In this document: positions 1 to 64,000 of the stretch, one piece after another
Layout of the letters: every line of letters begins with the position of its first letter
Position numbering within the stretch: position 1 is the stretch's first letter
Origin: Hydrurus foetidus
Taxonomy: Eukaryota
Direction of reading: 5' to 3'
NCBI GenBank assembly: GCA_900617105.1
Contig: UYFQ01000001.1
Span: 2,728,001-2,792,000 of the forward strand
DNA length: 64,000 nt
Program-made: the position numbers and the translations under genes
The notes under the pieces: generated by a model
The model's input: only the letters and a program-made list of their open reading frames with translations
Databases searched by the model: none
Told to the model about the DNA's origin: nothing

Positions 1-214
1 CCAGCCAAGCGGGCAACATTACAAGCCGCAGCCGCTAGCAGCCAAACGCCCGTCACCCGCATCGGCGTGATTCAAGCCGAGCCCGGTTTGCGGCTGATTG
101 ACGGCGCTGGCAAACCGGTTGCAGCGCAACTCGCGTCGTTTGACCACTTCGCAATGTAATGGCTACCCGACGTTAAAATCTAGGGTTTTCCCCTTCTCAG
201 AACCCCCCACCCCC

Positions 215-988
215 ATGAGCGCTTTCAACGAAGAACGTGTGCTGTCCGTCCACCACTGGACCGACAAATTGTTTACCTTCACCACCACACGCGACGAGTC
301 CATGCGATTTAGCAATGGCCACTTCACCATGATTGGCCTGAAGGTCAATGACAAGCCGCTGCTCCGCGCGTACAGCATCGTGTCATCCAACTACGAAGAC
401 CATCTGGAGTTTTTAAGCATCAAGGTGCCCGACGGCCCGCTGACGTCGCGCCTGCAGCACATCCAGGTGGGTGACACGGTCATCGTCGGCAAAAAGCCCA
501 CCGGCACGCTGCTGATTGACTACTTGCTGCCCGGCAAACGCCTGTATTTGTTGTCGACCGGCACCGGGCTGGCTCCGTTCATGAGCATCATCCGCGACCC
601 GGAAACGTACGAAGCTTTTGAGCAAGTGGTGCTGGTACACGGCGTGCGTGAAAAAGACGAGTTGGCCTACCACGACCTGGTGACCGAGCACCTGCCTCAG
701 CACGAGTTTTTAGGCGAAATGATTGCCAAGCAACTGCTGTACTACCCCACGGTAACGCGCGAGTCCTACCGCACCATGGGCCGGGTAACTGACCTCATGG
801 CCAACGGCAAAATGTTTGCCGACCTGAACCTGCCGCCGCTAGACGCCGCCACAGACCGCGTGATGATTTGCGGCAGTCCCGGCATGCTCAAAGACCTCAA
901 AGTGATGCTGGAGGACAAGGGCTTTAAAGAAGGCACCACTTCGAAGCCCGGCGACTTTGTGATTGAACGGGCGTTTGCAGAGAAGTGA
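215..988 (+). CDS. fpr: Ferredoxin--NADP(+) reductase
   Basis: RAYSIVS FAD motif, TGTGLAPF and MICGSPGM motifs; ATG at 215 preferred over the upstream TTG. Confidence 0.95.
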   Translation: MSAFNEERVLSVHHWTDKLFTFTTTRDESMRFSNGHFTMIGLKVNDKPLLRAYSIVSSNYEDHLEFLSIKVPDGPLTSRLQHIQVGDTVIVGKKPTGTLLIDYLLPGKRLYLLSTGTGLAPFMSIIRDPETYEAFEQVVLVHGVREKDELAYHDLVTEHLPQHEFLGEMIAKQLLYYPTVTRESYRTMGRVTDLMANGKMFADLNLPPLDAATDRVMICGSPGMLKDLKVMLEDKGFKEGTTSKPGDFVIERAFAEK

Positions 989-1227
989 GCTTTAGGCTGT
1001 AAAAATAAGGTCGATCGATTCCACCTGCGTTGAGCGTCGGTCTAATAAATAGAGGCTCAACGCGCTATTCAAATCATTATTTTTGATGGCTTTTTGTAAC
1101 CTTTGTCTACTGCGTTCAGCGCTTGCATGAGCTGTTGGCAAAAGGCCAAACAAGCGGGTAACGTGATAGGCCGGATAATGACCAAATTCAGTCCCACATT
1201 CCGTCCAATCAATGCACAAGGGTCGCT

Positions 1228-1506
1228 ATGCCATCCGTCGCCAACATCAAGTCCATTTCTTACCTGAAGAGCCACGCCGCGCAGATTTCTGCAGAGCTGG
1301 AGATGAATGGCAATCCGTTCTTCATCACGCAAAATGGGGATGCCAGCATGGTGATTGAGAGCGTCAAACAGTACCAGGAAAAGGAATCGCTAATTGCCGC
1401 CCTGAAGCTCATGGCCTTGGGTGAAAAAGACCGCATGCAAGGTAAAGGTATTTCCGTTGCTGAGTCACGTGCACAATTGGCCGCAGCCCGCCAGCGCCGC
1501 AATTAG
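1228..1506 (+). CDS. Phd/YefM family antitoxin
   Basis: IKSISYLKSHAAQI...FFITQNG N-terminal pattern; directly upstream of a RelE-like gene. Confidence 0.85.
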   Translation: MPSVANIKSISYLKSHAAQISAELEMNGNPFFITQNGDASMVIESVKQYQEKESLIAALKLMALGEKDRMQGKGISVAESRAQLAAARQRRN

Positions 1507-1511
1507 AAGTT

Positions 1512-1832
1512 ATGGCCATCATCATTCTGCCCGATGCGCAGGAGGATTTGCTCTCGCTTCAGGAGTACATGCTTGACAAGTGGAGCGAAGCGGACTGGCT
1601 CAAGGCCGAGGACGAAATATTCGAGAAGCTGGCGCTGGTTGACACGGGTTTTTTAACTGGAGCGCCCGTCCAGGAATTTGCATCCGTTGGCATCTTTGAA
1701 TACCAAAACGTTTTTACCTCACACCACAAGTTGGTTTATCGGCGTATCAACGCGGACGTTTATGTCTACGTAATTGCAGCGCACCGACAAGATTTCTCGA
1801 CGCTTTTGACGAAGCGGTTACTGAAAATCTGA
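1512..1832 (+). CDS. RelE/ParE family toxin
   Basis: 106 aa, ILPDAQEDL start and HKLVYR...VYVIAAHRQD end; 5 bp after the antitoxin. Confidence 0.85.
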   Translation: MAIIILPDAQEDLLSLQEYMLDKWSEADWLKAEDEIFEKLALVDTGFLTGAPVQEFASVGIFEYQNVFTSHHKLVYRRINADVYVYVIAAHRQDFSTLLTKRLLKI

Positions 1833-1923
1833 TCGCACCCAGACTGCCTCCCGCTCCAGCGACACGCTTCCTTAATCATCTCTTTTAGCTACCTGTAACC
1901 CACACCGACTCAACTCAAACGTT

Positions 1924-3552
1924 GTGCGCTCTGCTGGCGCAGGCGTAGGCGCAGCGGTGGGCTTGGCTCTGGGTGGGGCGAAATTTGGCTTTAACGACTT
2001 CGGCAACCAGCTCGTTCGGGGCACCTTAACCGGGCTTGCTGCCGGCACAACTGCAGCGGTCATGCGCGGTGGGCGCATCAGCGTGCAGCAAGTGGCCACT
2101 GATGCGTTTGGCAATGCACTGGGCTCCAGTCTGGCTAGTGGCAGCTTCAGCGGCAGCCAGAACGAAGACCGCTTGGGCGACTCTATAGCCCAGCAAGAGA
2201 CTGCGCAAACCCAGCGTGATCAATACCGCCCCTACACCGGTGGCACAGATTGGGCCACTGATGTGGCCATGCGCCGCGCCAGTTACCCCACTTACGCGCA
2301 GTCCGCACCACAACCCTACGGCAACGACGAGTTTCGAAGCTCCGAGCGTGCTTACCGCAGCGCTACCGAGTCGAGCATGCCTGGCACCAGCAGGCGGGCA
2401 GGCGCGGGCGACTCTATCTCAAGCATGGTGGGCACTAGCGAGCCACAGGCCATTGGCAACTTTATGCGTGCCAACAACCTGACCACAGACAGACTGCAAG
2501 CTGGGGGCACTTACTTTGTGCCAGCAAGCGCTGACTCCTACGGCGACCAGCAAGCGCTGGGGCAAGGCGCATTGAACGCAGGCAACGCACGCATGGCAGC
2601 GCGGCAAGAAGCAGCAGCGCAGGCAGCCTCCATGGACCAGGCTAACCAGCAGCGTTGGGATGCCATGCAGGTGGGGGCTTGGAGTGGGCGCACTGGGCAG
2701 GTTGGTGCGTCGTCGATGGGAGTGGTTACTGGCAGTGCAAGCGGGTCCGCCACATTCAACGACAGTTCCCTATTGGGTGCTGCGGCAGGCGTTGCTGCAT
2801 CTTTTGGCGAAATGGCAGTAGGTGCGGCGCGCATTGGCAGCAACATGATCATGCAAGTGGGCGATATTTTGACTGGCGGATATAACCACAATCATCCAGT
2901 TATGCAGCAGGTATGGTCTGAGCAACAAGCACTAGGCAGGGGCATTGTTAATGCAGTCATCAGCCCACGCTTAACAACAACCAACTTGATCGAAGGCGTT
3001 GTGAATCGCTACGACAACGCGATGACCCAAGGCGGTGACTTTGATCGAAGCTATGAGCTGGGCAAACTGTTTAATGATGTGGGTCAGGGTGCCATCGGCG
3101 CAGGGTTTGCGTTACGCGGTGCGGCGCGTCTGGGAGTTTCTGGGCTGGAGTTTGTTGGGGAAAATGCGTTTTCCGGATCGGCGGTAGGAGGTAAATCTGC
3201 TCAAATGGGTGGCGTAAACTTTGGGGCGCTTTTGAAAGAGCGTATAGGTGAGCCGTCCGTTAATATGGTCGATCCTCATGCGCACCATATTCTTTTCAAG
3301 GAAGGAAATGGAGTAGCGCAAAAGGCACTTGTTGCCGAAGGGCAAGAGCTATTGCGAAGATACGATATCGATCCGATTATGGGGAGTGAGAACATGGTGT
3401 GGGCACCAAACAGAGTGGCAGGTCAACATCATATTGATGCATTGAGGAATGTAGTGGACAACCTGAAATTGACACACGAAAATATCGGAACTCGAGATGC
3501 GATGGTCAACGAGCTTGCGCGATTGGGACGAGTTTCAGCACAAAGAAAGTAA
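1924..3552 (+). CDS. Orphan polymorphic toxin cassette C0 (5'-truncated) with AHH-type nuclease tip
   Basis: Begins inside the Gly-rich arm shared with 9644-9882; degenerate LysM (AGAGDSISS...RANNLTTDRLQAG); C-terminal HAHHIL...ENMVWAPN...HH. Confidence 0.8.
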   Translation: MRSAGAGVGAAVGLALGGAKFGFNDFGNQLVRGTLTGLAAGTTAAVMRGGRISVQQVATDAFGNALGSSLASGSFSGSQNEDRLGDSIAQQETAQTQRDQYRPYTGGTDWATDVAMRRASYPTYAQSAPQPYGNDEFRSSERAYRSATESSMPGTSRRAGAGDSISSMVGTSEPQAIGNFMRANNLTTDRLQAGGTYFVPASADSYGDQQALGQGALNAGNARMAARQEAAAQAASMDQANQQRWDAMQVGAWSGRTGQVGASSMGVVTGSASGSATFNDSSLLGAAAGVAASFGEMAVGAARIGSNMIMQVGDILTGGYNHNHPVMQQVWSEQQALGRGIVNAVISPRLTTTNLIEGVVNRYDNAMTQGGDFDRSYELGKLFNDVGQGAIGAGFALRGAARLGVSGLEFVGENAFSGSAVGGKSAQMGGVNFGALLKERIGEPSVNMVDPHAHHILFKEGNGVAQKALVAEGQELLRRYDIDPIMGSENMVWAPNRVAGQHHIDALRNVVDNLKLTHENIGTRDAMVNELARLGRVSAQRK

Positions 3553-3556
3553 GATT

Positions 3557-4078
3557 ATGCAAACAGAAAAACAGCTCAAAACGCAGGAGATTTTGCGTGT
3601 AATCAGAGCAGATGATCTTTCGGCCTATAAAGCACTCACAAAAGATGACAAGTTATGTTTAGCTGAGATTCCTCCATTAGGCACGCATCTTCACATCGCA
3701 GCAGATGCCGGTAGTCTTGAAATAGTTGAATATTTGGTAGCTCAGGGCGTAGATGTAAACCGTCGAGCTGGAACTATCGGTGGCAATGCACTGAATGAAG
3801 CCGCACCGAAAGGTCATTTGAAAATAATCAAGTATCTTCTCAGTGTCGGCTCTGAAATGGATACAAGTGAACCTGAGAGAAATCCGTTATTCGGCGCAAT
3901 TTACGGAGGCAATGAAGATGGCGTCCGGATATTGATAAATGCAGGAATCGATACGACAATAAAATACACTGGCGAAAGCATGAAGCAGATGGATGCATAT
4001 GCGTTTGCTATTGAACGTGGGCAGTTCAAAATAGCCGAGGTAATTCGTCAGTACTCAGGCAACGAGGTACGGTCTTAA
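3557..4078 (+). CDS. Ankyrin-repeat immunity protein
   Basis: GTHLHIAADAGSLEIVEYLVAQGVDVN ankyrin repeats; 4 bp after the toxin stop; AT-rich. Confidence 0.8.
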   Translation: MQTEKQLKTQEILRVIRADDLSAYKALTKDDKLCLAEIPPLGTHLHIAADAGSLEIVEYLVAQGVDVNRRAGTIGGNALNEAAPKGHLKIIKYLLSVGSEMDTSEPERNPLFGAIYGGNEDGVRILINAGIDTTIKYTGESMKQMDAYAFAIERGQFKIAEVIRQYSGNEVRS

Positions 4079-4370
4079 AAGCAAGAGCACACAAAAATGG
4101 GGTTACGTCTCTTGTTATCGGACGATATTAGAGTCGATTCTTCAATTGTCATTTTTGGTTAAACATCCGCCAGTGGCCCGCCCCCTTCGCCTTAAATTTG
4201 TACACCGGCTTTGCCATATCATCTCCCTAAAGTCATACTTTTAATCAAGCAAATCTGCACAAAAAAATGGAGATTGCTACAGGTCGACCACAATCAACAT
4301 AAGCCGTCGAGTAGAAATCGACCACTAAGCTCAGTTTTCCCAATCAGCGCTACTTAAAAGCATAAAATCA

Positions 4371-4418
4371 AGCCACAGACCAATAAATACGGGCGCAAGC
4401 AGCTACTAAAATCATAGT
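4371..4418 (+). repeat. Dispersed two-hairpin repeat R1
   Basis: Matches consensus AGCCCAATAAATACGGGCGCAAGCAGCTACTAAAATCATAGY. Confidence 0.85.
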
Positions 4419-5233
4419 TCTGTAGAAATCTGCCTGAACCGTTTCGACGTCAACGGCCAGCTAGGAGCGATCACCGACTCCACCGACGCCGCCAAGAACC
4501 GCACCTTCGTCAACGACGCAGCAGGCCGTGCCCTCTTCGTTAACCAAAACGGCCAAGTCCAAAGGCAGTTGATCGTCGCCGGTGAGGTGCTCGGGCGCGT
4601 GGGCACAGAAGCCAGCGGCGCAGCCGTGGCCGACTTCAACTTTGGCTACCGGCCCATTGACGGGCGCTACCCCACAGCCAGCCCAGGCGTGTATGTGGTG
4701 GGCGCGGGTGACACGCTCGAGTCCATTGCCCGCAGCGCCTATGGCGACAGCGCCCTGTGGTACCGCCTGGCCGAGGCCAACGGCCTGAGCAGCAACAACG
4801 ACCTCAAAGTCGGCCAGAGCTTGAGCATCCCGAATCGGGTGGGCACCGAAAGCAACAACGCCTCGAGCTTCAAGCCTTACGATCCGAGCGCAATTACTGG
4901 CAGCACCACGCCGGATGTACCGGTGACCCAGCCCCAGGGCGAGGACGATGACTGCGGCGGGGTTGGGCCATTCATTGTGGTCATTGTGGCGGCGGCAGTG
5001 GTTTACTTCACAGCTGGGGCCGCGTTGGGCGCAATTGGCACTACAACAGCAGCGACTGGCGGCCTGACAGGCGCAACAGCCGTGTCTGCGGTAGGAGCTG
5101 GAACCGCCAGCTGGACGGCAGGCTCGCTCATCGCCGCCGGTGCCATTGGCGGCGCAGCAGGCTCCATTGCTGGTCAAATTGTCGGCAACGCGCTGGGCAT
5201 TCAAAACGGCTTTAGCTGGAAGCAAGTTGCCCT
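4381..5233 (+). repeat. Homology arm A (copy at 8599-9451; partial copies 12511-12739 and 13783-14258)
   Basis: Near-identical direct repeat, offset 4218. Confidence 0.95.
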
Positions 5234-6890
5234 TGGCGCAATTGGCGGCGGCATCAGTGCCGGTCTGGGGGGAATAGGCGGCCAAGGCGGAGTGAACTTT
5301 ACGGGTGCCGCTGAGGGCGCCACAAGTCTAGGCAACCGCATCATTCAAGGCGCGGTCGGCAACGCCCTGACCCAGGGCGTTGGCGTAGTCACAGGCTTGC
5401 AAGAGCATTTCAGCTGGCGCGCGGTAGCTGCCAGTGCTGCCGGCGCAGGGGTCGGCGCAGCGGTGGGCTCGGCTTTGGGTGGGGTGGACTTTGGCTTTAA
5501 CAACTTCGGCAACCAGCTCGTTCGGGGCACCCTGAGCGGGCTGGCAGCGGGCACGACAGCCGCGGTCATGCGCGGTGGGCGCATCAGCGTGCAGCAAGTA
5601 GCTACGGATGCGTTTGGCAATGCGCTGGGCTCCAGTCTGGCGGGTGGCAGCTTTAATGGGGCCAGTCAGCAAGGAGCCGTGCTGCAAGGCGCGGGGCCTT
5701 GGTCTGACCGGGACTATGTCAATGAGATGGACCGGCAAAGTGATAACTACAGCCGCAATCGCCAGAGCCAGCCGTACTACGACCAGATCGTGGGGGCGTT
5801 CGGTGGGGATGCGGGGCCGCGGTATCCGGGGGTGCAGGTAGCCGATGCGGGCAGACTGACGCTATCCGGCGTCACCAGCGATTCAGATGACGCCTACTAC
5901 GCTGGCATCATCGCCAAAGCGCAGGCCCGCGATGTCCAGCGGCAGGCGGCCGTTGCAAGTGGGCGTAGGCTGGATGCGCAAGCCACCACCAACCTGTACG
6001 CCAGTGGCGCGGGGGATGTGCGCGAGACGACTCCAGCGTTCGTACCAACCCTGCCAGAGATAACAGTCACTGCGCCTCGCATGAGCCAAGCCGAAATAAA
6101 TGCGTTTGATCGGCTCAGCCCAGGCGCAGATTCAATCTCTGCGATGGGTGAGCTAGACGGTATCTTGACGTTTAACCCAGCAGGCCAAGCACTGCGCGGA
6201 GCTGGCAACTTTGCCTACGATGCCTGGATGACTGGTCCACGCGCAGTCATCGGCTTGGGTAATCTGGCGCAAGATGCAGTGGGTTACGCCGCCAATGCGA
6301 TCTCGCCAAACCGCAGCGTGCTGACAGGCCAAGCGTTCGCCTATCAACCTCAAAGTGCTCTCATGCAAAGCGTTCAGCAGCAAGGCGTGCTGGGCACTCT
6401 GGGCACGGGCATCACAGGTGTGGTGCTCAATGCGCCGGGCATTGGGTTGATTGGGGCGCTGGCTGCACCAAATCGGAATTGGGGGAATATTGGGGCGCAG
6501 GTGTTGAATACTGGAATGGCCGGGGTAGGTGCCGTGGCCGGCATGCGTGGATCAACCAAGATTGGAGACGCACAAGCGGGACCCTACTCAAATCTCGTAG
6601 ACTCTCCATTTGTTGGGCCCGGTAAGAATTTCACCGCGTCACAAAAAGCAAAAATATTAAAGCAAAACTTTGAGGCAAACGGCGGCGTGTTGCGGTCTGA
6701 CCTAAACGGCGAAGTTTTGGTTCGACCTACCAAGAGCGTTAGAGGCGTTACGCCGCCCGTGAATGAAGCTCAGATCGACCACATTCTTGCGCGAATTCCG
6801 AGCAATCAAAGAGCACCTCCCGGCTCGAATAGTTTTGAGAACGCGCAGGTGTTATCAAGGGAGCAGAATCGTGCAAAGTCAAACAATTAG
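4410..6890 (+). CDS. Orphan toxin cassette C1: RHS/YD tail + LysM + TM/Gly-rich region + HNH nuclease tip
   Basis: Frame open from 4410 after TAA with no ATG near its 5' end; FDVNGQL YD-like repeat; YVVGAGDTLESIAR...AEANGL LysM; tip EAQIDH...GSNSFENAQVLSREQNRAKSN. Confidence 0.8.
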   Translation, partial: NHSSVEICLNRFDVNGQLGAITDSTDAAKNRTFVNDAAGRALFVNQNGQVQRQLIVAGEVLGRVGTEASGAAVADFNFGYRPIDGRYPTASPGVYVVGAGDTLESIARSAYGDSALWYRLAEANGLSSNNDLKVGQSLSIPNRVGTESNNASSFKPYDPSAITGSTTPDVPVTQPQGEDDDCGGVGPFIVVIVAAAVVYFTAGAALGAIGTTTAATGGLTGATAVSAVGAGTASWTAGSLIAAGAIGGAAGSIAGQIVGNALGIQNGFSWKQVALGAIGGGISAGLGGIGGQGGVNFTGAAEGATSLGNRIIQGAVGNALTQGVGVVTGLQEHFSWRAVAASAAGAGVGAAVGSALGGVDFGFNNFGNQLVRGTLSGLAAGTTAAVMRGGRISVQQVATDAFGNALGSSLAGGSFNGASQQGAVLQGAGPWSDRDYVNEMDRQSDNYSRNRQSQPYYDQIVGAFGGDAGPRYPGVQVADAGRLTLSGVTSDSDDAYYAGIIAKAQARDVQRQAAVASGRRLDAQATTNLYASGAGDVRETTPAFVPTLPEITVTAPRMSQAEINAFDRLSPGADSISAMGELDGILTFNPAGQALRGAGNFAYDAWMTGPRAVIGLGNLAQDAVGYAANAISPNRSVLTGQAFAYQPQSALMQSVQQQGVLGTLGTGITGVVLNAPGIGLIGALAAPNRNWGNIGAQVLNTGMAGVGAVAGMRGSTKIGDAQAGPYSNLVDSPFVGPGKNFTASQKAKILKQNFEANGGVLRSDLNGEVLVRPTKSVRGVTPPVNEAQIDHILARIPSNQRAPPGSNSFENAQVLSREQNRAKSNN
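5331..5724 (+). repeat. Homology arm B (copies at 9537-9930 and partially 1931-2167)
   Basis: Direct repeat encoding GNRIIQGA...VATDAFGNALGSSL. Confidence 0.9.
6199..6547 (+). repeat. Homology arm C (copy at 7235-7583)
   Basis: Direct repeat, offset 1036. Confidence 0.95.
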
Positions 6891-6899
6891 GAATCTCAA

Positions 6900-7181
6900 A
6901 TGGACTGGAAATTTCAAGATCCACCTAACGTAGCGGTCATTACAAATAGCAAAATCGTGAAAGATGGTGACTGGATTGCCTACGTTACGCACGATGAAAG
7001 TGACGGAGGTTGGCAGTTTCACAACCAAGAGCCGGTGAATGAGCAGGATGCTTTGGTCGTAAGCCTCAGAAGCATTTTTGAGCTAGATAGCAGTATTGGC
7101 GCATTAGCGGACCTTCCCATCGGCTGGCACGCGTGGCGCGAAACAAAGGGTGCGCCGTGGCAACGAAGCAAAGCGGCGTAG
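6900..7181 (+). CDS. Immunity protein (DUF2185/Imm33-like)
   Basis: HDESDGGWQF...LADLPIGW motif; 9 bp after the HNH toxin stop. Confidence 0.7.
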   Translation: MDWKFQDPPNVAVITNSKIVKDGDWIAYVTHDESDGGWQFHNQEPVNEQDALVVSLRSIFELDSSIGALADLPIGWHAWRETKGAPWQRSKAA

Positions 7182-7263
7182 ACATTGAGTAATTGGGGTC
7201 AACCCCTGCCGTCTTATTGGCGCTCCGCCCAGGTGAGCTGGCAACTGTGCCTACGATGCCTGG

Positions 7264-8031
7264 ATGACTGGTCCACGCGCAGTCATCGGCTTGGGCAATC
7301 TGGCGCAGGATGCTGTAGGTTACGCCGCCAATGCGATCTCGCCAAACCGCAGTGTGCTGACAGGCCAAGCGTTCACCTATCAACCTCAAAGTGCTCTCAT
7401 GCAAAGCGTTCAGCAGCAAGGCGTGCTGGGCACTCTGGGCACGGGCATCACAGGTGTGGTGCTCAATGCGCCGGGCATTGGGTTGATTGGGGCGCTGGCT
7501 GCACCTAATCGGGAGTGGGGGAATATTGGCGGGCAGGTGCTGAATACTGGGATGGCCGGGGTAGGTGCAGCTGCAAGCATGCGAGCAGGAAGCAGCGTCA
7601 ACAACGTTTCGGTGCTTGAAGCAACCGCACGTAAAGGGGGTTGGCCGGCTACGGGTGGTGCAGGGCCTGTTCCCGGAACTATCGGTATTACTAATCAAAC
7701 ATCGGTCGGTGCATTGAAGAATTACAACCCAAAGGGCGGCGGAGTTGAGTTTGTCTATGATCCGCGTTCAAGCACTTTTGTTGCGGGTCGTCCTGCTGCC
7801 GGCTTATTTGATGGATCTCCCCATCAACAGCTTGCCCAATCCATTGGCATAGTAGATCAACCTATTGTTGGAGGAACAATGCAGCGGGGCGCAAACGGTG
7901 AGTTTTACTTTACCGAAAACAGCGGTCATTTTGGGCAGAATTGGACAAATACAAATCGACAGCAATTCACGGACTGGTTTAGTCAACGTGTTGGTAGCCC
8001 AGTAACTCACAATCCATGGAGTGGTAGATGA
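7264..8031 (+). CDS. Orphan toxin cassette C2 with Ntox43-like tip
   Basis: About the first 100 aa duplicate C1 (6228-6547); tip EFVYDP...SPHQQL...VGG...ENSGHFG. Confidence 0.7.
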   Translation: MTGPRAVIGLGNLAQDAVGYAANAISPNRSVLTGQAFTYQPQSALMQSVQQQGVLGTLGTGITGVVLNAPGIGLIGALAAPNREWGNIGGQVLNTGMAGVGAAASMRAGSSVNNVSVLEATARKGGWPATGGAGPVPGTIGITNQTSVGALKNYNPKGGGVEFVYDPRSSTFVAGRPAAGLFDGSPHQQLAQSIGIVDQPIVGGTMQRGANGEFYFTENSGHFGQNWTNTNRQQFTDWFSQRVGSPVTHNPWSGR

Positions 8032-8489
8032 ACATAGATTTTCTTGCACCCCCGGCAGACCTTCCGCCTTATCTTTGGTTGGTTAAAGTTGGTCCAAGAA
8101 AACTGGGACTACATCAGCAAAAAGGTTGGTGTATGGAGGTTAACGAGCAGGTCGTGTTTTTTGATTCTGAAGACAAATGCGTACCTCTTGTCCCGATTCT
8201 TGAAGTCGAGGCAGAGAAATTCTTCGAGTTTTTGAAGAGTGCTGCGCTTCTGCATCCGTCTCAATCGGAAGACATAAATAAATTTCCTAAGGTACTACTG
8301 CTTAAACATGTCTTCCATACTTCTTTTTCTGGATATTGGCCGGAAAGAGCTTTAGGGTGGTTAGGCACTGATGAAGCGATTCAACCTTTGTTCAGAGCTG
8401 AGCTTGATAAATTTGTTCAGAATAAAACAATGTCGCAAGGAGCGCGCCAAAACGCGAAGCGGATAACGCACAAGCTCTCATTGGTTTGA
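8028..8489 (+). CDS. Putative immunity protein for C2 (family not recognised)
   Basis: ATGA overlap with the toxin stop; AT-rich; positional argument only. Confidence 0.6.
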   Translation: MNIDFLAPPADLPPYLWLVKVGPRKLGLHQQKGWCMEVNEQVVFFDSEDKCVPLVPILEVEAEKFFEFLKSAALLHPSQSEDINKFPKVLLLKHVFHTSFSGYWPERALGWLGTDEAIQPLFRAELDKFVQNKTMSQGARQNAKRITHKLSLV

Positions 8490-8588
8490 TGGGCGCTCCA
8501 GACAGCATGAATAACGGGGTCAGGTCTTTCGTTATCACACGCATCTCGGGTTTGGGCTTTTAAGTAGCATCAACGGCAGATCAAATAA

Positions 8589-8636
8589 GCTTTCAGCCCA
8601 ATAAATACGGGCGCAAGCAGCTACTAAAATCATAGT
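8589..8636 (+). repeat. R1 copy
   Basis: AGCCCAATAAATACGGGCGCAAGCAGCTACTAAAATCATAGT. Confidence 0.85.
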
Positions 8637-11180
8637 TCTGTAGAAATCTGCCTGAACCGTTTCGACGTCAACGGCCAGCTAGGAGCGATCACCGACTCCA
8701 CCGACGCCGCCAAGAACCGCACCTTCGTCAACGACGCAGCAGGCCGGGCTCTCTTCGTTAACCAAAACGGCCAGGTCCAAAGGCAGCTGATCGTCGCCGG
8801 TGAGGTGCTCGGGCGGGTCGGCATAGAAGCCAGCGGCGCGGCCGTGGCCGACTTCAACTTTGGCTACCGGCCCATTGACGGGCGCTACCCCACTGCCAGC
8901 CCAGGCGTGTATGTGGTGGGCGCGGGTGACACGCTCGAGTCCATTGCCCGCAGCGCCTATGGCGACAGCGCCCTGTGGTACCGCCTGGCCGAGGCCAACG
9001 GCCTGAGCAGCAACAACGACCTCAAAGTCGGCCAGAGCTTGAGCATCCCCAACCGGGTGGGCACCGAAAGCAACAACGCCTCGAGCTTCAAGCCTTACGA
9101 TCCGAGCGCAATTACTGGCAGCACCACGCCGGATGTACCGGTACCCCAGCCCCAGGGCGAGGACGATGACTGCGGCGGGGTTGGGCCATTCATTGTGGTC
9201 ATTGTGGCGGCGGCAGTGGTTTACTTCACAGCTGGGGCCGCGTTGGGCGCAATTGGCACTACAACAGCAGCGACTGGCGGCCTGACAGGCGCAACAGCCG
9301 TGTCTGCGGTAGGAGCTGGAACCGCCAGCTGGACGGCAGGCTCGCTCATCGCCGCCGGTGCCATTGGCGGCGCAGCAGGCTCCATTGCTGGTCAAATTGT
9401 CGGCAACGCGCTGGGCATTCAAAATGGCTTTAGCTGGAAGCAAGTAGCCTTGAGCGCCATTGCTGGGGGCATTGGCGCGGGCATCAGCGGGGCAGGCGTA
9501 GCAGGCCGGGGCATCACTTTCGTTGAAAACGAGATCGGCAACCGCATCATCCAGGGCGCTATCGGCAACGCCCTGACCCAAGGCATTGGCGTAGTCACAG
9601 GCTTGCAAGAGCATTTCAGCTGGCGCGCGGTAGCTGCCAGTGCTGCTGGCGCAGGGGTGGGCGCAGCGGTGGGCTCGGCTCTGGGTGGGGTGAAATTTGG
9701 CTTTAACGACTTCGGCAACCAGCTGGTTCGGGGCACCTTAACCGGGCTTGCTGCCGGCACAACTGCAGCGGTCATGCGCGGTGGGCGCATCAGCGTGCAG
9801 CAAGTGGCCACTGATGCGTTTGGCAATGCGCTGGGCTCCAGTCTGGCCGGTGGCAGCTTTAATGGGGCCAGTCAGAACGAAGCCGTGCTTCACGGCGCGG
9901 GGCCTTGGTCTGAGCGGGACTATGTCAATGGTTTGGACTTGCAGAGTGATCGCTATCACGCTCCCGTCAGTAATGCGGCGCTGCAAGGAGACAACGCGAT
10001 GTGGGATGACGCGGCGCCAACGTCTATGGCAGAGCGCTACGCGCAGACTTACGGCGGGCAGGCCTACGATGCGGCAGATAAATTTAGCATGAGTAACGTG
10101 CGCGGCAGATTAAGTAGTGACGACAACATCATCAACGCGGTACAGATGCGCGAGCTTAATCAGATGCAGCGCAACATAGCTGAGCTGAACGCGCTGTCGG
10201 CTCAAATGAGTACAGATCGGCAACTCGGCAATATCGAGGAATTAGGCAAGGCGTATGGCGCTGCAGGCTATGGCGCAGGCGATCCTTATGCGCTGCCCGC
10301 AGGCATAGCCCCAAGTGCAGACCGTTGGATACCAGGCGGGCCCTTACCGCAAGATGGAGGCACAGTAGTTGGCAAGCGCATGAGCCAAGCCGAGATGGAT
10401 GCGTTTGACCGCCAAAGCGGCAGCTACAACGCAGGCAGTGGACTCAAACTGCCTGGCACTAGCGGGATGGACGACTTCGGGCGAGGATGGTCAAGCCGGG
10501 GCAGCGACTGGAGCGCGCTAGAAGGTGACAAACCCCTGTCCTACTCGCTGGGCAGTGGGATGCGTACCAGCCTGGGTCTGGTGTACGACGGCCTAACAGG
10601 TGCAGAATCGTTCAATCAAGCGGGGCAAGCTTGGCGAGCCGGAAACTACGGCACGGCGGCGCTGCATGGCATGCAGGGTGTAGGCACAGCAGGCTTGACG
10701 GCAATGACGCTGGGGGACTATGCGCTGGCTAAGGCTGCTGTGACTGGGATGGCGGGTAACACTGGGTTGCGGGTTACGGAGGAGGAGGCATTTAGCACTC
10801 TCGTGCCTGGAGGTGGTCTTGCTGCTCATGAAGCTGCCGGCGGGCATCTTTTGTTAAAGCATGTTGGGCAAACTGAGCCGCAGTTACTCAATAGATTGAT
10901 GGTTGAGCCAAACATCTCCGGGGCATCATCGTTTTACAACAGAGCTACCGCTGAGTCTGCTGTGAGCCGGGCGCTTGATTCGAAGCAAGGAGAAATTGGT
11001 ACGTGGCTAGGTGGCAACAAGCCACAACTTAAAGTCGAGTATTCGCTCCAAGAAAATGTAGGGGTTACAGTTCAGCGAGGCGCGTCGCGTGCCACAGACG
11101 CAAGCAATCTAAGACTCTACCTCCTTCGAGATACCAACATGCCCAATGGCTATCGCATTCATACAGGATTTCCACAATGA
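8628..11180 (+). CDS. Orphan toxin cassette C3: RHS/YD tail + LysM + TM/Gly-rich region + bacterial RNase A-like (CdiA-CT type) tip
   Basis: 5' part near-identical to C1; tip GGLAAHEAAGGHLLLKHVG...ASSF...YRIHTGFP. Confidence 0.8.
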   Translation, partial: NHSSVEICLNRFDVNGQLGAITDSTDAAKNRTFVNDAAGRALFVNQNGQVQRQLIVAGEVLGRVGIEASGAAVADFNFGYRPIDGRYPTASPGVYVVGAGDTLESIARSAYGDSALWYRLAEANGLSSNNDLKVGQSLSIPNRVGTESNNASSFKPYDPSAITGSTTPDVPVPQPQGEDDDCGGVGPFIVVIVAAAVVYFTAGAALGAIGTTTAATGGLTGATAVSAVGAGTASWTAGSLIAAGAIGGAAGSIAGQIVGNALGIQNGFSWKQVALSAIAGGIGAGISGAGVAGRGITFVENEIGNRIIQGAIGNALTQGIGVVTGLQEHFSWRAVAASAAGAGVGAAVGSALGGVKFGFNDFGNQLVRGTLTGLAAGTTAAVMRGGRISVQQVATDAFGNALGSSLAGGSFNGASQNEAVLHGAGPWSERDYVNGLDLQSDRYHAPVSNAALQGDNAMWDDAAPTSMAERYAQTYGGQAYDAADKFSMSNVRGRLSSDDNIINAVQMRELNQMQRNIAELNALSAQMSTDRQLGNIEELGKAYGAAGYGAGDPYALPAGIAPSADRWIPGGPLPQDGGTVVGKRMSQAEMDAFDRQSGSYNAGSGLKLPGTSGMDDFGRGWSSRGSDWSALEGDKPLSYSLGSGMRTSLGLVYDGLTGAESFNQAGQAWRAGNYGTAALHGMQGVGTAGLTAMTLGDYALAKAAVTGMAGNTGLRVTEEEAFSTLVPGGGLAAHEAAGGHLLLKHVGQTEPQLLNRLMVEPNISGASSFYNRATAESAVSRALDSKQGEIGTWLGGNKPQLKVEYSLQENVGVTVQRGASRATDASNLRLYLLRDTNMPNGYRIHTGFPQ

Positions 11181-11461
11181 GATCGAATTTTCCTCACCTT
11201 GAAGAGCTGATAGGTGGATACTTCCATCAGGATTGGAAAACTTATGCTTCGACTGCCGCGGCGGTGTTAGAGAGATATCTCAATGAATGGCCAGCCGAAG
11301 ACATTCCGAAGGTGGCTAAGGAGTTGCTGGCTGTGTTAGCACAAAGCGATCAAGCCATTGATGCCACCATGAACCTAATGGAATGCGGTTACTGGCCTGC
11401 TGGGGATGGCATGAGCTATCGAGATTGGCTAACCCAAATGGCACGACGCTTAGCAAAATAG
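11177..11461 (+). CDS. CdiI-type immunity protein
   Basis: FPHLEELIGGYFHQDW motif; ATGA overlap with the toxin stop. Confidence 0.8.
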   Translation: MRSNFPHLEELIGGYFHQDWKTYASTAAAVLERYLNEWPAEDIPKVAKELLAVLAQSDQAIDATMNLMECGYWPAGDGMSYRDWLTQMARRLAK

Positions 11462-11627
11462 CGTGGTTATTGGGTCATCGTGCTCAATGGGGTCAAGTCT
11501 TTCAATCCGAGGTGCTTTCCACCGCCGGCTCATTCGTCAAGATGGCAAGTCGATATAAAAACCATAGTAAATTTGAAAAAGTAGCAACAAACCTGTCAGT
11601 GCCAGCCCTAAATTCGCTCAGATCCGC

Positions 11628-12269
11628 CTAAAAACCAATCGGCTTGCTTACCAACTTGCCGTTCGCCAGCTCAATCACGTTGGGTAGCTGCGCTTCGCGC
11701 AAGTGCTTGTCATGTAAATGCAGGCTGCCTGTTGCGCCTTGCATCAGGCTTTTGGCGGGGTTGTTGTCAGGGTGAATGATCAAAATGGTTTTGCCTCGCG
11801 CCGCGCTAAATTGCACTGGAGCCGTCAAATCAGAATCGTTCGTCAGCACCGCAGCCACTTCAAAGGCGTTGTTCCAGGCGTCATTGAGCAGATGGCTCCC
11901 TAAGTTGACATCGGAGCCTTTTTCTTCTGGTCGCCAAACTGAAACTGCTTCAATAAGTTGGCCATCTGCGTCGGCGATGGGTTCGACCAAGCGGTAGTTC
12001 ACCTTGGTGGTCAGGAATTGCCCCATCACAATTTGCAGCTTGGGCAGTGTGCCCAGTGCACGCAGGTAAGCTTGCTGGCGCAAAGGTTTGTGCGCATCAA
12101 ATTTACCGGTCACCTGCGCGGTGAAATACTTAACCGCAACAACATCATCGTCGGGAAACAGGCTCTCAAACAACGCCACCAAATTCAGCCAGCGATATGG
12201 CTGGTTACGTAGCCTGCGGTAGTAGAAATTAAACCCATCGACATAGGCAATGACTCGCCGCTTGGCCAT
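11628..12269 (-). CDS. NYN (LabA/DUF88, PIN-like) domain RNase
   Basis: YVDGFNFYY, EEKGSDVNLG and TNDSDL acidic motifs; ATG at 12269. Confidence 0.9.
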   Translation of the reverse strand: MAKRRVIAYVDGFNFYYRRLRNQPYRWLNLVALFESLFPDDDVVAVKYFTAQVTGKFDAHKPLRQQAYLRALGTLPKLQIVMGQFLTTKVNYRLVEPIADADGQLIEAVSVWRPEEKGSDVNLGSHLLNDAWNNAFEVAAVLTNDSDLTAPVQFSAARGKTILIIHPDNNPAKSLMQGATGSLHLHDKHLREAQLPNVIELANGKLVSKPIGF

Positions 12270-12291
12270 GATGACGAACCCAGGAAAGGCA

Positions 12292-12345
12292 AGAGCCGCA
12301 CTAGGCGGCTCTCGAACCCTGTGACGAAGCAGCAGGGGGTGTAAT
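12292..12345 (-). ncRNA. Candidate structured leader RNA upstream of the NYN gene (two hairpins)
   Basis: CCCTG/CAGGG stem (12317-12337) and AGAGCCGC/GCGGCTCT stem (12292-12312) between promoter and ATG. Confidence 0.45.
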
Positions 12346-12349
12346 CTGT

Positions 12350-12379
12350 ATTTTAGTTCATTCATTTGCTTAAGTGCAA
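12350..12379 (-). promoter_or_regulatory. Sigma70-like promoter for the NYN leader
   Basis: TTGCAC-N18-TAAAAT on the minus strand. Confidence 0.55.
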
Positions 12380-12452
12380 ATGTGGCAACGATGCGACTAG
12401 AACCAGGTTTTGCGCGGTAGCATCTTCAACCCAACTTTCAAGCATCAAATCA

Positions 12453-12500
12453 AGCTACAGCCCAATCAATACCGGCGCAAGCAGCTACTAAAACCATAGT
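12453..12500 (+). repeat. R1 copy
   Basis: AGCCCAATCAATACCGGCGCAAGCAGCTACTAAAACCATAGT. Confidence 0.85.
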
Positions 12501-12510
12501 CATATTGATA

Positions 12511-12739
12511 CCCGCCTGAACCGTTTTGTCGTCAACGGCCAGCTAGCCGCGATCACCGACTCCACCGACACCTCCAAGAACCGCACCTTCGTCAACGACG
12601 CAGCAGGCCGTGCCCTCTTCGTTAACCAAAACGGCCAGGTCCAAAGGCAGCTGATCGTCGCCGGCGAGGTGCTCGGGCGGGTCGGCTTTGAAGCTACCGG
12701 CGCAGCCGTGGCCGACTTCAACTTTGGCTACCGGCCCAT
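12511..12739 (+). pseudogene. Cassette stub S1 (RHS/YD tail only)
   Basis: About 230 bp copy of 4432-4658, cut before the LysM domain where the PIN gene ends. Confidence 0.85.
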
Positions 12740-12753
12740 CCGACGATCTGTCG

Positions 12754-13176
12754 CTAAGGCGAATACATCAACCGCTGCAGCGCCATCGCAGGGCTCAAAA
12801 TCGCAATCGCTCCAAAACTGACCAGCGAGAGCAAATCCTCGTCACCCGAGATAATCAGGTCAGCTTGCGCAGCAATGGCCAACGCCAGCAATGCATCATC
12901 ATCGCGGTCGCGACAAACAGGCGTGGCAAGCGGCGGCGGATCAATAACTTCGGCCAGCATGCGCACTTGCAACAGCATCTGCTCGCGCGAAGAATTTGAC
13001 CGATCAATGATCGCGTCAAACTTAGGCCGCGCCAGCACTTCAGCCAATTCAGCTAGCAGCTCTGGGCTACTGATGAAGGTCAACTCACCGCTGCGCACAT
13101 GCTCCAGCAGCGCATTAGGTGGGCCGCGCCAGAGCAAGCCCGCCAGCAATACGTTTGTGTCTAAAACCGCACGCAC
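12754..13176 (-). CDS. PIN family (VapC-like) toxin
   Basis: VLDTNVL...CRDRDDD...ISGDEDLL motifs. Confidence 0.9.
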   Translation of the reverse strand: MRAVLDTNVLLAGLLWRGPPNALLEHVRSGELTFISSPELLAELAEVLARPKFDAIIDRSNSSREQMLLQVRMLAEVIDPPPLATPVCRDRDDDALLALAIAAQADLIISGDEDLLSLVSFGAIAILSPAMALQRLMYSP

Positions 13177-13228
13177 CCGCTGGCGATACTTTAGTCGCCG
13201 TGACTGCTCTGCAAGACTTTAGCTGGGC

Positions 13229-13474
13229 TCAATGCTGCGCACCGCGCAAGCGGTCTGCACGCGCAGCTTTGACCTCGGCGTTGATCTCTTGCATCGACAC
13301 GGGTGCAATGCCCGCATCAGCGACTCGCCCGGCTACCGCTAGAAGGGAGTCAGCAGCCTCACGCTTGCGAAGCGCCTGCGTCAGCAACCTATCCAGAGCT
13401 TGTGGGGTGAGCAAACCCGCTGCGCGAGCAGCTGAGGCAGTGCCATCGGGCAATTCAATTTGAAGCGTGGTCAT
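13229..13474 (-). CDS. Putative antitoxin for the PIN toxin
   Basis: 81 aa, MTTLQIELPD...MQEINAEVKAAR; immediately upstream of the PIN gene. Confidence 0.7.
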   Translation of the reverse strand: MTTLQIELPDGTASAARAAGLLTPQALDRLLTQALRKREAADSLLAVAGRVADAGIAPVSMQEINAEVKAARADRLRGAQH

Positions 13475-13711
13475 GCGGCACTTTCCTAATGTGGTTTGCG
13501 AATATATCGATCTGATTTTACGCTTCGTGTTTAAAAATGTGAGTGAAGAACTTAGGGCGAAGAATTTAGGGCCAGGTTTTGCAACCAAGCAAATCTGTGC
13601 CGCGAAAATTGAGCTGGTGCAGGCTCACCACGATCAAAAAGCCGCCGTTTAGCAGAAGTCGACCCCCAGGCTCGATTATTTCACTCAACCCGACTTTTAA
13701 GCATAAAATCA

Positions 13712-13759
13712 AGCTACAGCGCAATCAATACGGGCGCAAGCAGCTACTAAAACCATAGT
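13712..13759 (+). repeat. R1 copy
   Basis: AGCGCAATCAATACGGGCGCAAGCAGCTACTAAAACCATAGT. Confidence 0.85.
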
Positions 13760-13782
13760 GACGTAGATTCCTGCCCGTGCCC

Positions 13783-14258
13783 TTTCGACATCAACGGCCA
13801 GCTAGCCGCGATCACCGACTCCACCGACGCCGCCAAGAACCGCACCTTCGTCAACGACGCAGCAGGCCGTGCCCTCTTCGTTAACCAAAACGGCCAAGTC
13901 CAAAGGCAGCTGATCGTTGCCGGTGAGGTGCTCGGGCGGGTCGGCTTTGAAGCTACCGGCGCGGCCGTGGCCGACTTCAACTTTGGCTACCGGCCCATTG
14001 ACGGGCGCTACCCCACTGCCAGCCCAGGCGTGTATGTGGTGGGTGCGGGTGACACGCTCGAGTCCATTGCCCGCAGCGCCTATGGCGACAGCGCCCTGTG
14101 GTACCGCCTGGCCGAGGCCAACGGCCTGAGCAGCAACAACGACCTCAAAGTCGGCCAGAGCCTAACCATCCCCAACCGGGTGGGCACCGAAAGCAACAAC
14201 GCCTCGAGCTTCAAGCCTTACGATCCAAGCGCAATTACTGGCAGTACGACACCGGATG
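13783..14258 (+). pseudogene. Cassette stub S2 (RHS/YD tail + LysM, no toxin)
   Basis: Copy of 4442-4917; homology ends at YDPSAITGSTTPD. Confidence 0.85.
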
Positions 14259-14321
14259 GGAACAATCGAGGTCAAACTCCCATTAATTTCAACCCAAAAC
14301 TGCGAAAATATAATATTAAAA

Positions 14322-14370
14322 GCCATCTAGCCCAATCAATACGGGCGCGAGCAGCTATTAACAAAATAGC
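14322..14370 (+). repeat. R1 copy
   Basis: AGCCCAATCAATACGGGCGCGAGCAGCTATTAACAAAATAGC. Confidence 0.85.
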
Positions 14371-14447
14371 ATTACTGGAGGCCTACTTCTGCGCAGTGGC
14401 ACATTGGTTCTCCACCGCAGGGGCGCTCTGGCGACTAAACTCTGCGC

Positions 14448-14870
14448 ATGCTCTGGGTTAAATCATTTCACATCGTTTTTGTGGCCAGCTGGTTTGCGGG
14501 CCTGTTTTACTTGCCCCGGATTTTCGTGAATCTGGCCATGGTGCCCGCAGGCAGCATCGCCGAGCGCGAGCGCCTGCTGCTGATGTCGCGCAAGCTGCTG
14601 CGGTTCACGCAAATTTTGTCAGTGCCAGCAGTGGGTTTGGGTGTGTGGCTGTGGCTCGCCTACGGCATAGGCCAAGGCAGCGGCTGGATGCACGCCAAGC
14701 TGGCCGTGGTGGTGCTGGCCATCGGCTACCAACACCTGTGCGGCCGCATTCACCGCCAGTTTGTCGCTAACCGAAACGCTAAAAGCCACGTGTGGTTCAG
14801 ATGGTTTAACGAAGCCCCTGTGCTGATGCTGGTAGCCGCCGTGGTGCTGGTGATCGTCAAGCCGTTTTAA
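14448..14870 (+). CDS. hemJ: Protoporphyrinogen oxidase HemJ
   Basis: WVKSFHIVFVASWFAGLFYLPR, WMHAKL and FNEAP motifs. Confidence 0.9.
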   Translation: MLWVKSFHIVFVASWFAGLFYLPRIFVNLAMVPAGSIAERERLLLMSRKLLRFTQILSVPAVGLGVWLWLAYGIGQGSGWMHAKLAVVVLAIGYQHLCGRIHRQFVANRNAKSHVWFRWFNEAPVLMLVAAVVLVIVKPF

Positions 14871-14885
14871 CGCTCGGTTCCGAAC

Positions 14886-16151
14886 ATGGCCGTGACCCCG
14901 AATTCCCCGAATTCCTCCGCTCCCCCGAATTCCTCGACGGCCCCGAACAACCAAGCGGACGCGGTTGAACCGGCTTTGCCGGGCAACTCGCGTCGTCCCC
15001 AGCAGGGGGAAAAGGAATTACACGAAGCGCAGCGAAGTGAAGACGATAGGGGGTCGCCCAGTCTGTCTTGGCCGCTGGCCCTGGCCACCCTCTGCGTGAT
15101 TGTTTACGCCAGCCTGTACCCCTTTACCGACTGGCGAAATCAGGGCATCTCGCCTTTTGGCTACTTGACCGAGCCGCTGCCCAGGTACTGGACCTGGTTT
15201 GACATTGGCGCCAATGTGCTGGGCTACGCGCCGCTGGGCTTTTTGCTGGCGCTGTCCAGCATGCGCAGCGCGCGCAAGTTATGGCCTATCGGGGTAGCCG
15301 TGCTGGGGGCGGCAGCGCTATCGCTGGCAATGGAAACGCTGCAAACCTATTTGCCATCGCGCATTCCGTCTAACCTTGATTTGGCGTTGAATGCGGGCGG
15401 CGCGTTGCTTGGGGCGTGCGGTGCCTGGCTGCTGCAAAAACTCGGCGTGATGGCGCGGTGGAGCGCTTTTCGGCAACGCTGGTTTTCACGCGATGCGCGC
15501 GGCGCGCTGGCGCTGTTGGTGCTGTGGCCGGTGGCGCTGCTGTTCCCGGCGTCGGTGCCAATGGGGCTGGGCCAGGTGTTTGAGCGCCTGGAAGCCGCGC
15601 TGGCAGGCGTGCTTGAAGGCACGCCGTTTTTGGTGTGGCTGCCCGTGCGTGAAATTGAGCTGCAGCCGCTGGTGCCGGGTGCGGAGCTGCTGTGTGTGGC
15701 GCTTGGCGCGTTGATTCCGTGCCTGCTGGGCTATTGCGTCGTGCGCACCGCTATGCAGCGGGCGGTGTTTGCGGCTGGCATGCTGGCCGCCGGGCTGGCA
15801 ATGTCTGCGTTATCAGCTGCGCTCAGCTACGGGCCCGAGCACGCTTGGGCCTGGCTAGACGCCCCGGTGCGGGCCGGCATGGTGCTGGCTGCCGTGTTGT
15901 GCGTGGTGATGTTGCCGCTTCGCCGCCGCGGCGCCGCAGCGTTTGCGCTGTTGGCCCTTAGCGCACAACTTGCCTTGCTGAACCAGGCACCAGCAAGCGC
16001 CTACTTTGCCCAAACCCTGCAAACGTGGGAACAAGGCCGATTTATTCGTTTTCATGGCGTGGCCCAGTGGCTGGGCTGGCTGTGGCCGTATGCAGCGCTG
16101 GCGTACTTGTTGGCAAGGTTATCAAGCAGTGACAAAGCCGCGCAGCCGTGA
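14886..16151 (+). CDS. VanZ family membrane protein (start uncertain)
   Basis: YASLYPF...DIGANVLGYAPLG...ETLQTYLPSRIPSNLDLALN. Confidence 0.8.
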   Translation: MAVTPNSPNSSAPPNSSTAPNNQADAVEPALPGNSRRPQQGEKELHEAQRSEDDRGSPSLSWPLALATLCVIVYASLYPFTDWRNQGISPFGYLTEPLPRYWTWFDIGANVLGYAPLGFLLALSSMRSARKLWPIGVAVLGAAALSLAMETLQTYLPSRIPSNLDLALNAGGALLGACGAWLLQKLGVMARWSAFRQRWFSRDARGALALLVLWPVALLFPASVPMGLGQVFERLEAALAGVLEGTPFLVWLPVREIELQPLVPGAELLCVALGALIPCLLGYCVVRTAMQRAVFAAGMLAAGLAMSALSAALSYGPEHAWAWLDAPVRAGMVLAAVLCVVMLPLRRRGAAAFALLALSAQLALLNQAPASAYFAQTLQTWEQGRFIRFHGVAQWLGWLWPYAALAYLLARLSSSDKAAQP

Positions 16152-16167
16152 TCAGTAAAATCAGGCT

Positions 16168-16530
16168 ATGACCACACCCCCCACCCGCTCCGCCACAGCA
16201 GCTGATTCATATTACGAGCGGCACATTTTCTTTTGCCTGAACGAGCGTGAACCCGGCAAAGACGCCTGCGCCAAACACAACGCGCAAGCTGGTTTTGACC
16301 GCTGCAAATCACTGGTTAAAGCGGCGGGTTTGTCAGGCCCGGGCCAAGTCAGGGTGAACAAAGCCGGTTGCCTGGACCGCTGCGCTGCCGGGCCGGTAGC
16401 GGTGGTGTACCCCGAGGCGGTTTGGTACACCTATGTGGACGAGCACGACATTGACGAAATTGTGGAGTCGCACCTGAAAAACGGCCGAGTGGTGGAGCGT
16501 TTGGTCACGCCGGCCAACATCGGTAAATAG
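16168..16530 (+). CDS. Thioredoxin-like [2Fe-2S] ferredoxin
   Basis: HIFFCLN...C...KAGCLDRCAAGPVAVVYPEAVWY. Confidence 0.9.
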   Translation: MTTPPTRSATAADSYYERHIFFCLNEREPGKDACAKHNAQAGFDRCKSLVKAAGLSGPGQVRVNKAGCLDRCAAGPVAVVYPEAVWYTYVDEHDIDEIVESHLKNGRVVERLVTPANIGK

Positions 16531-16592
16531 GTGCTTAAAAAGTGCTGAAGGTCTTAAAAGTGCGGTTTTTGGCTGTTTTTCAGTGCATTTTA

Positions 16593-16641
16593 GGTCTGTA
16601 GCCCAATAAATACGGGCGCAAGCAGCTCCTTATTTAATAGC
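16593..16641 (+). repeat. R1 copy
   Basis: AGCCCAATAAATACGGGCGCAAGCAGCTCCTTATTTAATAGC. Confidence 0.85.
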
Positions 16642-16667
16642 AAATACAGCTCAACAAAACTCTTTTT

Positions 16668-17306
16668 GTGAACGCGCATACCCAAAAATCAACCGTTCAA
16701 GGCGCCGCGGGCGCCATTGAAGTCGCGATCGATTTGCCTGCTGATGCGCAAGCATCAAAGGGCGTGGCCGTCATTGCCCACCCGCACCCGCTGTTTGGCG
16801 GCACGCTAGACAACAAGGTCGTGCAAACGCTGGCTCGAGCCTTTACCCAATGCGGCTGGACGGCAGTGCGGTTTAACTTTCGCGGCGTGGGCTTGAGCGC
16901 TGGCGCACATGACGAAGGCCGGGGCGAACTAGACGACATGCTGGCCGTTGCTGCGCAACTGGCGCCAACCGGTGCGCTGTGTTTGGCGGGGTTTTCATTC
17001 GGCGCTTTTGTCACCACCCATGCGTTTGCCAAGCTGCACGCTGCAAGGCAAATCGACAAACTGGTGCTTGTTGGCACCAGCGTAAGCCGCAGTACAGCAG
17101 CGCAGATTGATGTTGCCGCGCACGGCAAAACTATCGTTATTCACGGCGAGGTCGACGACACGGTGGAGCTAAGTGCCGTGATGGACTGGGCGCGGCCGCA
17201 ATCACTTCCCGTTACGGTTGTGCCGGGGGGCGGGCATTTCTTTCACGGACAATTGCCGCTTCTTAAAAGCTTGGTGGTGCGCCACCTGTCTTCTACTCTT
17301 TTCTAG
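16668..17306 (+). CDS. Alpha/beta hydrolase
   Basis: HPHPLFGG, FNFRGVG, GFSFG and GHFFHG motifs. Confidence 0.9.
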   Translation: MNAHTQKSTVQGAAGAIEVAIDLPADAQASKGVAVIAHPHPLFGGTLDNKVVQTLARAFTQCGWTAVRFNFRGVGLSAGAHDEGRGELDDMLAVAAQLAPTGALCLAGFSFGAFVTTHAFAKLHAARQIDKLVLVGTSVSRSTAAQIDVAAHGKTIVIHGEVDDTVELSAVMDWARPQSLPVTVVPGGGHFFHGQLPLLKSLVVRHLSSTLF

Positions 17307-17342
17307 CTTTTTATCTAGTCTTCCTAGTCATCGGATTTGTTC

Positions 17343-18521
17343 ATGTTCAGTTTTCCCAAAGCCGCCCTCGGCTTGTTCGTGTTTGCTTGCACCACTGTTT
17401 TTGCCCAAGCCCCCCAGCCGCCCGAACTCGCCGCCCGCGCCTACCTGCTGCTAGACGTCACGGCCAATCAAATTTTGGCCGCTAAAGATATAGACGCGCC
17501 TCTAGAGCCCGCGTCATTGACGAAGCTGATGACCGAGTACCTGGTGTTTGAGGCACTTAAATCAAAAAAAATCGAGCTAAAGCAAACCCTGCCCGTCAGC
17601 GAACGCGCCTGGAAAATGCCGGGCTCCCGCATGTTCATTGACCCCAAAATGCTCGTGCCGGTTGAAGACCTGATCAAAGGCATGGTTGTGCAGTCAGGCA
17701 ACGACGCCACCATGGCGCTGGCCGAGGGCGTGGGCGGCACGGCTGAAAAGTTTGTGCAAAAGATGAACGAACAAGCCAAAGCGCTGGGTATGACCAAAAC
17801 CAGCTACAAAAACCCGGAAGGCCTGACCGAGCCTGGCCACACCACTACCGCGCGAGATTTAAGCATTTTGTCGATCCGACTGATGCGCGACTTCCCCGAA
17901 TACGTCGGCTTTTCAGCGATTAAAAAATACCGCTACCCCGGCACACCCGCCGCCAACGACACCAACCGCAACACCCTGCTGTTTAGAGACCCCAGCGTTG
18001 ACGGCCTAAAAACCGGCCACACCGAAGCCGCCGGCTACTGCATGATTGCCACTGCCAAGCGCGACTTTCCCAACCTGGGTGCAGCGGGTAGCCCAGGCCC
18101 ACGCCGCCTGCTGGCCATCGTGCTGGGCACAGCCAGTGACAGCGCCAGAGCCAACGAATCGCAAAAGCTTCTTAACTGGGGCTACACCGCATTCGAGGCG
18201 GTCAAGCTGTTCGACGCAGGCCAGGTCGTGGCCAGCCCGAATGTGTGGAAGGGCAAAAGCAACGTGGTCAAGTTGGGCCAGGCCAACGCGATAGTGGTGG
18301 CCGTGCCTGCGGGCAGCGCAGCCAAACTAAAAACCGTCGTCGCCCGCCCCGAGCCGCTGGTCGCACCCTTCATTAAAGGCCAAGCTATCGGCAGCCTGAA
18401 AATCACGTCAGGCGACAACCCTACAGTGGTGGCAGAAACGCCGCTTTATGCGCTGGAGGCGGTTGAAGAGGCGGGAGTGATTGGCCGGGCTTGGGATGCT
18501 GTGAGGTTGTGGATTAAATAA
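17343..18521 (+). CDS. D-alanyl-D-alanine carboxypeptidase (PBP5/6 family)
   Basis: SLTK, SGN and KTG motifs; signal peptide. Confidence 0.92.
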   Translation: MFSFPKAALGLFVFACTTVFAQAPQPPELAARAYLLLDVTANQILAAKDIDAPLEPASLTKLMTEYLVFEALKSKKIELKQTLPVSERAWKMPGSRMFIDPKMLVPVEDLIKGMVVQSGNDATMALAEGVGGTAEKFVQKMNEQAKALGMTKTSYKNPEGLTEPGHTTTARDLSILSIRLMRDFPEYVGFSAIKKYRYPGTPAANDTNRNTLLFRDPSVDGLKTGHTEAAGYCMIATAKRDFPNLGAAGSPGPRRLLAIVLGTASDSARANESQKLLNWGYTAFEAVKLFDAGQVVASPNVWKGKSNVVKLGQANAIVVAVPAGSAAKLKTVVARPEPLVAPFIKGQAIGSLKITSGDNPTVVAETPLYALEAVEEAGVIGRAWDAVRLWIK

Positions 18522-18527
18522 GCAGGT

Positions 18528-18556
18528 TTGCCACCAAAACCCGAAACTGCTACACT
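18528..18556 (+). promoter_or_regulatory. str operon sigma70 promoter
   Basis: TTGCCA-N17-TACACT upstream of rpsL. Confidence 0.6.
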
Positions 18557-18683
18557 CACAGGCTTTTCTGGAAATACAGAGAGAGATTCGTTTTCGCGGC
18601 CAATCCGACAGTTGGCCCAATGAATCTGTCGATTTTCGAACGAAGAATTCACGTTAAGTATCACGTTTTAGGGACGTTTTTAA

Positions 18684-19061
18684 ATGCCAACCATTAACCA
18701 GCTAGTGCGCCAAGGCCGTGAGGTCGAGGTCATCAAGTCGAAGAGTCCTGCTATGCAGAACTCTCCGCAGCGCCGCGGTGTGTGCACACGTGTGTACACC
18801 ACGACGCCTAAAAAGCCAAACTCCGCTCTGCGTAAAGTCGCCAAAGTGCGCTTGACCAACGGGTTTGAAATCATTTCCTACATCGGCGGCGAAGGCCACA
18901 ACCTGCAGGAACACAGCGTAGTGCTGGTTCGTGGCGGTCGTGTCAAGGACTTGCCCGGTGTGCGTTACCACATCGTTCGTGGTTCGCTCGACTTGCAAGG
19001 CGTGAAAGACCGCAAGCAGTCGCGCTCCAAGTACGGTGCGAAAAAGCCAAAGGCAAAATAA
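18684..19061 (+). CDS. rpsL: 30S ribosomal protein S12
   Basis: [13 protein letters not shown]. Confidence 0.99.
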
Positions 19062-19224
19062 GCTTTCTCAAAAATATACAAGGTGCTGCTTTTCTGCATG
19101 GCGCAGAAGAGTCAGCGTAGTGACCCGAAGAAACAATCCCGTTTTTAAGGTCGAGTAAGTGAAAACCAAAATGGTTTTCGCGGTATCAAGCGATTGATGC
19201 CAACTGAAGCAAAGAGGTGAAAAC

Positions 19225-19698
19225 ATGCCACGTCGTCGCGAAGTCCCTAAACGTGAAATTCTTCCGGATCCGAAATTTGGCGATGTCGATCTCGCCAAAT
19301 TCATGAACGTCATCATGCAAGGCGGCAAAAAAGCCGTTGCAGAACGCATCATTTACGGTGCACTTGAGTTCATTGAAAAGAAAAACCCAGGTAAAGACCC
19401 GCTCGAGGCCTTCCACATGGCCATGGGCAACATCAAGCCGATGGTTGAAGTAAAGTCCCGCCGCGTGGGTGGTGCTAACTACCAGGTGCCGGTCGAAGTT
19501 CGCCCGGTTCGCCGTATGGCTTTGGCCATGCGTTGGTTGAAAGAAGCCGCCAAAAAGCGTGGTGAAAAGTCCATGTCGTTGCGCTTGGCCAACGAATTAA
19601 TGGAAGCCACCGAAGGCCGCGGCGGCGCGATGAAAAAGCGTGACGAAGTTCACCGCATGGCAGAGGCCAATAAGGCATTCAGCCATTTCAGGTTCTAA
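19225..19698 (+). CDS. rpsG: 30S ribosomal protein S7
   Basis: MPRRR...[11 protein letters not shown]. Confidence 0.99.
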
Positions 19699-19845
19699 GC
19701 TCTCGCTTCCAAGTTTTAATTTTTGCCAGTTGCCAGCAGCCGCTTTTCGGTTACTGCCAGCTGGCAACAGTGTTTGTCACATGCACTCGTCATCATGCAT
19801 GCCTACTGACACCCGTTTGTTCGCAACCCCGAACTGAAAGTTTTT

Positions 19846-21948
19846 ATGCCCCGCGCTACCCCCATTGAAAACTACCGCAATATCGGTATTTCTGCCCACA
19901 TCGATGCTGGTAAAACCACCACCACCGAACGCGTTTTGTTCTACACCGGCGTGAACCACAAAATTGGTGAAGTTCACGACGGTGCCGCCACCATGGACTG
20001 GATGGAGCAAGAGCAGGAACGCGGCATCACGATCACGTCTGCGGCTACCACCTGCTTCTGGAAAGGCATGGACAAGTCCCTGCCTGAGCACCGCATCAAC
20101 ATCATCGACACACCTGGCCACGTTGACTTCACGATTGAAGTCGAGCGCTCAATGCGCGTGCTGGACGGCGCCTGCATGGTGTACTGCGCTGTGGGTGGCG
20201 TACAGCCTCAATCTGAGACGGTTTGGCGTCAGGCCAACAAATACAAAGTGCCGCGCCTGGCCTTTGTCAACAAAATGGACCGCACTGGTGCCAACTTCTT
20301 CAAAGTCGTTGAGCAAATGAAACTGCGCCTGAAAGCCAGCCCTGTGCCAATGGTGATTCCAATTGGCGCTGAAGAAAACTTCACCGGCGTGGTCGACCTG
20401 ATCAAAATGAAAGCCATCATTTGGGACGAAGCTTCACAAGGCATGAAGTTCGACTACCGCGAAATTCCGGCTGAGCTCGTTGAGCTGGCTAAAGAATGGC
20501 GCGAAAAGATGGTTGAAGCCGCTGCTGAAGCGTCTGAAGAATTCATGAACAAATACCTTGAAGAAGGTGACTTGACTGAAGACGAAATCAAACTCGGCAT
20601 TCGCACTCGCACCATTGCCAGCGAAATCCAGCCGATGTACTGCGGCTCCGCTTTCAAAAACAAAGGCGTTCAGCGCATGCTGGATGCTGTGATTGAATTC
20701 ATGCCGTCGCCGATAGATATTCCACCTGTCAAGGGCATGGACGAAGACGAAGCGCCGGTCACCCGCAAGGCTGACGACGGCGAGAAGTTTTCTGCGCTCG
20801 CGTTTAAATTGATGACTGACCCATTTGTGGGCCAGCTCACTTTCGTGCGCGTTTACTCTGGCGTGTTGAAAAAAGGCGACAGCGTTTACAACCCGATCAA
20901 GGGCAAGAAAGAACGTATCGGCCGTATTGTGCAAATGCACGCGAACAACCGTGAAGAAGTCAGCGAAATCCGCGCTGGCGACATCGCAGCTTGCGTGGGT
21001 CTGAAAGACGTCACCACGGGTGAAACCCTGTGTGACCCGGATGCCATCGTCATGCTGGAGCGCATGGTGTTCCCTGAGCCAGTGATCACCCAGGCGGTCG
21101 AGCCAAAAACCAAAGTCGACCAGGAAAAAATGGGCATCGCCCTGCAGCGTTTGGCGCAAGAAGATCCTTCGTTCCGCGTCAAAACCGACGAAGAGTCTGG
21201 CCAGACATTGATCGCCGGTATGGGCGAGCTGCATCTGGAAATTATTGTTGACCGCATGAAGCGCGAGTTTGGCGTGGAAGCCAACGTCGGCAAGCCCCAG
21301 GTGGCTTATCGCGAAACCATTCGAAAGATCATCGAAGACGCTGAAGGCAAGTTCGTTCGTCAATCGGGCGGTAAAGGCCAGTACGGCCACGTTGTCCTGA
21401 AAATTGAGCCGAATGAGCCGGGCAAGGGTATTGAATTTGTCGACGCCATCAAAGGCGGAACTGTGCCGCGCGAATACATTCCTGCGGTCGAAAAAGGCAT
21501 TCATGAAGCTGTGACTTCAGGCGTGCTTGCTGGCTACCCGGTAGTTGACGTGAAAGTCACGCTGCACTTTGGTTCATACCACGACGTGGACTCGAACGAG
21601 ATGGCCTTTAAAATGGCTGCGATTTTCGGCTTCAAAGAAGGCTGCCGCAAGGCCAGCCCGGTGATTTTGGAGCCGATGATGGCGGTTGAAGTTGAAACGC
21701 CTGAAGACTACGCCGGCAACGTGATGGGCGATTTGTCCTCACGCCGCGGCATGGTGCAAGGCATGGAGGACATGGTTGGTGGCGGCAAAGCCATCAAGGC
21801 GGAAGTGCCGCTGTCTGAAATGTTTGGCTACTCAACGACACTGCGCTCGATGTCGCAAGGCCGTGCCACTTACACGATGGAATTCAAACACTATTCGGAA
21901 GCTCCGCGTAACGTGTCGGAAGCCATCATGGCCGCGAGAGCCAAGTAG
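19846..21948 (+). CDS. fusA: Elongation factor G
   Basis: [19 protein letters not shown]. Confidence 0.99.
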
Positions 21949-21984
21949 TAGAAAAACATAGACGTCCCGGCCAGCGGATGCCGT

Positions 21985-22004
21985 GGATCTGGCTTTGCCA
22001 GTCC
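21985..22004 (+). repeat. Hairpin repeat R3 (inverted copy at 41365-41384)
   Basis: GGATCTGGCTTTGCCAGTCC, exact 20-bp match. Confidence 0.75.
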
Positions 22005-22168
22005 ACCAGCGTCGCCCCTTGAGGGGAGGCGCCGGTAGGCGCTACAGGGTGAGCGTCAACTAGCTGTCTGCGATTGTGTGCCTCTTGCTGCCCGTGGCAA
22101 GAGAACTAGCAACACAGTGCAAACATTAAACCTGTCACGGGCACGTTCTTTTTATTGGAGTATTTGAA

Positions 22169-23359
22169 ATGGCAAAAGGCAAATTTGAGCGGACCAAACC
22201 GCACGTCAACGTCGGCACGATCGGCCACGTCGACCACGGCAAGACCACGCTGACCGCAGCAATCACCACCGTGCTGGCAGCCAAGTTCGGCGGCGAAGCC
22301 AAAGGCTACGACCAAATTGACGCAGCACCAGAAGAAAAAGCCCGCGGCATCACGATTAATACTGCCCACGTCGAGTACGAGACGGCTAATCGCCACTACG
22401 CCCACGTAGACTGCCCAGGCCACGCCGACTATGTCAAGAACATGATCACTGGTGCTGCCCAGATGGACGGCGCTATTTTGGTGTGTTCCGCCGCTGACGG
22501 CCCAATGCCCCAAACCCGCGAGCACATTTTGTTGGCTCGTCAGGTGGGCGTTCCTTACATCATCGTGTTTTTGAACAAATGCGACATGGTTGACGACGCA
22601 GAGCTGCTGGAACTGGTTGAAATGGAAGTTCGCGAGCTGCTCGACAAATACGACTTCCCAGGCGACGACACCCCGATCATCCACGGCTCAGCAAAATTAG
22701 CCATGGAAGGCGACAAAGGCCCGTTGGGCGAAGAAGCCATCATGAAGCTGGCCGACGCACTGGACACTTACATCCCGATGCCTAAGCGCGCCATTGACGG
22801 CGCCTTCCTGATGCCTGTTGAAGACGTGTTCTCCATCTCCGGTCGCGGCACCGTGGTGACTGGCCGTATCGAGCGCGGTGTGGTCAAAGTCGGCGAAGAG
22901 ATCGAAATCGTCGGTATTGCCGATACCCAAAAGACCATTTGCACCGGTGTCGAGATGTTCCGCAAACTGCTCGACCAGGGCCAGGCAGGTGACAACGTCG
23001 GTATCTTGCTTCGCGGCACCAAGCGCGAAGACGTCCAGCGTGGTCAAGTGTTGTGCAAGCCAGGCTCAATCAAGCCCCACACCCACTTCACGGGCGAGAT
23101 CTATGTCTTGTCCAAAGACGAAGGTGGTCGCCACACGCCGTTCTTCAACAACTACCGCCCCCAGTTCTACTTCCGCACAACGGACGTGACCGGTGCGATT
23201 GAGTTGCCAGAAGGCAAAGAGATGGTGATGCCGGGCGACAACGTGAGCATCACGGTCAAGCTGATCAACCCGATTGCGATGGAAGAGGGCTTGCGCTTTG
23301 CTATCCGTGAAGGTGGCAAGACCGTGGGTGCTGGCGTGGTTGCGAAGATTATTGCTTAA
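22169..23359 (+). CDS. tuf: Elongation factor Tu
   Basis: [20 protein letters not shown]. Confidence 0.99.
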
Positions 23360-23368
23360 GGAATCATC

Positions 23369-23683
23369 ATGGCCACCAAGCAAAAAATCCGTATCCGCCT
23401 CAAAGCGTTTGACTACAAACTCATTGACCAGTCAGCTGCTGAAATTGTTGACACCGCCAAGCGCACCGGTGCGATTGTCAAAGGCCCGGTGCCTTTGCCA
23501 ACCCGCATGAAGCGTTTTGACATTCTGCGTTCACCGCACGTCAACAAGACCAGCCGTGACCAGTTGGAAATCCGCACTCACCAGCGCCTGATGGACATCG
23601 TTGACCCCACCGACAAAACTGTCGATGCGTTGATGAAGCTCGATTTGCCAGCCGGTGTCGACGTAGAAATCAAACTGCAATAA
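23369..23683 (+). CDS. rpsJ: 30S ribosomal protein S10
   Basis: IRIRLKAFD...RSPHVNK. Confidence 0.99.
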
Positions 23684-23714
23684 GTCATTTTTTAAAGAAT
23701 CCGTAGCCTAGCGC

Positions 23715-23744
23715 TTGCCATCAAGGTAAGTGCCGGGCTATAAT
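23715..23744 (+). promoter_or_regulatory. Internal sigma70-like promoter upstream of rplC
   Basis: TTGCCA-N18-TATAAT. Confidence 0.55.
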
Positions 23745-23859
23745 CCAAAGCTTCGCTAAAAACGGTAAAAGTTTCAGCGAAGTTTTATTAACTGTCTTCT
23801 ACGCAAAAACGCCTGTAGCCAATTGAAGTTGCAGCGGTAGAAGTTACGAAAGAAAAATC

Positions 23860-24543
23860 ATGAGTCTGAGCAACTCCCTCGGGTTGCTGGGTCGCAAGGT
23901 GGGCATGATGCGTCTGTTCACTGATGATGGGGATACCGTTCCTGTCACAGTGGTTGATGTATCAAACAACCGTGTTACCCAGGTTAAAACCGAAGCAAAT
24001 GACGGCTACAGTGCACTGCAAGTTGCATTCGGTTCGCGCAAAGCATCGCGCGTGACCAAGCCGGCCGCTGGCCACCTTGCGAAGGCAGGCGTTGAAGCTG
24101 GTGAAGTTATCAAAGAATTCCGCGTGACCGCTGATGTCGCAGGCCAATACGCCGCGGGTACTGTTGTGCCGGCGGCTTCTGTGTTTGCAGTTGGCCAACT
24201 GGTGGATGTGCAAGGCACTTCGATTGGTAAAGGCTTTGCCGGCACCATCAAGCGCCACAAAATGAGCTCGCAGCGCGCGTCGCACGGTAACAGCCGTTCG
24301 CACAACGTGCCCGGCTCGATTGGTATGGCGCAAGATCCTGGCCGTGTGTTTCCTGGAAAACGCATGACGGGTCACTTGGGTGATGTCACCAAAACCACGC
24401 AAAACCTGAACATTGTTCGCATTGACGAAGCTAGGCAATTGCTGATGATTCGCGGCGCTGTGCCAGGTTCAAAAGGTGGTTTTGTCACGGTTCGTGCCGC
24501 TATCAAGACCAAACCTGCAGCTGCAGCAAAAGGAGCGAACTGA
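23860..24543 (+). CDS. rplC: 50S ribosomal protein L3
   Basis: [11 protein letters not shown]...[10 protein letters not shown]. Confidence 0.99.
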
Positions 24544-25163
24544 TGCAAGTTGAACTCCTGAACGACCAGGGTATTGCCTCATCCAAAGTGGATGTGCCTG
24601 ATACCGTATTCGGTCGTGAATACAACGAAAGCCTGATTCACCAGGTGGTCGTGGCCTTCCAGGCTAATGCCCGCCAAGGAACTCGCGCTCAAAAAGACCG
24701 TGAGCAAGTTCGTCACTCGACCAAAAAGCCCTTTAAACAAAAAGGTACGGGTCGTGCACGTGCTGGTATGACATCTTCCCCGCTGTGGCGCGGCGGCGGT
24801 CGTATTTTCCCGAACATGCCTGACGAGAACTTCACACAAAAAATCAATAAAAAGATGTATCGCGCCGGTATGGCGTCGATCTTCTCCCAGCTGGCACGCG
24901 AAGGCCGCTTGTCTGTGGTTGATTCTTTGACTGTTGACTCACCCAAGACCAAAGTTCTGGCTGACAAATTCAAAGCCATGAATTTAAGCTCGGTATTGGT
25001 TATCGCCGACGTGGTCGACGAAAACCTGTACCTGGCTTCACGCAACCTGGTGAACATTTTGGTGGTTGAGCCACGTTACGCCGATCCGGTGTCATTGGTT
25101 CACTACAAAAAGGTTCTGGTCACCAAGGCCGCCATGGACCAACTCAAGGAGATGTTCGCATGA
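24543..25163 (+). CDS. rplD: 50S ribosomal protein L4
   Basis: [10 protein letters not shown]. Confidence 0.99.
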
Positions 25164-25495
25164 GCGCCCTTAATCCTGCCACCCACAAAGTCAAATTCGA
25201 CGAAGGCCGCTTGATGCAGGTTTTGGTTGCACCCATCGTGAGCGAAAAAGCCACGATGATTGCCGAAAAAACCAACTCGGTGACCTTCAAGGTGCTGCAA
25301 GACGCTACCAAATATGAAATCAAAGCCGCAGTGCAATTGATGTTCAAGGTAGATGTTCAATCAGTTGCCGTCCTTAACATCAAAGGCAAGACCAAGCGCT
25401 TTGGCAAATCAGTAGGCCGCCGGGACAACCTGCGCAAAGCCTATGTGACGCTCAAGCCAGGTCAAGAACTCAACCTCGGTGGGGAGTCCGCATAA
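25160..25495 (+). CDS. rplW: 50S ribosomal protein L23
   Basis: PIVSEKA...RKAYVTL. Confidence 0.98.
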
Positions 25496-26319
25496 TGGCT
25501 GTTATTAAAATGAAACCCACCTCGCCGGGTATGCGCGGCATGGTGCGAATCTCGCGTGACCACTTGCATAAAGGTGAGCCTTACGCACCGCTGTTGGAGC
25601 CGCAATTCCAGAAGTCGGGTCGCAACAACAACGGTCACATCACGGTGCGTCACAAAGGTGGCGGTCACAAGCACCACTACCGTGTGGTCGATTTCAAGCG
25701 CAGCAAAGACGCCATTCCGGCCAAAGTCGAACGCATTGAGTACGACCCCAACCGCACGGCTCACATTGCTCTCATCTGCTACGCAGACGGCGAGCGCGCC
25801 TACATCATTGCCCCACGTGGCCTTGAAGTCGGTGCAACCTTGCTTAGCGGCTCTGAGGCACCGATTCGCGTCGGTAACGCTTTGCCCATTCGCAATATTC
25901 CTGTCGGCTCAACGATTCACTGCATCGAGATGCAAATTGGCAAAGGCGCACAGATTGCGCGCTCAGCCGGTACATCTGCAACGCTGCTGGCTCGCGAAGG
26001 CACTTACGCCCAGGTGCGTATGCGCTCGGGTGAAGTCCGCAAGATCCACATCGAATGCCGCGCCACCATTGGTGAAGTGGCTAACGAAGAGCACAGCCTG
26101 CGTCGCCTCGGCAAAGCCGGTGTCAAGCGCTGGATGGGTATTCGCCCAACCGTTCGCGGTGTGGTCATGAACCCGGTCGATCACCCACACGGTGGCGGCG
26201 AAGGCAAGACCGGCGAAGGCCGTCACCCAGTCGATCCATGGGGTAACCTGACCAAAGGCTACCGCACCCGCAACAACAAGCGCACGCAAGTGATGATTGT
26301 TTCGCGTCGCAAGAAGTAA
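25495..26319 (+). CDS. rplB: 50S ribosomal protein L2
   Basis: [13 protein letters not shown]. Confidence 0.99.
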
Positions 26320-26328
26320 GGTTAAGCC

Positions 26329-26607
26329 ATGACACGTTCACTTAAAAAAGGTCCCTTTGTCGACCACCACTTGGTAGCCAAGGCTGATAAAGCCGTTACC
26401 AACAAAGACAAAAAGCCGATCAAAACCTGGTCGCGCCGCTCCATGATCCTGCCCGAGTTCATCGGCTTGACCATCGCCGTGCACAACGGCAAGCAGCACG
26501 TCCCTGTTTACATCACCGATCAAATGGTTGGCCACAAGTTGGGAGAGTTTGCACTCACCCGGACTTTCAAAGGTCATCCGGCTGACAAAAAAGTTGTGAG
26601 AAAGTAA
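26329..26607 (+). CDS. rpsS: 30S ribosomal protein S19
   Basis: RSLKKGPF...GHKLGEF. Confidence 0.99.
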
Positions 26608-26617
26608 GGAAAAGACC

Positions 26618-26947
26618 ATGGAAACACGTGCAACCCTCCGGGGCGTTCGTCTGTCGGTCGACAAGGGCCGTTTGGTCGCTGATTTGATCCGCGGTAAAAA
26701 AGTAGATCAAGCGCTCAACATCCTGACCTTCACTCAGAAAAAAGCGGCTGGCATTATCAAAAAAGTGGTTGAGTCCGCTATTGCCAACGCTGAACACAAC
26801 GATGGCGCTGACATCGACGATTTGAAGGTTAAAACCATCTACGTCGAACAAGGCGCAACGCTCAAGCGTTTTTCTGCCCGCGCCAAAGGCCGCGGCAACA
26901 GCATCAGCAAGCCCACGTGCCATGTGTACGTGGTCGTCGGCAACTAA
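26618..26947 (+). CDS. rplV: 50S ribosomal protein L22
   Basis: SAIANAEHN...RAKGR. Confidence 0.99.
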
Positions 26948-26957
26948 AGGCAGGACT

Positions 26958-27893
26958 ATGGGACAAAAAATCAACCCAACAGGCTTTCGCCTTTCGGTTA
27001 GCCGCAACTGGTCAAGCCGCTGGTACGCCAGCAACCGAGATTTTGCTGGCATGCTGGCTGAAGACATCAAGGTGCGCGAGTACCTGAAAGCTAAACTCAA
27101 GAGCGCCGCTGTGTCGCGCGTTCTGATTGAGCGCCCTGCCAAAAACGCCCGTATCACGATTTTCTCGGCTCGTCCGGGCGTCGTCATCGGCAAAAAAGGC
27201 GAGGACATCGAGAACCTCAAGAAAGAACTGTCACGCCAGTTGGGTGTGCCAGTTGCCGTGAACATTGAAGAAGTTCGCAAGCCTGAAATTGATGCCAAAC
27301 TGATTGCAGACAGCATCACCCAACAGCTTGAAAAACGCATCATGTTCCGCCGTGCCATGAAGCGCGCCATGCAAAACGCCATGCGTTTGGGTGCCTTGGG
27401 CATCAAGATCATGTCTTCTGGCCGCCTGAACGGTATTGAAATCGCTCGTTGCGAGTGGTACCGCGAAGGCCGCGTGCCCCTCCACACCCTGCGTGCCGAC
27501 ATTGACTACGGTACCTCTGAAGCCAAAACCACTTACGGTGTGATTGGCGTCAAGGTCTGGGTCTACAAAGGCGATACGCTGGGCCGTGGTGATTCACCGG
27601 GTGCCCGCATGATTGATGTGCCGCCAGATGATGACCGCAAGTCACGCGGCCCGCGCCGTGATGCACGCCCGGGTGATCGTCCCGGTGGTGACCGTCCTTC
27701 GGCGCAGCGTGGAGCTGCCGGCGCAGGCGGAGCTCGCGCTCCCCGTGCGCCGATGGGCACCAACACCGCGCCAGCAGATGGCAGCGACAAGCCGGCTGAA
27801 GCTACTCCAGGTAGCGACGCCCCGAAAACCACCGTTAAGCGCGTCCGTAAAGCCGCGCCAGCTGCAGCAGCTGACGGTGCCAAGACCGAGTAA
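26958..27893 (+). CDS. rpsC: 30S ribosomal protein S3 (long C-terminal extension)
   Basis: [11 protein letters not shown]...[14 protein letters not shown]. Confidence 0.99.
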
Positions 27894-27918
27894 TCGGTTA
27901 GAACAACGGAGAATTTAA

Positions 27919-28335
27919 ATGCTGCAACCCGCACGTAGAAAATACCGCAAAGAACAAAAAGGTCGTAATACCGGCGTTGCCACTCGTGGCAGTTCGGTCG
28001 CTTTCGGCGATTTTGGTCTGAAATGCACCGACCGTGGCCGCCTGACGGCCCGTCAAATCGAAGCCGCACGCCGTGCGATTTCGCGTCACGTCAAACGTGG
28101 CGGCCGTATCTGGATCCGCGTCTTCCCAGACAAGCCGATTTCCCAAAAGCCTGCAGAGGTTCGCATGGGTAACGGTAAAGGTAACCCAGAGTACTATGTG
28201 GCTGAAATTCAGCCCGGCAAGATCGTGTTTGAAATCGTGGGCGTGCCAGAAGCACTGGCCCGTGAAGCTTTCACACTCGCCGCTGCCAAACTGCCCCTGC
28301 GCACCACATTTGTGGCCCGCATGATTGGCCAGTAA
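27919..28335 (+). CDS. rplP: 50S ribosomal protein L16
   Basis: RMGNGKG. Confidence 0.99.
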
Positions 28336-28351
28336 TCAGGAGACTATGCAA

Positions 28352-28567
28352 ATGAAAACTACTGAATTACGCCAAAAAGACGTTGCCGGTTTGAAAGTTG
28401 AAGTCAAAGAGCTGCAAAAAGCCCACTTCGGCTTGCGCATGCAAAAGGCCACGCAACAACTCAACAACACCGCTACGCTGCGTTCAACACGCCGTTCAAT
28501 CGCCCGGGCAAAAACTATTTTGACCGAAACCATCGCGTCAAATGTTGCTAAACAAGGAGCTAAATGA
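28352..28567 (+). CDS. rpmC: 50S ribosomal protein L29
   Basis: MKTTELR...RRSIARAKT; operon position. Confidence 0.97.
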
Positions 28568-28860
28568 TGACTGAAGTAACTAGCGCGGTGAACACTGCAG
28601 TTAAGAAGTCCCTCAAGCGCACCTTGATCGGCAAAGTCGTGAGCGACAAGCGCGCCAAGACCGTGACGGTGTTGGTTGAGCGCCGCGTCAAGCACGAGCT
28701 GTACGGCAAGATTGTTTCGCTGTCGAGCAAGTACCACGCGCACGACGAAAAGGGCGAGTACAAAACTGGCGACATGATTGAAATTACCGAAAGTCGCCCG
28801 ATTTCTAAGACCAAAAACTGGGTTGTGACCCGTTTGGTTGAGAAAGCGGCTGTCGTCTAA
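28564..28860 (+). CDS. rpsQ: 30S ribosomal protein S17
   Basis: GKVVSDK...ESRPISKTK. Confidence 0.99.
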
Positions 28861-28908
28861 CGGCTGTCTGGCTTGTCTGGCTTGTCCGAAGATAGCCAGG
28901 CTGAAAAA

Positions 28909-28941
28909 TAAAACGGCTCACGATGTGGGCCGTTTTTGTTT
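28909..28941 (+). terminator. Rho-independent terminator of the S10 operon
   Basis: AAAACGGCTCAC-GAT-GTGGGCCGTTTT followed by T tract. Confidence 0.8.
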
Positions 28942-29036
28942 CGTCCGGCGTGATAGCCGCCATCCCCATCCCCATTCCAGCCTGAATTCAGAGTTAAAAC
29001 TAAACTAAGCATTCTCCTTAAAAACCGGTTTTTACC

Positions 29037-29142
29037 CTTCTCACTTCTCACTTCTCACTTCTCACTTCTCACTTCTCACTTCTCACTTCTCACTTCTCAC
29101 TTCTCACTTCTCACTTCTCACTTCTCACTTCTCACATTCTCA
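29037..29142 (+). repeat. Heptanucleotide tandem repeat (CTTCTCA)14 plus one imperfect unit
   Basis: 98 bp perfect array at 29037-29134. Confidence 0.97.
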
Positions 29143-29156
29143 ACCCGGAGCAAAAC

Positions 29157-29663
29157 ATGATCAAAATTGGCGACACCGTACCCGCATCCACGTTAATGGA
29201 ATTTTCTGAAGTTGAAGGCAATGGCTGCAGCATTGGTCCGAACGCGGTCGACGTGAGCAAGGCCACCGCCGGTAAAACGATTGCGCTGTTTGCGCTGCCT
29301 GGCGCTTTCACGCCAACATGCTCAGCCAAGCATGTGCCCGGCTACGTCGACAATTTTGCAGAACTCAAAGCCGCCGGTGTTGATGAGATTTGGTGCGTGA
29401 GTGTCAACGACGCATTCGTCATGGGTGCCTGGGCACGCGACCAAAAAACCGACGGCAAAGTTCGCATGCTGGCCGATGGCAGCGCAGCCTTTACCCAAGC
29501 CACCGGCTTGACGCTTGACCTGACCGCGCGCGGCATGGGCTTAAGAAGCAATCGCTACTCAATGCTGATCAAAGACGGCAAGGTGGCCAGCCTGAATGTT
29601 GAAGGCCCGGGCAAGTTTGAAGTCAGTGACGCCGCCACGCTGCTTGCACAAGCAAAAGCTTAA
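29157..29663 (+). CDS. Peroxiredoxin (Prx5 type)
   Basis: [16 protein letters not shown]. Confidence 0.95.
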
Positions 29664-29714
29664 ATCTGTCTTGCAACCGGCCAGTTGTACATGGCCAGTA
29701 GCAAATTGCTAACC

Positions 29715-29762
29715 GCTATTTAATCAGGAGCTGCTTGCGCCCGTATTTATTTGGCTAGAGGC
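29715..29762 (-). repeat. R1 copy
   Basis: GCTATTTAATCAGGAGCTGCTTGCGCCCGTATTTATTTGGCT on +. Confidence 0.85.
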
Positions 29763-29766
29763 ACAT

Positions 29767-30255
29767 TTATAAGTCAACCTTGAGGTAATGCGCGCCTGCT
29801 ATCGGGTTATGGTAGTACGGCGGAATCTCTTGAAAATTCAGGTCTTTGTAAAGTGCCCGGGCAGATTCCATCTCGCTAAGCGTATCTAGCAACGCGTGGT
29901 GGTAGCCTGCAACGCGGGCTGCATCCAGCATCGCCTCAGCCAACTGCCGGCCCAAGCCCAACCCCTGAAACGGCGGGCGCACAAAAAGTCGCTTCATCTC
30001 GCAGGCGTTCGGGTAGTCGGTCGAGGTCAATGGCCGCATGCCGCAACAACCAGCCAGGTCGTTGCCCACAAAGGCCAGCAGCAACGCACCGTGCGGCCCA
30101 GCATAGTCGCCGGGCAAACCAGCCAACTCAGCCTCGAAGTTTTGAAAACACAAGTCAACGCCAAGGTGCTGGGCGTACTCCCGAAAAATCAGGCGTGTGG
30201 CTTCAAGTTCTGCGGCGGTACCAGGGGCAATGAGTTTGATTCGGGGAAGGGGCAC
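29767..30255 (-). CDS. GNAT family acetyltransferase
   Basis: CEMKRLFV...QGLGLG...ARALY. Confidence 0.9.
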   Translation of the reverse strand: MPLPRIKLIAPGTAAELEATRLIFREYAQHLGVDLCFQNFEAELAGLPGDYAGPHGALLLAFVGNDLAGCCGMRPLTSTDYPNACEMKRLFVRPPFQGLGLGRQLAEAMLDAARVAGYHHALLDTLSEMESARALYKDLNFQEIPPYYHNPIAGAHYLKVDL

Positions 30256-30378
30256 TTTGGGCTGGGCGTCTAGTACAACAGCTTTGCACTATACCGAAAA
30301 GGCCTGCAACAGCCCAACCAGCACTTGTTGGTACCCAGAGCAGTTCGGCAAAGCTGTGCGCAAGCTCACCGTCACGCG

Positions 30379-31089
30379 CTAGGCCGCCAAGCTTGACACC
30401 CACACCACAAAAGCCACGCACAACCCAAACAGTACTGCCGCTGCAGTGCGCGATGCCGCGTCGTCACGCGAGCTGGCGGCCGGCGCTTCCAGCTGCTTGT
30501 CGCCATTGACCATGGCTGAGACCAGCCTGTACTTGCGCCGCGTGTAATAAACAATCGCGGCCAAGTGCAACATCACCAGCGCAAGAATGATCCACTTGCC
30601 AATATTGGTGTGGTAATTCGTCGCCAGGTTCACAGTGGCGCCAGATACAAACCGCGTTAACGGCCCACTGGCCGCGATTTCGTCGTCGCTGACCAAACCG
30701 CTGCCCACCTGCGCCAGCAATATAACCAGCAGCGCAAAAACCGACCCCGCGCCCGTGGGCGTGTGACCAACAGAGTGCTCAGGCTTGCCCCGCCCCTTGA
30801 CGTAATTCACAATGCTGCCCGGCGAGTAGATAAACGCTGCAAAGCGCGACCAGCGCCCGCCCACCAAGCCCCACACCAGCCTGAACATCAACAGCGCTAG
30901 CACGGTCAGCCCAAATCGAAAGTGCCATGCCATCGCGTTGCCGCCCAAGCTGGCGGTAATCACCAACCCCACAATGCACAGCGCCAGAGCCCAATGAAAC
31001 ACCCGCGTTGGCAAGTCCCAAACGCGTACCGTGTACCGCTTGGGAAAGTTAGCGGTGGTGCCAGTGTCAGATGGTGTGTTCGTGTTCAT
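30379..31089 (-). CDS. Cytochrome b/b6 domain membrane protein
   Basis: VWDLPTRVFHW; divergent from cytochrome c'. Confidence 0.9.
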   Translation of the reverse strand: MNTNTPSDTGTTANFPKRYTVRVWDLPTRVFHWALALCIVGLVITASLGGNAMAWHFRFGLTVLALLMFRLVWGLVGGRWSRFAAFIYSPGSIVNYVKGRGKPEHSVGHTPTGAGSVFALLVILLAQVGSGLVSDDEIAASGPLTRFVSGATVNLATNYHTNIGKWIILALVMLHLAAIVYYTRRKYRLVSAMVNGDKQLEAPAASSRDDAASRTAAAVLFGLCVAFVVWVSSLAA

Positions 31090-31458
31090 GGCGGATCGTT
31101 TGTGAAGGTTGAGCCTTGGCATTTAAAAAACAGCGCATCGAAAGCTTAAGCGAGATTTGGCGAGATTAGGCGACATTAAGCGGCATTGAACGGCATCAAG
31201 CCCCTTGCAGCGTAAATCACCCCGGTGTTGGCAGCAATCGGCTGACCGCTTGATGCCAAACGCCGCCCAGGTTGTTACACCATGTCTACTTACGATCAGA
31301 TCACGCCGCCCGGATGCAGCTGGTTCTCAGTGCTTTCCCTTGGCGCTTAAAAATAAAGACCTGCGGAACTTAAGCCTTCTCGGTAAACTCCAGCATTCTG
31401 GCGGGTACCCAGTGCCCCGCCAGCTTTTTTCACTTTTATAAACCCCACGAGGAACGCC

Positions 31459-31920
31459 ATGAAAACTCTTGCTTGCATCGCCGCTGCGGTGGCCCTGGTT
31501 ACGCTCAGCAGCACCGCATCGGCCCAATTTGCCAAACCTGAAGACGCCATCAAGTACCGCCAAAGCTCACTGTCGGTAATGGGCACGCACTTCGGCCGCA
31601 TTGGCGCCATGGTCAACGGCCGCGTGCCGTTTGACGCCAAAGTCGCCGCCGAGAACGCCGATATTGTGGCGACCATGGCCCAGCTCCCATGGGCAGCGTT
31701 TGGGCCAGGCACCGACAAAGGCGCCATTCCCACCCGCGCCAAAGCAGAAATTTGGACCGAGCAAGCCAAGTTCAAAGAACTCAGCGAAAAAATGAACGCT
31801 GAAGTCGCCAAGCTGCAAGCCGCCGCCAAAACCGGCAACCCCGACACCCTCAAAGCCGCCTTCGGCGCAACGGGCGCATCATGCAAGGCCTGTCACGACA
31901 ATTACCAAGCCAAGCTTTGA
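31459..31920 (+). CDS. Cytochrome c'
   Basis: Signal peptide and C-terminal CKACH. Confidence 0.92.
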   Translation: MKTLACIAAAVALVTLSSTASAQFAKPEDAIKYRQSSLSVMGTHFGRIGAMVNGRVPFDAKVAAENADIVATMAQLPWAAFGPGTDKGAIPTRAKAEIWTEQAKFKELSEKMNAEVAKLQAAAKTGNPDTLKAAFGATGASCKACHDNYQAKL

Positions 31921-31929
31921 TGGTTTAAT

Positions 31930-31976
31930 GCTACTGATTTAGTAGCTGCTTGCGTCTATTATTAATGGGCTGTGGC
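31930..31976 (-). repeat. R1 copy
   Basis: GCTACTGATTTAGTAGCTGCTTGCGTCTATTATTAATGGGCT on +. Confidence 0.8.
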
Positions 31977-31990
31977 CGTATCTGATACCT

Positions 31991-32028
31991 AAAAAGGCCT
32001 GTTTTGAAGAAAAACAGGCCTTTTTTTT
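31991..32028. terminator. Bidirectional terminator
   Basis: AAAAAGGCCTGTTTT-loop-AAAACAGGCCTTTTTTTT between convergent genes. Confidence 0.85.
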
Positions 32029-32049
32029 GGGCGACGCTAGAAAGAGACC

Positions 32050-33036
32050 TCAATCCAGCGGCTTGATGTCCAACTCTTTGGCCAGCCGCGCCCACCGGCT
32101 TGTGTCGCCTTCCAGCTTGGCCTGCATTTCTACTGCGCCCGGTATGGCAACTTCAAGCGCCAGGTTGATCAGTTTGTCGCGCACGTCGGGCATTTGCAGC
32201 ACCTGGGCAATCGCTGCGGCCAGCTTGTCGACGATGGGTTTGGGCATGCCTGCCGGGCCCATGATGCCGAACCACTGCTCGTAGTCGACGCCGTTGATGC
32301 CGACTTCAGCAAACGTGGGCGCATTTGGAAAGTCGGGGTGGCGCTTGGCACCTGTGGTGGCCAGCACGCGGAGTTTGCCTGACTTGACGTGGCTACCCGC
32401 ACTGGCCATGGTGGTGATCATGGTGTTGACCTGGCCGCTCATCAAGTCAATCAGCGCGGGGGACGAGCCGCGGTATGGCACGCTGGTAAATTGCAGCCCC
32501 GAGCGCGCGCGGAACAAGTCGACCACCACGCTGCCGGTGCCAGCGATAGCAAGCGTTAACTTTCCGGGGTTGGCGCGGCCAAACTTCAAAACGTCTTGCG
32601 CTGTTTTGGCTTCAAAGTCGGGGTTGGCAATCAAAAACGCGGGGGACTTGCCCACCAGCGAGACTGGCGTGAAGTCTTTGACCGCGTCGTACGGCATTTT
32701 GCGAACGTAAATTGGCGCGCTGCTGTGAAACACATCGACCAGCACCAGCGTGTAGCCGTCTGCCGGTGATTTGGCCACCACATCGGTACCAATCAAGCCG
32801 CCCGCGCCGCCCTTGTTGTCTACCACCACTGATTGCTTGAGCACCGGGCCTAGTTTGTCGGCCAGCAGGCGCGCTGTGGCGTCTGAGCTGCCGCCCGCCG
32901 GGAAGGGCACGACCAGCTTGATGGGCTTGTTCGGGTAATCTTGTGCGTGCGCAGTAACAGGCGCTGTTGCGACTTACGTAACCGCCATGGCAACGGCCAA
33001 ATTGCCAACAGACGTGAAGCGGTGTAACAAGCGCAT
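32050..33036 (-). pseudogene. Bug/TctC tripartite tricarboxylate receptor with in-frame TAA in the signal peptide
   Basis: [48 protein letters not shown]; stop at 32974-32976. Confidence 0.75.
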
Positions 33037-33116
33037 GAATGTTCCTAAAACGTGAAGTTAAACGAGTTAAATAACCGCAAAAATAACCGGACAAGACGGT
33101 GAAAACGGGTCAATAT

Positions 33117-33164
33117 ACTATCAAAATAGGAGCTGCTTGCGCCCATATTGATTGGCCTAGTGGC
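33117..33164 (-). repeat. R1 copy
   Basis: ACTATCAAAATAGGAGCTGCTTGCGCCCATATTGATTGGCCT on +. Confidence 0.8.
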
Positions 33165-33346
33165 TATTTCAGTCGCTATTTAAACCCAAAAAGTAGGCCG
33201 TTTTACACAAAAGAGGACTTTTTTCTCACTTCACCGCTGATTTTTCTTGGCCGCCCGGGCGCCGGGGCCAATTGACGCGGCATGCGGCATACTCGCTCGA
33301 CGTTATTGATTAGTTTGTTACTTAAACGTCACCGCAGGAGACCACC

Positions 33347-34060
33347 ATGCAGCGCAGATACTTTACCCTCGCATCGACCAGCGTTTTTGGCAGCCTGATT
33401 CTGGCTACCTACCAGCACGCGCATGCGTTGGCACTCGGCGATTTGGCCGGCATTTCCAACAAAGACGCCAGCACCGGGCTGAAAACCGCGCTAGAAAAAG
33501 GCGCGCTTGCGGCGGTCGCGATTTTGGGAAAGACCGATGGCTTTTTCGGTAATCCCAAGGTGCAAATTCCGTTGCCAGGTCACCTGCAAGACGTGGCTAA
33601 ATTAATGAAAAATTTGGGCCAGGGCAAGCGCATTGACGAGCTGATGCTGTCAATCAACCGTGCTGCAGAGGCGGCTGTGCCCATGGGCAAAGACCTGCTG
33701 GTAGGCGCGGTGCGCAACATGAGCGTGACGGACGCCAAAAACATTCTGACGGGCGGCGACACATCAGTCACCACTTTTTTTGCTGAAAAAACCCGCAGCC
33801 CACTGGGCACTACGTTTTTGCCCATCGTGACCAAGGCCACTGAAAAAGTCGGCTTGGCCAACAAATACAACGAGTTTGCGGGCAAAGCCGCTGGCTTTGG
33901 TTTGGTGAAAAAAGAAGACGCCAATATTCAGCAATACGTGACCGGCAAGTCGCTGGACGGCTTGTACCTGATCATTGGTGAAGAAGAAAAGAAAATTCGC
34001 CAAGACCCGGTGGGCACCGGCAGCGCTATTTTGAAGAAAGTGTTTGGCGCGCTGAAATAA
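33347..34060 (+). CDS. DUF4197 family exported protein
   Basis: GLKTALEKG...DGFFGNP...NRAAEAA...EEKKIRQDP. Confidence 0.85.
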   Translation: MQRRYFTLASTSVFGSLILATYQHAHALALGDLAGISNKDASTGLKTALEKGALAAVAILGKTDGFFGNPKVQIPLPGHLQDVAKLMKNLGQGKRIDELMLSINRAAEAAVPMGKDLLVGAVRNMSVTDAKNILTGGDTSVTTFFAEKTRSPLGTTFLPIVTKATEKVGLANKYNEFAGKAAGFGLVKKEDANIQQYVTGKSLDGLYLIIGEEEKKIRQDPVGTGSAILKKVFGALK

Positions 34061-34091
34061 CGCGATTTATGGCTTTTTAAGTTGAAAATGC

Positions 34092-34139
34092 GGCTGCAGC
34101 CTAATTAATACGGGCGCGAGCAGCTACTAAATATATAGC
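34092..34139 (+). repeat. R1 copy
   Basis: AGCCTAATTAATACGGGCGCGAGCAGCTACTAAATATATAGC. Confidence 0.85.
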
Positions 34140-34205
34140 CAATCAGCGCCCTGCTCCAGACGGGCACAAGCGGCCTTAAGCGATCTCAGGCGACTTCACG
34201 CCAAC

Positions 34206-35354
34206 TCAAACAACTTTAGCCAGCTCCATCGCCAAAATCGAGCCCAGTTGCGTGCGCAGCCCGTCCCGGCTGATGCGGGTCATGCTGCCTGACATCCAGC
34301 CCGCCATTTCCAGCACGTTGGCCGCGCTGGCAATTTCAACAAACGGGTAATTGGGGTCATTGCGGCGAAGGTCTTCACACAGCTCCTCAAAAACCGGGTC
34401 CCTCACCCGCTCGTCAATCACCACCATGTGCGGCGGATCCAACTCGCAAAAGCGCACCGCCTGGCGACTTTCCAGCACAAAGTCGACGGTCAGCCCCATG
34501 GTGCGCGCGGTACTTTGCACTTCATGGCGCAGCAGATCGTCGTTGGTGATGACCAATATGCGGTGGCCCGCCATGGGTTTGGAGTCGCCGTACAGCGTGT
34601 CGTACCCCGTGTCGACCTCAACCGCGGTCAGGCCCTCAAGCCGCTTGACGGTGCGCGGGAATTCAATCATCAGCGTTGATTCTTTGGCTGACGTGATTCG
34701 GTCAACCGACACGCCCATGGCGTTGGCGGCTTCCACCAACAAATACCAGGCCAGCGTGTTGCCAGTCGCATCAAACGGCTCGCTGCCGGGCTTGTTTTGC
34801 GCAATGCGGTCGCTGGCGCGAATAAGCAGCATGCCATGCTCGGGCCAGTTCTTCATCTCTAACGTAATAACCAGCTTGCGCCCCATGTCCAGCGCCCATT
34901 CCAGCGCTGCATCTACCAGGCAAACCAGCAAGCCCGCGTCAACAATGACCTCAACCGGCTTTAAGCCGTGGTACAGCTCCACACCGCGCAGGCGAAACAA
35001 CTTGTTGCGCTCTAAAAGCGAGTCGCGCAGCAGCTCATCGAGCTTTAACTTTTCGTGCGACTGGCGCAGGCGGCCACCGCCCAGGCGGGCGATTTGCTGG
35101 CTTTGCATGGCCACACCGCGTGCGGCGTCTAACGAATTTGTCAAGCGGGCAATTTGCGCGCGGCTCACGTTGCCGTCAAGCATCATCTCGTCAATAACCG
35201 CCTGCATGCTGCCCAATGAATCAGAAAGCATCGTGCCAATAACGCCGACCAACTGAAAATCCATGCGATCAGAAACCGCAGACGGCGCAGCCCCGTCTTT
35301 TTGCGCAGACAACGCAGTTGGATTCGTGCCCTGAAAACTGCTTGAACGTGCCAT
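34206..35354 (-). CDS. Hypothetical protein, degenerate kinase-like + receiver-like architecture
   Basis: C-terminal RILVITNDDLLR...PPHMVVIDE resembles a receiver domain; no clear H/N/G boxes. Confidence 0.55.
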   Translation of the reverse strand: MARSSSFQGTNPTALSAQKDGAAPSAVSDRMDFQLVGVIGTMLSDSLGSMQAVIDEMMLDGNVSRAQIARLTNSLDAARGVAMQSQQIARLGGGRLRQSHEKLKLDELLRDSLLERNKLFRLRGVELYHGLKPVEVIVDAGLLVCLVDAALEWALDMGRKLVITLEMKNWPEHGMLLIRASDRIAQNKPGSEPFDATGNTLAWYLLVEAANAMGVSVDRITSAKESTLMIEFPRTVKRLEGLTAVEVDTGYDTLYGDSKPMAGHRILVITNDDLLRHEVQSTARTMGLTVDFVLESRQAVRFCELDPPHMVVIDERVRDPVFEELCEDLRRNDPNYPFVEIASAANVLEMAGWMSGSMTRISRDGLRTQLGSILAMELAKVV

Positions 35355-35569
35355 CGATTACCTACAACTCCTATTGTTGAAAAACTGCTGGCGACCAGCA
35401 AGCTCTAGTACTTCCCACTTTCCGTAGCTTAACTGACACGGCAAACTGATTTAAGTTGCAGACAACGGCTGTGACGCCAGCGACTACGGCGTTTTTATGT
35501 CGGCTGTTCTGGTTCATTGACCCACGTGGTCGAGCAACAGCGCGCTAGCGCCCCATTTGAAGCGATTTT

Positions 35570-35618
35570 GCACTGCAGACCGATATTTTCGGGCGCAAGC
35601 AGCTATATAAAACATAGC
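35570..35618 (+). repeat. R1 copy
   Basis: AGACCGATATTTTCGGGCGCAAGCAGCTATATAAAACATAGC. Confidence 0.75.
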
Positions 35619-35705
35619 GAAAAGGCGGCAAACTTTAGTCAGCTGAATGGCTACCTGCCCCATGCGCAGCAACCCGCAAGGCGCCAAGCCAGAGGCTTGC
35701 ACCCC

Positions 35706-36311
35706 TTACTGCGGCAGGCGGTCAGACTGTCGGCCTCTTAGCTCTGCATTCAGCACATCGTTCAGGCGCACGTGGCACTTGAATTTGCCGGTCAAGTCGC
35801 GCAGCGTCATGGACACGATCAGGCAAATCACCGACATCAATTTGACGCCCACGGCCGGGTGCTCACGGCAGAGCTTTAGCAGCTGCACCCGGGTGAGCAT
35901 GGCGCAGCGGGTAGGCTCGCTGGCCACGCCTTGAAGCGAGCGCGCCGCGCCGTCTATCAAGCTCATCGCGCCGAGTGTGCCGCCCACGCCCAGCACCGTT
36001 ACGGTTACCGATTCGCCGCTACCGGGCGTGACGGCCTCAAACGTCGCCGCGCCGTCAAGCACCCACAACATGAAGTCAACATGCGCCTTGTCGCCCTGTT
36101 CAATAATGATTTCGCGGTCACGGTATTGGCGGGCAGCCATGTAACTGGCCGCAATTTTGGCGTCGGCTGCATTTAACGGCATCAGTACCGCGGCGCCGCA
36201 CAAAATGTCTACCAGCGCATCAGTATCGGCCGGGGTCAGCGTATGGTGACCCGCCGCCTCAAAAGTCGAATCGGGCGGACTGCTGCGTTGGCCAAACAGC
36301 GCTTTTAGCAT
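35706..36311 (-). CDS. Cyclic nucleotide-binding domain protein (Crp-like, no HTH seen)
   Basis: IIEQGD...GAMSLIDGAARS. Confidence 0.8.
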   Translation of the reverse strand: MLKALFGQRSSPPDSTFEAAGHHTLTPADTDALVDILCGAAVLMPLNAADAKIAASYMAARQYRDREIIIEQGDKAHVDFMLWVLDGAATFEAVTPGSGESVTVTVLGVGGTLGAMSLIDGAARSLQGVASEPTRCAMLTRVQLLKLCREHPAVGVKLMSVICLIVSMTLRDLTGKFKCHVRLNDVLNAELRGRQSDRLPQ

Positions 36312-36889
36312 GGTGTTTTCCTCGTTAATAAGTAGGGGTTTGGGCGCTGCGCGTATCGCCGGCCAGTAACGCACTGGCCGCAGCACGCGCCGATGCAGCG
36401 CCAGCCTGGCGCCTTAAAAGAAAAACTGCAACATGTGCATTCGTTATTCATTTTTTACCTTCCTCAAAGCTCACTGCGTAACGCGCAGCGCAATTGACTG
36501 AGTACCCCAACCGTTGCGCAGAGCGCGCCGCCAGGCATGCGCCTGCGGGCAGTGCCTGTAAGTTTGTGTTTCAACATCATGCCGCAAACAGTGCGCTGCG
36601 TCGATCAGAATTTTCAGTCTTTTTCAGGTAACCGTGCAAGGGCAAAACGTAACCGCATTTTCAGCCTATGCAGTACACCTTGGCGCTTAACTACCCCTTA
36701 GGCTTGAGTGCGTTTTTAGCGCACATTGAGCAAGGCAGTTCCGCACAGCGAATGTGTTTTACAAATCAGGTGGCACACAGTGCTTGGTCAGCATTGAGAG
36801 CTTGTCGAGCTTTGCCACGCAGCAAAGCCGCTGGGTACGCTGAAAGCGCAGCAAAAACCGATTTTTTGGCCTGTTTTTAGTAACGAATA

Positions 36890-36938
36890 GCCGCCTATCC
36901 CAATAAATACAGGCGCGAGCAGCTCCTAAATTAATAGT
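36890..36938 (+). repeat. R1 copy
   Basis: ATCCCAATAAATACAGGCGCGAGCAGCTCCTAAATTAATAGT. Confidence 0.8.
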
Positions 36939-36942
36939 AGAT

Positions 36943-37431
36943 TTAAAGCGCTTTGCGCGCTGCTGCCAGCCGCTGGTCCAAATACGCGCCATAAAAATCG
37001 GGCACGGCAATGCCAACCAAGCGTTCAGCCAGCTCTTGGCCTTGGCTGCCCATAAACAGCACGGTAGGCGTGAACGTGGCTTTCAACGCAGCGGCTTGCC
37101 TGGCGGCCGTCGTGGGCTGGCCGTTAAAGCCGATGAGCGGCGTGGTTTTATCGGACACATTGAGTTGCCAGGCGTGCACGCCTTCATCTGCCCGCAGCGC
37201 CAGCAGGTAACTGCGGCGCACTTGCTCGCAGTACACGCAGCCCGGCAGGCTGATCAGCAGCACCAGCGGCTCGCCTTTGGCTTGCGCGGCCAGCGCGGCT
37301 TGCAGGAGTGACTTGGGCACCGGCAGTGCGCTGTCTTTGGCGTGCGCCCACGCGCTGCGCCATGCGGCGGCTGCTGCCAATACTTTTGAAAACTCACGCC
37401 TGCCAATTGCCATGGGATGCCGCCTTGTCAA
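36943..37431 (-). CDS. Exported thioredoxin-fold protein (SoxW-like)
   Basis: Tat-like RREF signal, CVYC, TPTVLF. Confidence 0.75.
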   Translation of the reverse strand: MTRRHPMAIGRREFSKVLAAAAAWRSAWAHAKDSALPVPKSLLQAALAAQAKGEPLVLLISLPGCVYCEQVRRSYLLALRADEGVHAWQLNVSDKTTPLIGFNGQPTTAARQAAALKATFTPTVLFMGSQGQELAERLVGIAVPDFYGAYLDQRLAAARKAL

Positions 37432-38690
37432 ATGACTTTGTTGCTTTTGAGTTCAGACAACTTCTCCAGCGGGTAGTTCAACACGCTGCGCAGTACCTCG
37501 TCGGTGTGCTGGCCGAGCAGCGGCGGCGGCAAGTCGCGCCGCACCGGTGTGGCACTGAGCTTGATGGGGCTGGACACCAATGGCAAATCACTCTGGTGCG
37601 GGTGCTGCCAGCGCGTGACCATGCTTCTTGATTCAATTTGCGGGTCGGCAAACACCTCGGCCAAATTATTGATGGCGCCGCACGGCACCTTGGCCGCTTC
37701 TAGCGCGGCCAGCCAGTCGGCTTTGCGACGGGTACGCATCACGGCTTCAAGAATAGGCACGAGTTGCGCGCGGTTTTTAACGCGGTCGCGGTTCAGCGCA
37801 AACAACGGGTTTGTGCCCAGCTCAGGAACACCGGCAACCTGGCAGTACTTGACGAATTGCGAGTCATTGCCAACCGCGATGATGATGTGGTCTCGCGCAG
37901 CTGCTGTGGCGCCCTCCAAATAATTGCCTTCAAGCGCGGGGGCAACCTCAAACACCTGATACGGCACGATGTTTTGGTGCGCATTGCCCATGCGGCCCGG
38001 CACTTTGCCGCTGACCAGATAGTTGGCACCCAGGTTGGCGAGCATGGCAACTTGCGTGTCTAGCAGTGCCATGTCGACTTGCTGGCCCTCGCCGGTTTTT
38101 TCGGCATGGCGTAGCGCAGCCAGTATGCCAACTGTGGCGTACATGCCGGTCATTAAATCGGCCACGGCCACGCCGACTTTTTGCGGGCCACCCTGCAAAT
38201 CGTCACGCTCGCCGGTCACGCTCATCAGCCCACCCATGCCTTGAATCGCGTAGTCGTAGCCTGCCCTATCGGCATACGGGCCGGTTTGGCCAAAGCCCGT
38301 GATGGAGCAGTACACGATACGCGGGTTGATGGCTTTGAGGCTGGCATAGTCCAAGCCATAACGCGCCATGTCGCCGACCTTGAAGTTCTCAACAAACACA
38401 TCGCAATGCAGCGCCAACTCCCGCACCAGCGCCTGGCCTGCAGGCTGCGCGATGTCGCACGTCACGCTGCGCTTGTTGCGATTCGTGCCCAGGTAGTAGG
38501 CGGCTTCTTGCGTGTCGTTGCCTTGCGCATCTTTCAAAAACGGCGGGCCCCAGGTGCGGGTGTCGTCCCCGCTGTGTGGCCGTTCAATTTTGATGACGTC
38601 TGCGCCCAGGTCGGCCAGTGTTTGCGTACACCACGGGCCCGCTAGCACGCGGGAAAGGTCTAAAACACGAATGCCATCAAGAGAGTTCAT
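37428..38690 (-). CDS. CaiB/BaiF family CoA transferase
   Basis: LDLSRVLAGP, NRNKRS, ITGFGQTGP. Confidence 0.95.
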   Translation of the reverse strand: MNSLDGIRVLDLSRVLAGPWCTQTLADLGADVIKIERPHSGDDTRTWGPPFLKDAQGNDTQEAAYYLGTNRNKRSVTCDIAQPAGQALVRELALHCDVFVENFKVGDMARYGLDYASLKAINPRIVYCSITGFGQTGPYADRAGYDYAIQGMGGLMSVTGERDDLQGGPQKVGVAVADLMTGMYATVGILAALRHAEKTGEGQQVDMALLDTQVAMLANLGANYLVSGKVPGRMGNAHQNIVPYQVFEVAPALEGNYLEGATAAARDHIIIAVGNDSQFVKYCQVAGVPELGTNPLFALNRDRVKNRAQLVPILEAVMRTRRKADWLAALEAAKVPCGAINNLAEVFADPQIESRSMVTRWQHPHQSDLPLVSSPIKLSATPVRRDLPPPLLGQHTDEVLRSVLNYPLEKLSELKSNKVI

Positions 38691-38815
38691 GGCGCTATTT
38701 TCACCTTATCAAACGGCTGCTGCTTGCGCGGCAGGCAATCGGCCGCCGCAACTGGCACGCGCCAAAAGCCCTGTAAAGTCATAAGCTTGCTTAACGACTA
38801 GCCACCAGCAACGCG

Positions 38816-39364
38816 ATGCGACACTTAAGACTGAATTTGACAACCATGGCACTGGCCACATCAGCGCTTGCCGCATTCACGCTTGCTATGGCAGCCTGCA
38901 GCCCCGCCTTCAACTGGCGCGACGTGCGGCCAGACGACACCCGTTTAAGCTTGCTCATGCCCTGCAAGCCCGACAAAGCTGAAAAAACCGTGCCGCTCGG
39001 CAGCCAGCCAACTTTGCTGCGCATGTTGGGCTGCGACGCGGGCGGCTTGACGTTTGCTATCTCAAGCGCAGACATCGGCAGCGCCGCGCAGGTACCTTCT
39101 GTTTTGGCCGCATGGCAAAAAGCTACGCTGGCCAACATGCAAGCGGCAAAGGCCAACAGCACCACGCCGCTAAAGTTGGCGGGCGCAAGCGGCGGGCAAG
39201 GGGTGTGGCTAAAAGCCACCGGCAAGCGCGCCGACGGCACAGCCGTAGTGGGCTACGCAGCTTATTTTGCGCAAGACGCCACTGTGTTTCAGGCAGTCAT
39301 TTATGGCGCTGACATTAAAGCCGACGTGGCTGATACCTACTTTTCAGGGCTGAAGTTTGAATAA
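38816..39364 (+). CDS. Hypothetical lipoprotein
   Basis: LAMAACSP lipobox-like motif. Confidence 0.7.
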   Translation: MRHLRLNLTTMALATSALAAFTLAMAACSPAFNWRDVRPDDTRLSLLMPCKPDKAEKTVPLGSQPTLLRMLGCDAGGLTFAISSADIGSAAQVPSVLAAWQKATLANMQAAKANSTTPLKLAGASGGQGVWLKATGKRADGTAVVGYAAYFAQDATVFQAVIYGADIKADVADTYFSGLKFE

Positions 39365-40655
39365 TTTATCTACCGCCGATTTGCCCGCAATAAAAAAACC
39401 AGCTGCATCCAGCGCGCCAGCCAGCCCGCCACCCAGCCTGCATTTGCTAGACAAAAAAACCGCTGCGCTGGTGTTTTTGTCTTTCGCGGCGGCGTATTTT
39501 TGCTCGGCGCTGGTGCGCGCCATTACCGCTACGTTGGCGCCTGAATTAAGCCGCGAATTCTCGTTGCAGGCTGGCGACTTGGGGTTGCTGGGCGCAGGGT
39601 ATTTTTTGGGTTTTGCTGCTACGCAATTGCCGCTGGGCAGCTGGCTTGACCGCTACGGCCCCCAGCGCGTTATTTTGTGCTTTTTAAGTGTGGCAGTTGC
39701 GGGCTGCGCAGCGTTTGCACTGGCCAGCAGCTTTGTCAGCTTGCTGGTGGCGCGCGTGCTGATTGGCATGGGCGTTAGCGCTTGCCTGATGGCGCCACTG
39801 ACAGGCTTTAGGCGCTGGCTGAGTGCCGACAATTTGCTGCGCGCCAATTCGTGGATGCTGATGAGCGGCTCGCTCGGCATGCTGGCGTCAACGCTGCCCG
39901 TGCAGTGGCTGCTGCCGCTGACCGGCTGGCGACCCTTGTTCTGGATACTGGCCGCGATGATTTTGCTGGCAATGGCGGTGATTGCTTTTATTGTTCCGCC
40001 GTGGCCCGCATCAGTTGCACCCAGCTCGGCACCCGCACCCAGCTACGCCACTGTATGGAAGAACCGCTATTTTCAGCGGCTGGCACCGCTCGCGTTTTTT
40101 AACTACGGCGGGCTGGTGGCCATTCAAACGCTGTGGGCCGGACCATGGATGGTGAAGGTGGCCGGCTACTCGCCGCTTGAAGCGGCTACTGGTTTGTTTT
40201 ACATCAACGCGGCCATGCTGGTCACGTTTTGGCTGTGGGGCTTGCTCGGCCCGTGGCTGGCGTTGCGCGGCCTGACGGCAGACAAACTGATTGCGCGCGG
40301 CACGCCGCTCAGCTTGCTGGCGCTGGCGGCTTGTGTGGTGGGCGGGGAATCTGTCGGTTGGCTGGGTTGGGCCTTGTTTTGCATGGCGTCGAGCGTGATC
40401 AGTTTGTCGCAACCCGCTATTGGTTTGGCTTTTCCGGCGAGTTTGGTGGGGCGTGCGTTGTCCGGTTTTAACCTGGTGATTTTCTCGGGCGTGTTTGTGG
40501 TGCAGTGGGGAATTGGCCTGCTGATTGACGGCTTTGCAGCGGCCGGGCTAGCACGCACCGCCAGTTTTCAGGCCGCAATGGGTGTGTTTTTGTGTTGCGC
40601 AATTGCCTCATACGTCTATTTTTTGGTGACCAAAGCCGATAATTCACGTTCATGA
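39357..40655 (+). CDS. MFS transporter
   Basis: GSWLDRYGPQR motif A; about 12 hydrophobic segments. Confidence 0.9.
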   Translation: MNNLSTADLPAIKKPAASSAPASPPPSLHLLDKKTAALVFLSFAAAYFCSALVRAITATLAPELSREFSLQAGDLGLLGAGYFLGFAATQLPLGSWLDRYGPQRVILCFLSVAVAGCAAFALASSFVSLLVARVLIGMGVSACLMAPLTGFRRWLSADNLLRANSWMLMSGSLGMLASTLPVQWLLPLTGWRPLFWILAAMILLAMAVIAFIVPPWPASVAPSSAPAPSYATVWKNRYFQRLAPLAFFNYGGLVAIQTLWAGPWMVKVAGYSPLEAATGLFYINAAMLVTFWLWGLLGPWLALRGLTADKLIARGTPLSLLALAACVVGGESVGWLGWALFCMASSVISLSQPAIGLAFPASLVGRALSGFNLVIFSGVFVVQWGIGLLIDGFAAAGLARTASFQAAMGVFLCCAIASYVYFLVTKADNSRS

Positions 40656-41095
40656 ACGGAATTTTCATCATTGCCCACGCGCCGCTGGCCAGCGCATTAC
40701 GCCAATGCGCGCTGCATGTCTTTCCCGACTGCGCCGCTGGCGTGCTGGCTTTAGATGTGCAACCCAACATGTCGCCCGAAGAAACGCTGGCCCAGGCGCG
40801 CATTATTTTCAACCAGCTTGGTACGCAAAATGCGCTGGTCATGGTCGATGTGTTTGGCGCAACGCCGTGCAACGTGGCGCAAAAGCTGGTCGACGGCAAG
40901 CCGTCAAAGCTGTTAGCGGGCGTTAACTTGCCCATGCTGCTGCGCACTGTTTGCTACCTGCACGAACCACTAGATGCGCTGGTGGCACGCGCGCTGGCCG
41001 GCGCTACACAGGGCGTGATGCAAGTTGCCAACATCGCACCACAAAATCAAGCCAAAAGAAACCATGATCCAGACGACCACGACCATCAGCAATAA
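40652..41095 (+). CDS. PTS EIIA component, mannose/fructose family
   Basis: IIAHAP, DVFGATPCN, GVNLPML. Confidence 0.92.
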   Translation: MNGIFIIAHAPLASALRQCALHVFPDCAAGVLALDVQPNMSPEETLAQARIIFNQLGTQNALVMVDVFGATPCNVAQKLVDGKPSKLLAGVNLPMLLRTVCYLHEPLDALVARALAGATQGVMQVANIAPQNQAKRNHDPDDHDHQQ

Positions 41096-41333
41096 ACTCG
41101 GCCTGCATGCAAGAGCCTCCGCCAAACTCACCAAATTAGCCGGCAGCTTTGCCTGCGAAGTATGGATGAGCAAAGGCGAGCGCCGCGTGAACGCCAAAAG
41201 CATCATGGGCGTGATGATGCTGGCCGCAGGTATTGGCAGCACCGTGGTGGTGGAGACCAATGGGGCCGATGAGCAGGTAGCGATGGATGCGCTTTTGGCA
41301 CTAATTAACGACAAGTTCGGAGAAGGGGAGTAA
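41064..41333 (+). CDS. ptsH: Phosphocarrier protein HPr
   Basis: GLHARAS, NAKSIMG. Confidence 0.95.
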   Translation: MIQTTTTISNKLGLHARASAKLTKLAGSFACEVWMSKGERRVNAKSIMGVMMLAAGIGSTVVVETNGADEQVAMDALLALINDKFGEGE

Positions 41334-41433
41334 TGTCGCCCCCACGGTCGCTCACTGCGTGTACGGACTGGCAAAGCCAGATCCGTGGCCCCGGCTTGAC
41401 TAAATCACATGGATCTGCGACCGAGGAGGCTGG

Positions 41434-43218
41434 ATGACTTTCTCAGTTCACGGCCTGGCAGTCTCGCGCGGTATCGCGATTGGCCGTGCCGTGCTGGTGG
41501 CGTCTAGCCGGGCTGACGTTGCGCACTACTTTGTAGACGCTGATAAAACCGACCTTGAAATCGCGCGCGTGCGCACCGCCCGCAACGCGGTAGTTGAAGA
41601 AATCTCGCGACTGCAGCACGACTTGCCCAAAGATGCGCCGCATGAAATTGCGGCCCTGCTGGACGTGCACCTGATGCTGCTGCAAGACGACCAACTCATT
41701 AGCGGTGTAAAAAAATGGATCACTGAACGGCGCTACAACGCCGAATGGGCACTCACCACGCAGTACGAGTCGATTGCGCGCCAGTTTGACGACATGGAAG
41801 ACGAGTACCTGCGTGAACGCAAGGCCGACCTGGAGCAAGTGGTTGAGCGTATTTTGCGGCGCATGAAAGGCGTTGGCTCACCGATGCAGCCAGTGCAACA
41901 AGCCGGTGCTAGCCGAAAACAATCGCAGCAAGGCTTGCTGCTTGACGACACGATTGACGTGCCGCTGGTGTTGATTGCCCACGATATTTCACCGGCCGAC
42001 ATGCTGCAATTCAAGCAGAGTTTGTTCGCCGGTTTTGCGACTGACGTGGGCGGCAAAACGTCGCACACGGCCATCGTGGCGCGCAGCATGGACATACCGG
42101 CAGTGGTGGGCGCGCGCAGCGCCAGCCAGCTGATTGAGCAAGACGACTGGGTCATCATTGACGGTGATGCCGGCATTTTGATTGTTGACCCGTCGCCGAT
42201 TATTTTGGCGGAGTATGGCTTCAAGCAACGCCAGGGCGAGCTGGAGCGCGAACGCCTAAGCCGCCTTAAACACACGCCAGCCATCACACTCGACGGCCAG
42301 CGCATTGAGCTGCTGGCCAACATTGAATTGCCGGGCGACACGCCGGGCGCTGTAAAAGCCGGTGCAGTTGGGGTCGGTCTTTTTCGCAGTGAATTTTTAT
42401 TCATGGGGCGCGAGTCAAAAGGCTTGAGCCGCCTGCCCAACGAAGAAGAGCAGTACACGGCGTATCGGCAAGCCATTGAAGGCATGAACGGCATGCCGGT
42501 GACGATTCGCACGGTTGACATTGGGGCCGACAAGTCACTTGACCGCGCCAGCGACCGCCTGGAAAAAGCGCAAGATACGCACCTGAACCCCGCACTCGGC
42601 CTGCGCGCCATTCGCTGGAGTTTGGCTGACCCGCCGATGTTTTTAACCCAATTGCGAGCAATTTTGCGGGCCGCGGTGCATGGCCCCATCAACCTGTTGG
42701 TGCCCATGCTGGCGCACTTGAGCGAAATCAAACAAACGCTGGCGCTGATAGACCGTGCGCGAGGCTTGCTTAGCGCACAGGGCATTGCTTACGGAAAAGT
42801 TCGGCTTGGGGCAATGATTGAAATTCCGGCGGCCGCGCTCACGCTCAAGCTGTTTTTGAAGTACTTCGACTTTTTATCCATCGGCACCAACGATTTGATT
42901 CAATACACGCTGGCCATTGACCGCGCAGACGAGTCCGTTGCCCACCTGTACGACCCCTGCCACCCAGCAGTGCTGCGGCTGATTGCCGACACCATCGCCG
43001 AGTGCAACGCACAAGGCAAAGGCGTCAGCGTGTGCGGCGAAATGGCCGGCGACGTGGCCATGACCAAGCTGCTGCTGGGCCTCGGCCTGCGCAGCTTTTC
43101 CATGCACCCCTCGCAAATACTGGCCGTCAAGCAGCAAATTTTGCGGGCCGATACAGCCAAGCTAAAACCCTGGGCAGACCTGGTGCTGAGCAGCGACGAG
43201 CCAGCGTCGATGCTGTAG
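41434..43218 (+). CDS. ptsI: PEP-protein phosphotransferase (Enzyme I)
   Basis: TSHTAI, GVGLFRSE, SIGTNDL, CGEMAGD. Confidence 0.97.
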   Translation: MTFSVHGLAVSRGIAIGRAVLVASSRADVAHYFVDADKTDLEIARVRTARNAVVEEISRLQHDLPKDAPHEIAALLDVHLMLLQDDQLISGVKKWITERRYNAEWALTTQYESIARQFDDMEDEYLRERKADLEQVVERILRRMKGVGSPMQPVQQAGASRKQSQQGLLLDDTIDVPLVLIAHDISPADMLQFKQSLFAGFATDVGGKTSHTAIVARSMDIPAVVGARSASQLIEQDDWVIIDGDAGILIVDPSPIILAEYGFKQRQGELERERLSRLKHTPAITLDGQRIELLANIELPGDTPGAVKAGAVGVGLFRSEFLFMGRESKGLSRLPNEEEQYTAYRQAIEGMNGMPVTIRTVDIGADKSLDRASDRLEKAQDTHLNPALGLRAIRWSLADPPMFLTQLRAILRAAVHGPINLLVPMLAHLSEIKQTLALIDRARGLLSAQGIAYGKVRLGAMIEIPAAALTLKLFLKYFDFLSIGTNDLIQYTLAIDRADESVAHLYDPCHPAVLRLIADTIAECNAQGKGVSVCGEMAGDVAMTKLLLGLGLRSFSMHPSQILAVKQQILRADTAKLKPWADLVLSSDEPASML

Positions 43219-43224
43219 TTTTCT

Positions 43225-43272
43225 GCTATATTTTCAGTAGCTGCTCGCGCGCGTATTTATTGGGTTATAGGC
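43225..43272 (-). repeat. R1 copy
   Basis: GCTATATTTTCAGTAGCTGCTCGCGCGCGTATTTATTGGGTT on +. Confidence 0.85.
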
Positions 43273-43308
43273 ATAAAACATGCCAATTTCGACGTTAAAA
43301 AAGCGTTT

Positions 43309-44187
43309 TTACCTTGCCCGGGCGCCCAATACTGCTGCGCCCAAAATCAACGCCGCTGCCAGTGCTACGCGCCACGTCAACGCTTGGCCGCTGACCATTA
43401 TTAGCAAGGCGGTGGAGCCCAGCGGCGTGAGGTAACTGACGATGCCGATTTGCCGCGCGTCGCCCAGTTTGAGGGCTTTGTCCCACAAAAAAAAAGCGGC
43501 GCCCAGCGGGCCCAGCCCCATCGCGGCCAGCAGCAGCCAGTCGCGGGCTGACAGTGCTGCGGGCGGCTCTAGCAGCGCGTGGCACAGCAAAGACAACACA
43601 CCAGAGATCAAGCCAAACAAGCCAATGGCTGCGGTGGGCACGTGCTGGCCGCGCAGTGCGGCGCGGCGGGTTTGCAGGGAAAAGTTAGCCCAAATAAAGG
43701 CCGACGCCAACGCCAAGGCGTAACCCCAAGCGGGCGCTAACCCTGCGCCGGCGCCAGCAGCTGGGGTTGCGCTGGCAACGTCGCTTGCGCCCAAAATAGC
43801 CAACGCCGCGCCCGCAAAACCCATCAACGCAGCCAGCCAATGCACCGCGCGCAGGGCAACGCCGGGCAAGTAGAAGGGCGCCAGCACCACCATCAGCAGG
43901 GGCCACAAATAGTTAACCAAATTGACTTCAACGGCCGGCGCAACGCGCAGCGCAATAAACAGAAAAAAGTGATACCCAAACAACGTGAACACACCCAAGC
44001 CCAACGCCCGCGGTGCAACGCGCCACCGCCTCGGGTCGCGCAGCACTGCGGGCAGCGCGAGCAAGCTGCCCATAACCAGCGCCAAACCGGTTAGTAAAAA
44101 CGGCGGCACGTGTTGCAGCAGCACACCGAGCGAGGCCAGGCTGGCCCACAAAGCGATGGCGCCTAGCGCATAAAAGAGAGGATGCAT
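43309..44187 (-). CDS. DMT/EamA family transporter
   Basis: EVNLVNYLWP, SYLTP; about 10 hydrophobic segments; start uncertain. Confidence 0.88.
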   Translation of the reverse strand: MHPLFYALGAIALWASLASLGVLLQHVPPFLLTGLALVMGSLLALPAVLRDPRRWRVAPRALGLGVFTLFGYHFFLFIALRVAPAVEVNLVNYLWPLLMVVLAPFYLPGVALRAVHWLAALMGFAGAALAILGASDVASATPAAGAGAGLAPAWGYALALASAFIWANFSLQTRRAALRGQHVPTAAIGLFGLISGVLSLLCHALLEPPAALSARDWLLLAAMGLGPLGAAFFLWDKALKLGDARQIGIVSYLTPLGSTALLIMVSGQALTWRVALAAALILGAAVLGARAR

Positions 44188-44290
44188 GGCAACAAGTAAA
44201 AACAATGAATGTAGACAATGAGCACGAACAACGCGTTTGAACAACAAGCATAAGGGCGCGCAGCGCCTTGCTCCGCCTTGAAAGCGCGGT

Positions 44291-45070
44291 TTAGCGTCGC
44301 GTAACGACGGTTGGCGTAACCGCTGAAGGGCTAGCCGCGCGGCGGCGCAAAGTCGCTGCCATTGCGGCAGTTAGCGCCGACGGCGACTGGTAGCCGCAGC
44401 GCTCGGCGACTTCGGCTTGCTTCATGCCGGTTGCGCGCAAGCTGTGGGCATGCGCCAGCCGGTAAAAACGCAGCCACTGCATCGCGGTTTGCCCGGTCTC
44501 CGTGCGGCAACGCACGGCGAATTGCGTGGGGCTTAAAAATACGCGCGCGGCCAAGTCAGCCACCGTCAACGGCCGATGCAAATGCTGCTGCACCCAGGTA
44601 GCTAGCTGTAGCCAATCAATCACGCGCCGCCGATTAAACAAGGTAACTGGGGTGAGCGGGCCAGGGGCTGCGGCGCGCCAAGCGTTTAGCAGCAGCGCGG
44701 GTGCATGCAGTTGCAGCGTGATGCTGGGTTGGCGAAGCGCGTGGCTTAAATAATGGGCCAGCGCGCTGGCTTGCGCCGGGGACGCTGGCTGCGCATCGCA
44801 CGCTGCCCAGCGCTTGTCGGTGGTGTCTAGCACCAGGCAGGTACTGCCTGCGCTGGCTTCAAAATCATGTTGCTGCCCAGGGGCAATCACGCAACCAGCG
44901 CCTGCGCCCAGCCGTTGGCCCCGGCCGTCTATTTCAAGTTCAAGCACGCCAGACAAGCCGAGCAGCACTTGAAAGTGACCATGAGAATGGCTGCCATGCG
45001 ACGCGCCGTAATGGCGCACTGATAACGGAGCAGATGCCTGAGCGAGTGCGGATGCGGCCCTCGCGCTCAT
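44291..45070 (-). CDS. AraC family transcriptional regulator
   Basis: Cupin HSHGHFQ; LTVADLA...VAERCGYQSPS. Confidence 0.9.
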   Translation of the reverse strand: MSARAASALAQASAPLSVRHYGASHGSHSHGHFQVLLGLSGVLELEIDGRGQRLGAGAGCVIAPGQQHDFEASAGSTCLVLDTTDKRWAACDAQPASPAQASALAHYLSHALRQPSITLQLHAPALLLNAWRAAAPGPLTPVTLFNRRRVIDWLQLATWVQQHLHRPLTVADLAARVFLSPTQFAVRCRTETGQTAMQWLRFYRLAHAHSLRATGMKQAEVAERCGYQSPSALTAAMAATLRRRAASPSAVTPTVVTRR

Positions 45071-45075
45071 GGTTT

Positions 45076-46107
45076 TTACAGCGCGGCGTTTATGGCCATC
45101 GCGTCGCCTACGCCTGCAATCCTGTCGCCAACACCGGCAGCGTGCGCCTGCACATCGGCGTGGTAACTGCTGCGCACCATCGCGCCCACCGCCGCATGGG
45201 TAAAGCCCATTTTGTAGGCCTCGGCTTCAAACATTTTGAAGGTGTCCGGGTGCACATAGCGGCGCACTGGCAGATGCGACATCGACGGCGCGAGGTATTG
45301 GCCAATCGTCAGCATGTCGATGTCATGCGCGCGCATATCACGCATGACTTGCAAAATCTCTTCGTCGGTTTCGCCCAGGCCGACCATGATGCCGCTTTTG
45401 GTCGGCACGTTGGGGTGCAGCACCTTAAATTTTTTGAGCAGATTCAAGCTGAATTGGTAGTCGCTGCCGGGGCGTGCTTCTTTGTACAGGCGTGCGGTGG
45501 TTTCTAAATTGTGGTTCATCACATCGGGCGGCGCGGCTTTCAAAATCTCTAACGCTCGGTCGTCACGGCCGCGAAAGTCGGGCACCAAAATTTCAATCGT
45601 AGTGGCAGGTGACAGTTCGCGGATTTTTTCAATGCACGCCACAAAATGGCCGCTGCCGCCGTCGCGCAAGTCGTCCCGGTCAACACTGGTAATGACCACG
45701 TATTTGAGTTTTAACGCCGCAATGGTTTTGGCCAGGTTCAGTGGCTCGTCAACATCCAGCGGGTCTGGCCGGCCATGGCCTACATCACAAAACGGGCAGC
45801 GCCGCGTGCACTTATCACCCATGATCATGAAGGTCGCCGTACCCTTGCCAAAGCATTCGCCGATGTTGGGGCAGCTGGCTTCCTCGCACACGGTGTTGAG
45901 CTTGTTCTCGCGCAGGATTTTTTTAATTTCGTAAAACCGCGTGGTGGGCGAGCCGGCTTTGACGCGAATCCAGTCGGGCTTTTTCAGCAGCGGCGCTTGT
46001 TCAACCTTCACCGGAATGCGCGACAGTTTGGCCGCTGCTTTTTGCTTGGCCAGCGGGTTGTAGTCTGCGGCTGATTGAACTTCTCGAACGACTTCTTGTG
46101 TGCTCAT
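45076..46107 (-). CDS. lipA: Lipoyl synthase
   Basis: [26 protein letters not shown]. Confidence 0.98.
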
Positions 46108-46180
46108 GGCTGATATTGTCACCCAGAGCCCGCACCAGCGCTAGCGCGCCTAAAAAGGCTTACAACGCCCCAGAGTGACC

Positions 46181-46585
46181 TTACAGTGATTTGGTCAGCA
46201 GGGTCTTGATTTCGGGCGCACCGGTGTCCCCACTGCTGCGCACAACTTCCTTTTTGCCCTTAAACACCACAAAAGTGGACTGCGCCACGACATTCATCTG
46301 CTTTTGCAGTGCCTTGCTTTGGTCGTAGTCAGACGTCAATACCGTGACGTCTTTGAGAGCCGGGTCGCTTGCCAGCGCAGCGAGTGATTTTTCTTGCGCC
46401 TTGCAAGTGGGGCACCAGGTCGCGGTGAAGTGCACCGCCACCGGCTTGCCGGTGGCTTGGGCGGCGGCAAAGTTGGCCTCGGTAAAGGGTTTGATGGTCA
46501 AGGCATGGGCGGCACTGGCCATCAACATCAAACCGGCCATGGCGGTAGTCAGTGCCAGGCTGGCGAAAGCGGTACGTTTGAACAT
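46181..46585 (-). CDS. Exported thioredoxin family protein
   Basis: Signal peptide, WCPTC. Confidence 0.85.
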   Translation of the reverse strand: MFKRTAFASLALTTAMAGLMLMASAAHALTIKPFTEANFAAAQATGKPVAVHFTATWCPTCKAQEKSLAALASDPALKDVTVLTSDYDQSKALQKQMNVVAQSTFVVFKGKKEVVRSSGDTGAPEIKTLLTKSL

Positions 46586-46645
46586 GGCATTCCTTAAAAC
46601 CCGTTAGTCGCGCACAGGGTCGATTCCTTACGTATTTTTATGGTT

Positions 46646-47431
46646 TTAAGGTGCCAGATACGCCACCAGTTTTTGCGCCAGCACGTCGCCTACGTCGGCC
46701 AAGTTAGCGTTCACACCCACAGATCGCAAGTCTGCGGTTTGCAGTCCCGCATAGCCGCAAGGGTTGATGCGCGAAAACGGTTCTAAATCCATCGCCACAT
46801 TTAGCGCTACGCCGTGGTAGGTGCAGTGGCGACTGACTTTGATGCCGAGCGCGGCGATTTTGCCCAAGCCTGCAAATGCGGGGCCAGCGAAATTGGGGTC
46901 GGATCCCGTAGCGAAGCGAAGTGGCTCTGACCCCAATTTTGCAGGCCCCCGCTGCGTGAGCCGCGCATGGCTAAACGGGTCGTCCAGCCGCACATAAATG
47001 CCCGGCGCGCCACGCACCCGGTGCCCTGTGACACCAAAATGCATCAGCGTTCTGATCACCGCTTCTTCGACCCGGAAAACGTATTCTTTAACGTAGTACC
47101 CCGCCGCCTTGAGGTCAATCAGCGGGTAAGCCACCACCTGCCCCGGCCCATGAAAAGTGACTTGCCCACCCCGGTCGGTTTGCACCACCGGGATGTTGCC
47201 GGGGTTCAATATGTGTTCAGTCTTGCCCGCCAAGCCCTGGGTGTAGACCGCCGGGTGCTCACATATCCATAGCTGGTCGCGCCTGTATTGATTGGGCTGC
47301 AGGTCAATTTGATATGTATTTTGAGCTGTTTTTGAGGTTCTGGAGGCCGTGAAAGCCTTCATGGCGGCAAAAGTGGGCAAATACTCGACCTGGCCTAGCT
47401 GCTGAATATCCATGCAGTTACCTGAACTCAT
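46646..47431 (-). CDS. lipB: Octanoyltransferase LipB (alternative start 47413)
   Basis: [35 protein letters not shown]. Confidence 0.97.
46887..46942. repeat. REP-like palindrome R2 inside lipB
   Basis: GCGAAATTGGGGTCGGA...TCTGACCCCAATTTTGC, 17-bp arms with 2 G:T mismatches. Confidence 0.85.
47269..47304 (-). repeat. Partial R1 copy inside lipB
   Basis: CAGCCCAATCAATACAGGCGCGACCAGCTAT on minus strand. Confidence 0.75.
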
Positions 47432-48045
47432 TTCAAAAGTTCTATGTGCTTTTTGACCTGCGCTTCAAGATGTTTGAAAGAAGAAAGCGACCTTAGTGGC
47501 GCTAAATCCTCGATGAGTTCGCTGACCCGATGCCTGAATCTATGCGGATTGAATTTTGCTCTACGGTGTGCATTCAGCCCGGAAGCTATTTTGAGTGCCG
47601 CAAAAAGTATTTCTTTTGGGTCTGGTGAGGATTCAATATCCTTTGTCGATGGCAATCTAAGATCGTCTTTGCCTTGCGGGTTATTAACTGCAAGTCTGAT
47701 GGGGTCAGCGTTTGTAATCAACCAAGCTTCGGTCATGCGAACCGGAATAACGCAGATCAACACAGTCGTTTGCGCTCCAGCAGGCCAGCTGTTCTCAATT
47801 TCTTGCTGCCTCGCCGCTATGCCCACTCCCTCTTCGTCGCGGTGTACAAACAAAAAATCACAAGGAAACAATTCAAAAGCCGACTTGATTCTGGACTGAA
47901 GGCCGTCTGCTATCGGAGGAAGACCCTCAGCGCACATCACTTGATAAGGCAGGTCGGTGTGTTCATCGAAAAGCAATTCAATCAAGGGCTTCAATAGCCT
48001 GTCAGAGCTCCCGTCAGTCAACAGCGTTGCGCTCACTCTTTTCAT
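47428..48045 (-). CDS. DUF4276-like (TOPRIM-related) protein
   Basis: [26 protein letters not shown]; coupled to the ATPase. Confidence 0.7.
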
Positions 48046-49517
48046 GATTTGATCTGCTGGAAAAGGTCTTGCGTGGGTTTGCCTGAGATCTCTGCAGGCG
48101 ATGTATACGCAAAACGGCCAATCAGACCTTTATGAACATCTGTTCGGGCTCTCAGGGCGTGACCACTTAGATAAGACATCAACTGGCCTCGTGTGACAAA
48201 TTCTGCATTCGTGCCACCCGAGGCGGATTGACGCCATGTATCAGGTAGAGGCTTGAAGTTAACGAAGGCCTTGGTTTTCTGCTTCAGTGTCTCGGCAAAC
48301 AGCAGCTCAGAATCCGTCAGCTCCGCTACTACCAAGGGCGAGTGGGTGTTGATAATGATTTGCCGAATTGGAGATGCTGCAACACTTGCCTCATCGATAT
48401 CTTCTGACAAGCTGCGTACCAGGCTTAGCATTTGCGGGATGCGTGAGGGGTGAATTCCGTTCTCAGGCTCCTCCATGCAAAGCAGGCCACCAAATTCAGG
48501 GTCTAGCGCTAGCACTGCCAAGGCCAAAAATCGCAGCGTGCCATCCGACAAAGAACTGGCTGTATAGGTTTGCTTGTCCTTCATGGTCAGCTGCAACGTT
48601 TTCACTTGCCGCTTCTCGTCAGCATCAACACTTACGGCAACGATGTCCGGGAGCAGGTTTGACAATCGTTCTGAGATTTCAGCGTAGTTATCCAGCCGCA
48701 TTAAAGCGCCTGGCAGGTGTTCTCCCGTTGAAGTGATATGGGGATCGTCACCGAAGTTGTCAAATCGTCTCAGGGCCGACGGTTCAAGCTGTAGCAATCG
48801 CCAAGATCGCATCTCGCGGCGTGCGGCCAGTGCCGTGGGATGCGTTGATGAGTTGACGCCGGAAAGTACGGTTTGAGGAGATTTCCGAGCTGGCACATCA
48901 AAAGGTGGGCCTGTTTTTTTCCCCTTTTGATCACCGTGCAGCTTAATAGCCGGAAGACTGCTTGCGTCTTTAGTGTCTGACGGTACGGTTCGAATGAACG
49001 GCGTGGTTCGTGGACCGGGCCCAGAGATGTGTTTCTTTATCCAGGCTACTGGTTTTGAAAATCCTAGGTGTTTCGCCGCATCGCTCGAGGGAATTGCCCG
49101 TAAACCCTCTTGTTCGATGAATATCGGATCCTCGGGGGAGGGGTCAGCGTGTTTGTCACTGAGTCTTAGCTCCAGCGTGTATTCAAGAAAAGTGGCCGTA
49201 GGCTTAGCCAAACGATCAAAGTCATCAGTCACCGAACTAGGAACGATCATTTCTGCGATAAACAACATCGGCAGAAACTCGCCTTTGGCGTTCTTGAAAA
49301 ATAAACTTTGAAAGTCAGATATACGCCCATTTGTACCCCTAGCGCGACTGGCAGCTTTCATGATCGGCATAGAGGCTAAATCACCCAAGAAAGTAATCGC
49401 ATCAAACAGGTTTGATTTGCCAGCCCCGTTTGGTCCAGCGATGCAGGTAAATTGGTCAAACCGAACATCGACATCGACCAAATTTTTAAAGCCTTCGACT
49501 CTGAGGCGGGTGAGCAT
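48042..49517 (-). CDS. ABC/AAA_21-type ATPase
   Basis: GPNGAGKSN Walker A, LSDGT signature, MEEPENGIHP Walker B/D-loop, NTHSP. Confidence 0.92.
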   Translation of the reverse strand: MLTRLRVEGFKNLVDVDVRFDQFTCIAGPNGAGKSNLFDAITFLGDLASMPIMKAASRARGTNGRISDFQSLFFKNAKGEFLPMLFIAEMIVPSSVTDDFDRLAKPTATFLEYTLELRLSDKHADPSPEDPIFIEQEGLRAIPSSDAAKHLGFSKPVAWIKKHISGPGPRTTPFIRTVPSDTKDASSLPAIKLHGDQKGKKTGPPFDVPARKSPQTVLSGVNSSTHPTALAARREMRSWRLLQLEPSALRRFDNFGDDPHITSTGEHLPGALMRLDNYAEISERLSNLLPDIVAVSVDADEKRQVKTLQLTMKDKQTYTASSLSDGTLRFLALAVLALDPEFGGLLCMEEPENGIHPSRIPQMLSLVRSLSEDIDEASVAASPIRQIIINTHSPLVVAELTDSELLFAETLKQKTKAFVNFKPLPDTWRQSASGGTNAEFVTRGQLMSYLSGHALRARTDVHKGLIGRFAYTSPAEISGKPTQDLFQQIKS

Positions 49518-49574
49518 TTCGTTTCCTTAATTTAGCTTGTATTTTGCAGTGCTTTCACGACCACGGGGTAACGA

Positions 49575-52265
49575 TCACGCCAGCAGCCTGTCCAGCTGCC
49601 CAGATAGCCCCACGCCATCCCGTTCCTTGGCGATTTGCCCAAACACGCACTTACTGCCGCTTTTAAACGCCCATAGCTCACCAATCTGCCGCTTTTCAAT
49701 CTCATATGGGCCGCTCAGGAGGTGCGCGCCTTTGTACTCAACTACCGCAATCCGCCCATCTTTCAATTCGGCCACAAAGTCTGGAAAAAACCGCCCGCGC
49801 GACGTGGCCAGCGCAAAACCGCAGGGCTCAGTCACCAGGTTGCGTACCCAGTGTTTGACTGACTGATGGTTGTCCAGCAATTGCGCGCATAAAAACTCTT
49901 CGCCGCCGTCCTTCAAGTCAGCCAGTACCGGGTAAAAGTGTTTGTTGAACTGGTAGCGCCCCGCGTAGCGCGAGCCAGCGGGCACCGGGTAGCGGTTGGC
50001 CTCAAACAGCAGCGGGCGCGTCCAGTCTGGTTCGATCGTCCATTTGCCTTCTAATACGAGCTGCCTGAATTGCGCTTTGGCAGCCTTGTCTTTTAAATCG
50101 TCAACGCGGGCCTCAATGTCTTGCGCCAGCTTGAATCGCGCTTTGGCCAGCGTCACCAGCGGCACGCCGCGCTCATGCATCAGGTGGCTGACGACCGCTG
50201 CAAAGTAGCTGCTGCGCTGGCCTTGCGTCAAGTCGGGTAGTTTTTGAAACAGCGATTGGTCCAGCCAGCGCACCAGGTCTTGGGAGGTGATAGTGGTCGA
50301 GCCGTAGTCAAACGCAATCTGGCTGGCGTCGGCTGCGCGCAGATTGACTTTGGCGTCTTTTAAATAAATCTCAAACGTGTTGGACTGCTCTACCACCTGA
50401 AAGCCGGGCAACGCAATCGCCTCGGGGCTGAGCAAATCCAGCTCCACGGCCTCCAGAACCGCCTCACGCTCTAGCGGCCACAACTGGCCTTGCGGCGTGC
50501 TGCGGTAGCCCAGCGTGGGCACGGGCGCAAAGCGCTCGCCGCGCGATGCGGGTGCGGCCTGGGCGGCGACCAGCGCATTGTGCTGCGCCACCTTGGCTTG
50601 CACTTGTTCCTGCTTTTTAGCACCGCGCACTTGGGCCACCAGCAGCGCTTCCATCTCTAAATTGATATGGCCGGTAACGACCAGGTTTTGCTCACCCGCA
50701 ATCTGTGCGACCTCAACGCCAGCAGCCAGGCGCAGTTCGTCTGGCGGTGTAATAGCTATAAAATTAGTAGCTACTTGCGCCCGATTTGATTGGGCTAGAG
50801 GCTCATTTGATGGGTTAAATTGATCAAAAAGTGGCAAACTGGACTGCTGCACCACCATCGACGCGACATCCAGCGCCTCAAACCCCATGTTGTTGATCAG
50901 CCTGTCGGCCAGCTCATGCGCTGCGGTTGAAAACTTGGCCTCGCAGACGTGTGCGTATGCGCGGTTAAGCGCCTCCCGCCCGCGCGGGCTGGCGTACGGC
51001 ATGCGCAGCACGCGGCCCAGCAATTGCTCAACAGCCGTCGCGCTTGACAGCTTTTGCAGCGAGCATAGGACGTAGGCAAACGGGCAGTCCCAGCCTTCAC
51101 GCAGGGCTTGCACGGTAATCACAAAGCGCACCGGGCAGTCGCGCGACGCCAAGTCCAGCCCTTCCAGCTCGCGCGTGTCACCCGTGGCTACCTTGATGTG
51201 CTCGGGGGGTATGTGCAGCTCGTCTTGCAGGTGCTTGCGCAGCGCCTCGGGCGGCACCTCGTCGTTTTCATTCTGAGCCTGAAAAAGCACTATCGGCCGC
51301 ACGTAGCCATTGCCTGCGGCTTCGTCTTTCAGCGCCTCGCCTTCCAGCGCGCGCTGGCTTTGCACGGCGGCAAACACCGCTTGCTGCCAGCCTTGCGGGT
51401 GCTCGGCCAACGCAATCGGCAGCTTGATCATGCTTTCAGCCGCCAACTCCTGTGCGCTGACGTGGTACAGCACATTGGTTTTGGCCGGTATGGGCGTGGC
51501 TGTCAGCTCCAAAATAGCGCTGGGGTTCAGGCGTTTCAGGGCGGTAAAGCTTTTGTCGGTTTTGGTGTTGTGCGCCTCGTCCACAATCACCAACGGCTCG
51601 TGCAGCGCCAGCCAGTTGGCCAGGCTCCAGCGCGGCTGGTTGATGAAGCCTGCCAGCACCCCGGTTTTGTCATTCGCTGCTTCGCTGGCAGTGACCAGCG
51701 CATCCGGCAAGCCGTGCAGCACCCGCAAACGCTGTTCGTCACAGCCCTTAAAGTGCCGCTCAAAACTTTCAGAAAAGCTGTACACATTGCGTTTGTCGGT
51801 ATCGTCAATCCGAAAGCTCTGAATGGTCGCCACCACCACTACGGCGCGCTGGCCCCAGTCGGGCGGGGCAATGTTGGCCAAATCTTCCAGCACGCACACC
51901 CGCACGCCGCTGCCGTAGCTGGCTTCTAACGCCGCGCGGTAAGGGTGGCCAGCGGTTTGCAGTGCTTTGAGCGTTTGGCTGCGAATCGTGTCACTCGGCA
52001 CCAGCCACACCGCCACCGGTGCGTCGGTGGCCCGCCACTCCTGCGCCAACACATTTACCGCATGCGCCGCCATCAGCGTTTTGCCCCCGCCCGTGGGGAT
52101 GCGCAGGCAAATGCAAGGCACAGCGCCAAACGGGTCAGCGTTGTAAGGCCGCCCCACAGCCTCGCCGAACGCCATGGCCGCGCCTTTGAGCTGGGCTGAC
52201 CGGGCGAAAGCCCGCAGCGCGTCAAGGGCGGCTTGTTGGTAGGACTTGAGGGTGAGGAGGGTCAT
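49575..52265 (-). CDS. res: Type III restriction endonuclease subunit
   Basis: PTGGGKT, DEAH, EGWDCP, QLLGRVLR, C-terminal PDFV...EYKG. Confidence 0.92.
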   Translation of the reverse strand: MTLLTLKSYQQAALDALRAFARSAQLKGAAMAFGEAVGRPYNADPFGAVPCICLRIPTGGGKTLMAAHAVNVLAQEWRATDAPVAVWLVPSDTIRSQTLKALQTAGHPYRAALEASYGSGVRVCVLEDLANIAPPDWGQRAVVVVATIQSFRIDDTDKRNVYSFSESFERHFKGCDEQRLRVLHGLPDALVTASEAANDKTGVLAGFINQPRWSLANWLALHEPLVIVDEAHNTKTDKSFTALKRLNPSAILELTATPIPAKTNVLYHVSAQELAAESMIKLPIALAEHPQGWQQAVFAAVQSQRALEGEALKDEAAGNGYVRPIVLFQAQNENDEVPPEALRKHLQDELHIPPEHIKVATGDTRELEGLDLASRDCPVRFVITVQALREGWDCPFAYVLCSLQKLSSATAVEQLLGRVLRMPYASPRGREALNRAYAHVCEAKFSTAAHELADRLINNMGFEALDVASMVVQQSSLPLFDQFNPSNEPLAQSNRAQVATNFIAITPPDELRLAAGVEVAQIAGEQNLVVTGHINLEMEALLVAQVRGAKKQEQVQAKVAQHNALVAAQAAPASRGERFAPVPTLGYRSTPQGQLWPLEREAVLEAVELDLLSPEAIALPGFQVVEQSNTFEIYLKDAKVNLRAADASQIAFDYGSTTITSQDLVRWLDQSLFQKLPDLTQGQRSSYFAAVVSHLMHERGVPLVTLAKARFKLAQDIEARVDDLKDKAAKAQFRQLVLEGKWTIEPDWTRPLLFEANRYPVPAGSRYAGRYQFNKHFYPVLADLKDGGEEFLCAQLLDNHQSVKHWVRNLVTEPCGFALATSRGRFFPDFVAELKDGRIAVVEYKGAHLLSGPYEIEKRQIGELWAFKSGSKCVFGQIAKERDGVGLSGQLDRLLA
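50755..50802 (-). repeat. R1 copy inside res
   Basis: Encodes PLAQSNRAQVATNFIA. Confidence 0.8.
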
Positions 52266-52428
52266 GAGCTGAAAAGGTAGGTAGGGAGTTTTAAGCGACA
52301 ATTATGCTGTTCTGTCAACGCACGTCCCACATTAGGCAATCACAGCCAAAATGTCGTGTGCGGTGCTAAGACAAGTGTCTTGCACACCTTGATACTTTAT
52401 TGAAACGCTAACCAGAGGCTCGCGAACT

Positions 52429-53268
52429 ATGGACAACCACACGCTAGACCTGTTTCATTTTCAGCCTGAAGAACCCAACTTTGAAGCCCTAGCCAAAGAA
52501 AATGGCTTCACTTATTGGCTGAAGTCCAGTCTGGCCACGAGCTTGGGATATGAAGACGGCAAAAGCTTGGAAAAAGCGATCAATAAGGCCATGACAGTCT
52601 GTTTGACGCTCAATATTCCTGTCATTGAAAATTTTGTACAGGTCGAGGGCAGCGCCGAGAAAAACGACTTCAAACTCTCACGCTTTGCCTGCTACTTGAC
52701 GGTGATGAACGCCGATGTTCGCAACCCACTGGTTGCACGGGCACAGGCTTACTTCGCTGGATTGGCTGAAGCATTTGCCGAGTATTCCAAGGCCGAATCT
52801 GTCGAGCGAGTACTTATTCGCGGTGAAATCTCAGAACGCGAAGGCACTTTGAGCTCAACTGCCAAGACCCATGGTGTTGAAAACTACGCGTTTTTCCAGA
52901 ACGCTGGGTATCGGGGTATGTACAACATGAACCTGAACAGGTTAAAAAGTCATAAAGGCTTGGGTGCCCAAACCAAGGGTACTTTGCTGGATTTCATGGG
53001 TAAGGAGGAGTTGGCCGCAAACTTGTTTCGCATCACTCAGACTGAAGCAAAAATCCGCAACGATAAGATTCGTGGACAACCCAATTTGGAGCGGACAGCT
53101 GAAGGTGTTGGGCGCGATGTGCGCAACGCTATGATCAAAATCAGTGGCCAAAAACCCGAAGAGCTCAAGCTAGAGGCCAGCAGCATTCCTGACCTTAAAA
53201 AGGGACTCAAGCTGACGCACAAAGAACTCAAGAAAATTGACCAAAAACCGGTGATCAAAAAGAAGTAG
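52429..53268 (+). CDS. dinD: DNA damage-inducible protein D (Bro-N) family
   Basis: LSRFACYL, FQNAGYRGMY, LDFMGKEELAANLFRITQTE. Confidence 0.85.
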   Translation: MDNHTLDLFHFQPEEPNFEALAKENGFTYWLKSSLATSLGYEDGKSLEKAINKAMTVCLTLNIPVIENFVQVEGSAEKNDFKLSRFACYLTVMNADVRNPLVARAQAYFAGLAEAFAEYSKAESVERVLIRGEISEREGTLSSTAKTHGVENYAFFQNAGYRGMYNMNLNRLKSHKGLGAQTKGTLLDFMGKEELAANLFRITQTEAKIRNDKIRGQPNLERTAEGVGRDVRNAMIKISGQKPEELKLEASSIPDLKKGLKLTHKELKKIDQKPVIKKK

Positions 53269-53526
53269 TGCGAACTGGTCGATTTGCTAAAGCTCTCGCC
53301 AAGTTGCTCCTTTGCCTTGCAGGATACAGCGAAGACAAATTAATTTTTGGCGTTTAAACAATGCTAAGTCGTTGAATTTATTCACTATTTTCTTTTTAGT
53401 TGTTTAAACAATTGTTTAATTAGTCGCTTCTAACTGCCATTTAAACAATTATTTTTGTTCGTCAAAACTGCACTGGACATAAGTTATACATAGTTATTGA
53501 CAGGGATATCCACAGACTTTAAAATC

Positions 53527-53626
53527 AGGCTGCTGGGGACAAAATTCGGCTTCATGCCGTGTGAATGCAAAAGCCAAGGCAAAACCCAAGGGTCAGCCCG
53601 CCGCGCAATCCTATATCCCCACACCT
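53527..53626 (-). ncRNA. Candidate DUF3800-associated structured RNA
   Basis: Closing stem GGGGAUA/UGUCCCC enclosing CUUG-loop hairpins and CGGC-AUGAA-GCCG; starts right after the DUF3800 stop. Confidence 0.55.
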
Positions 53627-53628
53627 AT

Positions 53629-54453
53629 TCACGAAGCCGCCCCTGTTAAATCAGGCAGCGGCTTTTTCTTTGTGTAATAGGTGCCGTATTCGGCAGTAGC
53701 CTTGTCGTCAACTGCGTGAATCAAACCTACTTTGTCCCAAATGAACTCTATAAATCGCCCCTCCTGTCGGCTGTAGTAGCGGTGCAGCGCCCAAAGTACG
53801 TAGTCAACTGCTTGCAGGCAGACATCTTTCCTCGGGCTGCTTGGAATCAATTCAATTTGTGTGGCCACTGTTCGCCCCCACTTTTGCTCAAAACGGTTGC
53901 GCGCCAGGGCTAATGCGCCTTTAAAAGCACGCGTCCTGTCAGCCGTGCCGCGCACGCCATAGCTGATCTTGCAAGCTTCATACGAGTGCAACCGGTCTTT
54001 AAAAAGGCGCGCGACGGTCTGGTCATACAGCTCGTCTGGCCGATAACGGTAATTGGTACCTCGTGCATTGCGCTCCTGCACATAGGTGAGCACGTAACGC
54101 ATGTCGCGCACCACCGCATAAAACTTCATGTCGTGCCGCGCAAGCACCTTGAAAACTTCTCTGCGTACTTCAGGCACATCGTCTTTAGCGTGGAACATCA
54201 GCGCAGTCTTCTTGCGCGCGGGCTGCATTGATTCCACGTCTTTAAAGTAGGGATCTTTCAGCAAGTCCAGCCGGAGTGATTCAAGTTCAGTTGCCAGCAG
54301 TTCAGGCTGTGGTACTTGCAGCGCACCAAGCATGAAGTGGCTACGCCCTTCGGGTTGCCCCAGCAGCAAGCGCCCCTGTGTGCCAAACAGCACACCATCG
54401 CCTCACTCGTCCACAAAATAGTGGGTTGATGTTTTTGGGGCTTCTGGCTTCAT
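53629..54453 (-). pseudogene. DUF3800 family protein with in-frame TGA at codon 17
   Basis: MKPEAPKTSTHYFVDE*GDG..., FHAKDD, LQAVDY motifs; TGA at 54403-54405. Confidence 0.8.
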
Positions 54454-54459
54454 GTTGCG

Positions 54460-56124
54460 CTACCGCCCCCTCACGTCATACGGAATGTGCCTGAAAGTCA
54501 CATTCGCCTGCTTCAAGCGCTCTTGTCCTAAGCGGCAGGCTTCGCCGTAGACGAGTAGCGGGGCGGCTGGCTCTGGTGTGGTGGCGTGCAGGGCTAGCAG
54601 GGCGGTTAGTACGTCGCGGGTCAATACGTTGCCGCTGGCGGGGCGTTTGTCGCCTAATATGCCGTTGTAGAGCAAATAACAGGCGAATTTGGCCGTTTTT
54701 ACCTGCTCAATATGGCTGTAGCCCAATGAATCCGGGTGCAAGCAGCTACTGATTTCATAGTGCATACCCAGGTAAGGCGTGCCTGGCTTGGCGGCTTGAA
54801 GGTCGAAAGATGCGCCGGTTTCTTGCTGCCACACAAAGGCGGCCAGTGTTGCAAAGCGCACTGCGGGGTTGATGCGGCCAGCCTCGTCAAACACTGCTTC
54901 ACCCAGCCGCATGAACCTGAAGCCGCCGCCGCCTGCCCAGCCCACGGCTTTGCTGATGCCGCCTTGCTCGCCGTCGATGACTTTTTGCAGGCGCGGCAGG
55001 CAGTGGGTGGCGGCGTGTTCACCCATTTCAATGCCTATCCAGCGGCGGCGCATTTTGTGGGCGACGGCGGCGGTGGTGCCTGAGCCTAGGAAGGAGTCGA
55101 GGATGAGGTCGTTTTCGTTGGTGGCGATGTGGAGAATGCGTTGGATTAGGCGTTCGGGTTTAGGTGTCGCAAATACATCGCGCTCAGTTGGAAACAAATT
55201 TTTAACTTCACGCTTTCCCTCTTCATTTCGCCCGGCTTCGTCTCCTGCCCACCAAGTTGTAGGAACGATGCCGTCGCGAACTTCAGACAGGAACCGTTTT
55301 CTTCTTGGCATGGAGTCACCAGTGGCGCCAAACCAAAGTCGATTTTCGGTGCGAAGCTCTTCAAAAGAATCCGGCGGTATTGACCAGCTTCTGCCATTTG
55401 CTGGCCATACCTCGCGACCAGATGGGAGTTTGATCGCGTAGAAGTCACGTTCGCGGAATTCCCTGCGCGTTAGGTCACTGCTCGTCCACGCACCGCGTGG
55501 ATCGTTATCAATGTTTTCGTATCTTGCGTCCATTTCCGTAGTACGTTCGAGCCGATTGAATTCACACGAGACTTTCGCCTTTGCATAGACGAAAAGAGTA
55601 TCTGCTGTGGGTGATAGAAACTTGCTGTCAGGGTCGGGAGATACACGCTTCTGCCAACTGACATCAGCCACAAAATTTCCCCGCCCAAACACCTCATCCA
55701 TCAGCACCTTGAGGTAATGCCCTTCGTTGTCGTCAATAGTCACCCAAATGCTGCCGTCCTCGCGCAGCAACTCGCGCAGCAGTTGCAGGCGCGGCAGCAT
55801 CATGCTCAGCCACTGGGCGTGCTCCAGGTTGTCGTCGTAATGCTCAAACGCGCTTTTGGTGTTGTAGGGCGGGTCTATAAAAATGCATTTGACCTGGCCG
55901 CGGTAGAAGGGGAGCAGGGCCTTGAGGGCTTCTAGGTTGTCGCCTTGGATGAGCAGGTTGTCTGTGATGCCAGCCGGGGGCAGCCCCTCACCCCCGCCCT
56001 CTCCCCAGAGTGGCGAGGGAGCAAGAGCCGAGGAGTGGCTAGAGACCTGCTCTAGCAGCCGGTACGGCACGCGGGCTGATGTGGTGAAGGCGCTTTGGCG
56101 GTTGAGCCAGTCTAGGGTGGGCAT
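54460..56124 (-). CDS. mod: Type III modification methyltransferase
   Basis: IQGDNL, IDPPY, TPKPE, DSFLGSGTT. Confidence 0.93.
   Translation of the reverse strand: MPTLDWLNRQSAFTTSARVPYRLLEQVSSHSSALAPSPLWGEGGGEGLPPAGITDNLLIQGDNLEALKALLPFYRGQVKCIFIDPPYNTKSAFEHYDDNLEHAQWLSMMLPRLQLLRELLREDGSIWVTIDDNEGHYLKVLMDEVFGRGNFVADVSWQKRVSPDPDSKFLSPTADTLFVYAKAKVSCEFNRLERTTEMDARYENIDNDPRGAWTSSDLTRREFRERDFYAIKLPSGREVWPANGRSWSIPPDSFEELRTENRLWFGATGDSMPRRKRFLSEVRDGIVPTTWWAGDEAGRNEEGKREVKNLFPTERDVFATPKPERLIQRILHIATNENDLILDSFLGSGTTAAVAHKMRRRWIGIEMGEHAATHCLPRLQKVIDGEQGGISKAVGWAGGGGFRFMRLGEAVFDEAGRINPAVRFATLAAFVWQQETGASFDLQAAKPGTPYLGMHYEISSCLHPDSLGYSHIEQVKTAKFACYLLYNGILGDKRPASGNVLTRDVLTALLALHATTPEPAAPLLVYGEACRLGQERLKQANVTFRHIPYDVRGR
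54714..54761 (+). repeat. R1 copy inside mod (antisense)
   Basis: Encodes HYEISSCLHPDSLGYS. Confidence 0.8.
55983..56022. repeat. CCCTCACCCC...CCCTCTCCCC-type palindromic repeat R4 inside mod
   Basis: GCCCCTCACCCCCGCCCTCTCCCCAGAGTGGCGAGGGAGC, encodes APSPLWGEGGGEG. Confidence 0.6.
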
Positions 56125-56136
56125 GGGTGATATTGT

Positions 56137-57324
56137 TTAGCTGGCGGCAAAGTTGGCCTCAACGGTTTCGCTTTGAAACAGTTCAAGGTAGGGCTGGTAG
56201 CGGTATAAGCGGTTGCGGTCAAAGCCAGTGACTTCTTGCAGCCAGCCGCGTGCTTCCATGTCTTTGGCCAACTTTACGGCAGTGGGGTGGGTGCAGCCGA
56301 CGATTTCAGCGATTTGCTTGGGCGACACCAGCGGCTGCTTGAACAGGCTGTCGAGCAACTTCAACGCTTTGGGGCTTTTAATCAACGCGGCGCGGTGCGC
56401 TTCGCGCATGGCAACAATGTCTGTGGCTGTGCGGGTCGCAGCGCGTGCGGTTTGACTGATGCCACGCAAAAAAAACTTGAGCCACGGCTCCCAATGGCCA
56501 TGCTCGCGGATGGCGGTCAAGCGGTCGTAGTATTCAGTACGGTGGGCTTTCAGAAAAACCGACAGGTATAAAACAGGGCGTGATAAAGCTTGTTCCTCGC
56601 ACAACATCAAGGTGATGAGCAGCCTGCCCACGCGGCCGTTGCCGTCCAGAAATGGGTGAATGGTTTCAAATTGCGCGTGGGCCAAGCCGCAGCGAATGAG
56701 CAGGGGCGTGTCGGCCTTGCCGTCATGCATAAACAGTTCAAGCGCACCCAGGCTTGCCATCAGCTCATGAGGCGGTGGCGGCACAAAGCTGGCGGTTGAC
56801 AAGCTGCTGCCATAGCCGCCTATCCAGTTTTGCGACGTACGAAATTCGCCCGGCGTTTTTTCAGACCCGCGCACGTTTTGCATCAACTCGCCGTGTATTT
56901 CGCGCAGCATGCGCAAGCTAAGTGGCAGTTCATTGAGCCGGTGCAAACCGTGGTTCATGGCGCGCACGTAGTTGATGACTTCTTCTACGTCTTTCGGGCT
57001 GTCGTTGTTGGTGCCGTTCGCTTCAAACGCGAGAATGTCCTCGAGCGTACTTTGCGTGCCTTCTATTTGAGACGACAGAACCGCCTCATGGCGAACATAC
57101 ATCCCAATGAACAAGTCCGGGTTGGGCAGCAGCGTTGCAATTGCGTCAAGCCTGGCAAGGTCGCGATCTGCTTGCGACAGCAGGGTTCTGAGTTCACCAT
57201 CGAATGCTATTTCGGGTTCAGGCGGCAGCGGCACTGGAATGAAGGCGCGGTAGCCAGTAAGCTGCTTAACGTAACGGCCAGCGCGTTGTGGGTAGGGCGC
57301 TGAGCTGTGTGATGAAATTTTCAT
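56137..57324 (-). CDS. Fic family protein with C-terminal HTH
   Basis: SSQIEGT inhibitory motif, HPFLDGNGRVGR. Confidence 0.93.
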   Translation of the reverse strand: MKISSHSSAPYPQRAGRYVKQLTGYRAFIPVPLPPEPEIAFDGELRTLLSQADRDLARLDAIATLLPNPDLFIGMYVRHEAVLSSQIEGTQSTLEDILAFEANGTNNDSPKDVEEVINYVRAMNHGLHRLNELPLSLRMLREIHGELMQNVRGSEKTPGEFRTSQNWIGGYGSSLSTASFVPPPPHELMASLGALELFMHDGKADTPLLIRCGLAHAQFETIHPFLDGNGRVGRLLITLMLCEEQALSRPVLYLSVFLKAHRTEYYDRLTAIREHGHWEPWLKFFLRGISQTARAATRTATDIVAMREAHRAALIKSPKALKLLDSLFKQPLVSPKQIAEIVGCTHPTAVKLAKDMEARGWLQEVTGFDRNRLYRYQPYLELFQSETVEANFAAS

Positions 57325-57344
57325 AAGAATCGTCAATAATAATC

Positions 57345-57376
57345 ATATGAAAATAATAGTCAATTTATTTTCATAT
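57345..57376. promoter_or_regulatory. Inverted repeat operator candidate upstream of fic
   Basis: ATATGAAAATAA-N8-TTATTTTCATAT perfect 12-bp arms. Confidence 0.55.
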
Positions 57377-57426
57377 AAACCCCTAAAGTAATTCTTGTGA
57401 AAATTTTTTGTAGTGCAACAATTGCT

Positions 57427-57753
57427 TCACAGCACCACTTTCACCATCGGGTGCGTGCTCAGGGTTCGGTACAGCTCGTCAAGCTGCTCCCTTGACGTGG
57501 CGGTGACGGTCACTGTTACGCCCAGATATTTGCCGCCGCTGCTTTCACGCAGCTCGATGGTGCTGGCGTCAAACGCGGGGTCGAACTGGTGCGCTACGTG
57601 GGTAATGGCCGCTACCAGGCCGTCTACTTTTAGCCCCATGACTTTGATGGGGAACTGGGACGGGTATTCGATCAGCGACTCTTGTTTGGGAACTTCAGGT
57701 GGGCTATTCGGCGGGGTGTCTGGCATTTTTGGGGTCTCTGGAATGGCAGTCAT
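57427..57753 (-). CDS. ybeD: YbeD/DUF493 family protein
   Basis: LIEYPSQFPIKVMG...SSGGKYLGVT...HPMVKVVL. Confidence 0.92.
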   Translation of the reverse strand: MTAIPETPKMPDTPPNSPPEVPKQESLIEYPSQFPIKVMGLKVDGLVAAITHVAHQFDPAFDASTIELRESSGGKYLGVTVTVTATSREQLDELYRTLSTHPMVKVVL

Positions 57754-58697
57754 GCAGCTTGCTCTAGATCGCTTTGCTGCGCGGATTGTTGCTTGGCTTG
57801 CTGATAAGCAGCATACAGTTTGGCGTAGATGGGGCCGGGCAAACCTGCAGTAGCACCCAGGCCGATTTTTTGGCCGTCTAGCAGCGTAACGGGTAGCACT
57901 TCTTTGGTGGCAGACGACAGCATCAGCTCGTCGGCACCAAACACTTCAGCTCTGGTGATGCGCCGCAGCTCAAAACCTATGCCTGCGCTGCGGCACAGGC
58001 TTTCAATCAACCCATAGCGAATTCCTTCTAGCACCAGCTTATCTTTGGGCGGGCCGAGCACTTTACCGTCTTTAATGACCCACACATTGCTGGCGGCGGC
58101 TTCGCTTAAATAGTCACCCCTAAACATAATTGTTTCTAAAGCGCCTGCATCTGCGCTTATCTGCCGCGAAAACACTGCGCCCAGCAAGCTGGTGCTTTTG
58201 ATATGTGCTTTTTCCCACCGGAAGTCGTCTGCCGTTACGCAGGCCACGCCTTGGGTGCGCTGCGCTGGGCTGGGCAGCTTCATGGCGTTGACCATGACGA
58301 ACACCGTGGGTTTTAAATTGGGCGGCATGACATGGTCGCGCAGGGCTACACCACGGCTGACCTGAATGTAGATGATTTGATCCAAATTAGGCTCAATTTG
58401 ACCTTCATTTTGGGCTGTAGCCGTTATTTTATGGGCGCGAGCAGCTATTAATTGCATAGCGATTTCGCGCCACTCAGTGTGCGTTAATGGGTTAGTAATG
58501 CGCAGCTCGGCCAAGCTGCAGTCAAGCCGAGCCATGTGCTGGGCAAAGCTGAACAACACGCCGCCATAGGCCGGAACCACCTCGTACACACCGTCGCCAA
58601 AAATAAAGCCGCGATCAAGAACGCTGATTTTGGCGTCTTTTAGCGGCGTGTAGTCGCCATTTAGGTAGCAAATCGTGTCAGGAAGGGTTGTGGTCAT
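57750..58697 (-). CDS. dat: D-amino acid aminotransferase (class IV)
   Basis: DRGFIFGDGVYEV, IKSTSLL, LEGIR. Confidence 0.9.
   Translation of the reverse strand: MTTTLPDTICYLNGDYTPLKDAKISVLDRGFIFGDGVYEVVPAYGGVLFSFAQHMARLDCSLAELRITNPLTHTEWREIAMQLIAARAHKITATAQNEGQIEPNLDQIIYIQVSRGVALRDHVMPPNLKPTVFVMVNAMKLPSPAQRTQGVACVTADDFRWEKAHIKSTSLLGAVFSRQISADAGALETIMFRGDYLSEAAASNVWVIKDGKVLGPPKDKLVLEGIRYGLIESLCRSAGIGFELRRITRAEVFGADELMLSSATKEVLPVTLLDGQKIGLGATAGLPGPIYAKLYAAYQQAKQQSAQQSDLEQAA
58413..58460 (+). repeat. R1 copy inside dat (antisense)
   Basis: Encodes AMQLIAARAHKITATA. Confidence 0.8.
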
Positions 58698-58715
58698 GGT
58701 TCAGGCGTTCAATCA

Positions 58716-59330
58716 TCAAGGGTTGCGCTTGGCATCTGCTGTCTTTTTAAGCCGGTTGGCGCGATTTTTATGTTTTACCAAAAACTGCAAGCGCCACGCT
58801 ATTTTGACCAAAGCATAAGCTGCCAGCGCGCCGCCTACCGCAAACATGCCCATGCCCAAAATGGCCGGGGCGCCGATAGACTCTAAATAAGCCATGATGC
58901 CGCCACTTTCGCTAATTTGCTTGAAAGGCAGCGGCGGCGGCGCATCGAGTACCAGACTGCCCGCTTTGTAGGCCAGCCACAGCCAGAACCCAATCGTGAA
59001 CGGGTTGGTGACCAGTGTCATGCCAACTGCTACCGGTATGTTGGCGCGGCACCAGACGCAGCTGGCTGCCGCTACCAAAATTTGCGCTACTGGCAACACA
59101 AATGCCCAAAAAATGCCCAGCGCTGCACCGCGCGCCACAGACTCGTGGTGCATGCGCCACAGCTTGGGGTCAAGTACCCTGTGCGCAACCGGTTTTAGCC
59201 AAGGGTGGGCGGCCAGCACGTCGCGCTTGGGCAGCGCAGCGCGGATTTTGTCGGCCAGCGTGGCCCGCTTGGGCTGCAGCGGCTGCTCGTCGTGTTCTGC
59301 CTTGGGGCGCTTCCGTTTTTGCTGGGTCAT
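58716..59330 (-). CDS. DUF2062 family membrane protein
   Basis: SVARGAALG...RANIP...TNPFT. Confidence 0.85.
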   Translation of the reverse strand: MTQQKRKRPKAEHDEQPLQPKRATLADKIRAALPKRDVLAAHPWLKPVAHRVLDPKLWRMHHESVARGAALGIFWAFVLPVAQILVAAASCVWCRANIPVAVGMTLVTNPFTIGFWLWLAYKAGSLVLDAPPPLPFKQISESGGIMAYLESIGAPAILGMGMFAVGGALAAYALVKIAWRLQFLVKHKNRANRLKKTADAKRNP

Positions 59331-59660
59331 GGCGCAGCCCGGGTGGGGAGTTGTCGGGTTTCGCCAATCGCCATCAGCGTGAAGTCTTGCGGGCCTAGGG
59401 CCTTGCTTGCCACGGCCACTGCCCCGTCTTTGGACGGCTGGTCAAGCGGCTCATCGGTCAGGGCAAAAGTGCCCCAGTGCACGCCCACGCTACGCTTGGC
59501 TTTCAAATCTTGGTGAATTTGCACCGCCTTCGCGGGGTTAACGTGCAGCTCTTTCATGAACCAGCGCGGCTCGTAAGCGCCAACCGCGATCAAGGCGACA
59601 TCAAAACCGCCGCCCTTAGCTGTTGTTTGGCGGTCAGCAAAGTGTTTTAGCGTGTCCGTC
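59327..59660 (-). pseudogene. C-terminal remnant of an MBL-fold (RomA/NAPE-PLD-like) hydrolase
   Basis: GAYEPRWFM...HVNP...VHWGTF present; N-terminal HxHxDH region absent. Confidence 0.75.
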
Positions 59661-59701
59661 AGTTGCCAGCGTAAAAAATCACACGCGCCTTTGCGATTTT
59701 T

Positions 59702-59739
59702 GCTACTATTTATATAGCTGTTCGCGCCCGTATTCATTG
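59702..59739 (-). repeat. Partial R1 copy
   Basis: GCTACTATTTATATAGCTGTTCGCGCCCGTATTCATTG on +. Confidence 0.75.
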
Positions 59740-59795
59740 ATAAAAAATGCTTTTCATATTTGAAAATGACTCAAAAATGACGTTTTGCGAGACGA

Positions 59796-60266
59796 TCAAC
59801 GTACAAGGCGCACCGCCAAAATCGCCGCCCAGCCCAAGCTGAAGTTAATCACCGTCATGGTGTGAATAAGCCCAGCAGCTTTAGCGGCCAGTGGCCACTC
59901 AGCCGCTGCAACTGCGCGCTTGTATTTTTTGAAACCGGCAAAATAAATGTGGCCAAAAATAAGCATCATCGCCACGCCCAGCACCAGCATCACATTCCAG
60001 CCCAGCGGAACGCTGCCTTCGCCATTGGCCAGCCGGGCTGCTTTGAAGGTTTGGGTATACAGATGCGTGCCCGTGATAAACAGCAGCACGATGGCAGCCA
60101 ACACCAGCGCAAAAAACCGCCGCCACACCTGGCCCATCAATTGCGCTCTGCTTTGGGCGTCTAGCGTGACCAGGGCCGCTGGGCGCAACGCAATCAGCAT
60201 GAATGTCATGCCGCCCAGCCAAACAATGCCAGCTATCAGGTGAAGAAGTTTTGCGTAGTCGTACAT
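59796..60266 (-). CDS. CopD-like membrane protein
   Basis: LHLIAGIVWLGGM; four hydrophobic segments. Confidence 0.75.
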   Translation of the reverse strand: MYDYAKLLHLIAGIVWLGGMTFMLIALRPAALVTLDAQSRAQLMGQVWRRFFALVLAAIVLLFITGTHLYTQTFKAARLANGEGSVPLGWNVMLVLGVAMMLIFGHIYFAGFKKYKRAVAAAEWPLAAKAAGLIHTMTVINFSLGWAAILAVRLVR

Positions 60267-60441
60267 AAGTGAGCTCTTGGCAGTCAAAAGCTCAATTGTG
60301 GCTGCGCTTTTTACGGCGGGTTTAAAGGGCAAATGCACCCAAAGCCTGCGCGGGCTTTTTTTGTGCTTTGAGTGGACGGGTTTCTACGTATAATCAGAGT
60401 CTGTACGAAAAATCAACGTTGTAACCAGTTTGTAATTTTCG

Positions 60442-60951
60442 ATGCGCAAACTCGTTGACTCTTCAGTAAAACCGAATGTAGACCAGCGCGATTGGGATCA
60501 ACCAGCGGACAGCGATGCTGTTACGCCATTGACCAAAAGCGAGGCTGATGCACTTCGCCAAAAGAACCCGTCGCTGTCGCCCTGGGTTGTTTTGGCCGGG
60601 CAAACAGCTGGCGGTTTGCTGACTGCTTTTGCATGCGGCTTGGCGACTGGTCAAACCAGCACGGCCTGGTCTGCTCTTTACGGGGCGGCAGCAGTGGTGC
60701 TACCCGGCGCTTTGTTTGCGCGGGGACTGATGAGCAAGGTGACGTTGATGAATCCGGCCGCTGCGGTGACTGGATTTTTTTTGTGGGAAATGGTGAAGAT
60801 CGGTTTGGTATTGGCAATGTTGTTTGCCGCGCCCAAGCTGGTTAAAGATTTGAGTTGGCCAGCCATGTTGATTGGGCTGGTTGTGACGATGAAGGTGGTT
60901 TGGCTGGTACTTTGGCTTGAGGCGAAAGTGCGGCGCAAACCGAAAAGTTGA
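60442..60951 (+). CDS. atpI: ATP synthase protein I
   Basis: SALYGA...WEMVKI; precedes atpB. Confidence 0.85.
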   Translation: MRKLVDSSVKPNVDQRDWDQPADSDAVTPLTKSEADALRQKNPSLSPWVVLAGQTAGGLLTAFACGLATGQTSTAWSALYGAAAVVLPGALFARGLMSKVTLMNPAAAVTGFFLWEMVKIGLVLAMLFAAPKLVKDLSWPAMLIGLVVTMKVVWLVLWLEAKVRRKPKS

Positions 60952-60977
60952 GCGTATTCCAATAAAAGAGATTTGAG

Positions 60978-61829
60978 ATGAGTGCATCTTCCGGAGCCCC
61001 TTTAACCGCCGGTGACTACATCGGTCACCATCTGGTGCATTTGCAAAATAAAAAGCAGATGGGCTTGATCGACTTCGGTGTGGTTAATCTTGACACCATC
61101 TTTTGGTCTATCACCCTTGGCGTAATTGGCTTGTTCGTCATGTGGCGCGTTGCCAAAAACATTCACTCCGGTGTGCCGGGCCGCATGCAGGCTGCGGTTG
61201 AAATGCTGCTTGAAATGGTCGACTCGCAAGCCAAGGGCATCGTTAAAAACGCTGAGTCGCGTAAAGTCGTTGGTCCCTTGGCACTGACCGTCTTTGTGTG
61301 GATTTTCTTGATGAACTCAATGGACTTTTTGCCCGTTGACTTGTTTCACAGCATCTTCGCTGTAATCGGCCTTGACCACAAAATTGAATACTTCCGCGTA
61401 GTGCCTACGGCTGACTTATCAGCCACGCTAGGAATGTCTTGCGGTGTGCTGTTGGTCTGCCTGTTTTACAACATCAAGATCAAGGGTTTTGGCGGATGGG
61501 TGCACGAGTTGTTTTCTGCACCGTTCGGCGACAAATGGTTTTTGTATCCCATCAATTTCTTGATGCAAATGATTGAGTTCGCCGCAAAAACCGTGTCGCA
61601 CGGCTTGCGACTCTTTGGCAACATGTACGCAGGCGAATTGCTGTTTATGTTGATTGCGCTCATGGGCGCAGTCGGCTTTGGCTCGGCTACCGGTGTGTTC
61701 TTGTTTCTGGGTCACATTTTGGCTGGCACAGGCTGGGCTATTTTTCACATCTTGATCGTGGCGCTGCAAGCCTTTATTTTCATGATGTTGACATTGGTGT
61801 ACGTGGGCCAGGCGCACGACCATCATTGA
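60978..61829 (+). CDS. atpB: ATP synthase subunit a
   Basis: LRLFGNMYAGE, LQAFIF. Confidence 0.98.
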   Translation: MSASSGAPLTAGDYIGHHLVHLQNKKQMGLIDFGVVNLDTIFWSITLGVIGLFVMWRVAKNIHSGVPGRMQAAVEMLLEMVDSQAKGIVKNAESRKVVGPLALTVFVWIFLMNSMDFLPVDLFHSIFAVIGLDHKIEYFRVVPTADLSATLGMSCGVLLVCLFYNIKIKGFGGWVHELFSAPFGDKWFLYPINFLMQMIEFAAKTVSHGLRLFGNMYAGELLFMLIALMGAVGFGSATGVFLFLGHILAGTGWAIFHILIVALQAFIFMMLTLVYVGQAHDHH

Positions 61830-61934
61830 TTTTAAATTTCTGGTTTTGTTGATCTCGTTAGTTTTGATTTCGGTTTAGGGTTGGTATTTTTATTTTTGTT
61901 AGTTAGTTTTTTTGTTAATTTGTAGGAGCTTTAA

Positions 61935-62183
<249 letters not shown>

Positions 62184-62223
62184 TCAAACGCCTTTTCAGC
62201 TATTCAACTAAAAAGGTGCTGCT

Positions 62224-62694
62224 GTGAGTATTAACTCGACATTTTTTGCGCAGCTCATCGTGTTTGCAATTTTGGTGCTGTTCACGATGAAATTCGTGTG
62301 GCCGCCCATTGCAGCCGCGTTGGACGAACGCGCTACCAAAATTGCTGCGGGCCTTGCTGCTGCTGACAAAGCCAAATCTGAACTTTTGGGCGCCAACAAG
62401 CGCGTTGAAGAAGAGTTGGCCAAGTCAAAGGGCGAATCCGCTGTGCGTTTGGCTGATGCCGAGCGCCGCGCACAAGTGATGATTGAAGAAGCCAAAGCCA
62501 GAGCAACTGAAGAGGGCAGCAAGATCATTGCCGCCGCCAAGGTTGAAGCAGAGCAGCAAACCGTCAAAGCCCGCGAGACTTTGCGCGAGCAAGTTGCCGC
62601 GCTGGCCGTTAAAGGTGCTGAGCAAATCTTGCGCAAAGAAGTTAACGCTTCTGTGCACGCAGACTTGCTGGGCCGCCTGAAGACTGAGCTGTGA
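62224..62694 (+). CDS. atpF: ATP synthase subunit b
   Basis: MKFVWPPI...LDER. Confidence 0.98.
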
Positions 62695-62728
62695 TTAGAC
62701 CTTTGACTGCAGAAAAAAGAGCATCACC

Positions 62729-63268
62729 ATGGCAGAACTAGCCACCATTGCCCGCCCTTACGCTGAAGCGTTGTTCAAAGCTGCTGGCAGCGATCTTGCC
62801 GCCACTGCGGCATGGCTGGACGGGCTTGCCAGCATTTCGTCAAATGTGCAGCTGCAACAGTACGCCGGTAACCCCAGCGTAACTTCGGCACAAACTTTTG
62901 ATGTGATGGCAGGCGTTGCAGAGTCGCAAAAGGTCAAGCTGCCTGAGCCAGCCAAGAACTTTTTGCGCACTGTAATTGACAACGGTCGGGTAAGTGTTTT
63001 GCCTGAAATTGCCAGCCAGTTTCGTGCACTTAAAAACGCACAAAGCGGCTCGTCAGATGCTACGGTGTACAGCGCCTTTGCGCTGGACGCTGCGGCTCTG
63101 GTCAGCTTGCAGGCAACCTTAGAAAAGCGCTTTGGCAAAAAGCTTAACTTGACAGTTGAGCTGCAGCCAGAACTGATAGGCGGCGTGCGCGTCGTGGTGG
63201 GCGACGAGGTGCTGGACACCTCGGTAAAAGCCCGTTTAGAGCAAATGAAAGCGGCGCTGATTTCTTGA
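62729..63268 (+). CDS. atpH: ATP synthase subunit delta
   Basis: TIARPYAEA...LIGG. Confidence 0.98.
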
Positions 63269-63328
63269 TATTGCGCGCCGCGCCGTGTCCATTTTTTAGC
63301 CCACCAACAACGAAAGAAGGAAAGAGTC

Positions 63329-64000
63329 ATGCAACTCAATCCAGCAGAAATTTCTGAACTGATCAAAAGCCGTATCGAAGGCTTGACCACCGCCAGCGAC
63401 GTTCGCAACCAGGGCACCGTGGTGTCTGTGGCCGACGGTATCGTTCGTATTCACGGCCTGTCGGACGTGATGCAAGGCGAAATGCTGGAGTTCCCTGCTA
63501 CCGCCGATGGCACACCCACCTATGGCTTGGCACTGAATTTAGAGCGCGACTCCGTCGGCTCCGTGATTTTGGGCGAATACGAGCACATTGCCGAAGGCGA
63601 TACCGTCAAATGCACCGGCCGCATTCTTGAAGTGCCGGTTGGCCCTGAATTGCTTGGCCGCGTGGTCAATGCACTGGGTCAGCCGATTGACGGCAAGGGC
63701 CCCATCAACGCCAAAATGACCGACGTGATTGAAAAAGTCGCTCCGGGCGTGATTGCACGTAAATCAGTCGACCAGCCACTGCAAACCGGCCTGAAGTCCA
63801 TCGACTCCATGGTGCCAGTAGGCCGCGGCCAGCGCGAACTGATTATTGGTGACCGCCAGACCGGCAAAACCGCTGTTGCGATTGACGCGATCATTAACCA
63901 AAAAGGCACTGGCGTTTACTGCGTTTACGTCGCTATTGGTCAAAAGGCATCATCGATCAAAAACGTCGTTCGCTCGCTTGAACAAGCTGGCGCGATGGAA
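63329..64000 (+). CDS. atpA: ATP synthase subunit alpha (runs off the window)
   Basis: MQLNPAEIS...[17 protein letters not shown]. Confidence 0.97.

Follow-up and report, generated by a model that had tools for sequence, protein, structure and literature searches.

We characterized a 13-kb array located between fpr and hemJ in a stretch of 64,000 nt (the window) from an assembly listed under Hydrurus foetidus (GCA_900617105.1, contig UYFQ01000001.1). The carrier of the array is a bacterium. Four headless tip/immunity cassettes (C0 to C3) and two stubs (S1 and S2) make up the array, with toxin-antitoxin (TA) genes interspersed. The preliminary description had counted four tip/immunity pairs and two stubs, placed every cassette on the forward strand and named the same flanking genes; the ORFs, Pfam matches and repeated arms (A, B, and C) agree with that layout, and both flanks were identified by Pfam. 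It made no mention of the Phd/ParE, NYN, and PIN genes, the junctions between REP-like repeats and arm A, or the half-sites at module ends. The features are as follows.

215..988, +, fpr (ferredoxin-NADP reductase), left flank; Pfam NAD_binding_1 and FAD_binding_6
1039..1079, +, degenerate copy of the REP-like repeat (family D5, 68%)
1228..1832, +, type II TA pair capping the array: Phd/YefM antitoxin (1228-1506) and ParE toxin (1512-1832); PF02604, PF05016
1931..3552, +, cassette C0, whose sole arm is B (1931-2167), followed by a linker and a nuclease tip (AHH-like, about 3200-3552)
3557..4078, +, predicted ankyrin immunity gene; Pfam Ank_2, E 4e-34
4064..4111, +, pair of degenerate REP-like half-sites (RAYT-type) at which the C0 module ends on its 3' side
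4358..4417, +, REP-like repeat, source of the TAA (4407-4409) ahead of the C1 arm A
4437..6890, +, cassette C1, made up of arms A (4437-5233), B (about 5340-5654), and C (6199-6547) and an HNH-like tip
6900..7181, +, predicted Imm33-like immunity gene; Pfam PF09951, E 0.0015, below cut-off
7195, +, degenerate half-site before C2
7235..8031 (frame 7237-8031), +, cassette C2, an Ntox43 tip behind a further copy (349 bp) of arm C
8028..8489, +, unnamed 153-aa gene, likely Ntox43 immunity, on the basis of position
8516..8528, +, exact RAYT-type REP half-site
8595..8635, +, REP-like repeat ahead of the C3 arm A
8655..11180 (frame 8628-11180), +, cassette C3, with arms A and B and an RNase A-like tip; Pfam LysM and RNAse_A_bac, E 5e-26
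11177..11461, +, CdiI_2 immunity gene; Pfam PF18593, E 8e-22
11489..11501, +, exact RAYT-type REP half-site
11628..12275, -, NYN-like (PIN-fold) gene; Pfam NYN, E 0.006, below cut-off
12459..12739, +, REP-like repeat and stub S1 (about 12520-12739), which covers the initial ~73 codons of arm A
12754..13474, -, PIN_3/TIGR00305 toxin (12754-13176) with its antitoxin-like partner (13229-13474); the pair separates S1 from S2
13718..14285, +, REP-like repeat and stub S2 (arm A through LysM, about 13778-14258), with a half-site-like motif at 14270
14329..14369, +, REP-like repeat closing the array
14448..14870, +, hemJ (UPF0093), right flank; Pfam PF03653

The cassettes lack heads, as previously described: the C0 open frame (1876-3552) has no usable start, and the C1 (4410-6890) and C3 frames begin at 4410 and 8628, directly 3' of a TAA that belongs to a copy of the REP-like repeat. 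The arm frames begin after stops, with neither an ATG nor a spaced Shine-Dalgarno sequence ahead of the arms, and promoter-like sites occur at chance level (10 vs. 7.2 +/- 3.0). In contrast to these start-less fragments, an immunity gene with its own ATG lies directly 3' of every tip, AGGA or GGAG being found closely upstream of three of the four, and neither the four tips nor the four immunity genes contain a single stop or frameshift. In C1, where Pfam detects LysM, arm A corresponds to the last YD segment plus LysM, and the cassette shares 40-50% identity with YD/RHS-LysM proteins of 1.4-4 kaa; homology to the full-length family extends over 206 longer proteins, nearly all with RHS_repeat and most with LysM (alignment A3). 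Start-less fragments, tips that are each paired with a separately initiated immunity gene, and homology to a full-length toxin family are the marks of an orphan array. Judged by this homology, the cassettes and stubs are 5'-truncated pieces of a family of giant YD/RHS-LysM polymorphic toxins. The arrangement of C1 and C2, where arm C is repeated ahead of the Ntox43 tip, is a classic signature of C-terminal displacement.

Among the domain labels given earlier, Ntox43, RNase A-like, ankyrin, and CdiI were borne out, whereas AHH and HNH are weaker than stated and the match of the C1 immunity gene is below cut-off. The C0 tip had no Pfam match at E<=1 and is AHH-like by its motif and its AHH neighbors in the ESM Atlas (0.93-0.95), and the sole match of the C1 tip was HNH_4 at E 0.55. 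The 153-aa gene had no match in Pfam or NCBIfam and fell in unnamed Atlas clusters (0.95-0.96, low recognition); a so far nameless, likely Ntox43 immunity protein is thereby brought to notice. In agreement with the preliminary description, no YD core was matched within the 64-kb window, and a profile scan of 17 array-region ORFs gave no recombinase, integrase, or secretion family; an Rfam scan of 900-17000 returned no match. The position upstream of the array is occupied by the TA pair and fpr rather than by a full-length toxin gene.

The arm repeats are 220-1370 bp long and 88-95% identical, far above chance. Between the C1 and C3 copies of arm A there are 13 silent changes and two replacements (pN/pS 0.054; binomial P 1.5e-6), and pN/pS was 0.05-0.28 over nine arm pairs, with one pair (S1/S2) not significant. 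The arms thus show purifying selection. Four differences between C1 and C3 lie 5' of the first conserved GTG and all four are silent, so selection presumably worked on a longer parent, and the prevalence of silent differences suggests that the arms were likely drawn from functional alleles of kin. In five of six pairs, differences were concentrated in the spacer just 3' of the REP-like repeat (6-7 of 15 positions vs. 6-14 of 200 within the arm). Among four arms, each of the three possible 2:2 splits was present (9, 1, and 1 sites), a recombination signal consisting of two single sites. In related strains (P0122, P0344, P0232, and P0348), this truncated arm is joined to different tips or occurs in stubs; P0122 has the same arm allele as the array and another tip, and S2 itself is found in the ENA protein P0348, where the read-through from S2 to hemJ also recurs.

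Copy number was assessed by depth in contigs of two deep runs (X1/X2; about 1,100-1,200x), which are identical in sequence to the window and are the probable source of its assembly. Relative depth over arm A was 3.76/4.08 in X1/X2 at 13924, where the window has four copies, 2.91 at 14048-14131 and 2.67 at 14227, where it has three, and 1.75 at 9177, where it has two; all 10 variant rows matched letters of window copies. Because depth equals the window copy number and every variant letter comes from the window, there is no fifth copy of arm A at >=80% identity, a paralogue below 80% or a parent in other strains being outside the reach of this test. The X1/X2 contigs contain every unique segment, together with its joins to the arms, at uniform depth and with no differences. 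Contig placement dropped some records and missed 30-nt overlaps (e.g., the contig upstream of S1), so that loose contig ends are uninformative, and contigs do not span the arms of 0.3-0.8 kb, which leaves the order of the units without an independent check.

The nearest genome (G001, 81% complete) yielded no full-length gene closely matching in arm A, and 204 genomes of its genus gave two matches only, one a giant gene at 38% identity and the other a stub. Among 363 aligned proteins, all eight that are >=83% identical to arm A are truncated and start at or after the same GTG, whereas the best with an N-terminal extension reached 69% and the best with >500 aa upstream 65%. Full-length members of the YD-LysM family are common, occurring in 48 of 76 loci, and arm cassettes with no YD-core match genome-wide were found in G052 (98% complete), G515 (100%), G074 (92%), and G230. 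A Polaromonas MAG (G229) has the same anatomy, with cassettes, stubs, TA genes on the reverse strand, REPs, and half-sites, and its stub ends at a motif like that of S2.

The REP-like repeat is found genome-wide, with 17 copies in the window, and all four copies of arm A begin directly 3' of it. The exact half-site follows only two of the four immunity genes; at two mismatches the window holds five half-sites vs. 1.8 expected, a number reached in 4 of 100 shuffles and not clearly above chance. The half-sites in the window are single, and no Y1 transposase lies there between inverted REPs; complete Y1/REP elements are present in L094, L123, L142, and G052. As for the TA genes, homologues of the PIN partner occupy the same place in L140 (81%) and L132 (39%). 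A TA gene lies <=1.8 kb upstream in 6 of 8 parentless loci, whereas none was present in the 16 control stretches that follow an intact gene (Fisher P 2e-4), in a comparison of hand-sorted loci, two of the eight from one genome, whose control position differs from the test position; four of the six were identified by Pfam and two by likeness to the window's antitoxin, and with Pfam only the Fisher P is 0.007.

These observations lead us to propose that the array is probably a defensive immunity bank, stabilized by TA genes and fed by homologous recombination, in a strain apparently without a full-length toxin. Arms A, B, and C would act as homology anchors for gaining tip and immunity DNA from working alleles of kin or from similar arrays, by homologous or homology-facilitated illegitimate recombination whose 3' junction would often fall at REP-like sequences. 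The junction of REP and arm A may have arisen once and then been copied, the arm interiors being refreshed later while the spacer drifted. Lacking starts and export signals, the tips would be silent, while the immunity genes may be translated and shield the cell from toxins of its neighbors. TA genes between direct-repeat arms would kill cells that lose a segment by loop-out, and the array with its "empty" stubs would therefore persist. Expressed orphan cdiI (PMC3150448) and the orphan-only Gilliamella apicola (PMC8125069) are precedents for an immunity bank, and TA modules stabilize integron arrays (PMC13108822).

The preliminary description had combined an immunity bank with a remote archive that donates cassettes, by gene conversion, to a full-length YD-LysM gene that is expressed from another site in the genome. 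The bank is plausible, given intact immunity genes with their own ATG and, in three of four, AGGA or GGAG; the archive is quite improbable. Its arms are indeed intact, silent-site biased, and mosaic, and full-length family members are common, but depth and variant letters exclude a further arm A copy at >=80% identity, no such gene was found in G001 or the 204 genus genomes (the outcome that the preliminary description itself had set as counting against its reading), and conversion would require a second homology 3' of each immunity gene, where only the ~60-bp genome-wide REP is common. With no depth trace of a matching full-length gene, a store of immunity is likelier than an archive for a toxin made elsewhere. 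It is rather unlikely that the array is a neutral relic, in which a C-terminal-displacement array lost its parent by deletion and became an inert, junk-collecting hot spot. The displacement signature at C1-C2, the parent-plus-orphan loci of the family (L077, L082, L122, and L130), the start of C0 at arm B, as if a parent had formerly stood upstream, and flanks that are not syntenic in the genus (hemB precedes hemJ in 21 of 24 relatives) are all consistent with such a history; however, all eight tip and immunity frames are free of stops and frameshifts, spacers have drifted where arms have not, and the same truncated arm carries other tips or stubs in related strains. A decaying remnant, which the preliminary description had allowed for, is likewise too weak an account of intact frames and arms under purifying selection. 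The neutral relic and the immunity bank differ solely in present use.

Expression of the cassettes from internal starts, either as intracellular type II TA-like pairs, as reported for Salmonella rhs (PMC7043789), or as short LysM toxins without a YD cage, seems improbable. It would suit it that the frames are long and unbroken (773 and 791 aa from TTG/GTG), that all four arms share a conserved GTG, that LysM-only homologues of 700-1,200 aa are numerous, and that genuine TA genes adjoin the cassettes, but the conserved GTG lacks Shine-Dalgarno-like spacing, the silent-site bias continues 5' of it and in the tip-less stubs, and promoter-like sites do not exceed chance. Very improbable is a site-specific system in which REP half-sites are cut, and cassettes moved, by a trans-acting HUH transposase of the Y1/RAYT type. 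The half-site at 8516..8528 also flanks Y1_Tnp genes directly 3' of an immunity gene in L094, L123, and L142, it makes up 75 REP copies in G052, and stubs of the window and G229 end at a like motif; against this, the array has no transposase, the Y1_Tnp of G001 (35% identical) has no such flanks, the two exact motif matches in G001 lie within coding genes, at control level, and the window sites are single, mostly degenerate halves. An assembly artefact from collapsed or expanded repeats, also foreseen earlier, is scarcely credible: the arms are too long for contigs to span, but all unique segments and arm joins stand at uniform ~1,100-1,200x without differences, arm depth matches copy number, and the S2-hemJ join recurs in P0348.

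The proposed immunity bank requires kin donors with a full-length arm allele, present or recent. No kin with a full-length gene carrying the array's arm allele were found, and repeats would break short-read assemblies there. More tentatively, the array might be a recombinase-free, integron-like capture platform formed after a costly giant YD-LysM toxin was shed: the REP-fused last fragment of the gene would be a repeated landing pad that harvests tip/immunity modules from armed kin along with TA modules (S1-PIN-S2), TA caps would lock in the decapitated allele and the array, and this disarmed-but-immune state would have recurred independently across Burkholderiales. Orphan tips have been explained either as a stock from which the parent gene is reloaded or as a by-product of collecting immunity genes, views that are hard to tell apart when the parent is next door. 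A locus with intact tips, recurrent TA caps, and no parent separates the two and makes ideas of defense and stabilization directly testable; it also highlights a large Burkholderiales family of 4,000-8,000-aa YD-LysM toxins. A search of mostly open-access literature turned up no paper on arrays of this family or on TA-capped orphans.

The pilS/pilE and vls archives consist of silent partial copies with conserved flanking homology. The array shares both traits; unlike those archives, it has no coding homology on the 3' side of the variable part to serve as a second arm, and depth and variant letters revealed no expression locus sharing the cassette flanks at >=80% identity. Orphan rhs-CT/rhsI and cdiA-CT/cdiI arrays (Poole et al., 2011, PMC3150448; Koskiniemi et al., 2014, PMC3967940) likewise have start-less tips that keep a conserved parent stretch, with a separately initiated immunity gene behind each tip, and show displacement as at C1-C2. 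Here, in contrast, no full-length gene stands upstream or, by depth, elsewhere, the parent family is giant YD-LysM, and the cassettes alternate with TA genes, REPs, and stubs that lack a tip. In Gilliamella apicola, orphan tips with linked immunity genes occur alone, which its authors read as defense, and the tips have their counterparts in another genus and in T6SS-type Rhs (PMC8125069). Our locus likewise consists of orphan tips with linked immunity genes, and differs in being one tandem array with a lineage-specific repeated arm and TA caps; no arm A-sharing parent was found by depth (>=80%) or in G001 (81% complete). Silent MafB-CT cassettes of Neisseria, alternative C-termini with immunity genes that are swapped between strains, are also similar, but lie downstream of full-length mafB in the same island (PMC4287609).

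Polyimmunity loci (Zhang et al., 2012, PMC3482391) and Bacteroidales rAID (PMC12247911) resemble the array in their co-oriented defense immunity genes and repeated intergenic motifs. The former are never interrupted by toxin cassettes, whereas here tips alternate with immunity genes; the latter have no toxin cassettes and a linked tyrosine recombinase, a family absent from the 17 ORFs scanned here. Vibrio T6SS immunity arrays combine a 5' homology anchor with an illegitimate 3' junction, the mechanism proposed here, and travel between strains by homologous recombination; they keep an active effector at the head and have lost old effectors, while our array keeps its tips and has no active head gene (PMC5361080). 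Finally, in chromosomal integron arrays, too, direct repeats enclose silent cassettes, and TA modules probably guard against their deletion (PMC13108822). The array, however, has no intI integrase among its ORFs, and its repeat unit is a toxin-gene fragment of several hundred bp, which suits RecA rather than IntI.

The interval between fpr and hemJ was found to hold the array of cassettes seen in the preliminary description: four headless tip/immunity cassettes (C0-C3) and two tip-less stubs (S1, S2). Segments of homology (arms A, B and C) are repeated among them, together with a REP-like repeat (REP), as follows.

215-988: fpr, the left flank
Element 1: degenerate REP-like repeat
Element 2: Phd/ParE pair
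Element 3: cassette C0 and ankyrin gene
Element 4: REP, cassette C1 and Imm33-like gene
Element 5: cassette C2 (Ntox43) and unnamed gene
Element 6: REP, cassette C3 (RNAse_A_bac) and CdiI_2
Element 7, minus strand: NYN-like gene
Element 8: REP and stub S1
Element 9, minus strand: PIN toxin and partner
Element 10: REP and stub S2
Element 11: final REP
14448-14870: hemJ, the right flank
4437-5233: arm A, whole in C1 and C3, partial in S1 and S2
Arm B: present in C0, C1 and C3
6199-6547, second copy 7235-7583: arm C

In giant YD/RHS-LysM proteins, representatives of which reach 5,000-7,800 aa, arm A corresponds to the last YD segment and the LysM domain. Altogether 206 longer relatives were found, and nearly all of the 120 listed contain RHS_repeat; the YD core had no match across the whole 64-kb window. 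The frames of C1 and C3 do open at 4410 and 8628, as had been claimed, and the stop preceding them is part of a repeat that occurs in 17 copies in the window; the distance from this repeat to the start of arm A is equal for all four copies of the arm. The tips lack starts and the immunity genes have them, and C1-C2 shows the classic displacement signature. Of the tip names given earlier, AHH for C0 is based on a motif and Atlas neighbours and HNH for C1 on a weak Pfam match. The Atlas clusters to which the unnamed 153-aa gene behind Ntox43 (8028-8489) is similar, at 0.95-0.96, consist of unnamed proteins, which suggests that its product is a candidate for an undescribed immunity family. An exact look-up of 10 window ORFs found none of them in the collection searched, and scans for promoters and terminators stayed at chance level.

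The preliminary description had read the array as a remote archive that, in the manner of pilS or vls, feeds a full-length toxin gene elsewhere. Copy number, read from contig depth in two deep sequencing runs matching the window (X1 and X2), did not support this model; stub S2 served as the reference, and the identity threshold was 80%. At 13924, four single-depth contigs in X1 sum to 4,267, and the sum in X2 is 4,463; an X1 contig covers 14048-14131 at 3,380x, and depth is 3,038x at 14227 in X2 and 2,070x at 9177 in X1. The depth ratios (3.8, 4.1, 2.9, 2.7 and 1.75) match the window's own 4, 4, 3, 3 and 2 copies, and all 10 variant letters listed are those of C1, C3 or S1. Depth and variant letters are thus accounted for by the window's arm copies alone, for arms at least 80% identical, a paralogue below 80% being invisible to this reading. 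A near-identical fifth copy of arm A would have doubled one contig or added another. Loose contig ends are uninformative on the presence or absence of a parent, since contig overlaps of 30 nt go undetected; some records also drop out of the depth data, as did the contig expected at 14164 in X2. Extra arm copies were also considered for contig ends one base short relative to a simulation (12560, 12711 and 13819) and are unsupported by depth; error k-mers linking copies would explain these ends. X1, with 93% of the words sampled, and X2, with 91%, are probably the source of the window and therefore not independent of it; their contigs, which cannot span the arms, show no differences over unique segments and joins into arms at about 1,000-1,240x. 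In the ENA protein P0348, the same stub S2 reads through into hemJ.

Among relatives, the search for a parent turned up neither an arm nor a YD core or RHS repeat in the nearest genome (G001, 81% complete), whose hemJ, 98% identical to that of the window, is located at a contig end. Matches were obtained in two of 204 genomes of the genus, as a 5,471-aa frame 38% identical and one stub. Among 363 aligned proteins, drawn from searches limited to about 8,000 candidates or made on 50% clusters, all eight that are at least 83% identical start at or after the same GTG, and the best protein bearing an N-terminal extension is 69% identical. Because these candidate sets are restricted and the repeated arm would break short-read assemblies, a parent may exist in other strains. 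An exact 36-nt pattern of arm A had no match in metagenome contigs, a set that may omit records near the window, and one of 80 loci in viral contigs is a real family member, the others being LysM-only.

Most of the differences between arm copies are silent. In arm A, C1 and C3 are separated by 13 silent changes and 2 replacements (pN/pS 0.054, P 1.5e-6), and pN/pS is 0.05-0.28 in nine arm pairs, with P <0.02 in eight of them. This silent bias continues upstream of the first conserved GTG, where four of four changes are silent, and into the tip-less stubs, which leads us to infer that the source of the bias was working full-length alleles. The 15 bases behind REP differ at 6-7 positions in five of the six pairs, vs. 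6-14 per 200 within the arm; over these 15 bases, there is no difference between C1 and C3. All three 2:2 splits of the four arms are present, two of them resting on one site each. The pattern fits an old REP-arm junction with arm interiors that would have been renewed by recombination. In the database protein P0122, this arm allele (85%) is joined to a different tip.

When the best 76 of 568 confirmed stretches were sorted by hand, 48 loci had a full-length frame, 4 carried a frameshift or lay behind a parent, 16 were truncated at a contig end and 8 were orphan-only; all five metagenome loci are long frames ending at a contig edge. A Polaromonas MAG (G229) shares the anatomy of the window, with three cassettes, two stubs, REPs and half-sites; PIN and BrnT toxin-antitoxin (TA) genes are on its minus strand, and an antitoxin with 81% identity points away from an arm. 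The YD search of this MAG (completeness not given) returned nothing beyond YD remnants in the cassettes themselves and weak matches to 1,200-1,400-aa frames. Four genomes with arm cassettes or stubs (G052, G515, G074 and G230) left the YD core unmatched, and a distant control (G073) matched it. In G052, arm cassettes on two contigs (L017, L019, L071 and L240) have a common 5′ junction inside LysM, and PIN/DUF2281, XRE and AbiEi genes flank one of them. Among neighbours of other family members, FliQ-type export genes (Bac_export_3) adjoin full-length YD-LysM toxin loci on the 3′ side (L142 14970-15236; L145 12954-13433), a lead to the export route of these toxins, and Tpt1/KptA RNA 2′-phosphotransferase genes, possibly an RNA-repair defence, lie behind two toxin/immunity pairs (L092 14606-15145; L141 13048-13590).

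A TA gene was found within 1.8 kb upstream at six of the eight orphan-only loci vs. none of 16 random stretches behind intact genes (Fisher P 2e-4; 0.007 with Pfam calls alone), the control stretches differing in position from the test stretches and two of the loci, L113 and L140, coming from one genome. Four were called by Pfam (L103 PIN, L113 ParE, L119 VapBC, L134 AbiEi) and two by likeness to the window's antitoxin (L132, L140); L104 and L146 had none within this distance, and the G515 array had no TA match. In the window, every interval between arm repeats carries an immunity or TA-type gene, the S1-S2 interval a TA pair only. About 130 bp upstream of REP before C1 (4243-4376) resemble 13583-13717 before S2, which lie upstream of the PIN-TA operon, so that this TA neighbour may formerly have stood at C1 as well.

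The REP-like intergenic repeat (~60 bp) occurs at 17 window sites on both strands, about one per 4 kb (16604, 34102, 36901, 50792 and 54724 among them), and its arm-linked copies have a common derived 3′ end. Another degenerate copy of the REP junction, with no arm behind it, follows CdiI_2 (11545-11576). An Rfam scan of 900-17000 had no matches. On the 3′ side, an exact 13-nt motif lies behind two immunity genes (8516 and 11489), and degenerate forms lie behind the other two and at the end of stub S2; one G229 stub likewise ends at such a motif. The same motif flanks transposase genes directly behind immunity genes at three loci.

Y1_Tnp (RAYT-like) genes with flanking repeats, each behind the immunity gene of a full-length YD-LysM toxin
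L094, 13385-14527: Y1_Tnp gene
L123, 13404-14328: Y1_Tnp gene
L142, 13739-14674: Y1_Tnp gene

Since it flanks these genes and occurs in G052 in 75 mostly paired copies, the motif is a REP of the RAYT type. G001 has it twice, inside genes, at control level, and the window count at two mismatches (5) is marginally above shuffles. We read the window copies as probable footprints brought in with the cassettes, often at an illegitimate junction. In the papers searched, the half-site motif matched unrelated primers only.

The fpr-hemJ interval, put forward in the preliminary description as a unit to compare among relatives, was compared across the genus, and its synteny is not conserved: fpr lies within 1.5 kb of hemJ at none of 24 loci. 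Instead, hemB precedes hemJ in 21 of 24 relatives, vs. a hemJ detached from hemB in the window (14448); in G001 (C156), the neighbours of hemB are a tRNA and a gene for cytochrome c, so that this lineage is rearranged here. A contig from a sediment metagenome (X4) links 986, the fpr end, to 14328, in REP, across 21 letters and is possibly an empty allele; we discounted it as evidence, since it may merely run into any REP copy. Elsewhere in the window, a second island-like block (about 47400-57300, minus strand) carries an AAA ATPase, a restriction-modification-like helicase and methylase, and a Fic-like gene identified by its first residues only.

Judged from sequence, the most likely function of the array is that of an immunity bank, the other role proposed for it in the preliminary description. 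Tip and immunity DNA would enter via arm homology, the 3′ side being closed by a REP-associated junction or by another crossover, located in the REP+arm unit that follows; a like entry mechanism has been proposed for Vibrio arrays (PMC5361080). E. coli EC93 translates its orphan cdiI (PMC3150448). Loop-out between arms would lead to lost immunity or post-segregational killing and so be costly, since every inter-arm interval carries an immunity or TA-type gene, and integron arrays are stabilised by TA cassettes (PMC13108822). An alternative is internal expression as TA pairs, which has been described for Salmonella rhs (PMC7043789). As an immunity bank, the array would resemble in its working the orphan arrays known from rhs, cdi and maf loci (PMC3150448; PMC3967940; PMC4287609; bioRxiv 2025.05.08.652813), which, unlike that of the window, have an upstream parent. 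It is neither a polyimmunity locus in the published definition (PMC3482391) nor rAID (PMC12247911). Orphan-only genomes are already known, since G. apicola has orphan Rhs tips only, interpreted as defence (PMC8125069). The array is set apart from these systems by a tandem layout that is parentless and built on repeats of a REP+arm unit, and by TA caps, which recur in unrelated Burkholderiales.
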